Shown: positions 1 to 64,000 of the stretch, piece after piece
How positions within the stretch are numbered: position 1 is the stretch's first letter
Layout of the letters: the number at the start of each line of letters is the position of its first letter
DNA from: a bacterium
Lineage (GTDB): Bacteria > Desulfobacterota > JAPLJL01
Length of the DNA: 64,000 bases
Direction of reading: 5' to 3'
NCBI GenBank assembly: GCA_028713675.1
Contig: JAQTNV010000011.1
Location: 4,411 to 68,410, forward strand
Made by a program: the position numbers and the translations under genes
The notes under the pieces: generated by a model
Told to the model about the DNA's origin: nothing
Databases searched by the model: none
What the model saw: the letters and a program-made list of their open reading frames with translations, nothing else

Positions 1-1
1 C

Positions 2-1495
2 ATCATCACCAAAGAGCCCCGGGACGAAAAACGGGCTGAGGCGATCACCGAGGTCGGCGGCTACAATACCGATCTGGGCACCCTCTTCTTCAAGGCCAAG
101 GGCGCCTACCAAGGCCGCTCCTGGGGGTTCAAGCTTTCCGCCGACCGCCAGCAATCCTGGAGCTCGAGCGTCCCGGGTGAACCGGCCGCGGAGGTCAACC
201 GGGTCAGCCTGAAAACCGGTTCAGACCTGCCCCATAACAGCCGGGTGGACGTGGATGCCAGCTTCGCCTTCGGGGATTCCCGTTCCTATGCCGTTATCGG
301 GGAAGCCCCGGTGACCGACATTCTGCTCTCCACCATTTACCTGCACGGCAACTGGGACAAGCTCAATTTCAAGCTCGGTTATTACCGCTTCAACTTCGAC
401 ATGGGCCTGGATATCCCTTATCTGCCTCCCTGGATGATCCGTGGACTTTTCGGAGAGAGCTACCCGATCCCGGCGTCAACCAATAACCTGGAGGGCGGGC
501 TCGACTATTCCGTTTACCTCGGGGTAAAAAACCGCCTCACTTTTGGAGCCGGCTACCTCTTAAACACTTTTCAGAGTTCCGCACTGGCGAAGGAATACAA
601 CCAGGAGCAGCGGATCGGGGCTTACGTTCAGGATGAATGGAATTTCCTTCCCCCCTTAAGCCTGTTTACCGCTTTTCGCTACGATTACAATTCCAAAACC
701 AGCGACGATTATTCTCCCCGGGTCAGCCTGGTCTATACCCCTCACCCCCGGCACACGCTCCGGGCTTCCTTTGCCCGGGCTTTCCGCAAGCCCTCTTTCT
801 GGGAATACGGGATGAATCTCAAAACCATGAACCTCAGTTCCTCGAATCTTAGTAATGAACATATCAATTCCTTCGAACTCGGCTACAATTCCCGACTTTC
901 CCGACATCTTTCCCTGACCGCGGCCCTCTTTTACAACCAGTATCGCGACATCGTCGGGTTTGATGAAGACCAGATTTTCACTAAGCTCGAGACTCATTCC
1001 GACAGCATCGGGGGAGAACTCGCGCTCGACCTGGTCCTCCGGAAGAACCTCAAGGGTTTCGCCAATGCCTCCTACGTCGAGCCGATTGACCGTTCCGGCG
1101 GTCGTCCGGAAGTCCATTTAGACCTCCACCCGAAATACAAGTCCAACTTCGGGGTCTCCTGGCAGCCCCTCCCGGCATTATCCCTCAGCCTGACCGGATC
1201 ACTGATCGGTCCCAAGACCGACCGCATCCTCGACTCCTCCGGGGCCACCCAGGAGATGGTGCCACAGAAGCTTCCCGCCCAGTTCCTCCTCGGCACCCGC
1301 CTGGCCTATTCCTTTTTCTCGGATCACGCCGAGGTCGGGGTCAAGATCTACAACCTGCTGGGGAATGAAGGCCGCCAGTATCCGGGGGCGGACTGGAATT
1401 ATGACATCGACGGAGACGGGCAAGCCGAAGCCACTAACTTTGCCGGGGAAAAGCAGGTCCGGACCATCACCGGCTTCGTCCGGATCTCCTGGTAA
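2..1495 (+). CDS. TonB-dependent receptor-like outer-membrane beta-barrel protein, C-terminal part (5' end outside window)
   Basis: The reading frame is open from base 2. It carries beta-barrel-like alternating hydrophobic stretches. The C-terminus ends ...FVRISW, aromatic-terminal like OMP/TonB-dependent receptor barrels. Confidence 0.55.
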   Translation: MITKEPRDEKRAEAITEVGGYNTDLGTLFFKAKGAYQGRSWGFKLSADRQQSWSSSVPGEPAAEVNRVSLKTGSDLPHNSRVDVDASFAFGDSRSYAVIGEAPVTDILLSTIYLHGNWDKLNFKLGYYRFNFDMGLDIPYLPPWMIRGLFGESYPIPASTNNLEGGLDYSVYLGVKNRLTFGAGYLLNTFQSSALAKEYNQEQRIGAYVQDEWNFLPPLSLFTAFRYDYNSKTSDDYSPRVSLVYTPHPRHTLRASFARAFRKPSFWEYGMNLKTMNLSSSNLSNEHINSFELGYNSRLSRHLSLTAALFYNQYRDIVGFDEDQIFTKLETHSDSIGGELALDLVLRKNLKGFANASYVEPIDRSGGRPEVHLDLHPKYKSNFGVSWQPLPALSLSLTGSLIGPKTDRILDSSGATQEMVPQKLPAQFLLGTRLAYSFFSDHAEVGVKIYNLLGNEGRQYPGADWNYDIDGDGQAEATNFAGEKQVRTITGFVRISW

Positions 1496-1496
1496 G

Positions 1497-2426
1497 ATGA
1501 GAAACCGGTTCAGAAAATTCTCGTGCGCGTTCCTGCTCCTGGCCCTGGGGGTTCTGTTTCCCCTCTCCGCCCGGGTGGAGGAATCCCCCGCGGTCGCCAT
1601 CCTCCTGAGCGGCAAACAGCCCGCATTCCAGGAAGTGGCGGCGGGGTTCATGGAAACCGCCCGGGAGATACGGCTGTTCCCCTTCGAACTGGGCGGGACC
1701 GAGGAAAGCCGCGGGAAGGTGATCAAAACCCTGCGCTCGGGAGCCACCCCCGCCGCCATCTTCGCGGTCGGCTCGCAGGCTGCCGAGCTGGCCCAAAAGG
1801 ATTTTCCGGAAGTGCCCCTGGTCTTCTCCATGGTTTTAAACCCCGAACCCTTCCTGGGTCATCCGAACACCACCGGGATTACCATGAAAATCCATCCCCG
1901 GGACCAGCTCCAGGCCTTTAAAAAAATCCTCCCCCGGATCCGGAAAATCGGGGTGATCTACGACCCGGAGCAAAACCGCTCCACCATCGCCGAAGCCCAG
2001 GCCGCCGCCCGGGAAATTGGCCTCACCCTGCTCGAAAAACGGGTTAGTCAAACCCGGGAAATCGCCAACGCGATCAAGGATCTCATGTACCTGGTTGACG
2101 CCTTCTGGATCATTCCCGACCAGACCGTGATCTCCAAGGAATCCTTTCAGTATTTCCTGGAAACCTCGATTGAGCGGAAGATCCCCCTTTTCGCCTTCTC
2201 CGGCATCCTGGTCAAGGGCGGGGCCCTTCTGGCCCTGGCCCCCGATTATCAGGACATGGGCCGCCAAGCCGGGAACCTGACCAAAAAAATCCTGGCGGGG
2301 AAATCCCCCCAGAGCCTGCCTCCGCTTTCCCCCGAGGGCCACCTGGTCCTGAACCAGCATACCGCGCAGGCCCTCGATCTCACCATCCCTCCCGAGATCC
2401 TGAAAACGGCCGAGAAAACCTACTAA
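1497..2426 (+). CDS. ABC transporter substrate-binding protein (PF04392 'ABC_sub_bind' family)
   Basis: It has a signal peptide (MRNRFRKFSCAFLLLALGVLF). Conserved blocks (YDPEQN, AFWIIPDQTV, VKGGALLALAPDYQDMGRQAG) are typical of this family. The ATG overlaps the upstream stop. Confidence 0.7.
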   Translation: MRNRFRKFSCAFLLLALGVLFPLSARVEESPAVAILLSGKQPAFQEVAAGFMETAREIRLFPFELGGTEESRGKVIKTLRSGATPAAIFAVGSQAAELAQKDFPEVPLVFSMVLNPEPFLGHPNTTGITMKIHPRDQLQAFKKILPRIRKIGVIYDPEQNRSTIAEAQAAAREIGLTLLEKRVSQTREIANAIKDLMYLVDAFWIIPDQTVISKESFQYFLETSIERKIPLFAFSGILVKGGALLALAPDYQDMGRQAGNLTKKILAGKSPQSLPPLSPEGHLVLNQHTAQALDLTIPPEILKTAEKTY

Positions 2427-2475
2427 GCTAAAAACCGCTTTAAAAATTCTAAATAATTCATACAATAAGAGGGAA

Positions 2476-3417
2476 TTGACGGATCCGTTTAAAATGGTGG
2501 AAAAAATCAGAACCCAAGCTGGCTGGCTTCTCTGGGGCATTCTCATCTGCTGTCTCTGGCCCCCTTCCTCGGCCCCCGCCGCCGGGGTGTTCGTGCTCAA
2601 GAGCAACGACATCCCGGCCTACGAGGAAGTCCTCCGCGGCTTCCGGGAGGTGGTGGGAAACAGCAATTTCGAAACCTTCAGCCTGAAAGGCAACCCCGCC
2701 TCGGCCGCCCAGGCGGTGCCCGCCGCCCAGGCCAGCAATCCGGCGGTGATCCTGGCCGTGGGCAGCGATTCGGCCCGGGTCGCCCGGGAACAGCTGGCCG
2801 GCATTCCCACCGTATTCTCCATGGTCCTGGATCCCTCCGAATTCCAGAAAAACGAAAAAATTACCGGCGTGAGCTTCCAGGTTCCGGCCCGGGCCCAGTT
2901 CCAGACCCTCACTTCCGTACTGCCCCAGGCCCGCCGGATCGGGGTCATTTATGACCCCACCTTGAGCCTTTTCATCATCCGCGACGGCCGCCAGGCCGCC
3001 GCGGCTCTGAATCTGATCCTGGTGGAAAAACCGATCACCTCCAGCAACGAGATCGCCAACGCCATCAAGGAAATGATCTGGACCGTGGATGTTCTCTGGA
3101 TGATCCCGGACCAGACGGTGGTTTCGAAGGAATCCTTCCGCTACATGCTGGAGTCCACCCTGAACCGGAAGATCCCGATCCTGACCTTCTCCCAGAGCTT
3201 TGTAAAAGGCGGGGCCCTTCTGGCCCTGGCCCCCAACTATCAGGACATGGGCCGCCAGGCCGGCCGCCTGGTCCAGAAAATTCTCAGCGGGACCTCCCCC
3301 GGCAGTCTGCCCTCGGCTCACCCGCAGGGGTACCTGTTCCTGAACCTGAATACCGCCAACGCTTTGAATATCAGCGTCCCCCCGGAAATCCTCCAAAAGG
3401 CCGAGCAAATCAAGTAA
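2476..3417 (+). CDS. ABC transporter substrate-binding protein (PF04392 family), tandem paralog
   Basis: It is about 45% identical to the upstream gene (VLWMIPDQTVVSKESFRY..., VKGGALLALAPNYQDMGRQAG). The start is either TTG at 2476 or ATG at 2494. Confidence 0.7.
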   Translation: MTDPFKMVEKIRTQAGWLLWGILICCLWPPSSAPAAGVFVLKSNDIPAYEEVLRGFREVVGNSNFETFSLKGNPASAAQAVPAAQASNPAVILAVGSDSARVAREQLAGIPTVFSMVLDPSEFQKNEKITGVSFQVPARAQFQTLTSVLPQARRIGVIYDPTLSLFIIRDGRQAAAALNLILVEKPITSSNEIANAIKEMIWTVDVLWMIPDQTVVSKESFRYMLESTLNRKIPILTFSQSFVKGGALLALAPNYQDMGRQAGRLVQKILSGTSPGSLPSAHPQGYLFLNLNTANALNISVPPEILQKAEQIK

Positions 3418-3539
3418 ATAAGCCAGGCAGGAAACAATACAAATCCGGGGAAAAATTAAATTTCGGGAGACGCTCTTCTATTAGCGCCTTCTTACCTTCT
3501 AGGCTTCCTAACTTTTAGGCTTTTAGGCTTTGCAGGGTT

Positions 3540-4097
3540 TTACGCTGACGGCTTTTTCCGCCGGATCCGGAGCTTGGAAAGCTTGGGGATTTTCGGCATC
3601 CGGGGGGCCCGGATTTTTCGGCCCGCGGGTTTCTTCGGCAGGACCACTCCCGGATTCATCGGAACGGTCAGGACCGGGAAAAGCGCCCGGCGGACTACCC
3701 GCTCGGCCACGCTCCCGATCAGGGCCCGCGACAACCCGGTCCGGCCATGGGTTCCCATGACGATCAGGCTGGCCTGTTCCTCCCGGGTTCCGGCCAGGAT
3801 CTCCTCGTGGGGATCCCCAAAGCGGAGACGGATCTCGATCTTCACTTTGTCGTTCCCTTTATGCTGGGCCATGACCTTGAGCCGGTCCTCAGCTTCTTTT
3901 TCCATCTCCCGGCGAAGGTCGGCCTCGGTCACAATGCCGGAGACAAAAAGCGGGTAGCTGGCCAGGGTCTGGATAACGTGCAGGAGAACGATCGACGACC
4001 CGCAGTTCTCGGAAAGATGAACGGCATATTCCAGGGCCTTCTCCGAATTTTCGGAGAAATCCGTGGGAACCAGGATCTTGGGGAAGACATTAACCAT
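3540..4097 (-). CDS. universal stress protein (UspA family) with basic C-terminal tail
   Basis: It has a Usp fold signature (ILVPTDFSENSEKALEYAV...LLHV...MGTHGRTGLSRALIGSVAERVVRRA). A Lys/Arg-rich tail follows the domain. Confidence 0.7.
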   Translation of the reverse strand: MVNVFPKILVPTDFSENSEKALEYAVHLSENCGSSIVLLHVIQTLASYPLFVSGIVTEADLRREMEKEAEDRLKVMAQHKGNDKVKIEIRLRFGDPHEEILAGTREEQASLIVMGTHGRTGLSRALIGSVAERVVRRALFPVLTVPMNPGVVLPKKPAGRKIRAPRMPKIPKLSKLRIRRKKPSA

Positions 4098-4200
4098 AGT
4101 ATTTAATTAATTAACAGATTTTGCCGGTCAAGCCAAGGCCCTGTTCGGAAAACACGTAAGGCGTAAGGGGTTATACTCACGTTAGGGGTTTTCAGAAAAA

Positions 4201-4368
4201 CCGGGGGGAAGGTTCTCGCGACGCGAACACTTTGGAGATCAGGCTTCGATAAATTCGACGATAAGGTATCTATCGATACGGGCTAGACCCTGCGGGTCAG
4301 CCTGCTAGATTACGGTAGGAACCTATTGTGCGCGGAGCGAAACCTTCCCCCCAAAAAAGAAAAAGAGC
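4201..4368 (+). repeat. structured interspersed element, copy 1 (GGGGGGAAGGTT...AACCTTCCCCCC termini, A-rich 3' tail)
   Basis: It is about 80% identical to copy 2 at 8173-8367. Conserved blocks are CTAGAC, GGGTCAGCCTGC and GGAGCGAAACCTTCCCCCCAAAAAGAAAAA. It lies 115 nt upstream of and co-oriented with the dipeptidase gene. Confidence 0.6.
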
Positions 4369-4479
4369 TAACGAGTGAGATTAAGAAAGCTGACCGCCGG
4401 CCGAAGAAGGCTTATATGCCGTCTGCGATTTGCCGTCTACCTTTTTTCAGGAATTTGAACAGTGTTAGAATAACCCTTC

Positions 4480-5445
4480 ATGGAAAGAATCGCCGACCTC
4501 CATTCCCACGCCCTCCTCAACATGACCTACATGCGGAAGGACCTGTCCAAAAAACATAAGCCTCCCCTGTTCTGGAATCCCCTCAGGAATCACCTGGATC
4601 TGCCCCGGCTTGAAGCCGCGGGTGTGAAGCTCTCGACCTTCAACATTTACGTTCCCTTCAAGTTTCCCTTTAAAAGCTACCAGGAAGGCGTCCACCGGAT
4701 GGCCGATATTTTTTTGGAATTTATGGAGAAAAACTCCACCCGGATCGGGCATGCCCGTTCTTTCTCCGAAATCGAAGCCCTGAACCAGAAAGGGCGGATC
4801 GCCGCGATCCTGGCGGTGGAGGGCGGGCACATCCTGGAAGGCCGCCTCGAAAACCTCGAATATCTGAAATCCCTGGGCATTCTCTACCTGACCCTCGCCC
4901 ACTTCGTGGATAACGATATCGTGGGGGCGGCCTGGGGAAGCAAGCAGGGCCTGACCGGCTTCGGCAAGGAGCTGATGAAGAACCTGCCCGCCGCGCGGAT
5001 CCTGCCCGACGTGGCTCACACCTCGACGCGGGGTTTTTACGAAATTTTCGAGCACTACTCCGGCCCGGTGATTTTTTCCCACGGCGGGGTCCGCCGCTTC
5101 TGCGACGCGGACCGGAACCTCTCCGACGACCAGATCAAGATGATCGCGCAAAGCCGGGGCCTGATCGGGATCATGCTTTACCCCTGGTACCTGAAGCGTT
5201 TTTCCCTGTTCGGCGGTCCGGAACTCATTTCCGACACCTATAAGCACATCGAAACCCTGATCGGACCGGACCGGATCTGCCTGGGCACCGACCTGGACGG
5301 CTACATCCGGACCGTCCGGGGGGTCCGGGACGTGGCCGACCTCCCCGCCCTGCTTGAACGGATCAAGAAGAACCTCGGGCCGGAGCGGGTAGCAAAGCTG
5401 GCCGGGGAAAATCTTTATAACTTTCTGAAGGAAATAAATTTTTAA
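4480..5445 (+). CDS. membrane dipeptidase (peptidase M19 / renal dipeptidase family)
   Basis: Motifs DLHSH..., LDLPRLEAAGVK, AILAVEGGH and LGILYLTLAHF match M19 conserved blocks. Confidence 0.7.
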   Translation: MERIADLHSHALLNMTYMRKDLSKKHKPPLFWNPLRNHLDLPRLEAAGVKLSTFNIYVPFKFPFKSYQEGVHRMADIFLEFMEKNSTRIGHARSFSEIEALNQKGRIAAILAVEGGHILEGRLENLEYLKSLGILYLTLAHFVDNDIVGAAWGSKQGLTGFGKELMKNLPAARILPDVAHTSTRGFYEIFEHYSGPVIFSHGGVRRFCDADRNLSDDQIKMIAQSRGLIGIMLYPWYLKRFSLFGGPELISDTYKHIETLIGPDRICLGTDLDGYIRTVRGVRDVADLPALLERIKKNLGPERVAKLAGENLYNFLKEINF

Positions 5446-5482
5446 CGGTAGACGGCAGACGGTAGACAGTAGACGGGGTAAA
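5446..5482 (+). repeat. GGTAGAC heptamer array immediately after stop codon
   Basis: The sequence is TAAcGGTAGACGGCAGACGGTAGACAGTAGACGGGG. Near-identical arrays follow the stop codons at 18832 and (minus strand) 16982. Confidence 0.6.
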
Positions 5483-5571
5483 ATCCGACAAGACAATAAT
5501 CATTTTCTTTCTTTCGCGTCCCAACTGCCCAGCGGTGGCAAACTTTGAACCGTGAGCCTTGAACCCACATT

Positions 5572-6195
5572 ATGTTGAACGTTTACGAAATTTTTCCCAC
5601 TATTCTCGGCGAATCCTCCCGAAGCGGGTACCCGGTCGTCCTGGTCCGCCTGACCGGCTGCAACCTCCGCTGCCGTTACTGCGATACCGCCTACGCCTAC
5701 TCCGGCGGGCAGGAGTTGCCTCTTCCGGAAATCATCAGGAGAATCCAGGGACCCGGCCTTTCCCTGGTTTTGATCACCGGCGGGGAACCTCTGCTCCAGG
5801 CCGAAACCCCGGCCCTGATTAAGAACCTCCTGGATTCCGGGATGACCGTTTTAATCGAAACCAACGGCTCGCTTCCCGTCGGGACAGTCGACCCCCGGGC
5901 CGTGATCATTCTCGACCAGAAATGCCCCGGCAGCGGGATGTCCGGCCGGATGGACCCGGCCAACCTGGATCTGGTCCGCGCCCAGGATGAAATAAAATTT
6001 GTTCTTTACGACCGGGAGGATTACGTCTTCGCCCGGGACCTGAGCTTGCGGAAAAACCTGCCCCGGAAATCCCAGGTGATTTTCTCCCCGGTTCACAGTT
6101 TTTTATCACCTCAAGTCTTGGCCGAGTGGATTTTGAAAGATCGCCTTCCGGTCAGGCTGGGTCTTCAGCTTCACCATTATATTGGGGTAAAGTAG
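5572..6195 (+). CDS. queE: 7-carboxy-7-deazaguanine synthase QueE (radical SAM)
   Basis: It has the CNLRCRYCDT (CX3CX2C) cluster motif. ITGGEPLL and a length of about 207 aa fit QueE. Confidence 0.85.
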   Translation: MLNVYEIFPTILGESSRSGYPVVLVRLTGCNLRCRYCDTAYAYSGGQELPLPEIIRRIQGPGLSLVLITGGEPLLQAETPALIKNLLDSGMTVLIETNGSLPVGTVDPRAVIILDQKCPGSGMSGRMDPANLDLVRAQDEIKFVLYDREDYVFARDLSLRKNLPRKSQVIFSPVHSFLSPQVLAEWILKDRLPVRLGLQLHHYIGVK

Positions 6196-6253
6196 ACCAA
6201 AAGATATATTTGTGTATAATAGACCAACGGACATACTTAACGTTTTTTAATAA

Positions 6254-6979
6254 ATGGGGAAAAGAGCGCCTTCTGTTGTCCTCCTGAGCGGAGGCCTGGA
6301 TTCCACGGTGACCGCCGCGGTCGCCCGCCGGGACCGGCCGCGGAATCCCCTGGCCCTGCTTCACGTCAACTACGGGCAGAAATCCCAGGCCCGGGAGCTG
6401 AAAGCTTTTCGGAGAATCGCCGGGGTTTACCGGGCCGACCAGCTTCTCACCCTTGATTTTTCCCACCTGAAAAAAATCGGGGGCTCCAGCCTGACCGATA
6501 CCGGGAGGAAAATTCCGGACCGGCATCCCGGGACCGGTATCCCCACCACCTACGTCCCCTTCCGGAACGCCAATCTCCTGGCCGCGGCCGTCGCCTGGGC
6601 CGAGGTCATCGGCGCCGACCGGATTTATATCGGGGTGAACGAACCCGACTCCCGCCATTATCCCGATACCCGGGCCGAATTCATCCGGGCCTTCGGCCGG
6701 GCGGTCAGTCTCGGGACCAAACCGAAGACCCGGATCACCCTTCATACCCCCCTGATCCGGTTGAAGAAATCCGGGATTGTCCGTCTCGGGCACCAGCTCG
6801 GCGCCCCCTTTCACCTGACCTGGTCCTGCTACCGGGGCGGGCCCCGTCCCTGCGGCCGCTGTTCCAGCTGTCTCATCCGCGGGAAAGGTTTTCAGCAAGC
6901 CGGCCTTCCCGATCCCCTCTCACCGAAGAAATTCCTCGGCCGAAACAAGATCCGTTCTACCAAAATAAATATATTTTAA
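6254..6979 (+). CDS. queC: 7-cyano-7-deazaguanine synthase QueC
   Basis: It carries the SGGLDS PP-loop and a C-terminal zinc-binding CGRCSSC motif. It lies adjacent to queE. Confidence 0.9.
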   Translation: MGKRAPSVVLLSGGLDSTVTAAVARRDRPRNPLALLHVNYGQKSQARELKAFRRIAGVYRADQLLTLDFSHLKKIGGSSLTDTGRKIPDRHPGTGIPTTYVPFRNANLLAAAVAWAEVIGADRIYIGVNEPDSRHYPDTRAEFIRAFGRAVSLGTKPKTRITLHTPLIRLKKSGIVRLGHQLGAPFHLTWSCYRGGPRPCGRCSSCLIRGKGFQQAGLPDPLSPKKFLGRNKIRSTKINIF

Positions 6980-7001
6980 GCGGCGGGCGCCGCCTTTTGT
7001 C
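6980..7001 (+). terminator. putative intrinsic terminator of queC
   Basis: A GGCGG-GCG-CCGCC hairpin starts 1 nt after the queC stop. It is followed by TTTTGTC. Confidence 0.5.
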
Positions 7002-7111
7002 ATCCCCGCGAAAGCAGGGATCCAAGAGATAAAGAAAAATCTGGATTCCCTGGCCGACACGAGCGTCAGCTAGGGCAGGCCGCATCAAGTGCGGAATGAC
7101 GGAATAAGGCG
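6998..7111. repeat. MITE-like double-hairpin element, copy A (GTCATCC-hp...hp-GGAATGAC)
   Basis: Its ends are tGTCATCCCCGCGAAAGCAGGGATCCAa and CTGGATTCC...GCATCAAGTGCGGAATGACGGAATAAGGCG. The same ends occur at 36619-36741, 39694-39753 and 41248-41284, with compensatory stem changes between copies. Confidence 0.6.
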
Positions 7112-7130
7112 GGAAGGCAATCTCGAACCG

Positions 7131-8006
7131 ATGCCGGAAATGAAAAAAAAGACTGCGGATTTTTGTCTCACTTTAGCACTAAAAGACGTGTACAAACCTT
7201 CCACTATTCCCCTGAAAGATAATTCCTCCGTTCGGATCGGGACTTCGTTGACCAACGACATCCTGATCAACTCTCCGGGGATTTCGCCCCGGCACGCCGA
7301 GATCATTTCCGGCCCGGAAGGATTTGTTCTCCGCGAGCCGGGGGAAAACCGGGAACGGAAACTCGCCCCCGGCCAAAACCTGAGTCTGGGGAACCTGACG
7401 GTTTCCCTGGAATCGGGGAAACCCCGGCTTTCCCGGCCGGCCGCGAAAATAAGTCCGGGAAAATCCTCCCCCGCCAGGCTGCGCGTCATCCTCTTCGCCC
7501 TCATCGGCCTGGCCTTGGTTTTTCTTTTCTTTTATCCCGCGCCCTCGCCACGGACACCGCCCTCCCTGAAGGAGGATAGTGTCCCGGAGACAAAAAGCTC
7601 TCCTTCGCCCGGCGGGGAAATGTCCACCCTTCCGCCCGAGCAGAGAATCTCCCGGGCCCGGGCGTCCCTCGCGCTGGGGGAACAGCGGCTCAAGGATTAC
7701 CGGATCAGTATTGAAAACTTGAGCCTGGCCCGGGCGGAATTCCAGAAGGCGATGATTCTGCTGGAAGGCCAGAGCCCCGCCCCGGATTTCCTGGCCGCCC
7801 TGAATGGCCGGCTCCGGCAGACCGAAAGCCTGCTGGAAGAGGAATTCCGCCGGCGGAAGTTTTCCGCCGAGCAGGCCATCCGTTTCCAGGATCCCGACCG
7901 GGCCGAGCTGGAGCTGAAAAATATCCAGAAGCTTCTCAATGTTCCGGACGACCCCCGTTATCGCTACGCCCAGGAACGTCTGAAGGAAATCGGCAGGGCC
8001 AACTGA
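7131..8006 (+). CDS. FHA domain-containing protein (N-terminal FHA, one TM segment, C-terminal coiled-coil)
   Basis: It has an FHA-like block (IPLKDNSSVRIGTSLTNDILINSPGISPRHAEIISGPEGFVLRE). A hydrophobic helix (LRVILFALIGLALVFLFF) follows. Confidence 0.6.
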   Translation: MPEMKKKTADFCLTLALKDVYKPSTIPLKDNSSVRIGTSLTNDILINSPGISPRHAEIISGPEGFVLREPGENRERKLAPGQNLSLGNLTVSLESGKPRLSRPAAKISPGKSSPARLRVILFALIGLALVFLFFYPAPSPRTPPSLKEDSVPETKSSPSPGGEMSTLPPEQRISRARASLALGEQRLKDYRISIENLSLARAEFQKAMILLEGQSPAPDFLAALNGRLRQTESLLEEEFRRRKFSAEQAIRFQDPDRAELELKNIQKLLNVPDDPRYRYAQERLKEIGRAN

Positions 8007-8089
8007 AATGGCATAGCGCATAGAGCATAGGGCACAGAGTAAACACAATAAGCAGCCTCCGGCCCGGAGGGTAGGCAGTAAGCACCCAA

Positions 8090-8125
8090 AAACAGGTGCA
8101 CCAGAGACAAAAGCACCTGTTTGGA
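8090..8125 (+). terminator. candidate hairpin terminator after FHA gene 1
   Basis: AACAGGTGC and GCACCTGTT form a 9-bp stem around a 13-nt loop. GTTTGG follows. Confidence 0.35.
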
Positions 8126-8172
8126 GATAGGAGATAGGGAACAGAGTATTTATTTTATTGGCTTTTCCAGAG

Positions 8173-8367
8173 CCCCGGGGGAAGGTTCTCGCGACACGAA
8201 CTCTTAGGAAATCAGGCCACGATGAACTCGATGACTAAATATTTATCGATACTGGCTAGACACGGTTGCCCCGAGCGTAGCCGAGGGGCGGGTCAGCCTG
8301 CCGCATTTACGGCACGGCACTTATGGTGAGGGGAGCGAAACCTTTCCCCCAAAAAGAAAAAAATGCC
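8173..8367 (+). repeat. structured interspersed element, copy 2
   Basis: It has the same termini and core as copy 1, plus a ~20-nt internal insertion. It lies 53 nt upstream of and co-oriented with FHA gene 2. Confidence 0.6.
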
Positions 8368-8419
8368 TCATTTGGCTATTTGGCTTGTCGACGAAGAAGC
8401 GAACCTTGCTTCTTAAAGA

Positions 8420-10057
8420 ATGAAAAAGCTGCAGATATACAAAAAAGACGAACTGGTCCGGGAACAGGAACTGGAGAAGGACTCCTACTCCATCGGCCGC
8501 GACCCCCATTGTGATATTCCCCTCGAGGATAATTTTATTTCCCGCCGGCACGCCCGCATCCAGAAATCCGAAACCGGCTGGGTCCTGGAGGACCTGGGCA
8601 GCACCAACGGAACGTTCATCGGGAAGAAAAGGGTCACCCGGCAGAAGCTTTCCGGCGGGGAGGAAATCGGGATGGGCCCTTTCCGGATCAATTTTTCCGC
8701 GGATCCCCCGCCCTGCGAGCCCACCCGCGTGGCTACCGCCGGGGAATCCACCGGGAAAACCGAGGGGCGGGATAAAATCCCCGATAAACCCGTCGCGGTC
8801 CTGGATGGAAAACCCGGCCTGCTTCTCCTCGGCCCGGAAAATCTCCGCCGCTTCTTCCCGCTTCCGGAAAAGCCGGAAGACCGGGTCAAGCTCCCCGAAA
8901 TCCCCGCCGAAATGGTCCGGGAGGGACAAAATTATCTTCTCCGGTTTCCCTCCGGAAAAAACCAGCCGGAAATGGCGATCAAACCCGGATGGCAAAACCT
9001 GCCCCCCGAGTTCTCCTTCCGTCTGATCCAACCGGGGGAGATCGTGCCGATTCCCCCGTCCGCGGCCGCCCCGGCGCGCGGGAAGATCAGGCCTTCCGCC
9101 CTGCTCATCCCCGTCCTGGCTGTAATCCTTCTCCTGCTCCTGGTGCCGGCTCAAACCCTCCGGACCTGGAAAGGGAAAATATTCCGGCAGGGACAGGATG
9201 CTGTTCAAACCGGGAATCAGAATCCTCCGGAGTTTTCCCCTCCGGCCGGATCGAATCCGGCTTCCCCGCCCGCCGAACCGCCGCTCCCTGCGAACCCCCG
9301 GCCCGAAACCTCCTCAGCCGAAACCCCGCTCCCCGCGGGGAAAATCCTCCCGCCTCCCCCGCTCCCCCGGTCCGTCCCCGTAAAACCCGGACCGGCTTCC
9401 CGGACGCCCGAAGTGGTTTTTCCCTCCGAGCCGCTGGGGCCGCAGGAATCCGGCCCGTCCGCCCCGATTCTGCCCGACCGCCTGGCCCGGGGCTTCCAGG
9501 CTTACTTTGCCGGCAACCTGGGCCAGGCCCGGGAGGAATGGACTTCCGTCGCCCGAAAAATCGCCCCGGCCGAGCCGGACCGGGAAAAAGCCCTGCGCCT
9601 CGCCCGGCTCGCGGGCCAGCTCCGCGGCGAACTTTTGCTCGAGCTGGAGGCTGAAAAACAGAAAATTCTGAAGTCCGCCCGGCTGCATTTCGAGGAGGCG
9701 CAGAAACTGGACGGCGAGATCTCCCCGGGCGGTAAAGGCCGGATCCTGCCGGAAGCCCGGGAGAGGCTGGCCCGGTTCACCTCCCGGGAAGGCGAGGAAG
9801 ACCTTCAGCAAGGCGATTACCCGGCGGCTTTTCTCCGCTTCCGGGAAGCCCTCCGCCTCCTGCCCGAGCTGGCCCCGGCCCGCAACGGGCTGGCGCTGCT
9901 CGCGGAAAAAGCCCAGGTCCTCTTCCGGGAGGCCTACCAGCTGGAATCAGCCAACCGGGAGGAAGCCCGGGGTAAATACCGTCTGATCATGCAGATGCTC
10001 CCCCCGGAAGACGAATACTACCAGAAGGCCTCGCGCCGGCTGGAGGCGGGGCCGTGA
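8420..10057 (+). CDS. FHA domain-containing protein with Pro-rich linker, TM helix and TPR/coiled-coil-like C-terminal region
   Basis: It has an N-terminal FHA block (YSIGRDPHCDIPLEDNFISRRHARIQKSETGWVLEDLGSTNGTF). A TM helix (ALLIPVLAVILLLLLV) and a Pro-rich segment follow. Confidence 0.7.
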   Translation: MKKLQIYKKDELVREQELEKDSYSIGRDPHCDIPLEDNFISRRHARIQKSETGWVLEDLGSTNGTFIGKKRVTRQKLSGGEEIGMGPFRINFSADPPPCEPTRVATAGESTGKTEGRDKIPDKPVAVLDGKPGLLLLGPENLRRFFPLPEKPEDRVKLPEIPAEMVREGQNYLLRFPSGKNQPEMAIKPGWQNLPPEFSFRLIQPGEIVPIPPSAAAPARGKIRPSALLIPVLAVILLLLLVPAQTLRTWKGKIFRQGQDAVQTGNQNPPEFSPPAGSNPASPPAEPPLPANPRPETSSAETPLPAGKILPPPPLPRSVPVKPGPASRTPEVVFPSEPLGPQESGPSAPILPDRLARGFQAYFAGNLGQAREEWTSVARKIAPAEPDREKALRLARLAGQLRGELLLELEAEKQKILKSARLHFEEAQKLDGEISPGGKGRILPEARERLARFTSREGEEDLQQGDYPAAFLRFREALRLLPELAPARNGLALLAEKAQVLFREAYQLESANREEARGKYRLIMQMLPPEDEYYQKASRRLEAGP

Positions 10058-11811
10058 AGCTTCCCTTCCGCCTGGGACATTACGTGCTCACCGAGCTGGT
10101 CGCCTCGGGCGGGATGGCCCAGGTCTTCCGGGGCAAAGCCCTGGGGCCGGGCGGATTTGAAAAAACCGTCGCGGTGAAAATGATCCATCCCCACCTCTCC
10201 GCCGACCGGGACTTCATCGACATGCTGATCGACGAGGCCAAGTTGACCGCCGGCCTTACCCACCCGAACATCGCCCAGACCATTGATTTCCTGGAGGATG
10301 AAAACCGCTATTTCCTGGTGATGGAATACATCGACGGGCAGAATCTCCGGGGGATCCTGAAAAGGGCCGAGGAACTCGGCCGGCCCCTCGCCTTTCCGGA
10401 CGCTGCCTTCATCGCCCTGGGCGCGGCGTCCGGGCTCGGGTTCGCCCATTCCCGGATGGACGAGGACGACCGCCACCTGGGGATCATCCACCGGGACGTG
10501 AGCCCGCAGAACATCCTGGTTTCCTACGAGGGAGATGTGAAACTGGTGGATTTCGGCGTGGCCAAGGCCGCCGGGCGCCTTTCCGTCACCCAGACCGGGG
10601 TCCTGAAGGGCAAGTTCGCCTACATGTCCCCCGAGCAGGCCGACGGCCAGGCCCTCGACCACCGCTCCGATATCTTCTCTCTCGGGGTGGTGATGTACGA
10701 ACTTTTCACCGGCAACCGCCTCTTCCAGGGCGACAGTGACATCTCCACGCTCCGCCGGGTGCGCGAGGCCCGGGTGGAACCGCCCCGGAAAACCTGCCCC
10801 GAAATCCCGGAGGAGCTCGAGGTCATCACCCTGCGCTGCCTGGCCCGCGAACCCGGCGGGCGCTACCAGGCCGCGGCCCGGCTCCGGGACGACCTCCAGC
10901 TCTTTCTTTCCCGCGCCGGGTATTTTCAGTCTTCCCAGACCCTCAGCCGTTACCTGCGGGAGGCCTTTTCCGAAGAGCGGAAAAAAAACCGGAAAGAGGA
11001 GGAAAAGGAGTTTAAAAAAATATTAACTGAATCAGGATCGGAATCCGCCTCCTCCTCCAGCCTGATCGGGACCACCCCGCTCCTGCTTCCCGAAAGCGAC
11101 GAAAAGGATGCCACCAGAAAACTGGCGGGAAAGCCGCCGGCCCCCTGGCTCAGGGTGATTTTCGCCGGGGTCTTGATATTGATGCTCGCGGCCGCCGGCT
11201 TCTGGGTTTACCCGCGCCTGGTGAAAACCGGATCAAGCCCGGCCGCGGTCGTTGTCCCTCCGGCCGCGCCCGCAGTCTTACCGGCCAATCCTTCCGCGCC
11301 GCCCCCTCCGATCGCCCCGGCGCCCGCGGAGCGGGAACAACCCCGGATGGTTTCGACCGGGGAAGCGGAGAGGAAAATACCGGCTCCGCCGCCCGAGAGA
11401 AAAACCCTCCCGCCGACGGTCTTCCCCCCGGCCCCCGCCCCGAAACCGATCGAAGTGGTCCAACCCCAGCCGGACGTGGTCCTGCCCTCGGAGGATCTCA
11501 GTCCCGAGGTCAAGCCCCGGACCGCCGTAAAAACCCTGGTGGTGGTAACCCCCGCCCGAAGCGAGGTTCCGGTCCCCGCCAGGGCGCCCGCGGAGCCGGG
11601 GATTCTCGCCCTGAACGTCCTGCCCTGGGCCATGGTTTTTATCGATGGGGAAAAGAAAGGCCGGAACACCCCGATCATCAGCCTGGAGCTCGCCCCGGGA
11701 TATCACTCGGTCCGAATCATCAATACCGAGCTGAAGGTCGACCGGACGGTCCCGTTCGAGATCAAGACGGGGGAAACCACCCGCCAGATCATCAAATTAA
11801 CTTCTGATTAG
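10054..11811 (+). CDS. Hanks-type serine/threonine protein kinase with TM segment and C-terminal PEGA domain
   Basis: It starts at GTG overlapping the upstream stop. Kinase subdomains are present (GGMAQVFRG, VAVKM, HRDVSPQNILV, DFGVAK, SPEQ). The C-terminal ILALNVLPWAMVFIDGEKKGRNTP...GYHSVRI block is PEGA-like. Confidence 0.85.
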   Translation: MKLPFRLGHYVLTELVASGGMAQVFRGKALGPGGFEKTVAVKMIHPHLSADRDFIDMLIDEAKLTAGLTHPNIAQTIDFLEDENRYFLVMEYIDGQNLRGILKRAEELGRPLAFPDAAFIALGAASGLGFAHSRMDEDDRHLGIIHRDVSPQNILVSYEGDVKLVDFGVAKAAGRLSVTQTGVLKGKFAYMSPEQADGQALDHRSDIFSLGVVMYELFTGNRLFQGDSDISTLRRVREARVEPPRKTCPEIPEELEVITLRCLAREPGGRYQAAARLRDDLQLFLSRAGYFQSSQTLSRYLREAFSEERKKNRKEEEKEFKKILTESGSESASSSSLIGTTPLLLPESDEKDATRKLAGKPPAPWLRVIFAGVLILMLAAAGFWVYPRLVKTGSSPAAVVVPPAAPAVLPANPSAPPPPIAPAPAEREQPRMVSTGEAERKIPAPPPERKTLPPTVFPPAPAPKPIEVVQPQPDVVLPSEDLSPEVKPRTAVKTLVVVTPARSEVPVPARAPAEPGILALNVLPWAMVFIDGEKKGRNTPIISLELAPGYHSVRIINTELKVDRTVPFEIKTGETTRQIIKLTSD

Positions 11812-11823
11812 TTGTTTTTCGTA

Positions 11824-11848
11824 GGTAGCCGCAACCTTTAGGTTGCGC
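11824..11848 (+). repeat. post-stop hairpin motif GTAGCCGCAACCTTTAGGTTGCG (copy 1)
   Basis: A GCAACC/GGTTGC stem sits 13 nt after the kinase stop. The same motif follows two other genes in sense orientation (23764-23786, 41293-41315 minus). Confidence 0.55.
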
Positions 11849-11924
11849 CATTTTCGCAGGCTTCCCTCGTCCATAATGCCTCGGGATCTGATCGTTAAGC
11901 CTACGGACTTTTTTATTTCTTACG

Positions 11925-12012
11925 ACACTATGGACACGATGGACACTACGAACTCAATGGACGCCTTCCGTCTTACCTTTGACCTTTGAGCTTTCAGCTT
12001 TGAGCTCTTTGC
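11925..12012 (+). repeat. ~75-nt direct repeat (GACACTATGGACAC...GAACTCAATGGACGCCTTCCGTCTTACCTTTGACCTTTGAGCTTT), left copy
   Basis: It is near-identical to 13487-13562, including a 45-nt exact core. The two copies bracket the MFS transporter gene. Confidence 0.7.
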
Positions 12013-12028
12013 TCTTTGCCCTCTGCGA

Positions 12029-13309
12029 CTAGGCCTCGATCTTCGTTCCCTTCGTTTCCGGGAAGGTCCAGATCCAGGCCCCGGTCAGGAGGGCGAAAAT
12101 CGCCGCCAGGGAGATTCCGCCGGAAAGACCGTAAGTCGAGGCGACCGCGATGATGATCACCGGGGTGAAAAACTGGATCCCGCGGGCCAGGTTGAAGGCC
12201 GATCCCATCGCGGTGTTCCGGATTTCGGTGGGGAACAGCTCCGCGAAGAGCGGGCCGTAACCGCTGAACATCCCCGTCCCGAACCCGACCAGGAACATGA
12301 AGCTCAGGATCAGGGGCGGGTATTCGGCCACCAGGCCCCAGCAGAGCGTGATCATGACCAGCCCCAAGGCCCTGATCACCGCGTAAACCGAGTAGGCCGG
12401 CCTGCGACCGAACCGGTCGGCCGCGAACCCGAAGCTCAGGTAACCCAACAACCCCCCGGCCTGGTTAACCAGCATCCAGACCGCCGATTTCGTCATCGAA
12501 AATCCCCGTTGCTCGTGGAGATAGCCCGGAAGCCAGGAATAAGTGAACCAGTAGGCGGACATGTCGAAGATCGCCAGGATCAGGGATTGGATGAAGAGCC
12601 TCCGGTATGTGTGTGAGAACAACATGAAAAATTTATTGCCGCCTTCCTTCTCCGGGGATTTGACCGGGGCCACCCCCGCGGCGACCAGCCGTTTCCGTTC
12701 CAGCCAGATGTCGGATTCCGGAAGCTGTTTCCGGATGTATATCACCAGCAGGGCGGGCAGAAAGGAGATGAAAAAGCACCAGCGCCAGCCGATTTCCGGA
12801 GCGAGGAACCCGCCGATGATGGAAGCCAGGACGATCCCGAAGGGGGCGCCGGTCTGCATGAAGGCGCCGTAGCGGCCCCGAACCCGGGCCGGGAAGGTCT
12901 CCCCCACATAGGTCTGGCCGGTGGCCCATTCCCCCCCGACCCCGAGGCCGGTGATGACCCGGAAAATCAGCAGCACCGCCAGGTTGGGGGCGAACCCGCA
13001 GAGAAAAGTCCCGAGGCTGTAGGTGACAATCGTCCACTGCAGAACCCGCTTCCGGCCGAAATGGTCGGAGAGGATTCCGAAAATCACCCCGCCCAGCGCG
13101 GTCGCGGCCAGGGAAGCGCCCATGACGTAGGAAAGCGCCTGGTGGGAAAGGCCGAGTTCCTTGCCGATCGGCATGAGCAGAAAAGTGAACAGGATGAGAT
13201 CGTAGAAATCAAAGACCCATCCCGCCCAGCTCATCATGAGAATTTTATGATGTTCCCGGGTGGGCTTTTCGTACTCGTTAAGAAATTTGGCCATTTTCCG
13301 TCCCCCCAT
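12029..13309 (-). CDS. MFS transporter
   Basis: It has 12 predicted TM helices and MFS signature spacing (GILSDHFGRKRV, second-half repeat). A second ATG at 13294 is an alternative start. Confidence 0.85.
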   Translation of the reverse strand: MGGRKMAKFLNEYEKPTREHHKILMMSWAGWVFDFYDLILFTFLLMPIGKELGLSHQALSYVMGASLAATALGGVIFGILSDHFGRKRVLQWTIVTYSLGTFLCGFAPNLAVLLIFRVITGLGVGGEWATGQTYVGETFPARVRGRYGAFMQTGAPFGIVLASIIGGFLAPEIGWRWCFFISFLPALLVIYIRKQLPESDIWLERKRLVAAGVAPVKSPEKEGGNKFFMLFSHTYRRLFIQSLILAIFDMSAYWFTYSWLPGYLHEQRGFSMTKSAVWMLVNQAGGLLGYLSFGFAADRFGRRPAYSVYAVIRALGLVMITLCWGLVAEYPPLILSFMFLVGFGTGMFSGYGPLFAELFPTEIRNTAMGSAFNLARGIQFFTPVIIIAVASTYGLSGGISLAAIFALLTGAWIWTFPETKGTKIEA

Positions 13310-13486
13310 TTAGGTCATAGGTGATAGGTTAAAACCCAACACCCAATACCCATCGTGTCTATTGTGTCGTCGTGTTCCTTGTGTCTATTGGGTCGAATTA
13401 TCCAATTATATTCTGACGCTACGGATTTATCCCGAAGGGTTTATCTGAGGGACTCTATGAACCCTAAGAACACAATGGATCATTAT

Positions 13487-13562
13487 TTCGACACTATGGA
13501 CACTATGGACACTATGAACTCAATGGACGCCTTCCGTCTTACCTTTGACCTTTGAGCTTTGA
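13487..13562 (+). repeat. ~75-nt direct repeat, right copy
   Basis: It matches 11925-12012. Diverged relatives occur at 16862-16925 and 63845-63900. Confidence 0.7.
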
Positions 13563-13570
13563 CCTATTAC

Positions 13571-14392
13571 TTATTTCTCCTTCCTCTGCTCCCTGACCTT
13601 CTTGACGATGAAGCGGTTGGCCCAGATATAGGCCCCGGGGAAGATGCGGTAATTGTGCCACATCAGCCAGGAGTCCCAACCCACCACGATGATCGCCTTA
13701 TTTCTCTCCACCCCCCGGAGAATTATCCGGGCGCATTTATCCGGCGCCATACCCTGAAACGGCAGTGCCTGCAGGGCCTTCTCCCGGTCGATGTTCACGT
13801 ATTTCATCGAGGAAAAGATCTGGGTATTGATGAACCCCGGGCAGACCACACTGACCTTCACCCCGTAGGTCTCCGCCTCCGAACGAAGCGAGGTGGAGAG
13901 CCCAACCACCGCATGCTTGGTGGTCGTATAAGGCACCACCGTAGGCCAAGGGGCCAGTCCGGAGCTCGAGCCGGTATTGACGATGTGACCGTGCCCCTGC
14001 CTGATCATCAGGGGGTAAACCGCCTGGACGCCGTTGATCACCCCCCAGAGGTTCACCTCGATCACCCGCCGCCAGTCCGGGAGGGCCATGTCCTTGACGT
14101 CCCCGGTGATCGCGATCCCGGCGTTGTTGAACATGTAATCGACCCGCCCGCGGCTTTGGACCGTCCCGTCCGCCAGGTCCTGCACCGCCTGCGCGTCCGC
14201 GACGTCGAGAAAGACCGCCTGGACCCGGCCGCCGGAGCCGGAGAGCTCCTGCGCCTTTTCCTCCACCAGGTCCCGGTTGATATCAGCCATGATCACCTGC
14301 GCTTTCCGGCGGGAAAGTTCGGTCGAGAGACCCAGGCCGATCCCGGAGGCCGCGCCGGTCACGATGGCGACTTTGTCCGCAAATATATTCAT
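13571..14392 (-). CDS. SDR family NAD(P)-dependent oxidoreductase
   Basis: It has a TGAASGIG Rossmann motif and NNAG. The catalytic Y-x3-K lies in context (YTTTKHAV). Confidence 0.85.
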   Translation of the reverse strand: MNIFADKVAIVTGAASGIGLGLSTELSRRKAQVIMADINRDLVEEKAQELSGSGGRVQAVFLDVADAQAVQDLADGTVQSRGRVDYMFNNAGIAITGDVKDMALPDWRRVIEVNLWGVINGVQAVYPLMIRQGHGHIVNTGSSSGLAPWPTVVPYTTTKHAVVGLSTSLRSEAETYGVKVSVVCPGFINTQIFSSMKYVNIDREKALQALPFQGMAPDKCARIILRGVERNKAIIVVGWDSWLMWHNYRIFPGAYIWANRFIVKKVREQRKEK

Positions 14393-14629
14393 CTCACCTT
14401 TCCATTTATAGGTTATGGGTCATAGGTTATGGGCGAAACGCATCACCCATTACCTGTTATTTGCTACCTGCTACCTGCTTTCTTTTTCTTTCCTTTCTAT
14501 CAGAAATCACGGTTTCTGCAAATATATTGATTACCCGGCGATTTAATGAAAAAATATGCTGGTCCCCAACAATGATTGAATATTCCGGTCGTCTTCCATC
14601 CCGGGAAGGTTGGGGCCGAGGGAGGAAAA

Positions 14630-16243
14630 ATGCCGAGGAAGAGAACCATGCCGAAAAAGTTTGACGTGGCGGTGGTGGGCGCCGGGATCTCGGGTCTCAC
14701 CTGCGCCAATTACCTCGCCCGGGGAGGCAAAAAGGTGGTCCTGCTGGAGCAAAACCACCAGGCCGGCGGCTGCATGTCGGGTTTCTGGCGGAAGGATTTT
14801 TATTTTGACGGCGGTGACCAGTCCTTCGAGAGCACGGGGATCGTCTTTCCCATTCTGAAGGAACTCGGAGTCTACGACGAGCACGACTGGCACCAGGTGC
14901 ACTACCGGGCCAAGACCCCCGACTGGGATTTTGTCGTCACCTCCCTCGAGGACACCCGCGACCGGATCATGGCGGCCTTCCCCGGCGAGCCCGGGGTCAA
15001 AGCCATTTTCGCGGAGGTGGAAAGATGCACGGATTTCCTTTCCGGTCTGTGCGATCCCTGGCATTTCCCTCTCCTGGAAAAGCCCAAACCCCGGGACATC
15101 CTCTACCTGATCAAGTGGCTCCCCGAAATCCAGCGCTGGAGCGACTACAGCTTCAAGGAGCGGCTCTGCGCCCAGATCCGGCAGGAGGACCTGCGCAACT
15201 GGTTCCTAAACGCTGGTTATTACAAGATGCCCTTTATGCTTTTCGGCGGCTTCTGGTATGCCTGGGTCAAGGATTACTGGTACCCGGCCGGCGGGCTCCA
15301 GAGCCTGATGGACAGCCTGGTCAGGAAATTCGAAGGACTGGGCGGGGTGGCCCGCTTTAAGACCCCGGTCAAGAAGATCCTGGTCGCGGACGGCGAGGCT
15401 TCCGGCATCCTGACCGGCGAAGGAGAGAAGATCGAAGCCGAATACGTGGTCTACGCCGGGGATTACAAGCGGCTGGTTTCCCAGGTGCTGGGGTCAAAAT
15501 ACTTCGATCTGGATTTCGTCCAGAAGGTCGAGCGGAGCCGGCTGACCGAGAGTTTGGTCGCGGTCTACTTGGGACTCGATATCCCCCCCGAGGAAATGAA
15601 ACGGCATCTCCAGACCCATCACGTGATTTACACTCCGAACCTCGACGTGATCTTCCCCGGCCGGGACTCGGAGCGCGAGGTGCATCAGAAGATGTGGATG
15701 GAGCTTTCCTCCCCGAGCGTGGAAAACCCCGCCCTCGCCCCTCCCGGAAAATCCTCCCTCGTCCTCCAGACTTTCAGCCACGCGGAGTGGCAGGATCACT
15801 GGAACAACCGGGGCGAGAGCCGGGAAAGAACCTCCGAATACCGCGATTTAAAGAAGGCGGTGGGGATGGAGCTGGCCAAGAATGCCGAGGCGGTCATCCC
15901 CGGCCTCACCGAAAAGATCGCTTATATGGACGTGGGCACCCCCCTCTCCTCCGCCCGCTTCACCATGAACAGCGGGGGCGCCTCCGCGGGCTGGACCTAC
16001 AGCCTCACGGACCTGCCGATCGCGAGTAAGTACGGGTTCACCAGTTTCCGCACCCCCGTGCGGAAGCTCTACACCATCGGCCATTACTCCTTCTGGCCCG
16101 GGGGAGTTCCCAACTCGGCCTTGAGCGGCAAGATCGTGGCCGGGTTTATTCTGAAGAACCCGCTTCTCGGCCGCCTCGACCGGGCGATCGAACTCATCCA
16201 GAAACTGAGGCAGAGCCCCCTGGTCAACGCGTTCCGAAGCTGA
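14630..16243 (+). CDS. FAD-dependent oxidoreductase of the phytoene desaturase (CrtI-like) family
   Basis: It has a VVGAGISGL dinucleotide-binding motif and a C-terminal CrtI-like block. A strong SD (GGGAGGAAAAATG) sits at 14630. Confidence 0.7.
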   Translation: MPRKRTMPKKFDVAVVGAGISGLTCANYLARGGKKVVLLEQNHQAGGCMSGFWRKDFYFDGGDQSFESTGIVFPILKELGVYDEHDWHQVHYRAKTPDWDFVVTSLEDTRDRIMAAFPGEPGVKAIFAEVERCTDFLSGLCDPWHFPLLEKPKPRDILYLIKWLPEIQRWSDYSFKERLCAQIRQEDLRNWFLNAGYYKMPFMLFGGFWYAWVKDYWYPAGGLQSLMDSLVRKFEGLGGVARFKTPVKKILVADGEASGILTGEGEKIEAEYVVYAGDYKRLVSQVLGSKYFDLDFVQKVERSRLTESLVAVYLGLDIPPEEMKRHLQTHHVIYTPNLDVIFPGRDSEREVHQKMWMELSSPSVENPALAPPGKSSLVLQTFSHAEWQDHWNNRGESRERTSEYRDLKKAVGMELAKNAEAVIPGLTEKIAYMDVGTPLSSARFTMNSGGASAGWTYSLTDLPIASKYGFTSFRTPVRKLYTIGHYSFWPGGVPNSALSGKIVAGFILKNPLLGRLDRAIELIQKLRQSPLVNAFRS

Positions 16244-16275
16244 AATTGACTAGGTTTTAGGTGATGGGTGTTAAC

Positions 16276-16743
16276 CTATGACCTATCATCGATTATCTTG
16301 AATAACTCCTCGTTTTTCGGGATGTCGCTCATGCTCCTGCTGTAGTAGGAGTATTGAACCTTTCCGTCCTTGCCGATCACGAAAAGCGCGGGCATCCGGC
16401 CGAGCCTGATCAGGTGGACCTTCTGTTGGTAGAGGCCCGCCACCAAGCCATCGTCGTCGGGCAGGCCGATATAGTTCAGGCTTTTTTTCTTCCACATCCG
16501 GGCAAATTCATCCGGGGTATGCTGGCCCACCACCAGGATCTCCGCCTCCCGGGATTTGAATTTCTCGTAATCGGCCTGGAGCACCTCCAGGTGCCGTCGG
16601 GCAAAAGGTCAGCCGAAGCCGCGCAACAGGACCAGCACCACGATCTTTTTTCCGAGATAATCGGAAAGTTTCACTTCCCGGCCCTGGTAATCCTTCAGGG
16701 TGAAATCCGGGGCTTTTGTCCCCGCCGTGATGTCGCTCATCAT
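16276..16743 (-). CDS. peroxiredoxin-like 2 (SelU/PRXL2-type) thioredoxin-fold protein with in-frame TGA at the active-site position (candidate selenoprotein, otherwise pseudogene)
   Basis: A strong SD (AAAAGGAGACC) precedes the ATG at 16743. Forty-four codons (MMSDITAGTKAPDFTLKDYQGREVKLSDYLGKKIVVLVLLRGFG) run to a TGA at 16611..16609. The same frame continues (PFARRHLEVLQADYEKF...) for 102 more codons of Prx-like sequence. The TGA sits where the family has the first Cys of C-P-F-C. A 7-bp hairpin (CCUGGAG-GUG-CUCCAGG) lies 17 nt downstream of UGA. Confidence 0.5.
16575..16591 (-). promoter_or_regulatory. candidate bacterial SECIS-like hairpin downstream of in-frame UGA
   Basis: The hairpin is a perfect 7-bp stem with a G-containing 3-nt loop. 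Its apex is about 25-27 nt from the UGA, within the spacing range of bacterial SECIS elements. Confidence 0.4.
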
Positions 16744-16934
16744 GGTCTCCTTTTCGAATAATTAGGTGATCGGTTGTAGGTCATAGGTTATAGGTTATGG
16801 GTTAAGGAAAACCCAACCCCCGGGCTTCTTTAAAACCCAAGAAACCCAACGGACCGTTTTTGTTCTTTCGACACTATAGACACAATGGACACTATGAACT
16901 CTATGAACGCCTAACCTCTTACGCCTCACATCTC

Positions 16935-16990
16935 ACGCTTAGCGGCCTTCTGTCTACCGTCTACCGTCTACCTTCTGCCGTCTACCTTCT
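16935..16990 (-). repeat. GGTAGAC heptamer array overlapping the stop codon of the HIT gene
   Basis: The minus strand reads AGAAGGTAGACGGCAGAAGGTAGACGGTAGACGGTAGACA. The TAG stop lies inside the first unit. Confidence 0.6.
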
Positions 16991-17461
16991 AACTTTTTTC
17001 AGCATCCTGGCCGTCTTGGCCAGCTCCGCCGGGTCCCGCATCCGGACGAGTTCCCCCGGGGCTTCCTGGATCTTCTCCAGGGCGTTGAAAAAACGGTCTA
17101 GGAGATCCCCGCTATAAGTCGGGATCAGGAAAATATGCACATGCGGGATCCTCCGGCCCCGGGCATACATGCAGACAAAATCCGGTTTCAGCGTCTTGCT
17201 GATCTTGCGGGCCACCGTCCGGGCCGTCCGGAAAAGATCCATCGTCTCTTCCTCCGAAAGATCGTGCCACCAGACCACGTGCCGCTTCGAGATCACCAGG
17301 CAATGCCCCTGGGCGAAGGGGAAAATGTCCAGGATCGCGAGGGAATGTTTGCCCTCGTGAACCCGGTGGGCCCGGGCTTTCCCCGCGACGATATCGCAAA
17401 AAGCGCATTTCTTACCGTGGGTTGCCGCCATAATTTTTCCTTTCCTCCCGGTTACTTTCAT
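16982..17461 (-). CDS. HIT family (histidine triad) hydrolase
   Basis: It has the HVHIFLIP histidine-triad motif. An N-terminal Cys pair (CAFCD) is typical of HIT proteins. An internal ATG at 17431 is an alternative start. Confidence 0.8.
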   Translation of the reverse strand: MKVTGRKGKIMAATHGKKCAFCDIVAGKARAHRVHEGKHSLAILDIFPFAQGHCLVISKRHVVWWHDLSEEETMDLFRTARTVARKISKTLKPDFVCMYARGRRIPHVHIFLIPTYSGDLLDRFFNALEKIQEAPGELVRMRDPAELAKTARMLKKVRR

Positions 17462-17583
17462 CCGCGCCTGAATCTGACTTATGGTTCCAATTTAAAAGAA
17501 TAACCCGAAAAACCTTTTGGTTGAAGATTATCCGAACCAGGTGTAACATGGAGGAAATTTCAAACCCTTATTTTGAGAATAAC

Positions 17584-18831
17584 ATTATGAAGAGGAAAAT
17601 TTTATCCTGGAAAAATCCCTTCAATTTTCTTCGGATCAGCGTCATCCTGGGCGTTTTTCTTTTCGTCGCGCCCGGCTCTCCCGCCCTGGCCGCCGCCTCC
17701 CCGGCCAAGATTTATGAAATCCGGATGGGAACCCTGGCCCCGGCCGGGACCCCCTGGACCGTGGCCGTCGGCTTGATCGCGCCGATTATCCGGGATTATA
17801 CCGGGGGCCGGATCAAGATCATCCCCCTCACCTCCGGATTGATGGGAAACGATCTCGAGGTCCTGGAAAAAATCCGGCAGGACCAGCTGGAAGGCTGCGG
17901 CTGCAACGCCGCCGGGCTCTTCGAGGTCGCCCCTGAGCTCTCCGTCTTCTCCCTTCCTTTTCTCTTCTCTTCCTTCGATGAGGTGGAATACGTGCTCAAT
18001 CACCTCCGGCCCGAAATCGACCGGATCCTGGAGAGCAAGGGCTTCGCCCGGGGAGCTTTCGTGGACGCGGGGTTTTACTTTTTTTACTCCCGGCTGGATC
18101 CTTCCTCCCTCGACAAAATCCGCCGGCAGAGAACCGGCAGCTTCTGGGGCAGCTTTGAGCTCATCACCCTGAAGGCAATCGGTATCGATCCGATCCCCCT
18201 CAACCTGGCCGAGATCACCGCCGACATCCAGGGGAAGAAGTTCGACGGCACCCTCGCCCCCGCCTCGGGGGTCCTCGGGGTCCAGGCCTACCCCTTCTTC
18301 AGATACTTCGTGGAGCAGCCCTTTTACTACACGCCCTGTGCGGCGATTTTTTCCCGGAAAACCTTCGAGCGCATCGAATCCGGCCTCCGGAAAGACCCCG
18401 GGGAATTCCAGCGCCTGAAGACCGATTTCGAGAATTTCAAAAGGCTCACCAGCCCGGACGACTACCTCCGCCACCAGGGGGTCACGGACAAGTCGATCTG
18501 GCAGATGGGAGAAGAAGTATTCTCCTGGCTCCAGGGGCAGGAATTGAAATCCCCCGGGGACCTGGCCCCCCTGGTTCTGAACACCACCCGCATGGCCGAG
18601 AAAAACTGGGGCAGCCTCCTCCGCACCTTCGAAGAGCAGACCCAGCAGGGTTTCGTCCGGAGGGGGATGAAACCGGTCCGGCTCAGCGACGCCGACATGA
18701 AAAGCTTCCAGGAGCTCTCCCGGAAGCTCCAGGATGACCTGGCCGGGAAGCGCTATCCCCGGGAACTGCTGGAAAAAATCCTCCAGCTCAAGAAGGAATT
18801 CAACGAGAAAGCCCTGCAGGAGATTTACTAA
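17584..18831 (+). CDS. TRAP transporter substrate-binding protein (DctP family), orphan
   Basis: It has a signal peptide and the IRMGTLAPAGTPW block. Overall DctP-like length is present. No dctQM genes are adjacent. Confidence 0.7.
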   Translation: MMKRKILSWKNPFNFLRISVILGVFLFVAPGSPALAAASPAKIYEIRMGTLAPAGTPWTVAVGLIAPIIRDYTGGRIKIIPLTSGLMGNDLEVLEKIRQDQLEGCGCNAAGLFEVAPELSVFSLPFLFSSFDEVEYVLNHLRPEIDRILESKGFARGAFVDAGFYFFYSRLDPSSLDKIRRQRTGSFWGSFELITLKAIGIDPIPLNLAEITADIQGKKFDGTLAPASGVLGVQAYPFFRYFVEQPFYYTPCAAIFSRKTFERIESGLRKDPGEFQRLKTDFENFKRLTSPDDYLRHQGVTDKSIWQMGEEVFSWLQGQELKSPGDLAPLVLNTTRMAEKNWGSLLRTFEEQTQQGFVRRGMKPVRLSDADMKSFQELSRKLQDDLAGKRYPRELLEKILQLKKEFNEKALQEIY

Positions 18832-18862
18832 AGGTAGACGGTAGACGGCAGACCCTAGACGG
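18832..18862 (+). repeat. GGTAGAC heptamer array immediately after stop codon
   Basis: The sequence is TAAaGGTAGACGGTAGACGGCAGACCCTAGACGGGGAAAACC, about 80% identical to 5446-5482. Confidence 0.6.
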
Positions 18863-18905
18863 GGAAAACCTGAGCCCGGTTCCGGGTTTAAAGTTCACGG
18901 TTCAA

Positions 18906-18968
18906 AGTTAAATTGATGTCATCCTGAGCCCGCCCCCGGCGGGAGAAGGATCTCGCTTTTATCTTTTC
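18906..18968 (+). terminator. GTCATCCTGAG...GAAGGATC hairpin element followed by T-tract (likely terminator of the TRAP SBP gene)
   Basis: Nested stems ATCCT/AGGAT and GCCCGCC/GGCGGG are followed by CTCGCTTTTATCTTTTCGG. Family members occur at 36071-36210, 40209-40236 (-) and 55948-55972. Confidence 0.5.
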
Positions 18969-19015
18969 GGTTCTTTGTCTTCGACCCTATCTCCTATCTC
19001 CGATCTCCTATCTTC

Positions 19016-20659
19016 CTACTCAAGTATCGCCCCCTTCGCGGCGGAGCTGACCATCCGGACATATCTCTGCATGTAGCCGGCCGGCAACTTTTTCGGTTTC
19101 GGTTTCCAGTCCTTCAATCGCTCCCGGATTTCATCATCGGTCAGCCTGACCTCCAGGGTCCTTCCGGGAATGTCGATCGCGATTTTATCGCCTTCCCGCA
19201 CGGCGGCAATGGGGCCGCCCACGCAGGCCTCGGGAGAAACGTGCCCGACGCAGGGTCCGGAGGTGGCCCCGGAAAACCTCCCGTCCGTCACCAGCGCCAC
19301 CCGCTTGAACCCGGCGAGGTCCAGGCCCATCGTTACCGCCAGGGTCTCCGGCATCCCCGGCCCGCCCCGGGGGCCCTCGTTGCGGATCACGATCACGTCC
19401 CCGTCATTGATGTTCCCCTCGCGGATCGCCGCCAGGCAATCGGCTTCCGCCTCGAAAACCCGCGCCCGGCCGACAAACCGGTGCATTTCCGGGTCGACCG
19501 CTGACTGCTTGATCACCGCCCCTTCCGGGGCCAGGTTCCCGAACAGCACCACCAGGCCCCCCTCCGGGTAAAAGGGCTTGTTCCGGGGACGGATCACGTT
19601 CTCGTCCAGCACGCTGGCCCGGTTCAAAACGTCGCCCAGCTTTTCCCCCGTCACGGTCCGGGCGTCCAGGAAGAGATCGTCGGCCAGCACCTTCATCACC
19701 GCGAGGACTCCACCGGCCTGGTAGAGGTCTTGGAGCCCATGGGGACCGCAGGGCGAGATTCCGCACAGGGTGGGGATCTCCCGGTTCAGCTCGTTGATTT
19801 TGGCCAGGGGCAGATCGACCCCGATTTCGTGGGCGATCGCCGGCAGGTGCAGGATAGAATTGGTGGAGCCCCCGATCGCCAGGTCCACCGAGAGGGCATT
19901 GTCGATCGCCTTCCAGGAAAGGATCTTCCGGGCCGTAAGCCCCTCTTCCACCATCTCCACGATCCGTTTGCCCGTCCTCCGGGCCCAGAGCAGCTTGTCG
20001 GCGTGAAAAGCGGGAACATTGGCGGAACCCGGGAGCGAAAGCCCGAGGGCCTCGACCAAGCACTGGAAGGTGTTGGCGGTCCCCATCACCTCGCAGGATC
20101 CGCAGGTGGCGCAGGTGGCCACCGCCATTTTGTCCCGGAGATCTTCGTAATCACGGTGGGAGATGCTGCCCTTCATCCGGGGGCTGAACCGGATCTGGAA
20201 GGAACCCGGTCCGCCGGTCAGGAAAATCGTGGCCAGGTCCAGGCGGGCCGCGGCCATGATCATTCCCGGGATGATTTTGTCGCAGGAGGCAATCATCACC
20301 ATCCCGTCGAAAAGCATGCTTCGGGTGTGGATCTCGATCATATCGGCGATCAGTTCCCGCTGGGGCAGGACAAAGCGCATCCCCTCGTTCCCTTCCGTGA
20401 GGCCGTCGCAGGGGGCGGGCACGTTGAATTCAAAGGGAATGCCCCCGGCGGCCTGGATCCCCTCTTTGACCCTCTCGGCCAGCTGCCGGAGGTGCATATG
20501 CCCGGGGTTAAACTCGGTCTGGGAATTCGCCACCGCGATAATCGGCTTTTCCGCCAGTTCTTCGACGTCCACCCCCGTTCCCTTCAGGATGGAAAGCCGA
20601 ACCGCGCTGATGGGGAAATCGCCGGTATCAAAGATCGGCCCGCTCTTGGGTTTCTTCAT
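19016..20659 (-). CDS. ilvD: dihydroxy-acid dehydratase
   Basis: It shows full-length similarity to IlvD/EDD family signatures (CDKIIPG, Cys ligands, SGGPGM-like blocks). Confidence 0.9.
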   Translation of the reverse strand: MKKPKSGPIFDTGDFPISAVRLSILKGTGVDVEELAEKPIIAVANSQTEFNPGHMHLRQLAERVKEGIQAAGGIPFEFNVPAPCDGLTEGNEGMRFVLPQRELIADMIEIHTRSMLFDGMVMIASCDKIIPGMIMAAARLDLATIFLTGGPGSFQIRFSPRMKGSISHRDYEDLRDKMAVATCATCGSCEVMGTANTFQCLVEALGLSLPGSANVPAFHADKLLWARRTGKRIVEMVEEGLTARKILSWKAIDNALSVDLAIGGSTNSILHLPAIAHEIGVDLPLAKINELNREIPTLCGISPCGPHGLQDLYQAGGVLAVMKVLADDLFLDARTVTGEKLGDVLNRASVLDENVIRPRNKPFYPEGGLVVLFGNLAPEGAVIKQSAVDPEMHRFVGRARVFEAEADCLAAIREGNINDGDVIVIRNEGPRGGPGMPETLAVTMGLDLAGFKRVALVTDGRFSGATSGPCVGHVSPEACVGGPIAAVREGDKIAIDIPGRTLEVRLTDDEIRERLKDWKPKPKKLPAGYMQRYVRMVSSAAKGAILE

Positions 20660-20689
20660 AATTTCTCCTCTTCAGATAAAAACAGGCCA

Positions 20690-20850
20690 AACGTCTTGGT
20701 CGAGTTCAAAGTTCACGGTTCAAGGTTCAAGAATCGTAGGGGAGGGCCTCGTGCCCTCCCAAATAATCTTTTTTTTCAGGCGGGGATAAACCCCGCCCCT
20801 ACATAATTAAAATTTCAAACCTTGAACTGTGAACCTGGAACGTTGAACCT
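20690..20850. repeat. inverted pair of GTTCAAG-type heptamer arrays bracketing two GC-rich hairpins
   Basis: GTTCAAAGTTCACGGTTCAAGGTTCAAG pairs with CTTGAACTGTGAACCTGGAACGTTGAACC. The central hairpins are GGGAGGGC/GCCCTCCC and GGCGGGG/CCCCGCC. Confidence 0.6.
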
Positions 20851-20864
20851 CTATTCCTTTGATT

Positions 20865-21629
20865 TTACAACTGTTTCACAAATACCGCCGTTTCGATCAA
20901 CGCCACCAGGTTGATGAACGCGTGCATCATGATCGGCAGATAAACCGATCCGCTCCGGAACCGGGCCCAGCCCAGCATGATCCCGAAAGCAAAAATGGTG
21001 ATCATCCCGTACAAATCATATTGGAAATGAATCACCGCCCAGGCCAGGGCGCAAAACACCACTGCTCCCCCGGGGCCGAGCCGGGAATGCCTGATTCCCT
21101 GGAAAAGGAACCCCCGGAAAAATACCTCCTCGAAAAACGGCGCGGCCACAACAAGAACAAAGGCCAGCAGGGGCCAGAAACGCGCGGTTTTATAAACATT
21201 CACCATGAAATCCGCGACCTGGGAACTGAAGCAATAAAGAAAAACATCCGAGGCCACGATCGCCGCCGCCGTGATCACCAGCCATTTGATCAGGTCCCAG
21301 GGCGCCGGCCTGACCAGGCCGAGATAATCCCTGACCGGAAAATCCCGGCGGAGCCGGGCGAATACAAATATCAGCGCGGAGGCCAGCGGGACGGAAACAA
21401 CCTCCGCCAGCGAAAAAAAATACCCCATCCAGGGAAAATTTTTCGGGTCCAGCGCTCTCCAGCCGTCCGGGTAATATTTTTCCGCGAGGCCGAAGTTGAC
21501 CAGGACCTGCGCCAGGGAATAAACCGCCATTACCGCCAGGGAAAAACCCAGCGTCGCCCACAATCCCCAGGGACCCGGTTTTTTCACTTCCGGGATGTCG
21601 ATTGATTCATTCATTAAAGTGCGGATCAA
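20865..21629 (-). CDS. CPBP family intramembrane glutamic endopeptidase (CAAX protease-like)
   Basis: It has the EE-x3-R motif (FFEEVFFRGFL) and H-x3-N (HAFIN) within a polytopic membrane protein. Confidence 0.8.
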   Translation of the reverse strand: MIRTLMNESIDIPEVKKPGPWGLWATLGFSLAVMAVYSLAQVLVNFGLAEKYYPDGWRALDPKNFPWMGYFFSLAEVVSVPLASALIFVFARLRRDFPVRDYLGLVRPAPWDLIKWLVITAAAIVASDVFLYCFSSQVADFMVNVYKTARFWPLLAFVLVVAAPFFEEVFFRGFLFQGIRHSRLGPGGAVVFCALAWAVIHFQYDLYGMITIFAFGIMLGWARFRSGSVYLPIMMHAFINLVALIETAVFVKQL

Positions 21630-21740
21630 TGGCCCCTTAATTATTTTTCGTCTTTCGTTATGGATACGCGGCTATTCTTTTTCCAACCACCCAGCCACCC
21701 AACCACCAAGCCACCTTCTTTTTTTGTTCTCTGTGCCTGG

Positions 21741-22415
21741 TTATTTGTATGTATTTAAATACCCCTGGATGTAACGCCGGACCGATTCGGCCGGCTGGTA
21801 GATTCCGAAATGGCCCTCGCAGAGGATATCCGGCTTCAATTCGAGGATTTTCTGCATGCTGGCCCTCCAGGCGTTGAGATCGGAACGGAAGCTCAGGTCA
21901 AAGGGCCCGTGGATGTCCTGCCCGAAAAGAATCTTTTTGCCTCCGGTCTCCAGCAGGGCTACCATCGAACCGGGGGTATGGCCGGGGGTGTGAATCAGCT
22001 CCAGCTCCCCCCCGGCGAACTTGAGCTTCTCCCTCTCGCCGATGACCACCTTGTCCAGCTTAATTTTTTTCAGTTTAATTCCGTACCAGCTGGAAGCCGT
22101 GAAAGCCGGATCCCCGCTCTCGATGAACGGGGCGTCTTCAGCGTGCGCCACCAGCCGGCAGCCGGATTCCTCCTTAACCTGGCGGGCGGCCCCGATATGG
22201 TCCACGTGGCCGTGGGTCAGGATGACAGTGTGAATATGGTCAGGATTAAATCCGGCGGCGAGGATATTGTCCCGGATCCGGGGCCAGCCCGGCCCCGCCC
22301 CGCAATCCACCAGGACCAGATCCCCGAGGTCGGCCAGGTAAACCAGGCAGTCCCGGTCGTCGGAAAGGTCGCTCCCCCCCACCAGGTAAACCCCTTCGCA
22401 AACCTTGCTGGACAT
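21741..22415 (-). CDS. MBL-fold metallo-hydrolase
   Basis: It has the ILTHGHVDHIG metal-binding motif. Confidence 0.8.
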   Translation of the reverse strand: MSSKVCEGVYLVGGSDLSDDRDCLVYLADLGDLVLVDCGAGPGWPRIRDNILAAGFNPDHIHTVILTHGHVDHIGAARQVKEESGCRLVAHAEDAPFIESGDPAFTASSWYGIKLKKIKLDKVVIGEREKLKFAGGELELIHTPGHTPGSMVALLETGGKKILFGQDIHGPFDLSFRSDLNAWRASMQKILELKPDILCEGHFGIYQPAESVRRYIQGYLNTYK

Positions 22416-22491
22416 GGATTTTTATTATATCAAATACCTGCGGGGGATGGCTCAATTTTCGCTTTTAGAATAAAATTTAAACCATATACAA

Positions 22492-23667
22492 ATGTCTAAA
22501 ATCGACTCAACTCTATCCAGACTGAAGGCGGAATACCCCGAACTCACGCCCGGGCATATCCGGCTGATGCAGTTTTACTCCAACCCCGCCCTGGCCGGTC
22601 CGCGGATCACCCCCGAGCTCGCCGCCCTGGTCCGCCACCTTTTTACCGACGAGGAAGCCGAGGTCGCCCAGCATCTGGAAATCGGCCGGGGCCGGGACAC
22701 GGGCTACGTCGCCCGGCACGCCCACCGGCCTCTGGACGAGGTCGAAAAGATTCTTGCCCGCCTGGCGGACGAGAAACGCGCCCTCCTCTCCCTGGAGCCT
22801 GAGAATAAGCCTAAAAACTACCGGCTCATGCCCCTGATGCCGGGCACGTTCGAGATGGCCCTGATGGAAGGCAAGGAAGACGAATGGCACAAGGAATTCG
22901 GCCGGCTGTACGACGTCCTCTACAACACCGGCTACATCAAGGAGGTCCTGAACGTCCCGGTTCCCTTCGCCCGTTTCATCCCGGTGGAGCAGACCATCGA
23001 AGCCGCGCCCATGGCCATCCCCTCCGACCGCCTGGCGGAAATGATCAAGAGCACCAAGAGCCTGGCCCTGGGTGTCTGCGTCTGCCGCCAGGCCCGGAAC
23101 TGGGAAGGGCACGACCAGGACCTGCCGCGTGAAACCTGCCTGACGCTCGGGAGCCTGGCCGAGTTCATGATCACCCGGGGCATCATGCGCCGGACCGACC
23201 AGTCGGAGGCCATCGAGATCAAGCGGCGGGCCAACGAGGCGGGGCTCGCCACCCTCTCCATCAACGTCAACTTCGATAACCCCAATTTCAGCTGTTCCTG
23301 CTGCGGGGACTGCTGCGTCGCCCTCCGCTCCCTCACCCAGTTCAACACCCCCGGCATCGTCGCCCCGCCCCATTTCCTCCCGATCCGCGAGGTAAAAACC
23401 TGCACCCAGTGCCAGAAATGCGTCAAACGCTGCCCCACGAAAGCCCACGTCCTTTCCGATAAGAAATGGACTTTCAAGAAAGAGAGATGCATCGGCTGCG
23501 GCCTCTGCGCCTCCTCCTGCCCGACCAAATCCATGACCATGCAGCCGGTGAAAAACTACCGCCGTCCCCCGGCCGACTATCTCCGCTTCGGCCTCAACCT
23601 CGGCCGCCACATTTTTCCGGGTTACATCAAGTATGTCCTGAGGGAAAAGAAACTGACGTTCCGGTAG
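22492..23667 (+). CDS. 4Fe-4S dicluster domain protein (paralog of 28406..29506)
   Basis: It has two C-x2-C-x2-C-x3-CP ferredoxin motifs near the C-terminus and a Cys-rich middle region (CSCCGDCC). About 35% identical to the paralog. Confidence 0.6.
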   Translation: MSKIDSTLSRLKAEYPELTPGHIRLMQFYSNPALAGPRITPELAALVRHLFTDEEAEVAQHLEIGRGRDTGYVARHAHRPLDEVEKILARLADEKRALLSLEPENKPKNYRLMPLMPGTFEMALMEGKEDEWHKEFGRLYDVLYNTGYIKEVLNVPVPFARFIPVEQTIEAAPMAIPSDRLAEMIKSTKSLALGVCVCRQARNWEGHDQDLPRETCLTLGSLAEFMITRGIMRRTDQSEAIEIKRRANEAGLATLSINVNFDNPNFSCSCCGDCCVALRSLTQFNTPGIVAPPHFLPIREVKTCTQCQKCVKRCPTKAHVLSDKKWTFKKERCIGCGLCASSCPTKSMTMQPVKNYRRPPADYLRFGLNLGRHIFPGYIKYVLREKKLTFR

Positions 23668-23763
23668 CAACCAGTAGCAGGTAGCCGAAGACCAGTAACA
23701 GGTAACATCTTTCCGGACAGGCGGGAGCGCGCCAAAACATCTTTAAGTTGTAGGTGAAAACAG

Positions 23764-23786
23764 GTAGCCGCAGCCTTTAGGCTGCG
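23764..23786 (+). repeat. post-stop hairpin motif (copy 2, GTAGCCGCAGCCTTTAGGCTGCG)
   Basis: It matches 11824-11848 with A->G and T->C compensatory changes that keep the stem. Confidence 0.55.
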
Positions 23787-23864
23787 TGTAGTGGTCAAAC
23801 CTAATCGATTCAATAAATAAGAGGCATGCATCTAGCCTGATAATAGGCAACAACAGGAGTCAGA

Positions 23865-24251
23865 ATGATTGAAATATTAATATTTATAAGCACATTTACG
23901 CTGGATTATATCCTTAAAGCAATTTTTGTCGGGATTTCATTCTTTGCCATATTCGGCCATAGGATAAAAACCCCGTTTAGCCGAAAAGCATTTTTCATTC
24001 TCATAATAATTTTCGCTTTACTCGATTTATATGGACTTCCCGCTATCATTTGCCTAGACGCAACAATGACTATTAATAATGCAAATATCGCGAATATTCT
24101 TCATATAAATGGACCTGTGGGCATGGGAGAGTTTTTTTCTCCCGGCTGGTTTGATTTTTTCGTCTGGGTTATTCAAGCCTTGATCGGACATTATGCAGGA
24201 ACCCGTGTTTATCAAAAACTCCGCGGAAAATTTCAAGAAGCTAATACTTGA
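23865..24251 (+). CDS. hypothetical membrane protein in low-GC island
   Basis: It has 3-4 predicted TM helices. Local GC is about 35% against about 60% genome-wide. No family is recognised. Confidence 0.3.
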   Translation: MIEILIFISTFTLDYILKAIFVGISFFAIFGHRIKTPFSRKAFFILIIIFALLDLYGLPAIICLDATMTINNANIANILHINGPVGMGEFFSPGWFDFFVWVIQALIGHYAGTRVYQKLRGKFQEANT

Positions 24252-24332
24252 ATCCATTTTCGCTGAAGAAGCTTTTACAGATTTTGAACTTTGCTCTGTC
24301 ATTTTGATCTTTGATTTTTAATATTCGAATTT

Positions 24333-26438
24333 ATGTCTAATCGCTTAGCCGCCGAGAAAAGCCCCTACCTGCTCCAACACGCGGACAATCCCGTGGACTG
24401 GCACCCCTGGGGCCCCGAGGCTTTCGACCGGGCCCGCGTGGAAGACAAGCCGGTCTTTCTCTCCATCGGCTACTCCACCTGCCACTGGTGCCACGTGATG
24501 GAGCGCGAGTCCTTCCAGGACCCGGAAACCGCCGGCCTGATCAACGAGGTTTTTATCCCGGTCAAGGTGGACCGGGAGGAACGGCCGGACCTCGACAATA
24601 TTTACATGACCGTCTGCCAGATGATGACCGGCCAGGGCGGCTGGCCCCTGACGATTTTCCTGACCCCGGACAGAAAGCCCTTTTTCGCCGGCACCTACAT
24701 TCCCCGGAAAAAAACCTTCGGACGGATGGGCCTCTCCGAACTTATCCCGCGGATCCGGGAGCTCTGGAAAAACCGGCGCCCGGAGCTGGTCTCCTCCGCG
24801 GAAGAATTGGTCTCCCTGCTGAAAGAAGCCGGCCGCGATGAAAAGGGCGAGGATCTGGACGGATCTATCCTGGAACTCGCCTACCGGGCCCTGGCCCAGG
24901 ATTTCGACGACGAGTTCGGCGGGTTCGGAAAAGCCCCCAAATTCCCCACCTCCCACAACCTCTTCTTTCTCCTCCGTTACAACCAGCGCTCCGGGAAAAC
25001 CTTCGCCCTGGAAAAGGTTGAAAAAACCCTGCAGGCCATGCGGCGGGGCGGGATTTACGATCACGTGGGTTTCGGCTTCCACCGCTATTCCACCGACCAA
25101 AAATGGCTGGTTCCCCATTTTGAAAAGATGCTGTATGACCAGGCCCTGCTGGCCCTGGCCTATACCGAGGGTTACCTGGCGGCCGGGAACGAAGAATACC
25201 GGCGCACGGCCGAAGAAATATTCGCTTACGTCCTGAGAGACCTGGCCGATCCGGCCGGCGGTTTTTATTCCGCCGAAGACGCGGACAGTGAAGGGAAGGA
25301 AGGTAAATATTATCTCTGGACCGAGGAGGAAATTCGCCGGGCCCTGGACCCCGCCGAAGCCGATTTTGTCCTCCGGACTTTCAACCTGGAAAAAGACGGC
25401 AATTTCATTGATCCGCTCATCGGGGAGAAAAACGGGAAAAATATCCTCCATCTCAGGGGCCTGCTTTCCGAACCGGCATATCGGGAAAGGTGGGAAAAGG
25501 CCCGGATCACGCTCTTTAATTCCCGGGCCCGGCGGGTCCGCCCTTTCCGGGACGATAAAATCCTCACCGACTGGAACGGCCTGATGATCGCCGCCCTGGC
25601 CCGGGGGGCTCAGGCCTTCGGACTTCCGGTTTATGCGGAGGCCGGGAAAAAAGCGGCGGATTTCATTCTGAAAAATCTCCGGGACCCGGCCGGCCGCCTC
25701 CTCCACCGCTACCGGGACGGCCAGGCGGCGATTCCCGCCCAGCTTGATGATTACGCCTTCCTGATCCTGGGGCTTTACGAACTTTACGAAGCCACTTTTG
25801 AGGTCCGCTTCCTGGAAAAAGCCCTGGAGCTCTGCGGCCGGGCCATTGAATACTTCTGGGATGACCACTCCGGCGGGTTCTTCCTGACCGCGGGGGACGG
25901 GGAAGATCTGCTGATCAGGCCCAAGGAGTTTTCCGACGGCGCCATCCCCTCCGGTAATTCGGTGATGGCCCTGAACCTCCTCCGCCTGGGACGGGTCACC
26001 GCCAATCCCGATTTCGAGACCCGGGCCCAGGCCATCGGACGGGCGCTTTCCCGCGAAGCCCGGCAATCCCCCTCCGCTTTCACCTTTCTCATGACGGCGC
26101 TGGATTATGCCGTCGGACCCACGCTCGAAATCGTGATCGCCGGAAACCCCGGGCGGGAAGATACCCGGGAAATGCTCCAGGCGCTCCGGAATGAGTATCT
26201 CCCCAGCGCGGTGATCATTCTCCGTCCCACCGACGAGGATGCTCCCGGGATCGTCCGCCTGGCCGGGTTTACCCGCGAGCTTAAAAGCCAGGGGGGCCGG
26301 GCCACGGTTTATTTCTGCCAGAACTGCCGCTGCGAGCTTCCCACGACCGACCCCCGGAAGGTGCGGGAGCTGCTTTCGATCTTCAACAAAGACACCGGCC
26401 CCGCCTGCAAGTCCCCCGGGCCGAAGGATCCCGCGTAA
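24333..26438 (+). CDS. thioredoxin domain-containing protein (YyaL/DUF255 family, SPATA20-like)
   Basis: It has N-terminal [21 protein letters not shown]-terminal (alpha/alpha)6-like region follows. Confidence 0.85.
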
Positions 26439-26541
26439 AAAACACCGGTTTTCCGAAATAACTTCATAGGCAAAGCACCCAATTGCCGATCAGTCCCCTG
26501 ACGGCCACACTTACCTTGGAGAAACACCTTAAGGAGAAAAA

Positions 26542-26733
26542 ATGGAAGATAGATCTTGCCCTAATGTCAATGAATGCACCGCCAACAGGCATTTTCACAC
26601 TAAATCCATCAGGGATGTCTTCACCACTCTCTACTGCGAAGGAAATTTTGTTAAATGCGCCCGGAAAAAACTCAAGGATAGCGGGAACCTGATTCCGGAA
26701 AAGCTCCTGCCCAACGGGCAATATGCTTCTTGA
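26542..26733 (+). CDS. small cysteine-containing hypothetical protein (63 aa)
   Basis: A strong SD (AAGGAGAAAAAATGG) precedes it. Four Cys (C6, C12, C32, C39) could form a zinc ribbon. Local GC is lower than average. Confidence 0.35.
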   Translation: MEDRSCPNVNECTANRHFHTKSIRDVFTTLYCEGNFVKCARKKLKDSGNLIPEKLLPNGQYAS

Positions 26734-26925
26734 ATTTTCCAGTCAAGCTTCCTGAGTAACCAGCCCAAGGTCATTTTAAATAATTTTCATTTCACGTCTT
26801 GAGTTGTCTTGACTTCGGACATCGGACTGAAGACTTAGGACCGTTAGGTAATTTTCTTGACAACCGGTTCGGCCCGGTGACATCATCGTTTATATAACAA
26901 ATAAATTTTCCAGAGGATGGTAACC

Positions 26926-27552
26926 ATGAAAAAACGGTTTGTTCTTCTTTCTGTTCTCTTGGCTCTCGGCTCTCTGCTCTTGGCTTTTTCCCTGCCTTCC
27001 TGCTTCCGCGGCGACCCCAACGCCATCCTTTTCAGCCCTATCGGCGTACAGGGCCAGGACCGGGACAATCAGCCCCTCCGGCCTTATTACTACCATTCCA
27101 ACAATCCCGGGGAAGCCCTGGTGGCGGCCCTTTTCTTCCTGCCCGAGTGGAAAGAAACTGTCGCCTGCCACGGCAAGGTCCAGGATGAAGACGGGAATCC
27201 CGTGACCCGGACCTTGGTGGTGTTCAAGCGCAAGGACTGGAACGGGGCTTTCAAGGTCTCGGTGATCGAGCCGGATCCCGCCGGGAGATTCTCCTTTACC
27301 CTCGAGTCCCGCTGTAAAAACTGGGAGATTTCGGTGATCGGGCCCAACCTCGGCGGGGTGAAGCGGACGCTGGGAGCGAGCTCTCAATGCCCTTCCTTCG
27401 ATTTCGTGGTCAGGGTGCTCAAGGATCCCGAAGAAATCAAGGTTTTCCAGGCCCAGTGGCAGGAGCCCTACATCAAGTCGCTCCTCGATCTCGGTCTCGA
27501 GGCCATGAGCGAAGATGAGAAGAACAAACTGGCCGGTTTGTTGAATCCCTAA
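26926..27552 (+). CDS. lipoprotein, hypothetical (possible carboxypeptidase-regulatory-like beta-sandwich)
   Basis: It has a signal peptide with a lipobox (LAFSLPSC). Confidence 0.45.
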   Translation: MKKRFVLLSVLLALGSLLLAFSLPSCFRGDPNAILFSPIGVQGQDRDNQPLRPYYYHSNNPGEALVAALFFLPEWKETVACHGKVQDEDGNPVTRTLVVFKRKDWNGAFKVSVIEPDPAGRFSFTLESRCKNWEISVIGPNLGGVKRTLGASSQCPSFDFVVRVLKDPEEIKVFQAQWQEPYIKSLLDLGLEAMSEDEKNKLAGLLNP

Positions 27553-27567
27553 TATCAGGGAGAAAAT

Positions 27568-28305
27568 ATGAAAGCCAGATCAATCATTCCGCTTTTATCT
27601 CTCGGGATGCTTTTGAACGGCTGCCTGATGGCGGGTAATTACCAAAGCGCCAGGACCCTGGAGCCGCGCGAATCAAGTTTCGGGATGACCTTCAGCCTGA
27701 ATGAGATATCCATTTCCGGTCATAGGTATACCGTCCCCAATGTGATTCCGGAGTTGGCTTATCATGTCGGGGTCGCGAAAAACTGGGAGGTCGGGGGCCG
27801 GGTTGCTCTGGGTTCACTCGGCTTCGAGATGGACACCAAGTATCGCTTCCTCCATCAAGGCGGCCTGCATCTGGCCGTGGCCCCGGCAGTGGCCTACCAG
27901 GCTTTTTTTGACATCCGCGGGGTGTCGGTCCGTCTCCCGGTCATCCTCTCTTACGATTTTAACGATATTGTCGGGATTAACGCCGCCGTCCTGGGAGGAT
28001 TTTCCGGCTTCGACGCCAGCGATAGTAATAATGACAATGATGATGATTATATTGGATATTATGATGGTCCGACTATATTCTACGGGGCTTCATTCGGGCC
28101 GGAGCTCCGGGGATCGGTTTTCTTCGCCCGGCCGGCGATTGAGTTTGTCCGCTATCAGACCAACCTGGGATCTGACGATAATTCCGGCTGGAGACCGTTC
28201 AACAGCATCAATTTCCTGGTTCATTTCGGCTGGGTCTTCGGGCGCGAGAAACAGCAGCTTGACCGGATCGAAAATAAGCTCGATAAAGCCCTGGAGGAGA
28301 AATAA
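27568..28305 (+). CDS. lipoprotein, hypothetical, with acidic ND-rich segment
   Basis: It has a lipobox (LLNGC). SDSNNDNDDDY is a low-complexity acidic stretch. Confidence 0.45.
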   Translation: MKARSIIPLLSLGMLLNGCLMAGNYQSARTLEPRESSFGMTFSLNEISISGHRYTVPNVIPELAYHVGVAKNWEVGGRVALGSLGFEMDTKYRFLHQGGLHLAVAPAVAYQAFFDIRGVSVRLPVILSYDFNDIVGINAAVLGGFSGFDASDSNNDNDDDYIGYYDGPTIFYGASFGPELRGSVFFARPAIEFVRYQTNLGSDDNSGWRPFNSINFLVHFGWVFGREKQQLDRIENKLDKALEEK

Positions 28306-28405
28306 AAAAGGGAGCCCGCCAGGGGCTCCCCTACGTTTCATATCTGACTTTTAAAGGTTTTTTTCTTAATTCTTTGCCCTTTGCTCTCTGCCCTTTGCTC
28401 TTTGC

Positions 28406-29506
28406 CTATTTTTTGGCCGGGTCCACGTCCGGATCCAGGTAGGGCAGGAAAGCCTTCAGCTTCCCCTTCTCCTCTAAAATTTTCATCGCCATGTCCCGGT
28501 TGGTGGGAGCGACTTCCTTGGCTCTTTTCGACCGGACCATCTTAAACGCCTGCTCCGGGCACCCGGTCACGCACAGCCCGCAGCCGATGCAGCGCTTCGG
28601 GTCCAGCACCGGCCGGTCCTTTTTCATCGTGAGCGCTTTCATCGGGCAGCGTTTTTCCACGCAGATCCCGCAGCCGGTGCAGGCTTTCCGGTCGAGCTTG
28701 GGGACGAATCCCGAATTGGAGAGCACATTGGGGTTCCCGTGATGGGTCATGGCCCGGAGGAGGCCGCAGCAGCAGGTGCAGCAGTTGCAGATGAAGGTCA
28801 GCTTGTCCTGGGCGTTGTTCACCTGGCGCACGAGGCCCAGGTCGTCAAATTTCTTGAGCATCTGCTTCATCTCGTCCTTGGTCAGGTAGCGCCCGTATCC
28901 CCTCTCCACCAGGAAGGTGCAGGTATCGTCGAACATCATGCAGGACTCGGTGGGGTTGTCGCATTTCCGCATCGCGCTCCGGCAGGCGCAATGCGCCACC
29001 CCCACCACCTTGGCCCGGTCGATCATTTCGTAGACCTTTTCGTAGGGCAGGGTCCCCTGTTCGCTCGCGACCTCTTCCCCGACCGGGATGATCCGGGAGA
29101 ACGGCATGGACTTGGAGCCGAACTCCTTGCAGGCTTTCGAGAGGTATTTCTGCCAGAGCGCGGCCAGGCGGTCGATGGTGGGGTTTCTCTCCCCCTTCAT
29201 GAAAGGAAATTCAAATACCCCGGGCATGATCGGGACCAGGGCGTACTGTTTCTCCCCTTCCCTCTCCTTGTAGAAGACCATCCCTTTGTCGGCAAGGGAT
29301 TCGAGCCGTTTCACGGCTTCCTCCGCCTTGACCCCCGCCCGGCGGGCGACCGCCTTCACCGGGAAAGGCCGGAACCCGAGGCCGAGGGCCACCTTGGCCT
29401 CCTCCGGGGTGAAGAGGATTTTCAGGATCTCGATGATCTCAGGGGCCGGCGGACAGCCGGCGGGGTGCTTGTCCAGAAGCTCTCGCAAACCTTCATAAGC
29501 GTCCAT
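28406..29506 (-). CDS. 4Fe-4S dicluster domain protein (paralog of 22492..23667)
   Basis: It has CNCCTCCC, two ferredoxin-type Cys motifs and the shared block YALVPIMPGVFEFPFMKG. Confidence 0.6.
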   Translation of the reverse strand: MDAYEGLRELLDKHPAGCPPAPEIIEILKILFTPEEAKVALGLGFRPFPVKAVARRAGVKAEEAVKRLESLADKGMVFYKEREGEKQYALVPIMPGVFEFPFMKGERNPTIDRLAALWQKYLSKACKEFGSKSMPFSRIIPVGEEVASEQGTLPYEKVYEMIDRAKVVGVAHCACRSAMRKCDNPTESCMMFDDTCTFLVERGYGRYLTKDEMKQMLKKFDDLGLVRQVNNAQDKLTFICNCCTCCCGLLRAMTHHGNPNVLSNSGFVPKLDRKACTGCGICVEKRCPMKALTMKKDRPVLDPKRCIGCGLCVTGCPEQAFKMVRSKRAKEVAPTNRDMAMKILEEKGKLKAFLPYLDPDVDPAKK

Positions 29507-29611
29507 ACGACCTCCTCCTTTTTAACTGAAAGCTCCGCTCCCTGTTCTTCGCTAATTGTTTCCCGACCTTATAGGCACATAGATTATAATGTCTAAAAAG
29601 AGAAAAGTTAT

Positions 29612-30805
29612 ATGCCAAGATTCGCAATCAAATCGGTTGTTATTCTTATCGCCTTCCTGGCCGGTTGCGGAGGGGGCGGGACGAAGGATTACGGGCCGAT
29701 CGAAAACTACGCTGATCTTTATAACGGAGTCAGCCAATATCTGACCGGCCAGGTCATCTGCGCCGCCTGCTCGGACTACCAGAGCGGCGATGTTATTCCC
29801 GATGAAGGGGATTCCAATGCCTATTACCCGGCCCTGGTTTATTCCCTCTCGCTCGAAGGGCGCGCCTCGAAGCCGGAGTTGGCCGTCGCGGCCGAGATGG
29901 CGGCCCGGGAAATCACCCTGATCGACAGCTTTTCCGAGTCCGGTATCATTTCCTCTCTGGACGACCCGACCAAGCTTTCCGAAGTTTACATCGGGATCGC
30001 CGGCCTACTCAAAGCCTATGAAGCCGTCCGGAAGCCGGAATATCTCGAGGCCATCCGCAAGTATTTCACTATCTTCGCCCCCATGATTGATGACTCCTCC
30101 AGCCCCCTGAAAATGGAATCCCTGATGAGCATCAACATCCCCTGGTATGGACCCGCCACCATCTTCGGGGGCCTGGCGGGATTTTTCCTCCAGTACCCGC
30201 TTTCCATCCCGAAGGCCGAAGACCGCGGAAGCATTTCCGGCACCGGGATCGCCATCCTCTCCAAGCTGGATGACCTCGTTTACGACCCGGCGCGGAAAAA
30301 TTACCGCTACATGACCGATTCGGAGGATTTTCTTTACCTTTATTCCAGCGTCTGCGCCGTCCAGGGTCTGCTCCGCGCCCACCTGGTCACGCAAGAACCC
30401 GGATACCTGGACCAAGCCCGGGCGGTGATGGAATCCATGGAGAACCTTTTCGACTCTGAATCCGGGGGTTACCTCGCCGCCGAATACGATTCCCGCTACT
30501 TCGCCGCTTACGAGGAACTCGGCCAGACCCGGTATTTCCAGAAATACATTCCCCTCTCCGGGGCCAATTACCTGACTTACACCGACCTTTTGCTTTACCA
30601 GATCACCGGGGAGGAAATTTACCTGACCCGGGCCGCCCGCATCCTCGATTTCATCCAGGCAAAGCTTTACGTAAACGGCCAGGCCCACCACCACCTGCTG
30701 AACGGCTCCCTGGAAACCGGGGAATACTGCGCCGGCTGCAATTTCCAACTGCTCTACAACATCTACCTTTATGATCGCTTGAAAAAAGGCGGGAAAGTCC
30801 TATAA
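29612..30805 (+). CDS. lipoprotein, hypothetical (alpha-helical repeat, possibly six-hairpin fold)
   Basis: It has a lipobox (FLAGC). Confidence 0.4.
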   Translation: MPRFAIKSVVILIAFLAGCGGGGTKDYGPIENYADLYNGVSQYLTGQVICAACSDYQSGDVIPDEGDSNAYYPALVYSLSLEGRASKPELAVAAEMAAREITLIDSFSESGIISSLDDPTKLSEVYIGIAGLLKAYEAVRKPEYLEAIRKYFTIFAPMIDDSSSPLKMESLMSINIPWYGPATIFGGLAGFFLQYPLSIPKAEDRGSISGTGIAILSKLDDLVYDPARKNYRYMTDSEDFLYLYSSVCAVQGLLRAHLVTQEPGYLDQARAVMESMENLFDSESGGYLAAEYDSRYFAAYEELGQTRYFQKYIPLSGANYLTYTDLLLYQITGEEIYLTRAARILDFIQAKLYVNGQAHHHLLNGSLETGEYCAGCNFQLLYNIYLYDRLKKGGKVL

Positions 30806-30825
30806 AAATTGCAGATTGCGGAATT

Positions 30826-30960
30826 TTAAAGCGGTTTCGAGTTTCGGGTTTCTAGTTTCTGGTTAAACCAATCAAGAATGTTAATTAGATTTAACTCGAA
30901 ACCCGAAACTATAAACTCGAAACTATCTTACTTCTCACCTTTTACTTCTCACTTTTTGAC
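30826..30960. repeat. inverted CGAAACY heptamer arrays between convergent genes
   Basis: GTTTCGAGTTTCGGGTTTCTAGTTTCTGG pairs with CTCGAAACCCGAAACTATAAACTCGAAAC, forming a long imperfect palindrome. Confidence 0.55.
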
Positions 30961-31607
30961 GAGTTTTCCTTCATTTTTCGGCCCCAGTTCCAGCCCAGGA
31001 GCATGCCCTTTACCCCTTCCGACACCCAGCTCCGGTCCTTCCCCGCCCCGATCAGAACCATTATTTCCTGCCCCACCGATACCGCGACCAGGATCCGCGC
31101 CAGCACCTCCGGCAGATAATCCAGGTTAATCCGGCCCTCCTCCGCGGACTCCCGGATATCCTGCGAAATCAGGTTGACAATCTCTTCCATGAAGTCCCGC
31201 ATGGCGGCCTGAATATCCGGGTCATTCACGCTGATGGCGTTCAGCCAGATTTTGGAAACGTTCGCGTTAACCTCGGCCGTATACTGGTAATAAGTATCGA
31301 ATACCCTGCCGTATCGCTCCCGCATATCGCCGCCCTGGTTCAAAATATGCGAAGTGGTCACTATGATGAACCGGCGCACGTCCTTTATTACCTCGAGAAA
31401 CAAGGCCTTCTTGCTCGGAAAATGCAGGTAGATCGTCGGCTCCGTCACCCCCGCCGCCCGGGCGATCTTGGCGGTAGTAGCCCCGTGATAGGTCTCCGCG
31501 GCGAAAACCCGCTGGGCGGTCCGGAGGATCAGCTTCCGCCGATCTTCCCCCTTCATCCTTTTTACCTTGGTACTGGTTTTCCTGACCAATCTTTTCTTCC
31601 TGTTCAT
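30942..31607 (-). CDS. TetR/AcrR family transcriptional regulator
   Basis: It has an N-terminal TetR HTH (RRKLILRTAQRVFAAETYHGATTAKIARAAGVTEPTIYLHF). An SD AAGGAG sits before the ATG at 31607. Alternative starts are 31643 and 31556. Confidence 0.75.
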   Translation of the reverse strand: MNRKKRLVRKTSTKVKRMKGEDRRKLILRTAQRVFAAETYHGATTAKIARAAGVTEPTIYLHFPSKKALFLEVIKDVRRFIIVTTSHILNQGGDMRERYGRVFDTYYQYTAEVNANVSKIWLNAISVNDPDIQAAMRDFMEEIVNLISQDIRESAEEGRINLDYLPEVLARILVAVSVGQEIMVLIGAGKDRSWVSEGVKGMLLGWNWGRKMKENSSKSEK

Positions 31608-31942
31608 TCCCTGCTCCTTACTAATGTCCCAATTTTTAATCACTAATTAACATTATTTTCAGGCCGAACACAACACCAGGACGTTTCCTCCCTGTTTCCG
31701 GTCCGCAACCTGACGGCACCCCGGTTCCCGGACCGGTCCGGCCTTGGAGCCGGCCGCCGCACAACGACAGCCGTCCGCAGACCGCCGACCGCCGCAAATG
31801 CAATTCGTTAGGAACGTTTAAAGCGTCTGTCTGGTCTGTCTGGTTTCTTCTGTTTACTGCCTACTGCCTACTGCTTACCCTCCGGGCCGGAGGCTGCCTA
31901 CTCCCTGCGCTTTGTCCTTTGCACTATGCCCTATGCTCTTTG

Positions 31943-33394
31943 TTATCCCTTGATCACCCCCATCGGCTTTAGCCGTGCGACCTTCCGGGCGATCCCGGCC
32001 GCCTGGACGCAGTCCACCACATTGGCCACTTCCTTGTAGGCCTCGGGCATCTCCTCGGACAGGGTCTCCCGGCTCGAAGCCATGACCACAATGTTCAGAT
32101 CCTCCAGCTCCCGGGCGATGGAGCGCCCCCGGGCCCTTCTGATCGCCTCGGTGCGGGACATGACCCGCCCGGCCCCGTGGCAGGCGGAGCCCCAGGATTC
32201 CGCCATCGCCCGAGGCGTGCCGACCAGGACGAAGCTCTCCCGGCCCATGTCCCCCGGGATCAGGACCGGCTGGCCGGCCTGGCGGTAGTCCTCCGGGACC
32301 GCGGGATGCCCCGCCGGGAAGGCCCGGGTCGCCCCCTTGCGGTGGACGCAGACCTTCCGTTCTTTTCCGTCGACGAGGTGGGTTTCGATCTTGGCGATGT
32401 TGTGGGCCACGTCGTAAACCAGCTGGAGACCGATTTTCCCCGGCGCCTGCCCGAGCGCCCGGGAAAAGGACTCGCGGACCCAGTGGGTAATGATCTGGCG
32501 GTTGGCGAAGGCGTAGTTGACCGCCGCCGCCATCGCCCCCAGGTATTCCCGGCCCTCCTTCGAATCGATCGGGGCGCAGCAGAGCTGGCGGTCGGGGAGC
32601 TCGATCTTGTAGCGGCGGGCGGCCTCGGAGAGGATCCGGATGTAATCGTCGCAGACCTGGTGCCCCAGCCCCCGGGACCCAGTGTGGACCTGGATGACGA
32701 CCTGGTCCTTAAATAACCCGAAAACCCGGGCCACCGTCTCGTCATAAATTTCCGCCACGTAATCGATCTCGACAAAGTGGTTCCCGGAGCCGAGCGTGCC
32801 GAGCTGGGGCCGGCCCCGTTCCTTGGCCCTGGGGCTGACCACCTCCGGGTTCGCCCCTCCCATCTTCCCGCTTTCCTCGATGTGGGCCAGGTCCTCCTTT
32901 TCGCCGAAACCCTGGCTGACCGCCCAGGCCGCCCCCTGGGAGAGGACGTCCCGCTCCTCGTGCGCGGAAAGCCTGATCGGGCCCTTGGATCCCACCCCGG
33001 AGGGAATGGCGGAAAAAAGGGCGGAAACAATCTCGGCCACCCGGCCCTCAAGATCCTTCTTTTCCAGTTCCGATCGGATCAGCCGCACCCCGCAGTTGAT
33101 GTCGTAGCCCACCCCGCCGGGGGAAACCACCCCCTCGGAAAGGTCGAAGGCCGCCACCCCGCCGATCGGGAAACCGTAGCCCCAGTGGATGTCCGGCATC
33201 GCCAGGGAATACTTGATGATTCCCGGGAGCTGGGCCACGTTGGCCACCTGCACCGGGCTTTCGTCCCCGGCCACACCCTTCATGATGGTTTCGTCGGCGT
33301 AGATGATCCCGTCCACCCGCATCTTCCCCTGCTTCGGGATGCGGACATGAGACTCATCCATCCGGACGAATTCAAAATCCGACGCTTTGGTCAT
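31943..33394 (-). CDS. rtcB: RtcB family RNA-splicing ligase
   Basis: It has GYDINCG, the HNHAG-region equivalent and a GMGR-like C-terminus. An upstream in-frame ATG at 33442 is also possible. Confidence 0.85.
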   Translation of the reverse strand: MTKASDFEFVRMDESHVRIPKQGKMRVDGIIYADETIMKGVAGDESPVQVANVAQLPGIIKYSLAMPDIHWGYGFPIGGVAAFDLSEGVVSPGGVGYDINCGVRLIRSELEKKDLEGRVAEIVSALFSAIPSGVGSKGPIRLSAHEERDVLSQGAAWAVSQGFGEKEDLAHIEESGKMGGANPEVVSPRAKERGRPQLGTLGSGNHFVEIDYVAEIYDETVARVFGLFKDQVVIQVHTGSRGLGHQVCDDYIRILSEAARRYKIELPDRQLCCAPIDSKEGREYLGAMAAAVNYAFANRQIITHWVRESFSRALGQAPGKIGLQLVYDVAHNIAKIETHLVDGKERKVCVHRKGATRAFPAGHPAVPEDYRQAGQPVLIPGDMGRESFVLVGTPRAMAESWGSACHGAGRVMSRTEAIRRARGRSIARELEDLNIVVMASSRETLSEEMPEAYKEVANVVDCVQAAGIARKVARLKPMGVIKG

Positions 33395-33586
33395 ATTTTG
33401 CCCCTGTTTTTTCAGTATGAGGTAGGCTCTCCGACGAATCAAGCACTATAATAGGAAAGAGCCAAGAGGCGAGAGACAAGCGACAAGAGCCTAAGAGTTA
33501 GGAAGCCTAAAAGCCAAAATACGTTTTCTGATTTTTGATAAAACTCTATGCTCTATGCCCTATGCTCTATGCCGAGATAGATAAAC

Positions 33587-35278
33587 ATGTTTCTTCCTAC
33601 TACACCGGATGAACTGAAAAAGCTGGGCTGGGATGGACTGGATATCATCCTGGTTACCGGCGACGCCTACATCGACAGCCCCTTCATCGGCGTGGCCGTG
33701 ATCGGGAAGGTCCTCCTGAATGCCGGCTACCGGGTGGGCATCATCGCCCAGCCCGACTGGCAGAGCAACCGGGACATCACCCGCCTGGGCGAACCCCGGC
33801 TTTTCTGGGGGGTAACCGCCGGGTGCGTGGACTCGATGGTGGCCAACTACACCCCGGTGAATATGCCCCGCCGGAAAGATGATTACACCCCGGGCGGGAG
33901 AAACACCCGGCGGCCCGACCGCGCTTCAATTGTTTACACCAATCTGATCCGCCGTTTCTTTAAAAACGGCCGGCCCATCGTCCTGGGGGGGATCGAAGTA
34001 AGCCTCCGCCGCGTCCCCCACTACGATTACTGGGACGATGCCGTCCGCCGCTCCATCCTCTTCGACGCCAAGGCCGACTACCTGGTCTACGGGATGGGGG
34101 AAAAAACCGTCCTGGAACTCGCGCAAAAGCTGAAAAAGGGCGAAACGGCCGAGAAAATCCGCGGGCTCTGCTACATCTCCGGCCAGCCCCGCCCCGGCTA
34201 CCTTCACCTCCCTTCCTATTCCGAGGTCAGGGCGGACAAGCAGAAATTCATCGAGATGTTTCATCTCTTTTCCCAGAACAACGACCCGGTCACGGCCAAG
34301 GGACTTTGCCAGCTCCAGGACACCCGCTACCTGATTCAAAATCCCCCGGCACCTTACCTGGACGAGGCCGAACTCGACGCCGTTTATGACCTGGATTACG
34401 AAAGGGATGTTCATCCTTTTGACAAAAAGAACGGGCCGGTCCTGGCCCTGGAAACAATCAGGTTCTCAATCACCAGCCACCAGGGCTGCTTCGGGGGATG
34501 CAATTTCTGCGGAATCTCGGTCCACCAGGGCCGGACGGTCCGCTCCCGAAGCGAGGCCTCGATCCTGAAGGAAGCCCGGGCGCTTACCCGGCTTCCGGAT
34601 TTCAAGGGTTATATTCTGGATGTGGGTGGCCCCACCGCCAACATGTACGGGATGGAATGTGAAAACCAGCTGAAGCTCGGTTCCTGCCGGAGCAAGGGCT
34701 GTCTGTTCCCGAAGGTCTGCCGGAACCGGAAGATCAGCCACGCCCGGCAGATCCGGCTCCTGAAAAAACTCGGAGAGATCCCGGGGGTAAAAAAGGCTTT
34801 CGTGGCTTCCGGGATCAGGCACGATCTGGTCCTGGCCGACGAAATCGCCGGGACGCCCTATCTCCGCGAAGTGGTGGAAAGCCATGTCTCCGGCCAGCTC
34901 AAGGTGGCCCCCGAGCACAGCGAGGAAAAGGTCCTGAACCTGATGGGGAAGCCGGGCCCCCAGGCCCTGGTGGATTTCAAGAACCTCTTTGACCGGCAGA
35001 ACCGGGAAGCGGGGAAGAAACAGTTCCTGACCTATTACCTGATGGTCGCCCATCCGGGATGCGAAAAGGCGGAGATGACCGGTTTGAAGGAATTCGTCGC
35101 GCGGAAACTGAAAATGTCCCCCGAGCAGGTCCAGATCTTCACCCCCCTGCCCTCCACTTATTCGGCTCTAATGTATTACACCGGGGTTGATCCCTGGACC
35201 GGGCAGCCGGTTTTCGTGGAAAAAGATCAGAAGCGGAAAGAAGAACAGAAAAAGATAATAGTCGCAGGTAGCAGGTAG
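33587..35278 (+). CDS. YgiQ family radical SAM protein (UPF0313)
   Basis: It has C-x3-C-x2-C (GCFGGCNFCG) and N-terminal YgiQ conserved blocks. The final codons plus stop (GCAGGTAGCAGGTAG) are a TAGCAGG heptamer array. Confidence 0.85.
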   Translation: MFLPTTPDELKKLGWDGLDIILVTGDAYIDSPFIGVAVIGKVLLNAGYRVGIIAQPDWQSNRDITRLGEPRLFWGVTAGCVDSMVANYTPVNMPRRKDDYTPGGRNTRRPDRASIVYTNLIRRFFKNGRPIVLGGIEVSLRRVPHYDYWDDAVRRSILFDAKADYLVYGMGEKTVLELAQKLKKGETAEKIRGLCYISGQPRPGYLHLPSYSEVRADKQKFIEMFHLFSQNNDPVTAKGLCQLQDTRYLIQNPPAPYLDEAELDAVYDLDYERDVHPFDKKNGPVLALETIRFSITSHQGCFGGCNFCGISVHQGRTVRSRSEASILKEARALTRLPDFKGYILDVGGPTANMYGMECENQLKLGSCRSKGCLFPKVCRNRKISHARQIRLLKKLGEIPGVKKAFVASGIRHDLVLADEIAGTPYLREVVESHVSGQLKVAPEHSEEKVLNLMGKPGPQALVDFKNLFDRQNREAGKKQFLTYYLMVAHPGCEKAEMTGLKEFVARKLKMSPEQVQIFTPLPSTYSALMYYTGVDPWTGQPVFVEKDQKRKEEQKKIIVAGSR

Positions 35279-35426
35279 CAAAAAACAGGGGAAAAACGGT
35301 TGCTGGGTGGTTAGGTTGTTAGGTGGTTCAAAAAACGAAATAAACGATCTAAACGTTCTGAGCGCTTTGCGCTTTGTTCTTTACCTATCACCTATGACCT
35401 ATCACCCATGACCTTTTTTCCCGGCA

Positions 35427-36002
35427 TCACGCTTTCTCGTAAATTCCGTGGTAAACGACCGCGTTTTGGCCTTCCACCTTTTCCTGGGTGATTGAAAACT
35501 CCAGCGCTTTTCCGTTGGAAATCTCGATCAGGCCCTCGATCCACCCCCCCATCATGTAGGCGAAGGGGATAAAAATGGGTTCATTCCCGGGATCCAGATA
35601 CCTGGCCTCTATATGTCCGGGTTTTTCGACGGTCACCTTGAACCAGGGCGAATCGACAAAGGAAGGAAAAATCTCGCGGAAGCTTTTCAGGGTTTCAAAG
35701 GTATCCATTTCCGTAAAGGTCTTGTAGGCGACCGGAACGATCGTCAAGGCGGAAAACCTGCCCCACTGCCGGGCGACTTCTGGGTTTTTCTTGGCAATCA
35801 TCTCGAAAATCACCTGGATGAGATGGCGGCCGGGCACGCCAGAATACCAGGTGGAGAAAACTACGCGCTCTTCCAAAATCTTGCGATCCGCTTCAGTAAA
35901 ATGCGCTTCCAGATTCTTATCCTTGTTGGATTTAATCAGCTTGACGACTCCAACAAGCAAAGTTCCTTTAATCTTGGTAAAAAGCGGCGCCATATTTTTC
36001 AA
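35427..36002 (-). CDS. hypothetical protein (possibly DUF2378-like), lower GC
   Basis: No family is confidently recognised. Confidence 0.35.
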   Translation of the reverse strand: MKNMAPLFTKIKGTLLVGVVKLIKSNKDKNLEAHFTEADRKILEERVVFSTWYSGVPGRHLIQVIFEMIAKKNPEVARQWGRFSALTIVPVAYKTFTEMDTFETLKSFREIFPSFVDSPWFKVTVEKPGHIEARYLDPGNEPIFIPFAYMMGGWIEGLIEISNGKALEFSITQEKVEGQNAVVYHGIYEKA

Positions 36003-36070
36003 TTTTATTGTTGTTATATTTTTATATTAACAAAATGGATCTTATGGGCATATAGAGTAAACCCCTCAAT

Positions 36071-36210
36071 ATGTCATCCTAATTCCGCTTATTATCTCTA
36101 ATGTCATCCTGAGTCCGCTCACCATACTTTAATGTCTGAGTCCGCTCACCATACTTTAATGTCATCCTGAGCCCGCCTCTGGCGGGAGAAGGATCTGCTT
36201 TTTGGGATTT
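36071..36210 (+). repeat. tandem partial duplications of the GTCATCCTGAG...GAAGGATC element
   Basis: ATGTCATCCTAATTCCGC..., ATGTCATCCTGAGTCCGCTCACCATACTTTA (x2) and a complete unit ATCCTGAGCCCGCCTCTGGCGGGAGAAGGATCTGCTTTTT appear in sequence. Confidence 0.6.
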
Positions 36211-36287
36211 CTTTAGAGGATAGGTCGACTCAGATGCCGTCCGGGGTTTAACTCGAAACCCGAAACCAGAAACTCGAAACTTTTTTC

Positions 36288-36566
36288 CTAGGTTCTTTTC
36301 TTCCTTTCCAGCCTGATCGTGACCGGATGTTTGGGGTCGGGGCAGGTTAGTTCGATAACATCCCCCTTCCACCAGGGCAGATTACCCCCGAACTGAAAGG
36401 TTTGCAGAGCGGGGAAAATATTATGGTAAAACCAACCGCACAAGCCGGCCGGGTTGTGACAGCTGATCTCGAAAGTATCGCCTTCCTGGTGGCCGGCGCC
36501 GCATTTTCCCTTCACTTCTTTAACGGTCGCCGTCACCTGATAGCCCATTCCCGGGTCTTTCGCCAT
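36288..36566 (-). CDS. small Cys-containing protein, TIGR04076-like (recalled family, unverified)
   Basis: It is 92 aa with CGAGH...CHNPAGLCGWFYH...CPDP. It is a distant paralog of the 36767..37201 product. Confidence 0.45.
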   Translation of the reverse strand: MAKDPGMGYQVTATVKEVKGKCGAGHQEGDTFEISCHNPAGLCGWFYHNIFPALQTFQFGGNLPWWKGDVIELTCPDPKHPVTIRLERKKRT

Positions 36567-36618
36567 TGTTAATCCTCCTTAAACTTTAATAACAATGCTT
36601 TATTGTGTTTTTTTGTTG

Positions 36619-36741
36619 GCATCCCTGTACCTTTTTTTGTCATCCCTGTACCTTTTTTTGTCATCCCTGCGAAAGCAGGGATCCAGACAAATTAAAAATA
36701 CTGGATTCCGCATCAAGTGCGGAATGACGAAATAAGGCGAA
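36619..36741. repeat. MITE-like double-hairpin element, copy B, with tandem partial duplications of the left end
   Basis: GGCATCCCTGTACCTTTTTTTGTCATCCCTGTACCTTTTTTTGTCATCCCTGCGAAAGCAGGGATCCAG...CTGGATTCCGCATCAAGTGCGGAATGACGAAATAAGGCG. Confidence 0.65.
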
Positions 36742-36766
36742 TACAAAACCACAAGGAAATTCAAGT

Positions 36767-37201
36767 TCAGCGCTGTCTATCCACCACCTTCGCCTCAATT
36801 ACCACTCGGCCCCAGCCGCCGCAGTCTATCCCCACGTCTTCGCATTGGGAGAATTTGAACGAAGGCACCGGGTCCAGGCCCTCGTAAATCCTCTCCTGGA
36901 TCACCCAAACCAGCCGGGACATGGCCGGCAGAATGAAGGGGCAAACCTTCTTCGGCCCCTTGTGGGCAAGCATGTAACCCTCCGCGCCGAAATAGAACTT
37001 GTCTCCGACCTTGTGCTCGATGTTGCAGCCGTGGGATTTGACCACCTCGAAAATGATGGTCTTGTTCATCAGGGCCTCGGCCGCCTTCATCACCTTGACG
37101 TTCCGGGGGTTGTTTTTAAATTTCTTGGCCTCCTCTTCCGTATATCCCAGCTTGTCCTGCATTATTTTCCAAACCGCTTCATTCAATTCATTCTTCGCCA
37201 T
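36767..37201 (-). CDS. hypothetical Cys-containing protein, distant paralog of the TIGR04076-like gene
   Basis: Its central region aligns loosely with the 92-aa protein (VKSHGCNIEHKVGDKFYF...). An SD-like region precedes the ATG. Confidence 0.4.
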   Translation of the reverse strand: MAKNELNEAVWKIMQDKLGYTEEEAKKFKNNPRNVKVMKAAEALMNKTIIFEVVKSHGCNIEHKVGDKFYFGAEGYMLAHKGPKKVCPFILPAMSRLVWVIQERIYEGLDPVPSFKFSQCEDVGIDCGGWGRVVIEAKVVDRQR

Positions 37202-37264
37202 GATCTTCTCCTTTGATAATAACCTTTCTCGCGTTTCTCGCCTTTCCCGCCTTTCTCGCTTTTA

Positions 37265-38944
37265 TTACTTTACCGACCATATAACATATCCATAGGCCGG
37301 GAGGGTAAGTGAGTAGGAAGTGGCATTCGCGGGGTTTAGTTTCGGGGGCATTTCGGAATAAAGTTCCGACTTGGCCGTGCTTGTTACATATTTCGACAGG
37401 TCCAGCATCACATTTTGGGATTGTTCGGAGAAATTCAACGCCACAATCGCCTTCCCTTTTTCACCCACCCGGGCATAAACCAGTAGGCCCGGGCCCGCTC
37501 CGGTCGCTGAAATCGCTTCAAACGTGCCCGTTCCGAACAAATCCAGTTTGTTGTGAAGGGAAATCAGCTTCCGGTACAGGTTCAGGAACGATTCGGGATC
37601 ATCTTCCTCGGATGCCACGTTGGCCGTATCGGACCCGGGAGAAGGATCGAGCCAAGGTGTCCCGGTGGTGAAACCGACCCCGGGGCCGGACGTCCAGGGC
37701 ATGGGTGTCCGGAACTGGTCCCGGACATCCACGATCTCGTCGGTTCCGTTGGCCAGGCCGACCTCGTCGCCGTAATAGACGAAGGGTGTGCCGGGAAGCG
37801 AGAACAGCATCACCGCGGCCAGGGTTGCCCGGCGCGGGTCGTTGTTGGCGCGCCCCATCACCCGGCCGAAATCGTGGTTGGAAAGAAAGATGCCGTACTG
37901 GGCGTTCGGTGGGAGGGGGGCGGAGCTTTCCTGGATCGCGGTGGGGACCAACTCTGCGCCGTTGGAGAGCACCGTGCCCTGGAACGCCAGCGTGAGCGTC
38001 AGGCTGAAAGTCTCGTGGAAACCATTGGAACCGTTTCCGAAGTAGTTTGCCGTCGTGACCGGGTCAGCCCAGATCTCGGCGACCGAAGCGCGGTCCGGGT
38101 ATTCGTCCAGGACGGTCCTGATCCGTTTGACATACTCATAGACCAGCGGGTGGTCCAGGCAAATAAAATCTGGCGCCGGGTTGCTTGTCCCCTCGTCCTC
38201 GAACATCGTGTCGATGGCGTCGAACCGGAAACCGTCCACCCCACGGTCAAGCCAGAAGCGCAGGACATCGAGCATCGCCTCCTGGACTTCGGGATTACGG
38301 TAATTGAGATCGGGTTGTTCGGGGTAGAAATGATGGAAGTAATACTCCCCGGTCGTGGCATCATAGGTCCAGGCGCTTTCTCCGAAAGGCGGGCTCGGGA
38401 CGCAGGGGATGTTTGGGACCGCGGCCCAGACATACCAGTCGCGCTTCGGGTTTGTCTTGCTGGAGCGTGATTCCTTGAACCAGGCGTGTTCGATCGAGGT
38501 ATGGTTCATTACCATATCGGTAAAAACCCGGAGGCCCCGCTGGTGAGCTTCCGCCAGTAACTCGTCGAAATCCGCCAGCGTGCCGTAATCGGGGTTGATC
38601 GCCGTGTAATCGGCAACATCGTAACCGGAGTCGAAATAGGGGGTGGGATAGAACGGCGAGATCCATATCCCACCGATTCCGAGGGATTGGATGTAATCGA
38701 GTTTCCGGGTGATCCCCGGGAGGTCGCCGATGCCGTCGCCGTTGGTATCGAGAAAGCTCCGGACCCAGATGTGGTAAAAGACAACATGCTTGTACCAGTT
38801 CGGCCCATTGAAGTCGGGCTTGACCAGCTTATCTTTTGAACCGGAAGAACAGGCGAAGGCAATGAAAACCGACAGAAATAAAGCAATCGTTGTTAATATG
38901 GTCCGGGGACGACTCGGTCCTGGTTTTAGCACTGGGTATTTCAA
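37265..38944 (-). CDS. GH13 alpha-amylase-family alpha-glucosidase (lipoprotein)
   Basis: It has GH13 regions I-IV (DGIGDLPGI, GIWISPFY, DMVMNH, GFRFDAID). A lipobox (FIAFAC) is present. Confidence 0.85.
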   Translation of the reverse strand: MKYPVLKPGPSRPRTILTTIALFLSVFIAFACSSGSKDKLVKPDFNGPNWYKHVVFYHIWVRSFLDTNGDGIGDLPGITRKLDYIQSLGIGGIWISPFYPTPYFDSGYDVADYTAINPDYGTLADFDELLAEAHQRGLRVFTDMVMNHTSIEHAWFKESRSSKTNPKRDWYVWAAVPNIPCVPSPPFGESAWTYDATTGEYYFHHFYPEQPDLNYRNPEVQEAMLDVLRFWLDRGVDGFRFDAIDTMFEDEGTSNPAPDFICLDHPLVYEYVKRIRTVLDEYPDRASVAEIWADPVTTANYFGNGSNGFHETFSLTLTLAFQGTVLSNGAELVPTAIQESSAPLPPNAQYGIFLSNHDFGRVMGRANNDPRRATLAAVMLFSLPGTPFVYYGDEVGLANGTDEIVDVRDQFRTPMPWTSGPGVGFTTGTPWLDPSPGSDTANVASEEDDPESFLNLYRKLISLHNKLDLFGTGTFEAISATGAGPGLLVYARVGEKGKAIVALNFSEQSQNVMLDLSKYVTSTAKSELYSEMPPKLNPANATSYSLTLPAYGYVIWSVK

Positions 38945-39664
38945 CTAAAATGCATAGCCGACATTTAATCGACACTCACCTTTATTAATCGACGGAAGAA
39001 TAAACACCTTCTGCATCCCTATTTTTTTATTATATCGACCAGCCGCCAGAGGAGCATCAATCATTTCGTATGAATAAATTGTTCCCAACCCGACAAATCC
39101 TATAATCATCATGAGTTTATATTTAAATGATTTATCATAACGATTATTACAATGTTCTGATTCATAATCACCAATACACGAAATACCTTCGCCAACGTCA
39201 TAAAATAACATTCCATACATAATTATAGAAGGAACTGCCCAAGAAGCAGCCTTAGCTCCCACCAACCCCCAGGTTTTACCCGGATGGTCCCTGACATAAT
39301 AATGATTAGGAATGGTCAGATAAGTTAAAGGCGCGAAAATTGTTAACGAAGAAATATACCAGAATCTGGCCAGATCACTGCCAACATTTTCCTGGAACCC
39401 TGTTCTTTCCAACCCCCATGTTAACAACCCGCTCACAATCGCCGGCATGATTGCCAGGCCAAAGGCTATTTCTGGTGACTTTGGTTTATCAATTATATTG
39501 GTATCACCAGGAATGGATGTAATCCCGCTCGAATAAGTTTCCCCGTTACCGGCCGCCAATCTCAGCTCATTGGGGAGCAAGCTATATCCATATGAATTAC
39601 CGGAATAAATTAAGAGTATCGTGCAGAAAATAAAAAAGGACTTTTCTCTCATTATATTAAGCAT
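38945..39664 (-). CDS. hypothetical polytopic membrane protein in low-GC island
   Basis: It has 4-5 TM helices and an AGGA SD before the ATG at 39664. GC is about 38%. Confidence 0.4.
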   Translation of the reverse strand: MLNIMREKSFFIFCTILLIYSGNSYGYSLLPNELRLAAGNGETYSSGITSIPGDTNIIDKPKSPEIAFGLAIMPAIVSGLLTWGLERTGFQENVGSDLARFWYISSLTIFAPLTYLTIPNHYYVRDHPGKTWGLVGAKAASWAVPSIIMYGMLFYDVGEGISCIGDYESEHCNNRYDKSFKYKLMMIIGFVGLGTIYSYEMIDAPLAAGRYNKKIGMQKVFILPSINKGECRLNVGYAF

Positions 39665-39693
39665 TTGAAATCCTGATTTGTTCAGCGCGGGAT

Positions 39694-39753
39694 AAACTCT
39701 AGCAGGAATCCAGATTGAAAATACTGGATTCCGGGTCAAGCCCGGAATGACAA
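39694..39753. repeat. MITE-like element copy C (left end degenerate)
   Basis: GCAGGAATCCAGATTGAAAATACTGGATTCCGGGTCAAGCCCGGAATGAC, with compensatory changes in the right hairpin. Confidence 0.55.
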
Positions 39754-39846
39754 TCAAAACAAATGAAATCTTTGCTTACCACACAATGAAAATACTTTTT
39801 CTTTAATATTTTAATTGCTTTCTGGGAAGTTTCCGTCAGAAAGACT

Positions 39847-40092
39847 TTATAACTCATCCCAAACCTCTTTCCATCCCTTAACTTTTCCTTCCCGGATTTC
39901 TTTCAAGCCCCGGCTGACGATTTTTTTGAATTCCTTGGACCGGGAAAGAATTTTCGCTTCCCGTTGATCCGCCAACTCGGAAAGAAGAGATAATAATTTC
40001 TTGTATTCTTCCACCGGAAGAATCACCGCCTTGGGCTTGCCTTTATCGTCGATAATGTACTGCGCAGCTTCTTCTTTGATTAAATATTTCAT
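39847..40092 (-). CDS. Phd/YefM-like type II antitoxin candidate (orphan)
   Basis: A GGAGGG SD precedes it. The KAVILPVEEYKKL block resembles the Phd/YefM core. No toxin ORF is downstream. Confidence 0.4.
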   Translation of the reverse strand: MKYLIKEEAAQYIIDDKGKPKAVILPVEEYKKLLSLLSELADQREAKILSRSKEFKKIVSRGLKEIREGKVKGWKEVWDEL

Positions 40093-40290
40093 CCTTTTCC
40101 CTCCAAATTCAAAGACATTATATATATAAAATATCTTCGGCCGGAAAATATAGATTGTCAAATTTGGGCAGAGGGACGGTAGACCACGGATGTTATATCG
40201 GGAAATAGCGAGATCCTTCGCTCCGCTCAGGATGACAGAAAAAAATGATCAGAATAACAGAAAAAATGATCAGAATGACAATCTAAATAA

Positions 40291-41082
40291 TTATTTTTCG
40301 AGGGCGCGGTGGACGGAAGACCAGCTTTTCGGGTCGATCAGGTAGCTCAGGTGGGTAAAGGGTGAGGCATCGACCTGCTCGGCCCCTTCCAGGACGGCGG
40401 ACTCGGGCGGGATGATCATCAGATCATTCCTGCTCCAGAATGTTACAACCCTGATACCACTTGGGATTTTCCCGCGGTTTATCTTTTTGATGAGCTCGCT
40501 GTCCGGTCTTAAGCCCCTGGTCAGCTTGGTTCCGGCATAACGCGCCGAGTAAGTTCCCTGATGCGGGGCGCCGAGGGTTATCAGCGTGTTAACGGAACTC
40601 CCCAGCCGGTGCCCGGTGATCGCCATCCGGGCAATCAGGCCGCCCATGCTATGGGCCACGATTTCGACTTTTTTCTCCCCCGTGACCTTTTTCAGCTCCC
40701 GGATGAACCGGGCCAGGGCCTCGGCCATCTGCTCCATGGAGTGATTGGGGTTGAACTGGACCCGGTAGCTGCGTTTCCGGCCCATGAGCCACATATACCA
40801 CGACATCGGGAGGAAATTCCCCCGGTTCCCTCCCAGCCCGTGGACAAAAACCAGGGGAAAATAACCGTCGGGTTCCAGGGGTTCGATCTTCTGGGTCTTT
40901 GAGGTGAGGAGCGAGTAAGAAAGGAGCGGCAGCTGCAGCAGGTGGCGGGCCACGTCCGGGTCGAATTTATTGTAAAGATCCTTCACCTGCCAGGCCAGGA
41001 ACTTCCCGCCCACCACGACGGCGCTCACCGTGATTTTCAGGGCGTCTTTAATCGCGTCGGATTTTTTGTTTTTTGTGGGCAT
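40291..41082 (-). CDS. alpha/beta hydrolase (lipase/esterase-like)
   Basis: It has an oxyanion-hole region (VFVHGLGGN) and the nucleophile elbow AHSMGG. Confidence 0.7.
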   Translation of the reverse strand: MPTKNKKSDAIKDALKITVSAVVVGGKFLAWQVKDLYNKFDPDVARHLLQLPLLSYSLLTSKTQKIEPLEPDGYFPLVFVHGLGGNRGNFLPMSWYMWLMGRKRSYRVQFNPNHSMEQMAEALARFIRELKKVTGEKKVEIVAHSMGGLIARMAITGHRLGSSVNTLITLGAPHQGTYSARYAGTKLTRGLRPDSELIKKINRGKIPSGIRVVTFWSRNDLMIIPPESAVLEGAEQVDASPFTHLSYLIDPKSWSSVHRALEK

Positions 41083-41247
41083 AAGACAAATAACGACTCT
41101 CCCCCAACCCCTCCCTTACCAGGGAGGGGGAAACATTTGTGATTTTCAAAATCTTAACACCCCTCTTTATCAAAGAGGGGAAAGGGGAGATTGATTAAAC
41201 TGCTTAGCCGCCCGATAAATCGGGTAACTACAAAAAGGATAGCATAA

Positions 41248-41284
41248 CTGGATTCCGGCTTCCGCCGGAATGACGGAATACGCT
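41248..41284. repeat. MITE-like element copy D (right half only)
   Basis: CTGGATTCCGGCTTCCGCCGGAATGACGGAATACGC. Confidence 0.5.
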
Positions 41285-41292
41285 TTAAATAA

Positions 41293-41315
41293 CGCAACCT
41301 AAAGGTTGCGGCTAC
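41293..41315 (-). repeat. post-stop hairpin motif (copy 3)
   Basis: The minus strand reads GTAGCCGCAACCTTTAGGTTGCG, about 22 nt after the GGDEF gene stop. Confidence 0.55.
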
Positions 41316-41336
41316 CAAATACAAGCTGACAGCCGA

Positions 41337-42863
41337 TCAAACTGTGAGCCGGTGCTGGCCCGTGCCGTCCTCGGCCTTGTCCTCCCGCCGGGCCCCCTCC
41401 ACCCGGTTCCGGCCCTGGTTCTTGGCCCGGTAAAGGGCGAGATCGGCGGCGTGGATCAGCCGGGCCGCGTTGTCTCCGTCCTCGGGATAGCAGCTGAAGC
41501 CGATGCTCACGGTCAGTTTTCCTCCCGGCTGGTTTTCCTCCAGGGGAAAAGCGTAAGTCTCCACTTCCTTGCGGATCTTCTCGGCCACCACCTCCGCCCC
41601 AGCCTTGCTCGTACGGGGCAGAACCGCCAGGAATTCCTCGCCCCCGAAGCGGCCCACGGTATCTATCTCCCGGACGTTCTCCGTGAAGATCTGGGCAAGT
41701 CTTTTCAGAATCTCGTCGCCGGCCAGGTGCCCGTTCCGGTCGTTGTAATGCTTGAAATGATCGATATCGATAATCATGAGGGCCAGCTCGTGGTTGAAGC
41801 GCTCGGCCCGTTTCCACTCCTTCTCAAAAACCTCGAGGAAATGGCGGCGGTTCCAGAGCTGGGTCAGGTCATCCAGCACCGAAAGCCGCTGGACCTTCTC
41901 AAAGAGCCGGGCTTTTTCCACGGCCGCCGCGGCCTGGTTGGCCACGGTGGTCAAAAGCCGCATCTCCGGAACGCTGAAACCGTCCACCTGCGGGCGGAAA
42001 AAATTGAAAACCCCCTGGACCTTTCCCCGGCTTTTCCCCGGGACGGAAAGGAAGGAGCCGTCCTCCGGTTTCTGGCCCTTGTAGTGCAGGTAACGCTCGT
42101 CCTTGCTCGTGTCCCGGATCAGGATCCGCTTCCCGGTTTTCGCCACCACCCCGCTCACCCCTTCCCCCAGCGTGAACCGCATCCCCTCCAGCCGGGCGGA
42201 ACGGGGGATCCCGAAAGTGGCCTTGATCGTGAGGCCCTCGCCGTCCTCGTCCGTCAGCAGCACCACGAATTCCTTGTAGCCCATGGTTTTGCCGACCACG
42301 TTGGTAATGCTCTTCAGGATCTCGTCCAGGCTCAGGCCCGAGTTGACCGTCTGGCTGATCTCGTTCAGGAGGTAAAGCTCCCGGAGCCGGTCGGCCAGTT
42401 CCTGGCTGGTCTTCTCCGCCAGGGCGCTCTTGTCCGCCAGGCCGACCCGGAGCTCGTGCTCCCGCTTTTCCACCTCCTGGATCTGCTCCCAGTCGGCTTC
42501 CCTGGCCTTGAGCTCGGTCATCTCCCGGAAAACCCGGTTGAAGGCCTGGCGGATCCGGTCGAGGCCGTCGTCCTTCCGCTCTTCGAGGCGGGGAAGGAAA
42601 TCGGATTCGATCACGTGATTGATCTCCTGGTCCAATTCCTTGACCGGGATCTGGAAAAAACGGCGGATCAGGAAATAAACGACGAATCCGAGAATCAGGG
42701 ACGTGAAAAAGGAGAAGATACCGAAGAGGATGACCCGCTCGTGGATCCGGGGCACCAGGATCCCGGAAAGCCAAAGGAAGGAAAGCCAGCCGATCGCCGA
42801 GAAGAAAGCGATGAAAAAGGCGCGGCGCCTGTCCTCCCTGCTGATGATCCGGGTGGGTCTCAT
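41337..42863 (-). CDS. sensor diguanylate cyclase (2 TM + HAMP-like region, GAF domain, GGDEF domain)
   Basis: It has the RFGGEEF active-site motif. A GAF-like region and N-terminal TM helices are present. Confidence 0.85.
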   Translation of the reverse strand: MRPTRIISREDRRRAFFIAFFSAIGWLSFLWLSGILVPRIHERVILFGIFSFFTSLILGFVVYFLIRRFFQIPVKELDQEINHVIESDFLPRLEERKDDGLDRIRQAFNRVFREMTELKAREADWEQIQEVEKREHELRVGLADKSALAEKTSQELADRLRELYLLNEISQTVNSGLSLDEILKSITNVVGKTMGYKEFVVLLTDEDGEGLTIKATFGIPRSARLEGMRFTLGEGVSGVVAKTGKRILIRDTSKDERYLHYKGQKPEDGSFLSVPGKSRGKVQGVFNFFRPQVDGFSVPEMRLLTTVANQAAAAVEKARLFEKVQRLSVLDDLTQLWNRRHFLEVFEKEWKRAERFNHELALMIIDIDHFKHYNDRNGHLAGDEILKRLAQIFTENVREIDTVGRFGGEEFLAVLPRTSKAGAEVVAEKIRKEVETYAFPLEENQPGGKLTVSIGFSCYPEDGDNAARLIHAADLALYRAKNQGRNRVEGARREDKAEDGTGQHRLTV

Positions 42864-43082
42864 GAATCAAACACCAATTACCACATTCCAAAAGCCATTT
42901 ATATGGCCCCCTCTCCCCGCCCTCCCCCTCGAGGGGGGAGGGATAGGGTGAGGGTGAATAAATTAATTTAGGCAGTTATGATTGCCAATCTTGTTTTATT
43001 TTGCTTGGTCATGGCCTGACTTGCAGGACCTGAGCGGAGCGAAAAAGGTGCTTGGTTATCAGAATCTGCCGGTGACACCGTC

Positions 43083-44279
43083 TTAGCTCAGTTTTTTCAA
43101 CGCGGCTTCGATCCGGTTCATGCCTTCCTCGATCAGTTTCATCGAGGTGGCGTAGGAAAGCCGGATATGCTGGTCCGAACCGAACTCCACCCCGGCCACC
43201 ACCGCCACGTGGGCCTTTTCCAGAAGATAGGTGGCGAGGTCGTTGGAGCCCAGGATTTTCTTCCCCTGGTCGGACTTGCCGAAGAGGGCCGCCACGTTGG
43301 GGAAAGCGTAGAAAGCGCCCTGGGGCTTCCGGCAGGTCACTCCCGGCATCGCGTTGAGCCGGCCCACGATGTAATCGCGGCGGCGGGAGAACTCCTCCCG
43401 CATTTTCCCGATGAAATCCTGCGGGCCCGTCAGGGCCTCCACGGCGCCTTTCTGGGCAAAAGAGGTGGGGTTCGAAGTGGATTGGCCCTGGATGTTGTTC
43501 ATGGCGGCGATAATCTCGGACGGTCCGGCGGCGTACCCGATCCGCCAGCCGGTCATCGAGTAGCTCTTGGAAACCCCGTCCACGATCACCGCGCTCTTCC
43601 GGATTTTTTCCGAGAGGGAGCCGGTCGAAACAAAATGGAAGCCGTCGTAAACCAGTTTCCCGTAGATCTCGTCGGAAACGATCAGGAGGCCGGCCTCGAC
43701 CGCCAGCTCGGCCAGGGCCCGGAGCTCTTTTTCCTCGTAGGCCGCGCCGGTGGGATTGGAAGGGCTGTTGATGATGAGAAGGCGGGTTTTCTTCGTGATC
43801 CGGCCTTTCAGATCCTTCGGGCTGATCCGGAAATTATCCTTTTCCGCGCCCGGGATCAGGACCGGGACGGCGTCGGCCAGCTGAACCATGTCCGGGTAGG
43901 AAACCCAGCAGGGCGAGGGAATGAGGGCCTCGTCCCCCGGGTTCAGCACGGCCATGAAAAGGTTGTAAAGCGAATGCTTGGCCCCGCAGGAAACGATGAT
44001 TTGTTTCCGGTCATAGGAGATCCCGCTGTCCTGCCGGAACCGCTCAATGATGGCGTCTTTAAGCGCGTCTATTCCACCCACGGGGGTGTACTTGGTGAAT
44101 CCCTCGCGCAGGGCCTTGCAGGCGGCTTCCTTGATCGGGTCAGGGGTATCGAAGTCCGGTTCCCCGGCCCCGAAACCGATCACGTCCACGCCCTGGGCCT
44201 TGAGCGCGTTGGCCCGGGCGGTCACCGCCAGGGTGGCGGAAGGCCTGATTCTTTTCGCCCGTTCAGCCAGCCAGTCCAT
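43083..44279 (-). CDS. pyridoxal phosphate-dependent aminotransferase (class I, aspartate aminotransferase-like)
   Basis: It has the SKSYSMTGWRIGY PLP-lysine region and a full-length AAT_I fold. Confidence 0.85.
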   Translation of the reverse strand: MDWLAERAKRIRPSATLAVTARANALKAQGVDVIGFGAGEPDFDTPDPIKEAACKALREGFTKYTPVGGIDALKDAIIERFRQDSGISYDRKQIIVSCGAKHSLYNLFMAVLNPGDEALIPSPCWVSYPDMVQLADAVPVLIPGAEKDNFRISPKDLKGRITKKTRLLIINSPSNPTGAAYEEKELRALAELAVEAGLLIVSDEIYGKLVYDGFHFVSTGSLSEKIRKSAVIVDGVSKSYSMTGWRIGYAAGPSEIIAAMNNIQGQSTSNPTSFAQKGAVEALTGPQDFIGKMREEFSRRRDYIVGRLNAMPGVTCRKPQGAFYAFPNVAALFGKSDQGKKILGSNDLATYLLEKAHVAVVAGVEFGSDQHIRLSYATSMKLIEEGMNRIEAALKKLS

Positions 44280-44280
44280 T

Positions 44281-44787
44281 TCAGCGTCCCCGCTTGACCG
44301 CCGCGCGCTCGGCCCGGAGTTTTTCCCGGAGTTTCTTCTCGACCAGGGGCGGGACCATTCCCCGCGCCGAGCCGCCCAGGGCCACGATTTCCTTGATAAT
44401 CGAGGAGCTGATGTAGGAATATTCTCCCTCGGTAATCATGAACAGGGTTTCCACCTCCTGGGCCAGTTTCTTGTTTCCCATCGCCATCTGGAATTCGTAC
44501 TCGAAATCCGAGAAGGTCCGGAGGCCCCGGAGAATGGTGCGGATGCCCCGCCGGGACATGTAGTTGACCAGGAGTCCCCGGAAAGAAACCACTTCCACCC
44601 CCTTGACCCCGCGGAAAAGCTCCTTGATGATGTCCGCCCTCTCGTCGATGGTGAAGGTGGTGTTCTTGGACATGTTCCCGGCCACCGCCACCACCACCCG
44701 GTCAAAAATCTTCCGGCCCCGGTTGATGATGTTGATGTGCCCGTAGGTGAGCGGGTCGAAAGAACCCGGATAAATCGCGCTTTTCAT
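44281..44787 (-). CDS. coaD: phosphopantetheine adenylyltransferase
   Basis: It starts MKSAIYPGSFDPLTYGH. It is adjacent to rsmD in the classic arrangement. An alternative start lies at 44811. Confidence 0.85.
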   Translation of the reverse strand: MKSAIYPGSFDPLTYGHINIINRGRKIFDRVVVAVAGNMSKNTTFTIDERADIIKELFRGVKGVEVVSFRGLLVNYMSRRGIRTILRGLRTFSDFEYEFQMAMGNKKLAQEVETLFMITEGEYSYISSSIIKEIVALGGSARGMVPPLVEKKLREKLRAERAAVKRGR

Positions 44788-44813
44788 TTTTCGATTTTCT
44801 TTTTCGCTCATTA

Positions 44814-45404
44814 TTAATTGCTCCGGTTGAATTCGGAAATCATTTTCGATCCATATCGCTTTTCCCACCCGCGCTCCAGAGAACCATAGCGCGGCTGGAT
44901 TTTTTCCCTGGCTCCGTGTTCAAAAATTACTATCCCCTCCGACCTCAAAATAACCGAACGGGAAAGCCAAGTCAAAACCGGCCCGGCGAGATCCTGCTCG
45001 TAGGGCGGGTCCAGGAAAACCAGGTCGAATCTCCCCTCCTCCCGTTCGAGTTTCCGGAGGGCCCGGACCACTTCCAGGACCAGGACCCGGGCACGCCCGG
45101 AAAGCCCGAGAATCTCCAGGTTCCCCCGGATGATCCGGGCCGCCCGGGGGTCGGCTTCCACAAACACCGCCTCCCGCGCCCCCCGGGAGAGGGCCTCGAT
45201 CCCCAGGCTCCCCACCCCCGCGAAAAGATCCAGGACCGTTTTATCTTCCACCGTCCGGCCCAGAACCCCGAAGAGCGATTCCCGCACGTTGTCCCCGGTC
45301 GGCCGGACCGGCAATTTCCCGGGTCCGGAAAACCTCCGCCCGGAAAGCTCGCCGCCGATCACCCGCATCCTTGTCGCTCCGCGCCAAACAAGTTCAACGC
45401 TCAA
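44814..45404 (-). CDS. rsmD: 16S rRNA (guanine966-N2)-methyltransferase RsmD
   Basis: It has LDLFAGVG...DPPY motifs and is about 190 aa. Confidence 0.8.
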   Translation of the reverse strand: MSVELVWRGATRMRVIGGELSGRRFSGPGKLPVRPTGDNVRESLFGVLGRTVEDKTVLDLFAGVGSLGIEALSRGAREAVFVEADPRAARIIRGNLEILGLSGRARVLVLEVVRALRKLEREEGRFDLVFLDPPYEQDLAGPVLTWLSRSVILRSEGIVIFEHGAREKIQPRYGSLERGWEKRYGSKMISEFNRSN

Positions 45405-45495
45405 AATCCAAATGACAAAGGAATGTCAAAATCCAAAGGTCCAAGAATCTTGAACTTGATTTGAACTTTGGATTTTGGACTTTGGATTTCTGCTA
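45405..45495. repeat. inverted GGATTTT/AAATCCA heptamer arrays
   Basis: AAATCCAAATGAC...AAATCCAAAGGTCCAAG pairs with TTGGATTTTGGACTTTGGATTT. Confidence 0.55.
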
Positions 45496-46749
45496 TGTTC
45501 CTTCCTCCCAGGCGGAAAGATACTTCTCCTGCGCCGGGGTCAGGCGGTCGATGTCGATCCCCATGGAGGCCAGCTTGGTCCGGGCGATTTCCCGGTCCAG
45601 GTCGGCGGGAACATTGTAGACCTGGGGCTTCAGACGGCCCCGGTTCTTGACCAGGTATTCCGCCGCCAGCGCCTGGTTGGCGAAGCTCATGTCCATCACC
45701 ATCGCCGGATGGCCCTCGGCCACCGCCAGGTTCACCAGCCGACCCTCCCCCAGGAGGTACACCCGCCGCCCGCCGGGGAGGGTGTATTCCTCGAGAAAGT
45801 CCCGGAGTTTGCGCTTCCGCTTGCTCATTTTTTCCAGCGCCGGGATGTCGATCTCGACGTTGAAGTGCCCGGAGTTGGCGATGATGGCCCCGTCCTTGAT
45901 CCGCTTGAAGTGCTCCGCCCCGATCACGGTGGTGTTGCCCGTGACGGTGCAGAAGATGTCCCCTTCTTGGGCCGCCTTGGTCAGGGGCATGACCCGGTAG
46001 CCGTCCATCACCGCCTCCAGGGCCCGGATGGGATTCACCTCGGTCACGATCACGTTCGCCCCCATCCCGCTGGCCCGCAGGGCCAGGCCTTTGCCGCACC
46101 ATCCGTAACCGCAGACCACGAAGGTGGAGCCGGCCAGGAGCCGGTTGGTGGCCCGGATGATCCCGTCGATGGTGGACTGCCCGGTCCCGTAGCGGTTGTC
46201 GAAAAAGTGCTTGGTCTCCGCTTCGTTCACGGCGATGATCGGAAAGAGAAGCGCCCGGTGCTCCGCCATCGCCTTGAGCCGGATCACCCCGGTCGTGGTT
46301 TCCTCCGTCCCCCCGATGATCCCCTTGATCAGGTCTTTCCGCTGGGAATGGATGGTGGAAACCAGGTCGGCCCCGTCGTCCATGGTCAGCACCGGCTTCG
46401 AATCGAGGACGGCGTTGATATGCTGGTAATAGGTCTTCCGGCCCTCCCCCTTGATCGCGAAGGTGGGAATCTTGAGCCGGCCGGCCATGAAGGCCGCCAC
46501 TTCGTCCTGGGTGGAGAGGGGGTTGGAGGCGCAGACGGAAACCTGCGCTCCGCCGGCCGCCAGGGTCCGGACCAGGACCGCGGTCTCGGTGGTGACATGC
46601 AGGCAGGCCCCGATCCTGATCCCCTTCAGGGGTTTCTCGACCTCGAACCTCTCTTTGATCAGGTTCAGGACCGGCATCGACTGGGAGGCCCACTCGACCT
46701 TCAGTTCCCCCCGGGGGGCTAATTTTTTATCCTTGATATCGCTTTTCAT
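45493..46749 (-). CDS. ahcY: adenosylhomocysteinase
   Basis: It matches SAH hydrolase over its full length, with an NAD-binding GYGWCGKG motif. Confidence 0.9.
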
Positions 46750-46751
46750 TT

Positions 46752-47906
46752 TTACCTCACCGCTTTCTGCAGCGCCTTGACCCGGTCGGTATGTTCCCAG
46801 GTAAATTCCGGCTCGGTCCGTCCGAAGTGTCCGTAGGCTGCGGTCGGCCGATAAATCGGCCGCAGGAGTTTGAGTTCCTTGATGATCTCGGCCGGCTTCA
46901 GCGAAAAAACCTGGTGGATGGCCGCTTCGATCTCGTTTTCCGGGATCTTCCCGGTCCCAAAGGTATTGGCGGAGACGTGGATGGGTTCCGCCCGCCCGAT
47001 GACGTAGGCGAACTGGACCTCGACCCGCTCGGCCAGGCCGGCGGCCACCACATTCTTGGCGATGTAGCGGGCCATATAGGAAGCGCTCCGGTCCACCTTG
47101 GAGGGATCCTTGCCCGAGAAGGCGCCGCCCCCGTGGTGGGCGTGTCCGCCGTAGGTGTCCACGATGATCTTGCGCCCGGTCAGCCCCGTGTCCCCATGAG
47201 GGCCGCCGACCACAAACCGCCCGGTGTGATTGATCAGAATCGGAATCTTGCTGTCCCAGAGGCTCGGAGGGATGACCTTCTTGACCACCTCCTCGATCAC
47301 TAATTCCTTGAGCACGTTGTTCTTCACTGTCGGGGTATGCTGGACCGCCATGACCACCGCTTCCATCTTGACCGGCTTCCCCTCCCGATAGCGGATGCTC
47401 ACCTGGGACTTGCCGTCGGGCCGGAGGAAATCCACCACCTTCCGCTTCCGCACCTGGGCCAAACGCCGAACCAGGCGGTGGGCCAACATGATCGGAAGAG
47501 GCATCAGTTCCGGGGTTTCCCGGCAGGCGAATCCGAACATCATCCCCTGGTCGCCGGCCCCCTGTTCCTTCCCGGCCTTGGTGTCCACCCCCTGGGCGAT
47601 ATCGGGCGACTGCCGCCCCAGGGTCCGGACCACCGCGCAGCTCTTATAGTCAAAACCGATTTCCGGATCGTCGTACCCGATTTCGCGGATGGTCTGACGC
47701 GCCACTTGATCGTAATCCGGCTCGCAGCGGGTCGTGACCTCGCCCGCCAGGACGACCAGCCCGGTGGTCACCAGGGTCTCGCAGGCCACCCGCGCGGTGG
47801 GGTCTTCCCGGAGAATCGCGTCTACGACCGCATCCGAGATCTGGTCGGAAACCTTATCCGGATGTCCTTCGGCCACTGATTCCGATGTGAGTATCGTGCT
47901 CCGCAT
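46752..47906 (-). CDS. metK: S-adenosylmethionine synthase
   Basis: It has an [14 protein letters not shown]-terminus and GGGAFSGKD. Confidence 0.9.
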
Positions 47907-49725
47907 CCTTCACTCCTTTCGTTAGTTCATCATCTAGACCGGTTTTGTAAAATACCTGATCCGAGCGGAAGTCCGGAAACCATTCCTCCATTTTTTTGGT
48001 CAGGATACTGGCGATTTCCGAACCGGTGGGAACCCCCAGAAGCCGGTCGGCCAGGTTCCGGGCCTCCCCCTGATCGATCATTCGGATCATGCGCTTGATC
48101 CGGGGAATAGAATAAGGGCTCATGCTCAATTCTTCCAGTCCCAGCCCCAGGAGCACGGCGGTGTAGAAAGGGTCCCCCGCCATTTCCCCGCAGATGGCGA
48201 CCTTGATCTGCTGGGCCCGTCCCGCGTCCGCTACCGAGCGGATCATCCGGAGCACCCCGGGGTGGAGCGGCTCGTAAAGATAGGAAACCGCCGCGTTGGC
48301 CCGGTCAATGGCCAGGGAATACTGAATCAGGTCGTTGGTGCCGATGCTGAAAAAATCCACCTCCCGGGCCAGGAGATCGGCCGCCGCCACCGCCGAGGGG
48401 GTTTCCACCATGATTCCGATCGGGATCCCGGCGGCGAAACGGGCGCGGTCCTTTTTCAATTCCGCCTGGGCCTCCTCGATGATCTCCCGGGAGGCCCGCA
48501 CCTCCTCCACCCCCGAGATCATCGGGATCATGATCTTCAGGTTCCCGAGTTCCCCCGCCCGGAGGATGCCCTTGAGCTGGGTTTTGAAAATCTTGGGCTC
48601 CTTCAGACAGAAGCGGATGGCGCGCAGGCCCATGGCCGGGTTGAGTTCGGGGGCCAGTTCCAGCTGGGAGATGAACTTGTCCCCCCCGATATCCAGGGTC
48701 CGGATCACCGCCGGCCGGGGGAAAACCGCTTCCGCCACCTTCCGGTAATTCTGGTAATGCTCCTCCTCGGTGGGCAGGTCCTTCCGGTTCATGAAGAGAA
48801 ACTCGGTCCGGTAGAGCCCGACGCCCTCGGCCCCGTAGCGCTTGACCGCCCCCAGTTCCTCCAGGAGCTCGATGTTGGCCAGGAGCCGGACCGGGTTTCC
48901 GTCCAGCGTCACCGCCGGCAGCCTCCGGTAGCGGGGCAGCTGGGTCTGGTAGGAGCGGAAGCTCTTCTTCAGTTCCGCGAACCGCTGCCGGGTGGCGGCG
49001 TCCGGGTTGATCACGACCTCGCCGCTGAAGCCGTCGATCGCGACCATGTCCCCGGTTTTCACCAGCTGGCTCACGTTTTTCAGGCCCACCACCGCCGGGA
49101 TTTCCAGCGAGCGGGCCATGATCGCGGTGTGGGAGCTCTTGCTCCCCATATCGGTGATGAAGCCGATCACCCGGGAGTGCACCATCTGGGCGGTGTCGGC
49201 GGGGGACAGGTCCCGGGCCGCCACGATCATGTTCCCCTTGACGTCCTCGATGCTCTCGGCCCGCCGCTTGAGCAGGCTCCGGAGGAGGCGCTCCACCGCG
49301 TAGTCGACGTCGCTCCGGCGCTCCCGGAAATACTCGTCCCCCAGGTGTTCGAAAACCGTTTTGATCCGGTCCCGGACCAGTTCCAAGGCCCACTCCGCGT
49401 TCAGCCCCTGCCGGATCCCGTCCTCGGTCCCCTGGAGGAGAAGCGCATCCTTCAGGATCAGGACCTGGGCGTCGATGATGTACTGGAGGTCCCGGCTTTC
49501 CTCGGTCTGGATCCTTTTCTTGATCAGTTCGAGCTGACGCTGGGTCGCGGTCAGGGCTTTCTTGAAGCGCGCGAGTTCGGCCTCGGCTCCCTCGGGCGGG
49601 ATCCGAGAATGGGGCGCCGCCACCCGCTCCCGGTCCAAGAGATAGATCTGCCCGACGGCTACGCCCTCGCTCACCCCCAGGCCCTTGAGCTGGACCAGGT
49701 CTTTCTTCGTCTCTTCCCCGGGCAC
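47854..49725 (-). CDS. ptsI: phosphoenolpyruvate-protein phosphotransferase (PTS enzyme I)
   Basis: It has PEP-utilizer blocks (GGRTSHTAI-like [28 protein letters not shown]). Its 3' end overlaps the metK start by about 50 nt, and a ~40-aa C-terminal extension is present. Confidence 0.8.
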
Positions 49726-49726
49726 C

Positions 49727-49993
49727 TTATTCCTCCCCGAATTTTCCCATGATCAGGCTCCCGAGCAGGGCCATGGCCTCTTTCTCGTCGGGTCCTTCCA
49801 CGGTCAGGACGATCAGGCTCCCCTGGACCGCGGCCAGGGTCAGGATGCCCATGATGCTCTTCCCGTTCACCTCCCGGTCACCGCTCTTGACCCGGATCTC
49901 GGAGGTGAAGCGGTTCGCGGTCTTCACCATCTGGGCGGCCGCCCGGGCGTGCAGGCCCAGGCGGTTGGCAATCGTGTACTGCGCTGTGACCAA
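49727..49993 (-). CDS. phosphocarrier protein HPr
   Basis: It is 88 aa. GLHARAAA carries the His15 region and KSIMGIL carries the Ser46 region. Confidence 0.85.
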   Translation of the reverse strand: MVTAQYTIANRLGLHARAAAQMVKTANRFTSEIRVKSGDREVNGKSIMGILTLAAVQGSLIVLTVEGPDEKEAMALLGSLIMGKFGEE

Positions 49994-50006
49994 GCAGAGC
50001 CTCCTT

Positions 50007-50417
50007 TCACTTTTTCTGGCCCCGGTCCAGAATCTCGCTGGCCAGGGAAATATTCCGCTGTCCGCTTTCCCGGACTTCCTGGGCGTAAGCCTGGAGGTTG
50101 ATTCCCTCCCGGTTCCCGATCAGCTTCAAAACCATCGGCAGGTTCATGCCGGAAATCACCTCCACCTTCCCCGGCTCCATGAAGCTCAGGCTCAAGTTCG
50201 AGGGCGTCCCCCCGAACATGTCGGTCAGCACCAGCACCCCTTCCGCTCCCGCGACCTGCCGGATCGCTTCCTTGATCTTTTTCTGGAGCGCCTCCAGGGG
50301 CTCTTCCTGGTTGACCCGGACCGCCACCACCCTTTCCATTTTTCCGGCGATGAATTCCGCGGTCCGCATCATTTCTTCCGCCAGGCTCCCATGCCCGACC
50401 AGCACTACTCCCACCAT
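50007..50417 (-). CDS. PTS EIIA component, mannose/fructose family
   Basis: MVGVVLVGHGSLAEE... is typical of EIIA-Man. An upstream in-frame extension to 50549 lacks homology. Confidence 0.65.
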   Translation of the reverse strand: MVGVVLVGHGSLAEEMMRTAEFIAGKMERVVAVRVNQEEPLEALQKKIKEAIRQVAGAEGVLVLTDMFGGTPSNLSLSFMEPGKVEVISGMNLPMVLKLIGNREGINLQAYAQEVRESGQRNISLASEILDRGQKK

Positions 50418-50433
50418 GATTCTCCTCCCCTCC

Positions 50434-51297
50434 CTAGCCGGAATCCCGGTGGGAGACGTTGACCCGGTATCCTCCCTCACGCAGTAAATTCCCGACCCGC
50501 TCGGCCACCGCCACCGAGCGGTGCTGGCCGCCGGTGCAGCCGAAGGCAATGGTGCAGAACGGCCGCCCCTCCTTCTGGTAGCAGGGCAGCAGGAAATTCA
50601 GGAAATCCCGGACCAGCCGGACAAATTCGGCCCCCTCGGGCCGGGAAAATATATATTCCTGGACCCGCGGGTCCGTGCCGTTCAGGGTCCGGAGTTCCTC
50701 CACGAAAAAGGGGTTGGGCAGGAAACGCACGTCCAGGACCAGGTCGGCGTTGAAGGGAATCCCGGCCTTGTACCCGAAGGAAAGCAGCTTGACGGCGAAG
50801 GGCTCCCCCGCCGTGCTGGCGGCAAAATAGTCCCGGACCGCCCGGCGGAACTGGGGGATTGAATAAAGAGTGGTGTCCCAGATTTTGTCCGCGAGTTCCC
50901 GGATCGGCCGGAGTTCCTCCCTTTCGCGGGCCACTCCGGCCAGGAGATCGGCGCCCTCCGCCAGCGGATGCCGGCGGCGGGTCTCGGAAAACCGCCGGGC
51001 CAGGACGGTATCCTCACATTCCAGGAAAAGCAGCTCGGGAATCACCTCCGCCTTCAGGGCCCGGTACATCTCGGGAAAATCCGGCAGGGACTCGCGCGCC
51101 CGGATGTCGATGACCAGGGCCACCTTGGTGATCTCCGCCCGGGAGAGGGAAAGCATTTCCACGAACTTGGGCAGGAAAGCGATCGGAAGATTGTCCACGC
51201 AGTAAAACCCGAGGTCCTCGAGCTCATGCATGGCCGAGGTCTTTCCCGATCCGGAAAGCCCGGAGAGAATCACCATCCGCAGGTTAGGTTTTGTCAC
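50434..51297 (-). CDS. rapZ: RNase adapter protein RapZ (YhbJ family P-loop protein)
   Basis: It has a GLSGSGKTSA Walker A motif. A C-terminal Cys/His-containing RapZ block follows. Confidence 0.85.
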   Translation of the reverse strand: MTKPNLRMVILSGLSGSGKTSAMHELEDLGFYCVDNLPIAFLPKFVEMLSLSRAEITKVALVIDIRARESLPDFPEMYRALKAEVIPELLFLECEDTVLARRFSETRRRHPLAEGADLLAGVAREREELRPIRELADKIWDTTLYSIPQFRRAVRDYFAASTAGEPFAVKLLSFGYKAGIPFNADLVLDVRFLPNPFFVEELRTLNGTDPRVQEYIFSRPEGAEFVRLVRDFLNFLLPCYQKEGRPFCTIAFGCTGGQHRSVAVAERVGNLLREGGYRVNVSHRDSG

Positions 51298-52132
51298 GCT
51301 TCCGGTCCTCCTTGACCGCCTCCGGGGCGCTGCGCCGGCTCAAAACCTGGTCCAGGCGCCGGGCCGAATAATGCCCCATGTTTTTCAACAGCTGGTTGCG
51401 CGCCGCCACCTCGATGATCGTGGCGATGTTCCGTCCCGGGCTGACCGGGATCCGCACGTAGGGGATCGGCGCCCCCAGGATTTCCTTGTACTTGTCGTCC
51501 AGGCCCAGGCGGTCGTAGTCCCCCTCCGGCTCCCAGTCCACCAGTTCGATGATCAGGTCGATTTCCTTCTCCTCCCGGATGGCGGAAACCCCGAACAGGT
51601 CCTGGATGTTGATGATCCCCACCCCCCGGATTTCCATGTGATACTTGATCGGGCTCGCCGCCCGCCCCCGCAGGGCCCCGCGGTGGTAATAGCGGATCTC
51701 GACCAGGTCGTCGGCCACCAGGCGGTGGCCCCGGTTGACCAGGTCCAGGGCGCTTTCGCTCTTGCCGATCCCGCTCCGGCCCATGACCAGGACCCCGAGT
51801 TCGAGGATCTCGAGCAGCACCCCGTGCAGGTTGGTCTTTTCGGAGAGGTGCTCCTCCAGGAACTCGGAGAGGGTCGCGATCACCTCCCGGCTCTTTCCCT
51901 GGCAGAAAAATACCGGGACCCCCGCAAGCTCGAAGAGCTCTTTCCAGACGGGGGGAAATTCCACCCGCTCCTGGGTGGCCACCATCACCGCCGGCACCCC
52001 CAGGGAAAGCATCCGCGCCAGGGCCGGTTTCTGCTGTTCCTCCGGAAGGGAGAAAAGGTAATCGATCTCGGTCCGGCCGATCACCTGGATCCGGTCGGGG
52101 TGAAAGTTTTCCATGAATCCGGCCAGGGCCAC
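51284..52132 (-). CDS. hprK: HPr kinase/phosphorylase (annotated from GTG at 52132; the true N-terminus probably extends upstream)
   Basis: It has the GRSGIGKSE P-loop and a C-terminal HprK capping motif. HprK-like N-terminal homology (ITVEELSGRASSFPFPLVLLAGEAGLSRKITSSLVQRPG) continues in frame up to the rpoN stop without any ATG, GTG or TTG. Confidence 0.8.
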   Translation of the reverse strand: MALAGFMENFHPDRIQVIGRTEIDYLFSLPEEQQKPALARMLSLGVPAVMVATQERVEFPPVWKELFELAGVPVFFCQGKSREVIATLSEFLEEHLSEKTNLHGVLLEILELGVLVMGRSGIGKSESALDLVNRGHRLVADDLVEIRYYHRGALRGRAASPIKYHMEIRGVGIINIQDLFGVSAIREEKEIDLIIELVDWEPEGDYDRLGLDDKYKEILGAPIPYVRIPVSPGRNIATIIEVAARNQLLKNMGHYSARRLDQVLSRRSAPEAVKEDRKRDKT

Positions 52133-52272
52133 TCCCGGGCGCTGGACCAGGGAAGAGGTGATCTTCCGGGAGAGACCCGCCTCCCCGGCCAGGAGGACCA
52201 GCGGGAAGGGAAAGCTGGAGGCGCGGCCGGAAAGCTCTTCGACCGTGATAAAAAGCTGGGGTTGCGGATCGC

Positions 52273-53799
52273 TCAGGGTTCCTCCTCCTCTGCCGGGATT
52301 TCCGTCTCCTCCGGCTCGGCCGGCTCCTCCGGCGGCAGTTCCGGGAACGCGCGCGGGCCTTCTTCCCCGGCCTCCGCCCTGTCCCGGTCCTTCAGAAAAT
52401 AGGCCTGCTGTCTCTCCTGGGCCGCCGGGATCTTCAGGACCTTCCGGTACTTGGTCACCGTCCGGCGGGAGATCCGGACCCCCTCCCGCTGGAGGGCATC
52501 CGCCAGTTCCTGGTCGGTCAGGGGCTCCCGTCGGTTCTCGGCCTCCACGATTTTGCGCAGCTGCTTCCGGACGTTGCCCGAGGCCACCATCCCCCCGTGC
52601 TCATCCTCGATCCCGCGGTTGAAAAAAGTCTTGAAGGCAAAAAGACCGTGGGGGGTGTGGACGTACTTGTTGGCCACCGCCCGGCTCACCGTGGACTCGT
52701 GGACCCCCACCTGCTCCGCGATATCCTTCAGGGCCAGGGGACGGAAAAAGCCCGGCCCCCGGTCAAAGAAATCCGGCTGCAGTTTCACCAGGGCCTCGGC
52801 CACCCGGTAAAGCGTGTGCCGCCTCTGGTTCACCGCCCGGATCAGCCAGACCGCCTTGCGCATCCGCTCCTGGAAATACTGCTTGTCCCCGGAGCCGAGG
52901 CTCCCGCCCGAAAGCAGGCCCTGGCAGTAATTCGAGATCCGCAGCTTGGGCAGGCCGTCCTCGTTCAGGAGCACGCTGTAACCGGATTGTTCGTCCATCT
53001 TGAAAATGAAAACGTCCGGGACCAGGTAGACCGGATCGACCGGGTTGAAGGAGCGCCCCGGCCGGGGATCCAGCTCGGAGAGAAACTGGATGGCCCGCTT
53101 GACCGCCGGGCGGCCGGCCCCGGTCTCGCGGGCGATTTTCTCGCTGTCCCCGTTCTCCAGCTCGGGCAGGTACCGGCGGAGAATCAGCTCGGCCAGGGGG
53201 TCCTTGAGCTTGCGTTCCCGGAGCTGGATCCGCAGGCATTCCTCCAGGTTCCGCGCCGCCACCCCCGGCGGGTCGAACCCCTGCAGGAGCTGGATCATCT
53301 CTCGGACCCGTTCCGGTTCCGCCCCGGTTTCCCCCGCGATTTCCTCCTCGGAGCTCCGGAGATACCCGTCCTCATCGATAAGCCCGATCAGATAATTCCC
53401 CAGTTCGAACCGCTCCGGGTCCAGGGGGGAAAGCTTCAGCTGCCAGGAGAGGTGCTCGGCCAGGCCCTCGGGCCGGGAGTAATTCTCGTTCGGGAGCGGG
53501 GTGTAATACTCCTTGGTCCTCCGGGAAGCTTCCCCCTCCCGGTAATGTCCGTCCCAGTATTCCTCCCAGTTCACTTCCGAGCCGCAGGTGGTCGGGGGTT
53601 CCTTTTCCTCCCCGGGGACCGCGGGCGCTTCTTCTTCGCCCAGGGACTCTTCCAGGACCGGGTTTTCCTCGAGTTCCTTCCTGACCATGGTGATCAGCTC
53701 CAGGCGCGAGACCTGCAGGAGCTCGATCGCCTGCTTCAGGGCGGGGGTAATGACCAGCTGGGTCTGGAGCCGGGGGCTCTGTTTGAGTTCGATCGCCAT
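52273..53799 (-). CDS. rpoN: RNA polymerase sigma-54 factor
   Basis: It has an N-terminal Gln/Leu-rich region, a core-binding region, the ARRTVTKYR RpoN box and an acidic C-terminal tail. Confidence 0.9.
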   Translation of the reverse strand: MAIELKQSPRLQTQLVITPALKQAIELLQVSRLELITMVRKELEENPVLEESLGEEEAPAVPGEEKEPPTTCGSEVNWEEYWDGHYREGEASRRTKEYYTPLPNENYSRPEGLAEHLSWQLKLSPLDPERFELGNYLIGLIDEDGYLRSSEEEIAGETGAEPERVREMIQLLQGFDPPGVAARNLEECLRIQLRERKLKDPLAELILRRYLPELENGDSEKIARETGAGRPAVKRAIQFLSELDPRPGRSFNPVDPVYLVPDVFIFKMDEQSGYSVLLNEDGLPKLRISNYCQGLLSGGSLGSGDKQYFQERMRKAVWLIRAVNQRRHTLYRVAEALVKLQPDFFDRGPGFFRPLALKDIAEQVGVHESTVSRAVANKYVHTPHGLFAFKTFFNRGIEDEHGGMVASGNVRKQLRKIVEAENRREPLTDQELADALQREGVRISRRTVTKYRKVLKIPAAQERQQAYFLKDRDRAEAGEEGPRAFPELPPEEPAEPEETEIPAEEEEP

Positions 53800-53803
53800 C
53801 GGA

Positions 53804-54562
53804 TTAAAGCCGGAAACGCTCCCCCAGGTAGACCTCCCGGACCTGGGGGTGCTCCACGATCTCCGCCGGGGTCCCCCCGGTCAGGATCACCCCGTCGTTC
53901 AGGATATAGGCCCGGTCGCAGACCCAGAGGGTTTCCCGCACGTTGTGATCGGAGATCAGCACCCCGATCCCCCGGGCTTTCAATTTTTTGATCATTTCCT
54001 GCAGTTCGGCCACCGCGATCGGGTCGACCCCGGTAAAGGGTTCATCGAGGAGGAGAAAAACGGGATTAAGGGCCAGGGCCCGGGCCACCTCGACCCGGCG
54101 CCTCTCCCCCCCGGAGAGGGTGTCGGCCCGCTGTTTCCGGAGCTTATCCACCTCCAGCTCCCGGAGCAGGGTTTCGATCCGCTCCTCCCGCTCCGCGGGC
54201 GGAATCTCCTGGTATTCCAGCACCGCCCGGAGGTTGTCCTCCACCGACAGCCGGCGGAAAATCGAGGGTTCCTGGGCCAGGAAGCTGATGCCCATCCGGG
54301 CCCGTTCCGCCACCGGTTTCCGGGTGATGTCCTGCTCCCGGAACCAGACCCGGCCCCGCTCGGGATGCACCAGGCCCATCACCATGTAAAAGGTCGTGGT
54401 CTTGCCGGCGCCGTTGGGCCCCAGGAATCCCACCACCTCTCCCGGCGAGAGGGAGAGCGAAACCCCCCTGACCACCTCGCGGCGGCGGTAGGATTTATGC
54501 AGATCCTCCGCCCGCAGGTTGCCGTCGGCGGCCGCGGACGCGGGGCTGGCTGTTTCCGTCAT
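53804..54562 (-). CDS. lptB: LPS export ABC transporter ATP-binding protein
   Basis: It has Walker A (GPNGAGKTT), an LSGGE signature and Walker B. Its position is immediately upstream of rpoN. Confidence 0.9.
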   Translation of the reverse strand: MTETASPASAAADGNLRAEDLHKSYRRREVVRGVSLSLSPGEVVGFLGPNGAGKTTTFYMVMGLVHPERGRVWFREQDITRKPVAERARMGISFLAQEPSIFRRLSVEDNLRAVLEYQEIPPAEREERIETLLRELEVDKLRKQRADTLSGGERRRVEVARALALNPVFLLLDEPFTGVDPIAVAELQEMIKKLKARGIGVLISDHNVRETLWVCDRAYILNDGVILTGGTPAEIVEHPQVREVYLGERFRL

Positions 54563-55143
54563 CAGGGCTTGACCTCTTTTTCTTTCCCCTTCGCCGGGGA
54601 TTTTTTTTCCTTCATCTGCTTCAGGCGCTGGCTGCCCACCCGGGCCCGGGCGGAGTCCACCTCGTAACGGTTCTTGGCCAGGTCCACCCGGATGCGTTCC
54701 CCCTCCACCTGGTCTTCCCCCTGGATGAGGCGGGGAGACCCGGTGAGCACCATCATTTCTCCCGGCACATCGTATTCCGCCTTGTCCCCCACGGCGATCC
54801 GGTCCCCCTGGCTCATCTTGACGTTCCCGGTCGCCGTGATCCGGGTGACCTCCCGGTTCTGGGGGTTGAAATAGGCTTCCACCCGGTCGGTCGAGAGGGT
54901 CAGGTCCCCCTGCCGGAGGACCACCGAGCCGGTGAAAATCAGGACCCCCGCCTGGTTGTCCGCCTCCAGCCGTTCGGACTGGATCCGCACCGGCTTGTCG
55001 CTCTTCCCGAGAAACCGGCTGATCCCCGCGGGACTCGTCCCGGAGGTATTTACTCCGGAGGGATTCTGGGCGGAAGCGGCGCCGGCCAGGAAAATTCCCA
55101 GCAGGGCCGGGATTATATTTAGCAAAAATCGTTCCTTGTTCAT
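54562..55143 (-). CDS. lptA: LptA/OstA-like periplasmic LPS transport protein
   Basis: It has a signal peptide, an OstA-like beta-jellyroll repeat pattern and a Lys-rich C-terminus. It sits upstream of lptB. Confidence 0.65.
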   Translation of the reverse strand: MNKERFLLNIIPALLGIFLAGAASAQNPSGVNTSGTSPAGISRFLGKSDKPVRIQSERLEADNQAGVLIFTGSVVLRQGDLTLSTDRVEAYFNPQNREVTRITATGNVKMSQGDRIAVGDKAEYDVPGEMMVLTGSPRLIQGEDQVEGERIRVDLAKNRYEVDSARARVGSQRLKQMKEKKSPAKGKEKEVKP

Positions 55144-55183
55144 GTTCGTAACCCTATAAATTTTTCCAGACTGGCGGGATAAG

Positions 55184-55870
55184 TCAAGGAATGCTGCTGG
55201 CGGAGAGATAATTGGCCACGGTCCCCAGGTCCTCCCATCTCCCCGCGGCGACCTCCCCGAACACCGGCCGGCCCGCGGCGGCCATCCGCAGAAAAGCCGG
55301 GATCACCGACGACGGTTGCGGGTCAAGCCAGGGGAAAACCGCGGGTTCGAGGATGGAGATCCCGGTGAAAAGGTGGGGTTTTCCGCCCCCCGTCTTCCCC
55401 CGGTCGGGAGGCAGGATCCGCCCGTCCGGGTCGAGGTAAATCCCCCCGTAGAGGAAAGTGTCCATCCCGGCCTTCAGCACCAGGGTCACTTCCGCCTTCC
55501 GTTCCCGGTGGTTCTGCACCAGCCGCGCCAGCGGCAGTTCAAAATACACGTCGGAATTGACGGTGAGAAAAGTCCCTTCCCGGAAAAATCCCTCCACCCG
55601 CTTCAATCCTCCCCCCGTGCCCAGGAGTTCCGTTTCGGGGGAGTAGCTGATCCGGAGGCCCCGGGTGCCGCCGTCCCCGAGATAGGCGCGGATTTTTTCC
55701 CCCCGGTGATGGAGATTGATAATCACTTCGTCCACCCCGGCTTCCCGGAGCCGGAGGAGGGTCCAGTCGATCGCCCGCCGGCCCCGGAGGGGCAGGAGGG
55801 CCTTGGGCAGGGTCCGGCTGAACGGCTCGAGCCGGGTTCCCTTCCCGGCGGCGAAAATCATGGCTTTCAT
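55184..55870 (-). CDS. nucleotidyltransferase (MurU-like N-acetylmuramate-1-phosphate uridylyltransferase / sugar-1-P NTP transferase family)
   Basis: It starts MKAMIFAAGKGTRLEPFSRTLPKALLPL, an NTP_transferase G-x-G-T-R motif. Confidence 0.7.
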   Translation of the reverse strand: MKAMIFAAGKGTRLEPFSRTLPKALLPLRGRRAIDWTLLRLREAGVDEVIINLHHRGEKIRAYLGDGGTRGLRISYSPETELLGTGGGLKRVEGFFREGTFLTVNSDVYFELPLARLVQNHRERKAEVTLVLKAGMDTFLYGGIYLDPDGRILPPDRGKTGGGKPHLFTGISILEPAVFPWLDPQPSSVIPAFLRMAAAGRPVFGEVAAGRWEDLGTVANYLSASSIP

Positions 55871-55947
55871 AATCGCAGCATACTTCCTGGTGACGGGTTA
55901 ATGGATCATGTGTGATGGCGGTGATTGCAATTTTGGTCGTCATACTG

Positions 55948-55972
55948 AGATCCAGCGAAGGATCTCACCATA
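55948..55972 (+). repeat. GTCATACTGAGATCC...GGATCTC hairpin element copy
   Basis: It is a variant of the GTCATCCTGAG...GAAGGATC family and directly abuts structured element copy 3. Confidence 0.45.
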
Positions 55973-55974
55973 GT

Positions 55975-56255
55975 CTTTTTCTTTTTTTTGGGGGGAAGGT
56001 TTTTTATCCTGATGAGCAGCACTGCTGCGAAGAATGGACGCTCCCCCTTCGACAGAGCTCAGGGTAAACCTCACAATAGGTACCGTACCGCAAATTAGGC
56101 AGGCTGACCCGCAGGGTCTAGCCAGTACCGAAAAATAATTTATCGTCGAGTTCATCGTGGCCTGATTTCCGAAGAGTTCGTGTCGCGCCCCTCTGGGGTT
56201 CTCGTCCTGAGGACCCCATCGGGGTCGAAGGAAGAACCTTACCCCCGGGCTTTCA
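55975..56255 (-). repeat. structured interspersed element, copy 3 (minus orientation, ~65-nt internal insertion)
   Basis: Its reverse complement matches copies 1 and 2 (GCGCGACACGAACTCTTCGGAAATCAGGCCACGATGAACTCGA...CTGGCTAGACCCTGCGGGTCAGCCTGC...AACCTTCCCCCCAAAAAAAAGAAAAAG). It lies between the amgK-like and murU-like genes, co-oriented with both. Confidence 0.6.
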
Positions 56256-56310
56256 TAAAACCCATGACCTATGACCCAATGCCTATCACCTGATTCCACC
56301 TGCTTACTGC

Positions 56311-57384
56311 CTACTTATCAATTTTCAATTCCCTGTCGATGATTTTCTCCAGGCCCGCGAGTTCCGGGAAAAGGGCGAAGCGGGGACGGATCCTCCGGAG
56401 GACGCCCGGGATGAAGGGGAGAAACTTCGGGTTGTCTTTTACCCGCTTGATATAGGCGAACCGGCCGGCCGCCTTCAGACCCCGCTGGACCCCGGCCAGG
56501 TAAAACATCCGGCGGAAGGGTTCACGCCCGTCCGGTTTCCCCCCCGCCTTTTCCCAGGCGGAAAGATAGTAATCGAGAAGTTCTTCGACCAGGTCGGGGG
56601 TAAAATCCACGTACGCGTCAAAGAGAAGCGAGGCCAGGTCATACTGGCGGAGGGCCAGGAGAGCGTCCTGGAAATCGATGATCTTGATCCCGCCGTCCTG
56701 GACCAGGAGGTTCCGGCTGTGATAATCCCGGTGGCAGAAATACCCCCGTTCCTCCGCGAGTTCCCGGGCGAGTTTCCGGAACCCCCGCTCGAGTTCGGGG
56801 GCCTCGGGAAGCCCGGAGGGCAGGAGCTCCTCCCGGAAGTGCTGAAACTCCCATTCGAAAAGTCCGGCGTCGAACCGGCGGTGAAAGGCCAGGCAATCCG
56901 GGTCGGGCCGCCGCTCGGCCCTAAGCTGGAGCTCGACCAGGAGTTCCAGCGCCTGGTGATACAAACTCAGTTCCGCCCGCGGGCCGGCCGGGAGGGCCAG
57001 GTCGTAGAGCAGGGTGTCGCCCAGGTCCTCGAGGTAAATAATCCCCCGTTTGAGATCGTGATAAACAACCCGGGGGACCGGCAGTCCCAGTTTTTCCAGG
57101 TAGCGCTGGAGATTGAGAAAGGGAATTTCGTCGCGGGGTTTTTCCCCGGCGGTGATCTCTTCCGCCGGCTGGCGGTGGGGATCGGCGTCGGCCAGCACCA
57201 TCAGGATCAGGGATTTCGCCCCCGCCCCGGAAACCCGGTAGTAACTCCGGTTGGAGGCGTCCCCGGGCAGGCGGATCACCCCGGGATTTTCCGGAAGCCT
57301 GATCCCCTCCGGCAGGGCCCGGAAAGCCGCGGGGAAAAACCCCGGTTCCTGCGCCCGGTCCCGGGATCGGCCTCCGTTTTCCAT
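56311..57384 (-). CDS. aminoglycoside-phosphotransferase-fold kinase (AmgK-like anomeric MurNAc/GlcNAc kinase)
   Basis: It has an APH-fold catalytic loop (CHRDYHSRNLLV) and IIDFQDA. The likely start is at 57384 (MENGG...). It pairs with the MurU-like gene. Confidence 0.65.
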   Translation of the reverse strand: MENGGRSRDRAQEPGFFPAAFRALPEGIRLPENPGVIRLPGDASNRSYYRVSGAGAKSLILMVLADADPHRQPAEEITAGEKPRDEIPFLNLQRYLEKLGLPVPRVVYHDLKRGIIYLEDLGDTLLYDLALPAGPRAELSLYHQALELLVELQLRAERRPDPDCLAFHRRFDAGLFEWEFQHFREELLPSGLPEAPELERGFRKLARELAEERGYFCHRDYHSRNLLVQDGGIKIIDFQDALLALRQYDLASLLFDAYVDFTPDLVEELLDYYLSAWEKAGGKPDGREPFRRMFYLAGVQRGLKAAGRFAYIKRVKDNPKFLPFIPGVLRRIRPRFALFPELAGLEKIIDRELKIDK

Positions 57385-58682
57385 CAGACTTCGAACGGAT
57401 CCCGGATCACGACGGTCTGCCCGCGCTCCGCTCCCAGGGAAAGGATAAGGACCGGGATCCCGGTCAATTCCTCCACCCGCGCGAGATAGCGCCGCACCGC
57501 CGGAGGAAGGTCGGAAATCCGGCGCACCGCGCCCAGGTCCTCCCGCCAGCCCGGGAGATCCTCGTACTCCGGCTGGCACTCGGAAAGGATTTTCAGGTCG
57601 GCCGGGAACTCGGTCAACCGTTCCCCTTTGTAACGGTAAGCCACCGCCAGGCGGATCGGGTCGAGCCCGGAGAGGACGTCGATCTTGGTCAGGGCCAGCC
57701 CGCCCAGGCCGTTGAGCCGGCTGGCGTAGTTCAGGGCCACCAGGTCCAGCCAGCCCGTCCGCCGCCGCCGCCCGGTGGTGGCGCCGAATTCCCCGCCCGC
57801 CTCCACCAGCCGGTCTCCGGTCTTATCGAAAAGCTCGGTGGGAAAGGGGCCGGCACCGACCCGGGTGGTGTAGGCCTTGGTCACCCCCACCATCAGGAGG
57901 GAGAGCCGGCCGTAGCCCAGGCCCGACCCGGAAAAGATGCCCCCGGAGGTGGTCACCGACGAGGTGACGAACGGATAGGTTCCGTGATCGAGGTCGAGCA
58001 TGCTCCCCTGGGCGCCTTCGAAAAGGATCCGGCTGCCTTTCTTGATTTCCTGGTCCAGGATCCGGGAGGTGTCCGCGATCAGGCCCCGGATTTTGCTCCC
58101 GAAATCCAGGAAGGGCTCGAGGATCTCACCCAGGGTGAAGCCTTTTCCCCCCAGGACTTTTTCAATGTAGGCGTTGTTTTCCTCCAGGTTGACGGCGAGC
58201 TTCTTTTTGAATTCCTCTGGATCGAGCAGGTCCCCCACCCGGAGCCCGGACCGCCGGGCCTTGTCCTCGTAGGCGGGGCCGATGCCTCGGCCGGTGGTCC
58301 CGATTTTCGCCGCCCCCCGGCGCTCCTCCCGGAGCACGTCGATCCGCTGGTGGTAGGGCATGATCAGGTGGGCCCGGTCGCTGAGGCGGATCCGGTCTTC
58401 GTTTTCCAGAAAGCCGGAGCTCTTCAGGCGGGCGATCTCCTCCACCAGGACCTGGGGATTAACCACCACCCCGTTCCCGATCAGGCAGAGCCGCCCCGGG
58501 CGGAGAATTCCGGAGGGGACGAGGTGGAGAACAATCTTCTGGTTCCCGATCACGCAGGTGTGTCCCGCGTTGTTCCCGCCCTGGTAGCGCACCACCACGG
58601 GGGCCTTCTCGGTCAGGAAGTCCACCACCCGGCCCTTGCCTTCGTCGCCCCACTGCGCGCCGAGAATTCCGACTCCTTGCAT
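57384..58682 (-). CDS. purA: adenylosuccinate synthetase
   Basis: It starts GAQWGDEGKGRVVD and carries the GGNNAGHT P-loop. Confidence 0.9.
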   Translation of the reverse strand: MQGVGILGAQWGDEGKGRVVDFLTEKAPVVVRYQGGNNAGHTCVIGNQKIVLHLVPSGILRPGRLCLIGNGVVVNPQVLVEEIARLKSSGFLENEDRIRLSDRAHLIMPYHQRIDVLREERRGAAKIGTTGRGIGPAYEDKARRSGLRVGDLLDPEEFKKKLAVNLEENNAYIEKVLGGKGFTLGEILEPFLDFGSKIRGLIADTSRILDQEIKKGSRILFEGAQGSMLDLDHGTYPFVTSSVTTSGGIFSGSGLGYGRLSLLMVGVTKAYTTRVGAGPFPTELFDKTGDRLVEAGGEFGATTGRRRRTGWLDLVALNYASRLNGLGGLALTKIDVLSGLDPIRLAVAYRYKGERLTEFPADLKILSECQPEYEDLPGWREDLGAVRRISDLPPAVRRYLARVEELTGIPVLILSLGAERGQTVVIRDPFEV

Positions 58683-58778
58683 TATCCCGTCCTCCTTTTT
58701 CCCGGATCTGGGTGCATCTTTAAAAAACTCCCCCGGATCAGTTATATTAATAACGGCTCAAAATAATTCTGGCGTTCA

Positions 58779-59912
58779 ATGAATAAAATTCCGGTCTATT
58801 TTCTTCCCGCCTATTCTAACTCATCCCGGGGTCTGGTAAAAAGCTTGACCCCCCTCCTCGAGCAATCAGATCTCTCCCGGACCATCGCTGAGAAGGACCT
58901 GGTCGCGGTCAAGGTTCATTTCGGCGAACCGGGCAACCAGACCTTCCTCCGCCCCGAGTTCGTCCGCCGGATCGCGGATTTCCTGGTCGCCCGGAAAGCC
59001 CGGCCTTTTCTCACCGATACCAATACCCTGTACGTGGGGGCGCGGACCAACTCGGCCCAGCACCTGGTCACCGCCCTCCGTCACGGCTTCGACTTCAGCG
59101 CCGCCGGCGCCCCCCTGGTGATCGCCGATGGCCTGCGCGGGAACGCCGGGATCAAGGTCAGCCTCCCTCCCCCCGTCCGGAACCGGGAAGTCACCGTCGC
59201 CCCGGAGATCTACTCCGCCGACGCCCTGGTCCTGGCCACCCACTTCAAGGGCCATGAGGCCTTCGGCTTCGGGGGCAGTCTCAAGAACCTGGGGATGGGC
59301 TGCACCAACCGGGCAGGCAAGCTTTTCATCCATGCCACCATCGCGCCCAGCGTGTTTTCCTCCGCCTGCGTCGGGTGCGGAACCTGTCTGAAATGGTGCG
59401 GCTACCAGGCGATCTCGGTGCGGAAGAAAAAGGCCCAGATCGACGCCGCCCGCTGTGTCGGCTGCGCCGAATGCATCTCCGCCTGCCCGCATGGGGCGGT
59501 CGAAATCAACTGGGCGGCCGACTCCCCGTCGGAATCCCAGAAGAGGCTCGCGGAGGTGGCCCGGGGCGTGGCCCTGAACAAGGGCGGCAAGCTTTTCTGC
59601 CTGAATTTCCTGATCAATATTACCCCCAACTGTGATTGCTTCCCTTTCAGCGAGCCCCCGATCGTGTCGGACCTGGGCGTCCTGGCCTCGACCGATCCGG
59701 TCGCGATTGACCAGGCCTCGATCGACCTGGTCAACCGGGCGGAAGCCCTGCCCGGCTCCGGTCTCAAATCCGGGCGGGAATCCGGGGGGGATAAATTCCG
59801 GGGACTCCATCCCCGGGTTCCCTACGAACTCCAGCTCGAATGGGCGGAAAAAATCGGTCTCGGCCAGCGGGCTTACCAGCTGATCAAGGTAAAGGAATCC
59901 CCCAATCCCTGA
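58779..59912 (+). CDS. DUF362 domain protein with C-terminal 4Fe-4S ferredoxin domain
   Basis: DUF362-like N-terminal blocks are followed by two C-x2-C-x2-C-x3-C motifs. Confidence 0.7.
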   Translation: MNKIPVYFLPAYSNSSRGLVKSLTPLLEQSDLSRTIAEKDLVAVKVHFGEPGNQTFLRPEFVRRIADFLVARKARPFLTDTNTLYVGARTNSAQHLVTALRHGFDFSAAGAPLVIADGLRGNAGIKVSLPPPVRNREVTVAPEIYSADALVLATHFKGHEAFGFGGSLKNLGMGCTNRAGKLFIHATIAPSVFSSACVGCGTCLKWCGYQAISVRKKKAQIDAARCVGCAECISACPHGAVEINWAADSPSESQKRLAEVARGVALNKGGKLFCLNFLINITPNCDCFPFSEPPIVSDLGVLASTDPVAIDQASIDLVNRAEALPGSGLKSGRESGGDKFRGLHPRVPYELQLEWAEKIGLGQRAYQLIKVKESPNP

Positions 59913-59914
59913 AA

Positions 59915-60062
59915 ACAATTGCAGATTGACGATTGACGAATGACGATTGAAGGAAAAACCCCTTTTGTTAATTTTTTGTATTTTGTCAATTAAAATGAAC
60001 CTTGGAAAATTAATATATCTAAATGGATCCTTTGTTTCATTCTTCAATCCACAATCGTCAAT
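59915..60062. repeat. inverted GACGATT/AATCGTC heptamer arrays
   Basis: GATTGACGATTGACGAATGACGATTGAAGG pairs with CAATCCACAATCGTCAATCGTCAATTCCC. Confidence 0.55.
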
Positions 60063-60073
60063 CGTCAATTCCC

Positions 60074-60523
60074 ATGATCCCCAAGATCTTCCTTGACCGT
60101 GAGGGCAACTGGTTCTGCGACGGGGAGGAGATCACCCATTCCCGGACCTGTGAGCTTTTCAGCCGGAGTCTCCGGAAATGCCCGGACGGGAGTTACGAGC
60201 TCTCCATCGGGAAGGAAAACTGCCCGGTGGAGATCGAGGACACCCCCTACCAGGTCCGCCAGGTTGATTTCGGCTCCGGCGGTGTGACCGTCACCCTGAA
60301 TGACGAAACGGAGGAGCCGCTGGCCCTGGACAGTCTCGAGGTCGGGGAAAACGAGGTGCTTTATTGCCGGGTCAAGCAGAAAGTCCACGCGGCCCGCTTC
60401 CTCCGCAAGGCTTACTACCAGCTGGCCCAGCAAATTGATTATAATGATGAGTATGGCTTTCATTTGCGGATAAACGGAAAGGATTTCCCGATCCGGGCCA
60501 GAAGCAAAGAGCAGAGGGCATAG
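60074..60523 (+). CDS. DUF1285-like hypothetical protein
   Basis: MIPKIFLDREGNWFCDGEEITHSRTCELFSRSL...VEIEDTPYQVRQV resembles the DUF1285 N-terminal pattern (recalled, unverified). Confidence 0.45.
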   Translation: MIPKIFLDREGNWFCDGEEITHSRTCELFSRSLRKCPDGSYELSIGKENCPVEIEDTPYQVRQVDFGSGGVTVTLNDETEEPLALDSLEVGENEVLYCRVKQKVHAARFLRKAYYQLAQQIDYNDEYGFHLRINGKDFPIRARSKEQRA

Positions 60524-60662
60524 AGCTCAAAGGTCAAAGGTGAACGGTAAGGCGTAAGAAATAAGATGAAAAGCGTAAAAATAAAAATTCGGTCTGTTTG
60601 CCTTTTTAATTATCATTTTTCACCTTGCATCTTTCACCTTTCACCTTTCACCCGCTTTTGAT

Positions 60663-60857
60663 ATGCGACATCCTTTATCTGACCTGCAGAACCAGATGGT
60701 GGAGGTCCGGTCCCAGAATGACGTGGTCTACCGCGGCATCCTGATTGAGGCTTCCGATTCCGCGGTAATGCTCCGCACCGAAAACAGCTGGGTTGAGATC
60801 CCGACCGAGAAGGTGGTCTCGATCAGCAAATATATTCCCAAAACCTTTAAAAACTGA
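60663..60857 (+). CDS. small hypothetical protein (64 aa)
   Basis: The ORF lies between heptamer arrays and rplM. No family is recognised. Confidence 0.3.
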
Positions 60858-60910
60858 TCCCCCTTGAATACTTGACACTTTTTCAGGTGGGTGATTATAC
60901 TGGTTTGATT

Positions 60911-61342
60911 ATGAAGACGTGGATACCAAAGACTGAAGAGCTGGACAAGAAATGGTACCTGGTGGACGCCGAGGGAAAAGTCCTGGGGCGTCTGGCCAGC
61001 CGGATCGCCGCGATCATCCGGGGGAAGACCAAGACGAGCTACACCCCTCACCTCGACACCGGCGATTTCGTGGTCGTGATCAACGCCGCCAAGATCAAGC
61101 TGACCGGGAAAAAGCTTACCGATAAGGTCTACTACCGCAACACCCTCTGGCCGGGCGGATTGCGCTCGACCACCCCGGAAAAGATGTTGGCCAAGTTTCC
61201 CGAGCGGATCCTGGAGCTGGCGGTGAAACGGATGCTCCCCAACACGCCCCTCGGCCGCAAGATGTTCACCAAGGTAAAGATTTATCCGGGCCCGGATCAT
61301 CCGCACGAGGCCCAGAAACCCGAACCCCTGGAGTTGCATTAA
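60911..61342 (+). CDS. rplM: 50S ribosomal protein L13
   Basis: [30 protein letters not shown]... is the canonical L13 start. Confidence 0.9.
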
Positions 61343-61343
61343 G

Positions 61344-61739
61344 ATGGAAACCCCCGATCGTTTCTACGCCACGGGCAAGCGCAAAACCTCGGTCGCCCGG
61401 GTCTCGATGTTCCCCGGCACCGGAGAAATCACTGTCAATAAACGGAAAATCGATGACTATTTCGGGAGAGGCGTTCTCCGGATGGTCATCCGCCAGCCCC
61501 TGGAGCTCACCGGGACCCAGGCGAATTTCGACATCCGGGTCAACGTGCACGGGGGCGGTCTTTCCGGACAAGCCGGGGCGATCCGCCACGGCATCTCACG
61601 GGCATTGCTCACGGTCAAGCCGGAATACCGGGCGACCCTGAAGAAAAACGGTTTCCTGACCCGGGACTCCCGGGTGGTGGAACGGAAGAAGTACGGCAAG
61701 CCCAAGGCTCGCAAGAGCTTCCAGTGGACCAAGCGCTAG
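61344..61739 (+). CDS. rpsI: 30S ribosomal protein S9
   Basis: It has the canonical S9 C-terminus (...[18 protein letters not shown]). Confidence 0.9.
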
Positions 61740-61760
61740 GCCGGCTCTAAAAAAAATCCC

Positions 61761-62795
61761 ATGGACGTTGCCATTATCGGGGCCGCGGGTTACACCGGGG
61801 TCGAGCTCTGTCGCCTTCTGGCTTTCCATCCCCAGGCCAAGATCACCGGGCTTTTCGAAGCCCGTTTCCTGGGCAAGCCCATCTCCGAGCTTTTCCCGCA
61901 TCTGCGCGGGCAGGTCGACCTCCCGCTCCGGCCCTTTTCCCTGGCGGACGTGACCCGGGAAGCCCAGGCGGTTTTTTGCGGCCTCCCCCACGGGAAATCC
62001 CTGGAGGTCGTGCCCCCGCTGATCGAGGCCGGCCTGAAGGTCATTGACCTCTCCGCCGATTTCCGCTTCGCCGACCCGCAGGTTTACGCCACCTGGTATC
62101 AGAACCACACCGCCCCCGGGCTCCTGGCCCAGGCGGCTTACGGTCTCCCCGAGATTTTCCGGGAGAAAATCCGCCCGGCCCGGCTGGTGGCCAATCCCGG
62201 CTGTTACCCGACTTCCGTCCTGCTCCCCCTGATTCCCCTGGCGCGCCGGGGCCTGATCCAGGCCGATTCCGTCATCGCCAATTCCCTTTCCGGCACTTCC
62301 GGGGCGGGCCGCACCCCCAACCCCGAGCTGCTCTTCTGCGAGGTGACCGGAGGGCTGAAAGCCTACGCCGTGGGCACCCACCGCCACGCCCCGGAAATCG
62401 AGACCTATCTGAGCTGTTTCAGCCCCGCCCCGGTCAAGGTCCTCTTCGTTCCCCATCTGATGCCCATTCCCCGGGGTATTCTCTCCACCATTTATTTCCA
62501 GACTACCCGGACGGTCAGCGACCAGGATATTTACCAGTTTCTCCAGGAGGATTATCAGAAGGAACCCTTTGTCCGGGTTCTTCCCCCCGGTCTGCTCCCG
62601 AACACCCGGAACGTGGTCGGCTCCAACGTGGTGGAAATCGGCATCAAGCATGACCCCCGGACGGGAAAAACCGTCCTGGTTTCCGCCCTCGACAACCTGA
62701 TCAAGGGCGCGGCCGGCCAGGCGGTGCAGAACCTGAACATCATCTTCGGGCTTCCCGAAACCACCGGCCTCCGCCTGCCGGTTGTCTTTCCCTAG
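61761..62795 (+). CDS. argC: N-acetyl-gamma-glutamyl-phosphate reductase
   Basis: It has GAAGYTG NAD binding and the catalytic Cys region (NPGCYPT). Confidence 0.9.
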   Translation: MDVAIIGAAGYTGVELCRLLAFHPQAKITGLFEARFLGKPISELFPHLRGQVDLPLRPFSLADVTREAQAVFCGLPHGKSLEVVPPLIEAGLKVIDLSADFRFADPQVYATWYQNHTAPGLLAQAAYGLPEIFREKIRPARLVANPGCYPTSVLLPLIPLARRGLIQADSVIANSLSGTSGAGRTPNPELLFCEVTGGLKAYAVGTHRHAPEIETYLSCFSPAPVKVLFVPHLMPIPRGILSTIYFQTTRTVSDQDIYQFLQEDYQKEPFVRVLPPGLLPNTRNVVGSNVVEIGIKHDPRTGKTVLVSALDNLIKGAAGQAVQNLNIIFGLPETTGLRLPVVFP

Positions 62796-62997
62796 ATTTA
62801 AGATTCACCCGTCATATATAATTAATCCTTGGTGGAGTTGACCGGTTGCGGTTGCGCAGCTCGTTTCGGTTGGGTCATCCGGTTGCGGATTAAAAACGCT
62901 GAACGCCGCCCGTTACCAACGAACTGACGATCACCGCCCCTGGCGGGATTCCGCCAAAGGCGGAAGCAGCCCAACCTATCAACGCATCCTGAGGGCT

Positions 62998-63759
62998 TTG
63001 AATTTGTCACCCGCAATTAAAAATATCCGATTTTCCCTGGTCCGGGCCGCGGCCCCGATCCTCTTGATGACGATTTCCTTCTGGGCCTGCGGCGCGGAGG
63101 AAAAATCCGTCCCCGCTTCCGGCCCCTGTCTTTCCCTGACCGATCTTTTTACCTTCACCGATTCGGATTATCGCTTCCACGTCACCGGCAAGGTCAAGAA
63201 CTTCTCTCCCGAGAACGCGGACGGGGTGGTCGTAACCGCCGATTTGTTTTCCGACCCTGATCACCAGATTCCCATTTCCAGCGGGTCCCAATCCCTGCCG
63301 CCGATCCCGGGGCAGGAAGGTTTTCGCACCTTCGACATCTGGTCCCCCGCAATCAGGCTCCTGCCCGGGACCGCCGGCTTCCCGGCGGTCTTTTTCGAAA
63401 CCCTGCTCCAGGGAACCGCGGCCGGCAACGAACCCATCCCCGTGCCGGAGCTCAAGCTGGACGATGCCGGCATCCAGACCGACGTGTACGGCCGTTATCA
63501 TATCCAGGCCAAGATCACCAACGTCGGCCCGGTCACGGTGGAGATGGTCTACCTGACCGCTTTTTTCTTCCGGGACGAGGCCCAGACCGGACTGATCGCC
63601 CGCCTCCGCAAGGGGTTCGGGCGTTTCCTGAAAACCCCCGATCCCACCGCCGACAATCCCAACCCCGGCTCCCCCGTTTACCTCGTGGATCTCTGGCACC
63701 CGGAGATTAACCAGGACAAATATCCCACTATCTTCTACCGCCTCGAACTCTCGCAATAA
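62998..63759 (+). CDS. lipoprotein, hypothetical
   Basis: It has a signal peptide with a lipobox (ISFWAC). Confidence 0.4.
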   Translation: MNLSPAIKNIRFSLVRAAAPILLMTISFWACGAEEKSVPASGPCLSLTDLFTFTDSDYRFHVTGKVKNFSPENADGVVVTADLFSDPDHQIPISSGSQSLPPIPGQEGFRTFDIWSPAIRLLPGTAGFPAVFFETLLQGTAAGNEPIPVPELKLDDAGIQTDVYGRYHIQAKITNVGPVTVEMVYLTAFFFRDEAQTGLIARLRKGFGRFLKTPDPTADNPNPGSPVYLVDLWHPEINQDKYPTIFYRLELSQ

Positions 63760-63900
63760 ATACAGGCTTTGGGTCAGAGGTGATGGGTGTTGGACTACGG
63801 CGTCCATCGAGTCCATTGTGTCCATCGTGTCTATTGGGTCTAATTAATCAATCTTCTTTTGACACTACGAACTCTATGAACACTACGAACGCTTTTTATT

Positions 63901-63990
63901 GAAGAGCGGGACCTCCCCCCAAAAAGAAAAAAAGGCCGCGGGTAAAGGTTGCTAGTCTCCACTTTTCTTCCGTTTTCCCCACTTTTTCTC
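63901..63990 (+). repeat. partial fourth copy or junction of the structured element, truncated by window end
   Basis: GAGCGGGACCTCCCCCCCAAAAAGAAAAAAA is 3'-end-like. GGCCGCGGGTAAAGGTTGCTAGTCTCC, directly after it, resembles the 5' end of copy 3. Confidence 0.35.
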
Positions 63991-64000
63991 CGGGAATTTC

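Follow-up and report, generated by a model that had tools for sequence, protein, structure and literature searches.

A previously undescribed family of intergenic repeats with a covarying multi-helix fold in a lineage of uncultured sediment bacteria

A stretch of 64,000 nucleotides of DNA from an uncultured bacterium (called the window here, always at its full length) carries three related non-coding segments, each located a short distance upstream of a gene that reads in the same direction. A first-pass annotation, made from the letters of the window, described these segments as a structured interspersed element and offered three identities for it: a MITE, a promoter-bearing repeat or a family of small RNA genes. 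The locus raises the question of whether this element governs the genes that follow it or is a repeat scattered among them.

A dispersed non-coding repeat family

A search of the window with a family profile (nhmmer) recovers all three full copies where they had been proposed and yields no further full-length match (Table 1). The three can be aligned with each other across the entire core. Their termini, GGGGG(G)AAGGTT and AACCTTCCCCCC, pair with each other, and all three copies terminate in C5-6 A5-8 G A5-7, which confirms both the inverted termini and the common C-run and A-rich end described earlier. The conserved internal blocks that had been listed hold in part. Specifically, CGCGACRCGAAC and GGGTCAGCCTGC are each found at exactly three places in the window, with no mismatches and confined to the full copies, whereas CTGGCTAGAC reads CGGGCTAGAC in copy 1. 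The extent first assigned to the element captures the core but begins about 20 nt too late; the 5′ side of the conserved unit is a T-rich stretch and a small hairpin (4185–4202, 8160–8174 and 56263–56247).

Copy 1 resides in a divergent intergenic region between genes for a Usp protein (3540–4097, − strand) and an M19 dipeptidase (4480–5445, + strand). Copy 2 occupies a 413-nt gap between two FHA-domain genes (7089–8006 and 8420–10057), and copy 3 interrupts the gene pair formed by an amgK-like kinase (56311–57579) and a murU-like nucleotidyltransferase (55184–55870). The next start codon follows the tail at a distance of 115, 56 and 105 nt in copies 1, 2 and 3, respectively. Two partial copies are also present. 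In one (63802–63933), a hairpin made of 9-mer arrays (63802–63890) replaces the structured core and there is no 5′ cap, an architecture that recurs in loci L071 and L024. The other (16770–16850) consists of a 5′ cap followed by a heptamer array that reaches the start of the next gene.

Table 1 Positions of element copies in the window and of the predicted features of copy 1
Feature	Position	Strand	Basis or remark
Copy 1, minimal type A, no insertions	4185–4364	+	nhmmer; RNA fold −79.2 kcal/mol, z = −6.6
Copy 1, profile match	4203–4364	+	nhmmer E = 1e-47
Copy 2, type A	8160–8363	+	~24-nt hairpin insert in P4 loop, about 8264–8289
Copy 2, profile match	8177–8362	+	nhmmer E = 2e-55
Copy 3, type A	55976–56263	−	Three added hairpin modules
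Copy 3, profile match	55978–56246	−	nhmmer E = 4e-41
Copy 3, module 1	56232–56188	−	After P1 5′ strand
Copy 3, module 2	about 56068–56046	−	After P2 3′ strand
Copy 3, module 3	about 56038–56003	−	Before P1 3′ strand
3′-cap partial or variant copy	63802–63933	+	Cap and tail GAGCGGGACCTCCCCCCAAAAAGAAAAAAA, 63905–63933; profile match 63896–63933
5′-cap-only partial copy	16770–16850	−	Cap GGGTTTCTTGGGTTTTAAAGAAGCCCGGGGG, about 16817–16850
Alternative-interior examples	L031, L055, L075, L081, L071, L052:655–825, window 63802–63933
Small 5′ hairpin, GG(G)UUUU-loop-AAA(R)CC(C)	4185–4202	+	Fold; directly 5′ of closing helix
P1, 12 bp	4203–4214 with 4341–4352	+	Closing helix
Bulged C	4215	+	Between P1 and P1b; one bulged pyrimidine in all copies
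P1b, 4 bp	5′ strand 4216–4219	+	3′ side of P1 and P1b together, 4337–4352
Tandem G·A	4220–4221 with GA 4335–4336	+	Kept in almost all of 60 copies
P2, 7 bp	4222–4228 with 4328–4334	+	Compensatory variants
P4, GGCU-A-GACCC / GGGUC-AGCC	4281–4302	+	Bulged A at 4285; 96.4% paired
P5 hairpin, GGAUUACG-type loop, then conserved AUUG junction	4303–4327	+	One pair GC in 10, GU in 7
3′ cap GGAGCGAAACCTTCCCCCC	4328–4352	+	Alignment, nhmmer; 3′ strands of P2, tandem GA, P1b and P1
A-rich tail AAAAAAGAAAAA	4353–4364	+	High information content to +13 past the C-run

The multi-copy nature predicted from the window is evident in other assemblies. One genome per species was scanned for GGCTAGAC-N(3-33)-GGGTCAGCCTGC, the core motif, and 14 true copies turned up, all in two lake-sediment metagenome-assembled genomes (MAGs LacPavin SED1_MAG_56_8 and SED4_MAG_55_23, labelled ‘Proteobacteria bacterium’), together with four chance matches. 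At least 11 copies with the exact core motif are present in one fragmentary MAG. A second, independent anchor on the 3′ end (GRAGCGRRACCNNYCCCCCAAAA) gave 76 metagenome loci, and nhmmer applied to the collected loci (denoted by L numbers) identified 68 copies of full length (61 distinct) and roughly 20 partial ones. Beyond the window, members of the family come from the two NCBI MAGs and from several projects of JGI and ENA. The element is about 185–290 bp long and contains no conserved open reading frame (ORF). Two core subtypes share a single scaffold: type A, with the signature GGCUAGACCC...GGGUCAGCC (43 distinct copies), and type B, with the signature GGCGAGGCCC...GGGACCGCC (18 copies). 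Both are found together on one contig (L006).

The host lineage is isolated, deep-branching, uncultured and sediment-dwelling. The PurA protein encoded in the window has relatives at 87–93% identity and then at 71–72%, and the remaining best matches reach at most 57%; those of the latter that carry a lineage label come mostly from Desulfobacterota/Deltaproteobacteria MAGs.

Comparison of the entire window with Rfam 15 at the gathering threshold gave no matches, and a relaxed search (E up to 10) with copy 1 and eight related loci returned only unrelated noise that lay beyond the copies or at their edges. The proposal that the element lies outside known RNA classes is upheld by these searches. 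ARAGORN reports no tRNA or tmRNA, no match came from blastn against collections of plasmids and phages or from scanning viral contigs for the pattern, and full-text literature searches uncovered no description of the element. The three window copies belong to a real, previously undescribed non-coding repeat family.

Covariation and the predicted fold

The predicted scaffold consists, in order, of a small 5′ hairpin, P1 with a bulge and P1b, a tandem G·A, P2, a head composed of the hairpins Pa, Pb, P4 and P5, and a CCCCCC-AAAAAGAAAAAA tail. We assessed this fold on 60 distinct copies aligned by sequence alone with MAFFT and numbered according to the 163-nt reference copy L069. The alignments used (nhmmer and sequence-only MAFFT) are blind to structure, and thus covariation is counted without bias toward the proposed pairing. 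Complementary nucleotides occupy 90.6% of the paired alignment cells, versus 85.1% in shuffled alignments and at most 49% when partner columns are slid. The covariation score is 0.188 versus 0.099 for shuffles (none of 500 scored as high) and at most 0.062 for slid columns, and 18 pairs exhibit changes on both sides.

Compensatory changes support the predicted helices P1, P2 and P4, in agreement with the conserved secondary structure that had been anticipated; for the putative inner helices Pa, Pb and P5, support is only moderate. Cells of P1 and P1b are paired in 98.8% of cases, with double changes at positions 7 and 8 of P1 (AU, UA, UG and GC), a UA to CG exchange of pair 12/141 in eight copies and the same exchange of pair 14/140 in three. 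In P2, the variants CCCAAAC/GTTTGGG, CTCACAC/GTGTGAG and CGTGCAC/GTGCGCG preserve pairing, with the exception of one subclass (CACGAAC/GTGAGGG) that carries purine–purine pairs. In P4, UA is replaced by GC in 16 copies, AU by GC in eight and CG by UA in four. Compensating variants are likewise found in the small 5′ hairpin (GGGTTTTCAGAAGCCC, GGTTTTTCAAAACC and GGCTTTTCCAGAGCC, among others).

Certain positions of the predicted fold remain fixed while their surroundings vary. The bulged A of P4 (A83) is invariant while neighbouring pairs change, and the same holds for pairs around the near-invariant tandem G·A, in which G18, A19 and A136 are invariant and G135 is conserved to at least 90%. The first-pass annotation had noted that the extra sequence of copies 2 and 3 sits in loop-like places, and these prove to be the P4 loop and the junctions of the closing helix. 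Indeed, the P4 loop is the main insertion site of the family (+15, +24 or +48 nt); other insertions occur on both sides of the P1/P1b junction, in the gap between P4 and P5, and in the gap between the small hairpin and P1.

In many copies, the T-rich stretch preceding the small hairpin has a complement in the tail (UUUUUCUU with AAGAAAAA), and in one (L005) this inverted repeat is unbroken over 24 nt. On the strength of this complementarity, the two segments may form an additional A/U-rich helix, called P0. The resulting composite closing helix would be near-continuous over roughly 33 bp, comprising P0, P1, the bulge, P1b, the tandem G·A and P2. At the level of DNA, the element is bounded by imperfect terminal inverted repeats of 16 bp with A/T-rich extensions. 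Conservation ends about 22 nt 5′ of P1 and 13 nt 3′ of the closing helix.

The types of mismatch tolerated in the helices carry information on strandedness. G·U pairs outnumber A·C pairs by 17 to 5 in P1 and P1b and by 5 to 2 in P4 (22 to 7 for P1 and P4 together), and the two are equally frequent in P2 (11 to 11). The excess favours one functional strand, the same one reported earlier, and would look alike for RNA and for folded single-stranded DNA.

Several other structural readings were considered and turned down. By eye, the sequence UUCGAUA looks like a T-loop, but the flanking segments do not pair and ARAGORN does not recognize a tRNA or tmRNA. A hammerhead-like arrangement of CUCGAUGA ... 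CGAAAC is incompatible with the CUGANGA core, and none of the Rfam ribozyme models gives a response. The tandem GA lacks the 3-nt bulge of a K-turn in most copies and is read as a plain tandem G·A within a helix. A sigma-54 site (GG-N10-GC) at the small 5′ hairpin fits copy 2 alone, and covariation indicates a hairpin there. GGA loops of the CsrA type are not conserved among copies, a small ORF in a recurrent 3′ module (GAAGGAGG...) conserves neither its start codon nor its frame, and a pseudoknot between the GGAUUACG loop and AAUC exhibits no covariation. As for an intrinsic terminator, a T-rich tract precedes the helix and an A-rich tract follows it on both strands, and a terminator scan is empty at the copies. 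Neither a conserved promoter (−35/−10) nor a terminator nor a sequestering expression platform was found at the copies.

Genomic setting and orthologous sites

Neighbouring genes were called with a simple and crude ORF caller based on codon usage, and loci from the same place in different samples were removed. The upstream gene is co-oriented with the element in 30 of 45 copies (P = 0.036). In contrast with the window, where the gene that follows is co-oriented in three of three cases, only 21 of 50 non-redundant downstream genes in the family as a whole share the orientation of the element. The rule that a co-oriented gene invariably follows the element, although accurate for the window, is a small-sample impression. 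Among 41 copies, 19 lie in convergent intergenic regions, ten are in sense orientation between tandem genes, seven are antisense between tandem genes and five are in divergent regions. Copies are enriched at the 3′ ends of genes, avoid divergent promoter regions and are neutral in orientation between co-directional genes. Their neighbours are unrelated housekeeping genes (for example, those for PdxA, MurB, acyl-CoA dehydrogenase, radical SAM enzymes and glycosyltransferases), and no recurrent neighbour protein family was found beside about 60 copies.

The 5′ and 3′ caps (GGGGGGNNGGTTCTCGC and GCGAAACCNNCCCCCC) also bound other interiors, which are either heptamer arrays ((GCATGGA)n ... (GCGGTCG)n) or hairpins of inverted heptamer or nonamer arrays (Table 1). 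Arrays with a period of 7, 9, 14 or 21 occupy most of the intergenic regions in the window, two REP-like palindromes recur both beside and inside copies, and truncated copies occur. Together, these arrays, the two palindromes and the element make up an intergenic repeat mosaic specific to the clade, of which the element is one module.

Presence or absence of the element differs at three orthologous intergenic regions. At the site of copy 3, a close relative (L095, PurA 93% identical) has 254 nt of other repeats and no copy, and in a more distant one (L096, 72%) the two flanking genes overlap by 4 nt. At the site of copy 2, the element is missing from a 90-nt gap in L098/L099 (FHA2 84% identical) and from a 40-nt gap in L100 (60%). 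Conversely, L098 carries a type-B copy 3′ of adh_short, where the window has repeat arrays only. The orthologous intergenic regions are unalignable past the stop codons, and therefore provide no clean pair of filled and empty sites and no exact boundary.

Clear target-site duplications (TSDs), which had been proposed as the mark of a plain MITE, are not detectable. The longest common substring of the two flanks averages 5.45 for matched flanks versus 5.35 ± 0.12 for mismatched ones, in a comparison whose inexact 5′ boundary places a TSD of 2–3 bp below its reach. No transposase, RAYT, TnpB/IscB or reverse transcriptase was found among 47 protein products of the window (Pfam; most of its genes) or in the flanks of about 60 sampled copies, and no cognate autonomous IS with the same termini was found in the window or in those flanks. 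The element resembles a MITE in that it is small, non-coding and multi-copy, has terminal inverted repeats and is polymorphic for insertion among relatives; a detectable flanking TSD is a MITE property that it lacks. Of the three identities first offered, MITE comes closest. Conservation ends about 22 nt before the closing helix, with no conserved promoter upstream, and this limit speaks against a promoter-bearing repeat as well as against a small RNA gene with a conserved promoter of its own.

Competing explanations and known repeats

Judged from the window, where all three full copies are positioned 56–115 nt 5′ of a co-oriented gene, the element might be a cis-regulatory leader of the riboswitch type, or a promoter-bearing repeat, that acts on the gene downstream. 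However, the co-orientation of only 21 of 50 downstream genes across the family and the 19 of 41 copies in convergent regions do not fit such a role, nor do the functionally unrelated downstream genes or the FHA2 and murU orthologues that occur in relatives without the element. Conserved −35/−10 sequences, an expression platform and a terminator are lacking, and a sigma70-like site with an extended −10 at copy 1 is located 3′ of the element, 8 nt before the ATG. The chance that the element is such a leader is very slight. Chance similarity or an assembly artefact has a negligible probability. Metagenome assemblies can form chimaeras at repeats, and there are loci of this appearance: L041 and L084 share a 5′ half and differ in the 3′ half, and L005 has an inverted duplicated flank. 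Yet the window copies match the profile with E values of 1e-41 to 1e-55, copies derive from independent assemblies, and within each copy the 5′ arm fits the 3′ arm.

A possibility of more weight, though still a rather unlikely one, is that the element is itself a functional structured RNA (a protein-binding scaffold, a family of trans-acting small RNAs or a new small ribozyme) that has multiplied throughout the genome, with its fold kept for host benefit or RNA activity and not for DNA mobility. A multi-hairpin junction with invariant unpaired nucleotides, in which the P4 bulged A and the tandem G·A are flanked by covarying pairs, would suit this explanation, as would the G·U excess on the reported strand, the retention of the scaffold and of the loop motifs AACUCGAUGA, GAUUACG and AUUG by both subtypes, the restriction of added hairpins to loops and junctions, and the lack of an Rfam match. 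It is harder to reconcile with the short reach of conservation and the missing promoter or terminator, with the occurrence of both orientations between co-directional genes (10:7), with the failure to keep copies at orthologous sites and with caps that enclose core-less repeat arrays; for a trans-acting RNA, dozens of near-identical copies per genome would be unusual. A related proposal is that these are ORF-less, non-autonomous copies of a guide-RNA scaffold, like the omega-RNA or reRNA of IscB, IsrB, TnpB or IS200/IS605-type elements, or like a bridge RNA, with the variable flank at the 3′ boundary serving as the guide. HEARO RNAs and other omega-RNAs occur in multiple copies, some of them without an ORF. 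The length (160–290 nt), the elaborate conserved fold, the many copies and their mobility-like distribution agree with such a scaffold, and so do the absence of a TSD, as in IS200/IS605, and the sharp 3′ end followed by unrelated sequence. But neither HEARO nor any other Rfam family is matched at E up to 10, no gene for IscB, TnpB or an IS110 recombinase is present in the window or beside about 60 copies, and a closing helix that joins the 5′ and 3′ ends through A/T-rich caps departs from known omega-RNA architecture. We accord this proposal a slim chance.

These observations identify a scattered, small, mobile-like repeat and not a control element tied to a downstream gene. Copies are distributed as a selfish or mosaic repeat would be: they are sporadic at orthologous sites, have unrelated neighbours, are enriched in convergent regions, lie in either orientation and intrude into operons. 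A non-autonomous repeat whose fold is recognized by copying machinery fits both this distribution and a fold that goes beyond the needs of a MITE. With middling confidence, we therefore read the element as a mosaic repeat, MITE/REPIN-like and specific to its lineage, in which selection acts on the single-stranded fold.

The closest described relatives in appearance are MITEs with structured transcripts, namely Correia/NEMIS, ERIC/IRU, RUP and YPAL (reviewed in PMC2229807). Like these, the element is small (100–300 bp), non-coding, abundant and intergenic, including between co-transcribed genes; its terminal inverted repeats would pair in a transcript, and it is present or absent at the same site among relatives. 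Unlike these, it has no detectable TSD and no TA termini, it is not A+T-rich, no cognate IS was found in the window or the sampled flanks, its interior is predicted to be a four-hairpin junction with invariant bulged and unpaired nucleotides and covarying nested helices, and it comprises two core subtypes whose caps can be exchanged onto other interiors.

REP, REPIN and BIME sequences are mobilized by RAYT (Y1 HUH) transposases, and their hairpins are thought to act as folded single-stranded DNA. A REP is a hairpin of 20–40 nt, and a REPIN is a simple one of about 100 nt. The element shares with them an extragenic location, a bias toward gene 3′ ends and convergent regions, mosaics with other short repeats, hairpins kept by compensatory changes and the absence of a TSD. 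It differs from REPs and REPINs in its 165-nt core with several helices, and no RAYT was seen in the window or sampled flanks. HEARO/omega-RNAs of IscB–IsrB and the reRNAs of TnpB are similarly large, ornate and multi-copy, travel with mobile elements and can lack an ORF, but the architecture of the element is different, it has no Rfam HEARO match and no IscB or TnpB lies adjacent. The surroundings of the element, as distinct from the element itself, recall the heptamer intergenic arrays known from the cyanobacterial STRR sequences and the TAACTGA repeats of Beggiatoaceae (PMC4679880). The arrays around the element, and sometimes inside it, are likewise intergenic-only tandem heptamers or nonamers, although here the units vary between arrays and are combined with a structured repeat that shares caps.

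If the MITE/REPIN-like model is correct, the folded element, as single-stranded DNA or RNA, would be recognized by a copying enzyme that acts in trans, and only copies that keep the fold would propagate. In transcripts that run through a copy and its neighbours, the long duplex would probably be a determinant of mRNA processing or stability. By analogy with Correia and ERIC, the composite helix of about 33 bp is a plausible target for an RNase III-type enzyme or a barrier to exonucleases; for those two repeats, orientation-dependent effects on mRNA processing and stability, involving RNase III and RNase E, respectively, are documented (PMC2229807). That the element moves, that an enzyme copies it and that it acts on mRNA are inferences from its distribution and fold, and recombination or gene conversion among the mosaic repeats could yield the same pattern of presence and absence as transposition.

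The head, with its invariant junction nucleotides, bulged A and tandem GA, exceeds what any described MITE would need, and this points toward a specific RNA or ribonucleoprotein (RNP) function. A more novel reading, possible but less than probable, is that the element defines a new structured-RNA class with a biochemically active head, which might be a self-processing ribozyme, an RNP or guide scaffold for the enzyme of a mobile element, or a template or recognition RNA of a retro-type system.

As a MITE/REPIN-like repeat, the family would be an unusually ornate addition to the small set of bacterial non-autonomous repeats, and one in which selection on a multi-helix single-stranded fold, beyond the terminal repeats, is visible in sequence. 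In this lineage, intergenic regions have been rebuilt almost wholly between relatives whose proteins are 84–93% identical. Because the repeat splits operons (amgK|murU and FHA|FHA), it probably affects the processing of polycistronic mRNAs. It breaks metagenome assemblies, and could serve as a marker for the clade. If the head has an activity of its own or a dedicated protein partner, it would represent a new RNA class or a new mechanism of mobility. Were the element to constitute such a structured-RNA class, RNA rather than a DNA transposase site would be the unit of propagation, which would also explain the intergenic turnover and the heptamer arrays of this clade.

Tandem arrays and palindromes between genes

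The intergenic regions of the window are filled with short tandem arrays with a period of 7, 9, 14 or 21, which occur in most of these regions (55 rows from Tandem Repeats Finder) and are also found enclosed by the caps, the 5′ and 3′ ends of the element. The repeated unit changes from array to array (ACGGTAG, GCATAGR, GTCTACC, GACACTATG and others). This arrangement resembles the cyanobacterial STRR, short tandem repeats that also lie between genes, and the TAACTGA repeats of Beggiatoaceae, but differs from both in its many unit types. Two longer, near-perfect tandem duplications are set in a run of short ORFs, none of which has a Pfam match.

A GC-rich, REP-like palindrome, CCTCCGGCCCG..(TAGGGCCTA)..CGGGCCGGAGG, also recurs between genes, and the same palindrome is present inside element copies of five related loci (L016, L017, L009, L047 and L026), inserted either in the gap between the small 5′ hairpin and P1 or in that between P4 and P5. 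The second REP-like repeat is a hairpin, GAGATYSYTTCGC-N-GCTCRSRATGAC, that is often located 10–30 nt past the element tail and is found downstream of copies in L007, L012, L035, L065 and L068. The tail of copy 2 is followed by a distinct module, ATGCYTCATTTSGTTATTAGGATTGTCGAAGGAGG (8364–8419), that recurs after the tails of several other copies. The RtcB RNA ligase gene adjoins an intergenic region rich in repeats.

Repeats and genes of the window, with the regions compared between relatives.
Feature	Window position	Strand	Remark
TetR-family gene	30942–31643	-	CCTGACGGCACCCCGGTTCCCGGACCGGTCCGGCCTTGGAGCCG stretch upstream
RtcB RNA ligase gene	31943–33442	-	Pfam E = 6e-180
GC-rich REP-like palindrome	8056–8070; about 31878–31892		intergenic
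Second REP-like hairpin	55925–55960	-	
Second REP-like hairpin	40227–40280		
Short tandem arrays (examples)	5445–5476, 8011–8039, 11977–12006, 16763–16991, 28371–28406, 33544–33572, 35383–35414, 60614–60652		intergenic
Near-perfect tandem duplication	36109–36163		27 nt x 2.0, 100% match
Near-perfect tandem duplication	36611–36669		21 nt x 2.8, 94%
Unalignable intergenic region	7980–8440		vs L098/L099/L100
Unalignable intergenic region	55870–56311		vs L095:12373-12626
Unalignable intergenic region	13310–13570		vs L098:5700-6322

Compound and possibly rearranged copies

In the compound locus L074:2040-2530 (minus strand), a type-B 5′ half that is truncated comes first; heptamer arrays and a full type-A copy follow, and the last part is an additional 3′ module that carries a cap and tail of its own. 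This composition shows nesting or recombination among family members. The copy at L005:419-765 is without the small 5′ hairpin, and 35 bp of its 3′ flank are repeated at the 5′ flank as a perfect inverted copy. The perfect inverted repeat that results spans about 59 bp and could be a foldback or template-switch product, or an assembly artefact.

Candidate control sequences and apparent intergenic turnover

A sigma70-like promoter is matched at 4444–4471 (TTTTCA-16-TG-TAGAAT, with an extended -10); the match ends 8 nt 5′ of the dipeptidase ATG, suggesting that the dipeptidase mRNA may begin 3′ of copy 1 and have almost no leader. Upstream of the TetR-family gene, about 45 nt of GC-rich sequence (CCTGACGGCACCCCGGTTCCCGGACCGGTCCGGCCTTGGAGCCG, 31700–31745) are conserved at the orthologous locus (L074:1938-1985), where the remainder of the intergenic region differs; this sequence may be an operator or leader.

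Flanking proteins are 84–93% identical between relatives, yet the intergenic regions between them are unalignable. The intergenic repeat content appears to have turned over completely among relatives while gene order was kept.

Follow-up and report, generated by a model that had tools for sequence, protein, structure and literature searches.

A likely unannotated selenoprotein gene predicted to encode a cysteine-free, peroxiredoxin-like protein

Bacterial Prx-like (thiol:disulfide oxidoreductase) selenoproteins of pfam00578 with a UxxC motif have been known since 2004-2005 (PMC1088965, PMC2398784, PMC13188914). They carry UxxC or UxxU, are represented by WP_010940744.1, and occur in Geobacter, Syntrophus, and Desulfotalea; their function is only predicted (PMC1088965, PMC2398784, PMC1794560, PMC9312934, PMC13188914). 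In GOS, 225 Sec and 2,740 Cys sequences fall into the class 'Prx-like 1, pfam00578, UxxC' (PMC2398784 Table 2). The Sec/Cys pair, an in-frame TGA aligned with Cys in homologues, is the signature that defines selenoproteins (PMC13188914). SelL has been described as 'a Prx-like protein' (PMC2398784), while SelU is a eukaryotic family (PMC3473315). Motifs with a lone Sec are found in GPx (UxxT), ArsC (UxxS), DsbA 3 (UxxV), and OsmC-like proteins (UxxT) (PMC2398784 Table 2). A Prx-like form with U-x-x-A is absent from the motif tables (PMC2398784 Table 2) and from the 2026 review.

We find that the 64-kb stretch of DNA analysed here (the window) very likely holds a genuine, unannotated selenoprotein gene in which UGA is the Sec codon. 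The elements of the gene are as follows.

16743/16740..16276, minus strand: predicted selenoprotein gene of 154/155 codons including one Sec codon, with an AhpC/TSA fold, from the sequence and its translation
16749..16754, minus strand: Shine-Dalgarno sequence AAGGAG, preceding both ATGs, 8 nt from the second ATG
16611..16609, minus strand: in-frame TGA, the putative Sec codon, residue 45 counted from the first ATG
16278..16276, minus strand: stop codon TAG of the predicted selenoprotein gene, read directly

On the minus strand of 16150-16850, AAAAGGAGACC leads into ATG ATG AGC..., and 44 codons run to GGC TTC GGC ahead of the TGA. Beyond it the frame reads CCT TTT GCC CGA CGG CAC CTG GAG GTG CTC CAG... 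(PFARRHLEVLQADYEKF...) and ends at TAG. The joined product has 155 aa from the first ATG and 154 aa from the second (16740). The second is probably the true start, because orthologues begin MSD, MSE, or MND; they also have the same GGAG context ahead of their start. A sequence-only reading of this DNA had described a minus-strand gene with a Shine-Dalgarno sequence, 44 codons ending VLVLLRGFG, the TGA at 16611..16609, and a frame continuing past it, and its coordinates and peptides were correct. It had counted 102 codons after the TGA, where there are 110; the smaller number fits the ORF that begins at an internal GTG at 16584.

The two halves of the gene encode a single domain. Pfam AhpC-TSA (pfam00578) matches the joined product at 84.5 bits against a cutoff of 26 (7e-24), over residues 8-131 and across the TGA, as it does all 17 family members tested; Redoxin matches as well. 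This bears out the suggestion, made from the sequence, that both halves belong to one thioredoxin-fold, AhpC/TSA-like protein. The family named at that point, PRX_like2/SelU, did not hold up. The protein belongs to pfam00578, and AhpC-TSA_2 (PF13911), which we take to be the model covering SelU/PRXL2, has no match to it and matches only two of the 17 members, marginally (E = 0.003). We therefore rejected a SelU/PRX_like2 assignment on these model scores and on the active-site alignment.

Two further assignments were rejected. The best NCBIfam match is NF040769, 'SelL-related redox protein', which all 17 members tested match (best member E = 4.5e-24). For the window protein it gives 70.8 bits against a cutoff of 120, and the alignment joins window residues 10-91 to profile positions 2-83 of 173, the N-terminal half only; a SelL-related assignment fails on both counts. 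The PrxQ and PrxU models give 27-28 bits against cutoffs of 260-270, far below what a true peroxiredoxin would need, and the peroxiredoxin catalytic motif is missing. The window protein stays below the cutoff of every NCBIfam model. The family signature is RGFxUPxCR...GRMPA...SMxDIP.

Structural comparison places the predicted Sec in a thioredoxin-type centre on a peroxiredoxin scaffold. In a search of the PDB with the family profile, the best solved relatives are archaeal BCP peroxiredoxins (2ywn/4g2e, 3drn, 2cx3) and ResA, with the best sequence matches at E 3e-18 to 5e-15. As a proxy for the window protein, we used the AlphaFold model of a full-length Cys homologue, P0004, which is 42-45% identical (pLDDT 90.2, pTM 0.86). 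The model superposes on Bcp1 and Bcp4 with TM 0.82-0.88, or 0.81-0.88 with AhpE included, and its first Cys lies directly ahead of helix 45-56 and behind strand 33-38. Alignment to 2ywn and 2cx3 puts the Sec/Cys column on the Thr of the Prx motif P-x-x-x-T-x-x-C, and by this alignment the column is the N-terminal position of a thioredoxin-like CxxC. The second position of that motif is encoded here:

16600..16602, minus strand: GCC (Ala48), at the resolving-Cys site of U-x-x-C, aligned with the peroxidatic Cys of 2ywn and 2cx3

Position 48 is Ala in all six genes of the window's own clade and Cys in the other 27 of 33; that the second redox position is Ala had been noticed correctly from the sequence. 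Pro118 falls on the Prx catalytic Arg in the 2ywn alignment, with an invariant Arg116 two residues earlier, and the Pro, Thr, and peroxidatic Cys positions of the Prx motif are Arg, Sec, and Ala in the window protein. With its Thr, peroxidatic Cys, and Arg positions all replaced, the Prx catalytic triad is absent. On the proxy model and the PDB alignments, then, the family combines a Prx scaffold with a thioredoxin-type U-x-x-C centre.

The in-frame TGA is conserved across distant lineages. We scored its column in 33 family genes read at the DNA level, with relatives from genome and metagenome scans added: 29 have TGA, two TGT, and two TGC, while TAA and TAG do not occur. Protein identity among these genes goes as low as about 40%. 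The MAGs with Sec forms carry the labels Anaerolineae/Chloroflexota, Dehalococcoidales, Bacillota, and Proteobacteria. Of the Cys forms, two lie in MAGs labelled Ignavibacteriaceae and Zixibacteria, and the other two on unlabelled metagenome contigs. Cys homologues (P0004, L012, L016, L088, and L099) read GF[x]CP[FY]C at the column, and the TGA aligns with the first Cys of their C-x-x-C motif, which is where the sequence-only reading had put it.

Public protein records reflect this interruption. When the joined product was searched against the database with U written as C, the seven closest matches (84-44% identity) were only C-terminal fragments of about 100 aa. On the contigs of these homologues the gene is split into ORFs of 40-43 aa and 94-108 aa, and the interruption is TGA at the window's column in all five split homologues whose DNA was read. 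A profile search gave 562 cluster representatives at E <= 0.001. Among the best 150 of them, 133 are without the Sec column, 78 of these starting <=12 columns past it; 13 have Cys at the column (nine CxxC, two CxxS, and two CxxT); and four have W. Alignment of the joined product to its homologues, the check proposed earlier, shows Cys at the TGA column in all non-TGA homologues, including the 13 Cys representatives. Sec forms make up about 85% of the classifiable family representatives.

The four W records could suggest that UGA is read without selenium, by near-cognate insertion of Trp, Cys, or Arg, or under a code in which TGA is a sense codon. We consider this improbable. Judged from the protein records only, the W calls are probably TGA translated under genetic code 4 or 25, and gene calling under those codes is their simplest explanation. 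TGA is an ordinary stop in this genome, because 13 window genes end on it, including purA at its canonical 432 aa. Furthermore, the only residue found at the column in non-TGA homologues is Cys, and a SECIS-type hairpin accompanies the TGA and is missing where the codon is one for Cys.

Both flanks of the TGA are under purifying selection. The window clade consists of the window gene and those labelled L001, L002, L004, L086, and L087, or five distinct sequences, as L002 and L087 are near-identical; nucleotide identity between the five is 83-90%. Across 15 in-register pairs, the part ahead of the TGA has a median dN/dS of 0.10; the nine codons from the TGA to the internal GTG have 0.18, and the C-terminal part has 0.21. 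In these comparisons dS reaches 0.66 in the N-terminal part and 0.59 in the C-terminal part. With TGA in 29 of 33 genes and dN/dS well below 1, an in-frame TGA at a Cys-aligned column with coding sequence on both sides lies far beyond chance.

Selection of this kind bears on the possibility of a pseudogene, in which a recent nonsense mutation would have inactivated a former Cys Prx-like gene and the halves would be decaying. Public gene calls do split the locus into two ORFs, and L091, a relative, has a second in-frame TGA. The window also holds none of the sel machinery: Pfam on 20 large ORFs reveals no selA, selB, or selD, and tRNA-Sec is likewise absent, ARAGORN giving no tRNA genes in the 64-kb window or in 28 Sec-form loci. 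Nevertheless, decay would hardly leave the same stop codon, never TAA or TAG, in so many distant genes, with dN/dS of 0.07-0.40 on both sides and in the stretch outside both ORFs, no frameshifts in the genes read at the DNA level, and a conserved, covarying hairpin downstream. We regard a pseudogene as highly improbable.

It is equally hard to see the locus as coding for two independent functional products, one a 44-aa peptide and the other a 102-aa protein starting at the internal GTG, although each ORF has a start codon and each is called as a gene in public data. The pieces jointly form one AhpC/TSA domain and one compact predicted fold. Neither ORF includes the stretch P-F/Y-A/C-R-R-H-L that links the TGA to the GTG, and yet this stretch is conserved under purifying selection. 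No Shine-Dalgarno sequence is evident ahead of the GTG, and internal start sites vary among orthologues.

A sequencing or assembly error at 16609-16611, where one base change (TGA to TGT or TGC) would give back Cys, has next to no probability, because the same TGA stands in the five remaining genes of the window clade, which come from different public contigs and samples and have 83-90% nucleotide identity to the window, and in 23 more distant genes. Retention of the TGA in independent assemblies and distant lineages effectively excludes both such an error and a recent nonsense mutation. Taken together, the conservation of the TGA, the selection around it, and the use of TGA as a normal stop make the pseudogene, error, code-reassignment, and two-gene readings very unlikely, and leave the selenoprotein gene as the favoured explanation.

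Selenocysteine insertion at this site would be guided by a SECIS hairpin just past the UGA. The bSECIS model (PMC13188914 Fig. 2) specifies a loop of 3-9 nt with a G at position 1 or 2, a stem of 4-16 bp, a UGA-to-loop distance of 16-37 nt, and an MFE <= -7.5 kcal/mol. Two candidates in the window have these properties.

16575..16591, minus strand: SECIS candidate H1, CCUGGAG-GUG-CUCCAGG, a 7-bp hairpin whose GUG loop lies 24 nt past the UGA, -9.9 kcal/mol
16580..16595, minus strand: SECIS candidate H2, GGCACC-UGGA-GGUGCU, a 6-bp hairpin whose UGGA loop lies 19 nt past the UGA, -8.0 kcal/mol

H1 is the perfect 7-bp hairpin, starting 17 nt past the UGA, that the sequence-only reading had proposed as a plausible SECIS. 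The hairpin is there, and running the bSECIS model on the window, as had been suggested, confirms that it fits. The proposal is weakened in that H2, which overlaps H1 so that the two are mutually exclusive, fits equally well, and in that chance passes run at 10-15%: 14.6% of synonymous recodings and 10% of in-frame positions in window genes pass. The hairpin region of the window differs significantly from neither shuffles (z = -0.86) nor synonymous recodings (z = -0.80). The window's own hairpin is therefore indistinguishable from chance, and is weak evidence alone. Rfam run permissively on the gene returned nothing relevant, only a chance snoRNA match (E = 0.43).

Within the window clade, each candidate has its own support. 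H1 is 91% paired, with a compensatory change from G-C to U-A in L004 and a G.A mismatch in L001, L002, L086, and L087, four of the five other sequences. The upper helix of H2 is 96.7% paired, with one mismatch in L004, and H2 is the only hairpin to pass the bSECIS test in those same four sequences. The functional SECIS would be H1 or H2; the five distinct sequences of the clade do not separate the two.

Family-wide, the hairpin is conserved together with the TGA. The strict contiguous-stem form of the bSECIS test is passed by 23 of 29 Sec forms (six fail) against none of four Cys forms (Fisher P = 0.005), and by none of the window's 13 natural TGA stops. In the class-B subgroup (peptide H-L/M-A-Q-L-R), a hairpin GGCGC-AGUU-GCGCC lies 19-36 nt past the UGA, the same location as H1. 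Four of seven pairs in this helix show compensatory changes, a level reached by none of 500 shuffles; 89% of cells are paired, and every slid register loses pairing. The codons follow the RNA: class-B Sec forms write Gln-Leu as CAG-TTG in 10 of 10 cases and Ala as GCG in all nine with Ala. In the four Cys forms this peptide is spelled by other codons (GCA/GCC/TCT, CAA, CTC/CTG, and AGG/CGG), and the hairpin is lost as a result.

The class-A subgroup (R-A-Q-L-A-R) has GCGCGC-AGUUG-GCGCGC at 11-27 nt past the UGA. It is 98.6% paired and adds no covariation support, because it is nearly invariant. The same loop and stem sequence is found in two registers 9 nt apart in class A and class B, in an ungapped protein alignment.

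We propose that the bacterial SelB/Sec-tRNA(Sec) system would read the UGA at 16611..16609 as selenocysteine, directed by an mRNA hairpin that lies 17-34 nt past the codon and is either H1 or H2. Translation would then yield a peroxiredoxin-fold (BCP-like) protein of about 154 residues with a thioredoxin-like redox centre, in which Sec sits directly ahead of the first helix as the N-terminal nucleophile of the C-x-x-C motif. Its selenolate could attack an oxidised substrate, whether a disulfide, a sulfenate, or a peroxide, and the resulting selenenylsulfide or selenenic acid would be resolved by an external thiol rather than an internal Cys. Two results from the 64-kb window speak against the proposal: neither sel genes, among the ORFs tested, nor tRNA-Sec are present, and there is no second TGA-split gene, as all 76 raw candidates were shadow frames or ordinary stop-codon extensions.

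The window clade is distinguished by having no cysteine. All six of its proteins read G-U-P-F/Y-A and contain no Cys anywhere; the other 23 Sec forms read U-x-x-C. Among Cys relatives, a cousin of 43% identity (P0063) reads C-R-Y-S, and there are other forms with CxxS or CxxT. The resolving residue appears to have been lost more than once, because Ala, Ser, and Thr all occur there, always behind a Sec or Cys at the first position. With no cysteine in the whole protein, a single-selenol mechanism is suggested, in which Sec45 would be the nucleophile and an external thiol its partner. The window clade departs from the UxxC/UxxU motif of Prx-like 1, reading U-P-F/Y-A with the Sec position correct; the wider family fits that motif, and the window gene is by its sequence a variant of the known Prx-like kind minus the second redox residue.

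A broader reading, which we put forward tentatively and would not yet favour, joins two of these observations. The window clade might have branched from a mostly selenium-dependent Prx-like family as a Cys-free, single-selenol (U-x-x-A) form with a function of its own, whose chemistry, on a BCP scaffold, would resemble that of GPx more than thiol:disulfide exchange. The family would in addition have a SECIS (GCGC-AGUU-GCGC) in two registers, 9 nt apart, that imposes Ala-Gln-Leu at two positions of the protein.

The predicted selenoprotein gene has few constant companions. The surrounding features are these.

14576-16243: FAD amine-oxidase-like gene, convergent to the predicted selenoprotein gene
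16982-17461, minus strand: HIT-family gene, upstream of the predicted selenoprotein gene, with a terminator-like hairpin between the two
16776..16803, minus strand: tandem heptamers AACCCAT AACCTAT AACCTAT GACCTAC, in the 5' leader/promoter region

Further neighbours are a DctP solute receptor, an SDR, and an MFS transporter. The HIT neighbour is kept in those window-clade contigs where the upstream flank was read. Distant relatives have other neighbours, and the gene accordingly looks stand-alone. The heptamer repeats have 10 matches in the window against 0.09 expected, lie also just upstream of the neighbouring SDR and MFS genes, and have similar counterparts ahead of the orthologues in L001 and L004; they are possibly a regulatory element. 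At gathering thresholds, Rfam finds nothing in the 64-kb window. Where the window's gene map has gaps, the sequence contains an APH-like kinase, a TonB-dependent receptor, and a low-GC island. The window's PurA has uncultured relatives at 71-93% identity and, beyond them, relatives at 53-58%, mostly from MAGs labelled as Deltaproteobacteria/Desulfobacterota orders; the lineage is a deep one.

Public records mis-annotate the window gene and hundreds of its relatives, either splitting them into a pair of short ORFs or placing W at the Sec site. Automated annotation may go on splitting such genes, as no NCBIfam model recognises the window protein at its cutoff; a dedicated family model would address this. 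A family that is mostly Sec, with a Cys minority and repeated loss of the resolving Cys, offers a natural system for comparing Sec and Cys as the nucleophile of a CxxC motif, and is also suited to asking if single-selenol forms do another job. The two-register SECIS is a small example of how RNA structure limits the choice of codons and amino acids; if the broader reading is true, it would be a clean natural case in which an RNA element dictates protein sequence and shifts its place inside a coding region.

How does this locus compare with described systems? In SelU, Sec replaces the first Cys, and eukaryotic selenoprotein genes such as SelU carry their SECIS in the 3'-UTR. SelU/PRXL2 shares with the window protein a thioredoxin fold, a relationship to Prx, and a motif of the C-x-x-C type; it differs in that its model, AhpC-TSA_2, leaves the window protein unmatched. 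SelL has tandem domains and two Sec residues (UxxU), whereas the window protein has one. GPx, ArsC, DsbA 3, and OsmC-like proteins resemble the window clade in pairing U-x-x with a non-Cys residue in thiol-oxidoreductase folds, and so provide a precedent for resolution by an external thiol, but they belong to other folds or families.

The nearest fold is that of BCP/PrxQ (PDB 2ywn/4g2e, 3drn, 3hjp, 2cx3), which the P0004 proxy model matches at TM 0.82-0.88. In contrast to BCP/PrxQ and PrxU (TxxU), the window protein would have Sec at the Thr site, Ala at the peroxidatic site, and Pro118 at the Arg. The closest likeness is to the bacterial Prx-like selenoproteins: both belong to pfam00578, both have Sec first in a thioredoxin-like motif rather than in the T-x-x-U of Sec-peroxiredoxin, both have a SECIS-type hairpin within the coding sequence just past the UGA, and CxxC homologues exist. 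The window clade differs from them, in a comparison with WP_010940744.1 by description only, in its U-x-x-A motif and its lack of Cys. Current understanding is not overturned by this gene, which is of a known kind, useful for annotation, and mildly interesting for Sec/Cys evolution and for the plasticity of the SECIS.

The SECIS-like hairpin occupies two registers in two subgroups of the family. We find that the GCGC-AGUU(G)-GCGC element occurs at two positions relative to the UGA, 9 nt apart in an ungapped protein alignment. The subgroups are class A (hairpin 11-27 nt after the UGA; loci L005, L007, L009, L010, L015, L089, L090, L092 and L095-L098) and class B (19-36 nt; L006, L008, L011, L013, L014, L091, L093, L094, L100 and L101). 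The hairpin's Ala-Gln-Leu peptide lies at +5 to +7 in one subgroup and +8 to +10 in the other (class A versus class B). The RNA element appears to have shifted position within the coding sequence, and the local peptide appears to be dictated by it. One class B locus, L091 (Ga0116141_10080811), carries another in-frame TGA (DYA*KKNV) some 30 codons before the one for Sec, in a column that is Gly or Asn in other family members. The gene copy could be damaged or misassembled there, or the codon could be a second site of recoding.

Heptamer repeats are dispersed through the window. Tandem copies (AACCTAT, GACCTAT, AACCCAT and similar) gave 10 matches, compared with 0.09 expected by chance, and include the following:

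Tandem heptamer repeats in the window
13317-13330, minus strand
14408-14428, minus strand
16776-16803, minus strand
16273-16286, plus strand
35382-35402, plus strand
56259-56272, plus strand

The three minus-strand copies directly precede the start codons of three adjacent minus-strand genes, encoding an MFS transporter, an SDR and the Prx-like selenoprotein. Because of this placement, the repeats suggest an operator or leader element common to the three genes. Comparable repeats lie upstream of the orthologues in L001 and L004, two loci of the window clade, and downstream of the gene in a third, L086; in L001, (GCCCTTT)x5 is also found upstream.

Three further features of the window are as follows:

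24333-26438, plus strand, DUF255/Thioredox_DsbH thioredoxin-domain protein, 701 aa (Pfam 1e-76)
38945-40290, low-GC island (rest of the window, 58.6% GC)
57384-58682, purA

The DUF255/Thioredox_DsbH gene, 8 kb from the selenoprotein gene, encodes a further thioredoxin-fold redox protein; no in-frame TGA was seen within it. Two ORFs lie in the low-GC island, one for a Phd/YefM-like antitoxin (MKYLIKEEAAQYIIDDKGKPKAVILPVEEYKKLL...) and one for a membrane-protein-like product of 270 aa; the island could be a minor mobile insertion. The PurA sequence matches one NCBI MAG entry at 100% identity and close uncultured relatives in several metagenomes at 87-93%. By this marker, the source of the window is a deep lineage with close uncultured relatives, since the nearest matches with more specific taxon labels share only 53-58% identity.

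Public gene calls place Trp at the Sec column in four family proteins, P0043, P0094, P0108 and P0137 (e.g., RGFVWPFC). This residue is probably a TGA translated by annotation pipelines under genetic code 4 or 25. If so, large catalogues hide selenoproteins as "W" proteins.

Follow-up and report, generated by a model that had tools for sequence, protein, structure and literature searches.

Intergenic heptamer repeats have been known in bacteria since 1990; a paper of 2015 could still state that almost nothing had been published on them. STRR heptamers occur in Calothrix, Anabaena and Nostoc (Mazel et al. 1990, as cited in PMC4692102), and Rehm et al. (2015; PMC4692102) described the G-rich heptamers GGGAATC in Xanthomonas and GGGGAYT in Nostoc PCC 7120. 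The G-rich strand of the latter two adjoins the 5' neighboring ORF, whatever the ORF orientation; it is the coding strand just after or over a stop codon and the non-coding strand just before a start codon (PMC4692102). MacGregor (2015; PMC4679880) reported TAACTGA direct repeats from marine Beggiatoaceae, some cyanobacteria and Bacteroidetes. According to the survey of Mrazek, Guo and Shah (2007), as quoted in PMC4679880 and PMC4692102, heptanucleotides are the most abundant among LSSR with units of 5-11 nt, units with a length not divisible by three are kept out of genes, slippage of the polymerase is the proposed origin, and seven bases are the favored slip length in many bacteria. Borg elements carry tandem direct repeats that are pervasive, evolve rapidly and arise independently of one another (Schoelmerich et al. 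2023, PMC9879509). A 2025 survey found bacteria to be generally depleted of short tandem repeats (PMC12699852), and the lineage described below is therefore an outlier.

Results

Tandem Heptamers in Intergenic DNA

Tandem repeats were called with TRF in the window, the whole 64-kb stretch of DNA analyzed here, and in 30 segment-wise dinucleotide shuffles of it as the null. The window gave 92 rows against a shuffle mean of 19.7 (maximum 30), and periods 7, 9, 14, 18 and 21 together gave 69 against 5.7 (maximum 10). For period 7, the counts were 32 and 2.6, an approximately twelve-fold excess that bears out the non-random period-7 (and some period-9) arrays noticed in the first-pass annotation and counts out compositional bias as their sole cause. 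The arrays are 15-72 nt long and contain 2-10 copies, four being the modal number. Of the 32 period-7 rows, 28 fall in intergenic DNA. Coverage by arrays is 18.2% for intergenic and 0.8% for coding bases, and the self-identity at lag 7 is 0.316 in intergenic DNA compared with 0.249 in coding DNA. Arrays had been reported from nearly every intergenic region: they do occupy the spacers, but the proportion is closer to two-thirds, with at least one array in 28 of the 42 spacers of at least 60 nt.

Each of the 15 unit families named in the annotation was recovered at every one of its positions and on the same strands, and their recurrence at distant loci and on both strands holds: in 98 kb of the lineage, 23 pairs of arrays have an identical unit where about 2 are expected. 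Pairs of arrays with units at most one mismatch apart number 112, against about 32 expected, and single linkage at this threshold joins 32 of 53 arrays into one cluster. The over-representation of GGATTTT is a codon-usage effect. BLAST of spacers against each other revealed one shared array-containing module of 72 nt; arrays otherwise lie outside longer dispersed repeats, and this comparison found no conserved element with defined ends at many loci of the kind that marks REP/BIME elements or MITEs. A universal pool of units across phyla was considered and is weakly indicated (exact matches, 8 versus 4.4; one-mismatch matches, 98 versus 75); contig L102 alone has most of the lineage's unit families in common.

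The suggestion that arrays frequently form inverted pairs able to fold into hairpins applies to a subset, not at the claimed frequency: 7 of 17 array-bearing spacers fold at z <= -3.4, and the other 10 miss this threshold, several folding no better than their own shuffles. Inverted-pair hairpins are common, yet not the rule. Convergent inverted pairs lie at 20704/20818, 30834/30899, 59924/60044 and 63802/63862 (Table 1). Separately, a true MITE-like element, of which three window copies align well, and REP-like hairpins share spacers with the arrays.

Scans of the window for tRNAs and for Rfam covariance models at the gathering score gave no match, nor did exact-protein look-ups of its proteins; promoter and terminator scans of the window were at chance level and do not allow the arrays to be placed relative to transcript ends. 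A CRISPR array, with repeats of 23-50 nt and unique spacers of similar length, is ruled out by contiguous units of 7-9 nt. Phase-variation (contingency) repeats, which lie in promoters or 5' coding regions of surface or restriction genes and switch expression through their copy number, do not fit arrays most of which abut stop codons of housekeeping genes, including those for IlvD, dipeptidase, HIT protein, amylase and DUF362.

Table 1. Repeat arrays and associated features in the window, including the region 16770-16990 highlighted in the first-pass annotation
Position	Strand	Feature	Placement and remarks
5445-5476	+	(ACGGTAG)x4.6	Abuts stop of M19 dipeptidase gene 4480-5445(+)
8011-8039	+	(GCATAGN)x4	4 nt past stop of gene 7089-8006(+)
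11924-12019	-	Composite module: nonamer array followed by linker, CTTTGAS array and GCTCTTT array	3' of MFS gene 12029-13309(-); 72 nt 97% identical to 13489-13560
13311-13352	+	(TAGGTSA)x2.7, then (ACCCAAY)x2.7	1 nt 5' of MFS gene start; TAGGTSA array kept in L001
13490-13565	-	Composite module, second copy	Ends 5 nt from stop of SDR gene 13571-14392(-)
14408-14479	.	ATAGGTTATGGGTC x2, then (TACCTGC)x4	Divergent spacer
16763-16804	+	(TAGGTNA)x6	20 nt 5' of start of AhpC/TSA gene 16276-16743(-); G-rich on +, hence C-rich on mRNA strand
16817-16843	-	Candidate terminator-like hairpin, 12 pairs and T-rich tail	Between G-rich and C-rich arrays; consensus match only, such matches not above chance overall
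16870-16905	.	Nonamer array (GACACTATG)x4	Further arrays of this family at 11924, 13490 and 63802/63862
16907-16938	-	Period-14 repeat ACGCCTAACMTCTC	C-rich on +, G-rich on mRNA strand
16952-16991	-	(GTCTACC)x5.7 on +, (GGTAGAC)x5.7 on mRNA strand	Runs across stop codon of HIT-family gene 16982-17461(-)
18833-18862	+	(GGTAGAC)x4.3	1 nt past stop of DctP-like gene (ends 18831, +)
18986-19018	-	(AGATAGG)x4.6	Overlaps stop of IlvD-like gene 19016-20659(-)
20704-20850	.	GTTCAAG-family inverted pair, arms 20704-20731 and 20818-20850	Arms enclose a pair of small hairpins; fold z = -6.8 and -5.0
21683-21715	-	Period-8 array CCAACCAC x4	G-rich on mRNA strand; 25 nt past stop of gene 21741-22415(-)
28372-28406	-	(GGCAAAG)x5	Overlaps stop of gene 28406-29506(-)
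30834-30926	.	GTTTCGR inverted pair	Convergent spacer; fold z = -4.3 and -6.0
31765-31942	.	Array run: CGACCGC, GTCTGTCTG, TACTGCC, then CTATGCC-type units	Extends to stop of RtcB (31943, -)
33457-33572	.	AAGAGNC array and (CTCTATG)x4	Divergent spacer; (CTCTATG)x4 is 14 nt 5' of start at 33587
35264-35414	.	Five arrays: GCAGGTA, GGTGGTTA, AAACGAAAT, GCGCTTT, ACCTATC	One convergent spacer; fold z about -5; GCAGGTA array provides stop of gene 33587-35278
36250-36281	-	(GTTTCGR)x4.6	6 nt past a stop
37223-37263	-	Nonamer array (CGAGAAAGG)x4.6	1 nt past stop of alpha-amylase gene (37265, -)
56260-56278	-	(ACCYATG)x2.7	32 nt past stop of APH-like gene; expanded in L083 and L078
59924-60069	.	Inverted pair (GATTGAC)x3.9 / (TCAATCG)x3.7	GATTGAC arm 11 nt past DUF362 stop, TCAATCG arm 4 nt before next start; fold z = -4.4; left arm base-identical in L078, matching arm also kept in L081
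60527-60652	.	(TCAAAGG)x2 and (TTTCACC)x5	Past stop and before next start, respectively; L082 has other copy numbers; replaced in L081 and L078
63802-63890	.	Nonamer inverted pair (GTCCATNGT / ACACTAYGA)	42 nt past stop at 63759

Orientation of Arrays Relative to Genes

Arrays are biased toward gene ends, where they abut stop and start codons with a fixed polarity. Among stop-adjacent arrays, G exceeds C on the mRNA strand in 27 of 29 cases (p=1.6e-6), and C exceeds G in all 7 start-adjacent ones; all four gene-orientation classes show this polarity. Favored positions lie 0-15 nt from stops, and the array density per kb is 7.8 in convergent, 4.2 in tandem and 3.0 in divergent spacers. Several genes with a C-rich array directly 5' have no visible Shine-Dalgarno sequence. 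The polarity is also present in unrelated metagenome loci (50 versus 23), and the scattered contigs that bear it span 26-71% G+C.

On the G-rich strand, units deviate less in the 5' half than in the 3' half (0.67 versus 0.81 mismatches per unit, p=0.01, n=260). A difference seen at the first 'phantom' unit is artifactual and comes from terminal copies that are incomplete. As the cause of the polarity we tentatively prefer polar growth: an array would gain units at its 5' end, as read on the G-rich strand, and stop at constrained sequence. The effect behind this idea is small, and the gradient in unit quality is not significant within the lineage alone. Two other candidates were rejected. Arrays giving stops in all three frames after the gene account for 8 of 29 cases and 10 of 29 lack a stop, whereas the excess of G over C fits 27 of 29. 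Seeding by duplication of the stop codon is contradicted by inspection of 5445, 8006 and 18831, where stop codon and repeat unit are not in phase.

Turnover among Related Genomes

The lineage sample of about 135 kb consisted of the window and contigs of six relatives (L001, L002, L078, L081, L082 and L083), whose assemblies are independent and come from different projects. All seven contain 4.7-13 period-7 arrays per 10 kb, the relatives showing the same density and unit families as the window, and the arrays belong to the lineage as a whole and not just to a single locus. They are not an assembly artifact, because they are shorter than a sequencing read and are seen in seven independent assemblies, some of them base-for-base identical. 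No period-7 array was found in the 15 kb searched of the sister contigs L079 and L080 (PurA 71-72%), in which the genes are tightly packed. Of 75 control loci from other phyla, all had at most 1.7 per 10 kb except two short contigs with one array each, and arrays were absent from the control loci of similar G+C.

The relatives form a graded series with purA identities of 99.8%, 98.4%, 92% and 90%, and with a PurA protein identity of about 72% in the sister clade. Comparison of orthologous intergenic regions revealed different units where genes are 83-95% identical. The spacer of the highlighted region (16770-16990) has three wholly different array sets in three genomes, and L081 and L082, although 98.4% identical in purA, have non-homologous spacers at two loci. 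Between relatives, arrays are gained, lost or replaced in blocks, at times with the whole spacer, and units change by single substitutions that then spread along the array. Homologous arrays of the window, L082 and L078 differ in copy number, with about 4 versus 5-6 units of GGTGAAA, about 3 versus 5 of CTTTGAS and 4 versus 5 of TCAATCG. The first-pass annotation had set the repeats apart from random microsatellites; since relatives differ in homologous arrays by entire units, which is how simple-sequence repeats driven by slippage behave, we see no separation from microsatellite biology. A GTTCAAG inverted pair is present in the purA-DUF362 spacer of L078 where the window has nothing, and no target-site duplication was found at that insertion. 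On the other hand, a GATTGAC array is base-for-base identical across genomes whose genes differ by 8-10%, and this identity exceeds the conservation expected of neutral filler.

Discussion

We consider it probable that the arrays belong to the known heptanucleotide repeat class (STRR/LSSR), of which they are a dense representative with many families, and that slippage and recombination maintain them. They show the features of that class: tandem 7-nt units, bias to non-coding DNA, dispersed recurrence, polarity, convergent pairs and variation between relatives. The proposal of a family-structured repeat system stands insofar as a limited number of families recur in the spacers, but it is not a new dedicated system, because the anatomy and the positional rule match those of the heptamers of cyanobacteria, Xanthomonas and Beggiatoaceae. 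Slipped-strand mispairing in replication would add and remove units, inverted partners and common families could come from local duplication, template switching and inter-spacer recombination, and genes would be purged of period-7 arrays because these shift the reading frame. Most single arrays are probably dispensable filler that inflates the clade's spacers. The subset in inverted pairs may form long hairpins, as RNA or as DNA, in 3' untranslated regions, like REP elements; we infer such 3'-UTR and hairpin roles from the sequence. Pure slippage from random seeds fails to predict that one and the same unit family turns up at unrelated sites and in more than one genome, or that whole arrays and inverted pairs of a known family occur where a relative has nothing, and some copying or selection step is therefore needed.

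It is rather unlikely, in our assessment, that the arrays are selected cis-acting RNA or DNA elements whose polarity reflects function. They could be heptamer platforms for a single-strand-binding protein, given that a cold-shock or S1-type domain contacts about 7 nt, or elements of 3' and 5' UTRs that set termination, mRNA stability or translation. The strict polarity at stop and start codons, the preference for positions 0-15 nt from stops, the perfect retention of some arrays across 8-10% gene divergence, the strong folding of a subset and the sharing of families above chance would all fit, as would a C-rich array 5' of genes without a visible Shine-Dalgarno sequence, which MacGregor noted for TAACTGA (PMC4679880). 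However, close relatives carry different units at a given gene, as the three genomes compared at 16770-16990 show, and even near-identical strains differ by swapped spacers. Each of the dozens of unit families would call for a binder of its own, the genes with which arrays are associated are housekeeping genes that have no relation to one another, none of the neighboring genes encodes a candidate binding protein, and a polarity independent of gene orientation is not required by a purely transcript-level role.

REP and BIME elements of enterobacteria and pseudomonads are extragenic, lie in transcribed untranslated regions past stops and between convergent genes, are rare between divergent genes, and occur as inverted pairs that form hairpins; REPs are imperfect palindromes of 20-40 nt that are conserved in sequence and come with a RAYT transposase. 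The arrays of the window could likewise be heptamer-built terminal inverted repeats of small non-autonomous MITE- or REP/BIME-like elements, nested insertions of which build the spacers. We find this improbable: even though one-family inverted pairs flank unrelated cores (such as the GTTCAAG pairs at 20704-20850 of the window and between purA and DUF362 in L078), the majority of arrays stand alone or have a partner of another family, and, the 72-nt module aside, they are not within longer dispersed repeats. The strand-symmetric layout from G-rich to C-rich is what inverted termini give, and a true MITE-like element and REP-like hairpins are in the same spacers; against this, element boundaries are not conserved, the L078 insertion lacks a target-site duplication, change of copy number by whole units is not a signature of transposition, and no transposase or RAYT gene lies within the 64-kb window.

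We give only a small chance to the idea that an active and polar process writes the arrays, extending the G-rich strand unit by unit at its 5' end as far as the next gene. If true, the process would be common to many bacterial phyla and some phages, and it would explain the one orientation rule and the four-copy mode in Xanthomonas, Nostoc, this lineage and metagenome contigs, as well as a clade inflating its spacers while its sister stays compact.

That the arrays exist because their G-rich strand forms G-quadruplexes, as proposed for the Xanthomonas and Nostoc heptamers, is very unlikely. The polarity and the modal four copies are those of the G-quadruplex-forming repeats and 23 of 96 arrays have at least four GG runs, but none of the 96 has the four or more tracts of at least three G that define this subclass, many units contain isolated G only (GCATAGA, GATTGAC, AGCAATG and GTTTCGA), and quadruplexes of two tetrads have little stability when their loops are 5 nt long. 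Chance, compositional bias or assembly artifact, in favor of which there is nothing beyond the shortness of individual arrays, can practically be dismissed given the twelve-fold excess over dinucleotide shuffles, the absence from controls of similar G+C, and the presence of arrays, some identical and shorter than a read, in seven independent assemblies from different projects.

What is new here is that the polarity and the four-copy mode persist without G-quadruplex potential. As the lineage cannot form the proposed G-quadruplexes, the positional rule needs another cause, and the lineage provides a natural control, with a very high density and many unit families under the same rule as in Xanthomonas and Nostoc. 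The graded relatives show array birth, slippage, decay and replacement at orthologous sites, making the dynamics measurable. In practical terms, arrays break short-read assemblies and mislead the calling of gene ends, several of them providing the stop codon, and they could serve as strain markers.

Comparison with Described Repeats

Like the arrays here, Borg repeats are pervasive and characteristic of one kind of genome. They also occur within genes, where they give disordered protein regions, and their host is archaeal, whereas the arrays here are almost strictly non-coding and have a fixed 7-nt period. With REP/BIME elements, the arrays have extragenic placement, inverted pairs and hairpin potential in common, but they consist of head-to-tail 7-mers without a conserved palindrome, and the window contains no RAYT. 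Heptanucleotide units and exclusion from genes are common to LSSR and the arrays; as quoted in the later papers, the LSSR survey described no family structure, no polarity and not this lineage.

The STRRs of cyanobacteria are similar in that several heptamer families are tandemly amplified in the intergenic DNA of one lineage, for which they have been used as a fingerprint. They belong to another phylum and have other units, and the account of them cited above describes no polarity rule. STRR2 (TTGGTCA) can be written as GGTCATT and then differs by a single mismatch from the GGTCATA found here, a resemblance that may be fortuitous. TAACTGA, which is not among the unit families here, resembles the arrays in having 2-6 copies per set, in lying in intergenic DNA, often with other heptamers in the same spacer, in being frequently placed directly 5' of starts without a canonical ribosome-binding site, and in its patchy phylogenetic distribution. 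It differs as one dominant unit located mostly 5' of starts, whereas most arrays here abut stops (29 versus 7).

With the heptamers of Xanthomonas and Nostoc, the arrays have in common the 7-nt unit, the modal four copies, a mostly intergenic location (about 90% there), the polarity rule, convergent inverted pairs, depletion between divergent genes, and length and sequence that vary between related species. Those genomes have approximately one unit family each, with GGG tracts and demonstrated G-quadruplexes, whereas here there are dozens of families, nonamer arrays in addition, and no array with four GGG runs. About 186 arrays per 5 Mb there compare with about 5-8 per 10 kb here, and the arrays of this one uncultured lineage reach a density unusually high for the heptamer class, with many unit families.

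Short-Period Arrays Are in Excess in Spacers

A tandem-repeat scan (TRF) of the window returned 92 rows, against 19.7 (maximum 30) in dinucleotide shuffles in which each coding and noncoding segment was shuffled on its own. Period-7 rows numbered 32 vs. 2.6 in the shuffles, and rows with periods of 7, 9, 14, 18, or 21 combined 69 vs. 5.7. Noncoding DNA, 15–17% of the window, held 28 of the 32 period-7 rows; arrays covered 18.2% of intergenic and 0.8% of coding bases, lag-7 self-identity was higher in spacers (0.316) than in genes (0.249), and of the 42 spacers ≥60 nt long, 28 contained one or more arrays. Heptamer words were mostly not enriched beyond the arrays. The first-pass annotation had described intergenic heptamer and nonamer arrays drawn from recurring unit families; all 15 families that it listed were found at every locus claimed for them, and its observation as a whole is confirmed. 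An assembly artifact is ruled out because seven independent assemblies carry arrays, and each array is shorter than a sequencing read.

To define families, we compared 53 noncoding period-7 arrays from the window and two relatives, allowing rotation and either strand. Identical units were shared by 23 array pairs (about 2 expected; maximum 6–13 in 300 nulls), and 112 pairs were at most one mismatch apart (about 32 expected). One single-linkage cluster, with the rough consensus GGT-S-A-W-R, took in 32 of the 53, and smaller families were GGTAGAC, GGCAGTA, GTTTCGR, GATTGAC, CAGGTAG, and CGACCGC. Arrays generally do not lie within longer dispersed repeats, the exception being one 72-nt composite (Table).

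Polarity, Folding, and Gene Ends

Arrays are biased in strand and position. Within 15 nt of the nearest gene end, 29 adjoined stop codons and 7 start codons; on the mRNA-sense strand, G exceeded C in 27 of the former (P = 1.6e-6; mean purine content 0.66) and C exceeded G in all 7 of the latter. Spacers therefore tend to read 5'-[G-rich arrays]...[C-rich arrays]-3' on either strand (Fisher P = 1.7e-4), and do so whether the flanking genes are convergent, divergent, or in either tandem order. Density per kilobase fell from 7.8 in convergent to 4.2 in tandem and 3.0 in divergent spacers. Shine–Dalgarno-like content was partial among stop-adjacent arrays (12/29), and "stops in all three frames" described them less well than G>C did (only 8/29).

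Six arrays extend over the stop codon and therefore encode the last residues and stop of the gene; the bias was unchanged when these six were excluded. In several genes (Table), a heptamer array supplies the last codons and stop, e.g., GCAGGTAGCAGGTAG, and the end of the AhpC gene comes from GATGATAGGTCATAG. An APH-like gene has (TAAGCAG)n at its end in five of five genomes. As stops and last codons are drawn from arrays, C termini of the lineage's proteins may be remodeled through array turnover.

The inverted array pairs annotated as potential hairpins are frequent but not general: 7 of 17 array-bearing spacers folded far above shuffles (z ≤ -3.4), whereas the remaining 10 missed this threshold, several being no better than their own shuffles. 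Across 260 arrays, mismatches per unit on the G-rich strand came to 0.67 in the 5' half vs. 0.81 in the 3' half (P = 0.01), so that 5' units are slightly cleaner. Polar growth toward the adjoining gene would give such a gradient, but the effect is small and we treat it as a lead only.

The Flagged Spacer

The site singled out by the annotation, 16770–16990, was accurately described. Its arrays lie in a spacer (16744–16981) flanked by two minus-strand genes. On the mRNA (minus) strand, it reads (GGTAGAC)x5.7 overlapping the HIT stop codon, a G-rich period-14 repeat, (CATAGTGTC)x4, a terminator-like hairpin (consensus match only), (TAACCYA)x6, and finally a Shine–Dalgarno sequence and ATG. Codon 45 of the downstream AhpC/TSA gene is an in-frame TGA inside a GFG-x-PF motif, presumably where the catalytic cysteine is expected, and from sequence the product is likely a selenocysteine protein.

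Features of the window and close relatives
Feature	Position	Strand	Remark
HIT-family gene	16982–17461	-	flanks flagged spacer; array-derived end
AhpC/TSA peroxiredoxin gene	16276–16743	-	flanks flagged spacer; Pfam E = 7e-24; array-derived end
Other genes with array-derived ends	33587–35278; 56311–57384	+; -	
Terminator-like hairpin	16843–16817	-	
Strongly folding spacers (examples)	20660–20864, 30806–30941, 35279–35426, 59913–60073		
72-nt composite	11923–11994, 13489–13560		nonamer array, linker, CTTTGAS array; 97% identity
72-nt composite, partial copy	16863–16912		
MITE-like element, window	4200–4370; 8170–8360; 55990–56250	+; +; -	
MITE-like element, relatives	L082 ~960–1215; L083 ~3215–3560		
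REP-like hairpin repeat GGTAGCCGCAACCTTTAGGTTGCGGCTACC	~11825–11855, 23765–23795, 41290–41320		recurs in spacers of window and relatives, incl. L001
Hairpin family GTCATCCTGAGCCCGCC...GGCGGGAGAAGGATC	18916–18953, 36100–36200		
Hairpin family CTGGATTCCGG...CCGGAATGAC	36690–36740, 39715–39750, 41235–41275		97% identical to an L002 copy
Longer-period tandem repeats	36109–36163, 36611–36669, 40227–40280		all in low-G+C stretch

Distribution and Turnover among Relatives

The gene content of the window is that of an ordinary chromosome (PurA, RpoN, PTS enzyme I, SAH hydrolase, RtcB, IlvD-like, QueC, etc.), and no transposase, RAYT, or reverse transcriptase is encoded in its 64 kb. Its PurA has some relatives at 87–93% identity and two at 71–72%; all other matches (Deltaproteobacteria, Desulfobacterales, Syntrophobacterales, and Geobacter) reach at most 58%. 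Period-7 arrays per 10 kb were 5.0 in the window, 6.5 and 8.4 in two MAGs from Lac Pavin sediment (L001 and L002), 4.7 in a JGI metagenome contig (L078), and 6–13 in the close relatives L081, L082, and L083. The density was 0 in the sister contigs L079 and L080 (PurA 71–72%), where genes are tightly packed, and 0–1.7 in 75 loci from other phyla retrieved with an IlvD-like query, apart from two short contigs (<5 kb) that have a single array each.

Between the window and the two MAGs, genes are syntenic and 83–95% identical, yet the spacers cannot be aligned, and arrays found at matching positions have other units, numbers, and lengths. In the flagged spacer, where the window carries TAGGTNA, GACACTATG, and GTCTACC, L001 has (GCTCATY)x11 and L002 has GCTATNY; the unit families nevertheless recur at other sites in the MAGs. 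In L078, with genes about 90–95% identical, some arrays are base-identical, e.g., AGATTGACGATTGACGAATGACGATTGA past the DUF362 stop, and others are present or absent as blocks, L078 alone having an inverted pair of GTTCAAG and an array of CGAAACY. Homologous arrays differ between relatives in whole units, with about 4 vs. 5–6 for GGTGAAA, about 3 vs. 5 for CTTTGAS, and 4 vs. 5 for TCAATCG. Although purA is 98.4% identical between L081 and L082, their spacers are nonhomologous at two loci, at one of which L082 carries a MITE-like element with three copies in the window. Given these unit-count differences, block presence and absence, and swapped spacers, arrays undergo slippage-type change and decay, are gained and lost as blocks, and can have their whole spacer replaced.

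The MITE-like element (~170–260 nt) is bounded by terminal inverted repeats of 12 nt (GGGGGGAAGGTT...AACCTTCCCCCC), with an A-rich tail, and a search of Rfam gave no match. All window copies lie upstream of a same-orientation gene; the element is present or absent among strains with purA 98–99.8% identical and is duplicated in L083. The REP-like repeat has a GTAG head and a CTAC tail. The longer-period repeats are a perfect 27-nt duplication, a 21-nt repeat (x2.8), and a 21–22-nt repeat (x2.5). The stretch around 36000–41000 (G+C 0.47–0.52 vs. ~0.59) encodes several Pfam-unmatched proteins, a Phd/YefM-type antitoxin, and a lipase-like hydrolase, and may be an acquired island.

Similar Arrays in Unrelated Sequences

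A scan for (GGTSATR)3 gave at least 120 matching stretches in metagenomes, along with 42 viral contigs. Among the 162 loci listed, 43 (G+C 26–71%) carry at least four period-7 arrays of several families, and none of the 43 is similar to the window lineage. In the matches listed, stop-codon polarity held as well (50 vs. 23; P = 0.002; crude ORF calls), and overlap with the window in unit families was weak (exact 8 vs. 4.4). The exception is the metagenome contig L102 (Ga0315285_10001594, 1–8030; 51% G+C), which has nearly the window's repertoire, sharing GCATAGG, GTTTCGA, GGGCAAA, AAGTTCA, GACCGCG, ATTGACG, GGTGATG, and the nonamer AGTGTCCAT, yet is similar to none of the lineage sequences examined, in nucleotides or in protein; it also has very long 9-nt arrays of ATTGGTTTA (13–18 copies). 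Viral-classed IMG/VR contigs (L205, L207, L219, L221, and others) have 9–12 multifamily period-7 arrays each, and polarity was not evident among the viral-classed matches listed (7 vs. 7).

Comparison with Known Heptamer Repeats

The interpretation in the first-pass annotation stands in part: the arrays are not a new kind of system and are best explained as a dense, multifamily member of the known intergenic heptanucleotide repeat class. Slippage would generate and resize arrays, local duplication and recombination would spread and replace them, and frame constraints would exclude them from genes; their placement follows a polarity rule. A quadruplex reading of the polarity and four-copy mode of heptamer repeats is undercut, because none of 96 arrays has canonical G-quadruplex potential and both properties are nonetheless kept.

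TAACTGA repeats of 2–6 copies, commonly mixed with other heptamers, occur in Beggiatoaceae, cyanobacteria, and Bacteroidetes (MacGregor 2015, PMC4679880). As cited there and in PMC4692102, Mrazek et al. 2007 found heptanucleotides to be the commonest class of 5–11-nt repeats, possibly generated by polymerase slippage. The heptamers GGGAATC of Xanthomonas and GGGGAYT of Nostoc (Rehm et al. 2015, PMC4692102) are ~90% intergenic with a mode of four units, vary among related species, and had no function identified. Their G-rich strand lies "almost exclusively" nearer the 5' neighboring ORF in any ORF orientation: 0–50 bp past the stop, overlap included, when on the coding strand and 0–50 bp ahead of the start when on the noncoding strand. 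They form 70–75 convergent inverted pairs and are depleted between divergent ORFs (PMC4692102). What is new is another lineage for this class, in which unit families number in the dozens and nonamers also occur, together with the retention of polarity and the four-copy mode in arrays lacking quadruplex potential and, as a lead, the gradient in unit quality. Of moderate interest, this member of the class offers a clean natural test case for a long-standing question on heptamer repeats. The window arrays have the same anatomy as those of Xanthomonas and Nostoc (PMC4692102), at a density in the lineage roughly ten to twenty times that reported for Xanthomonas.
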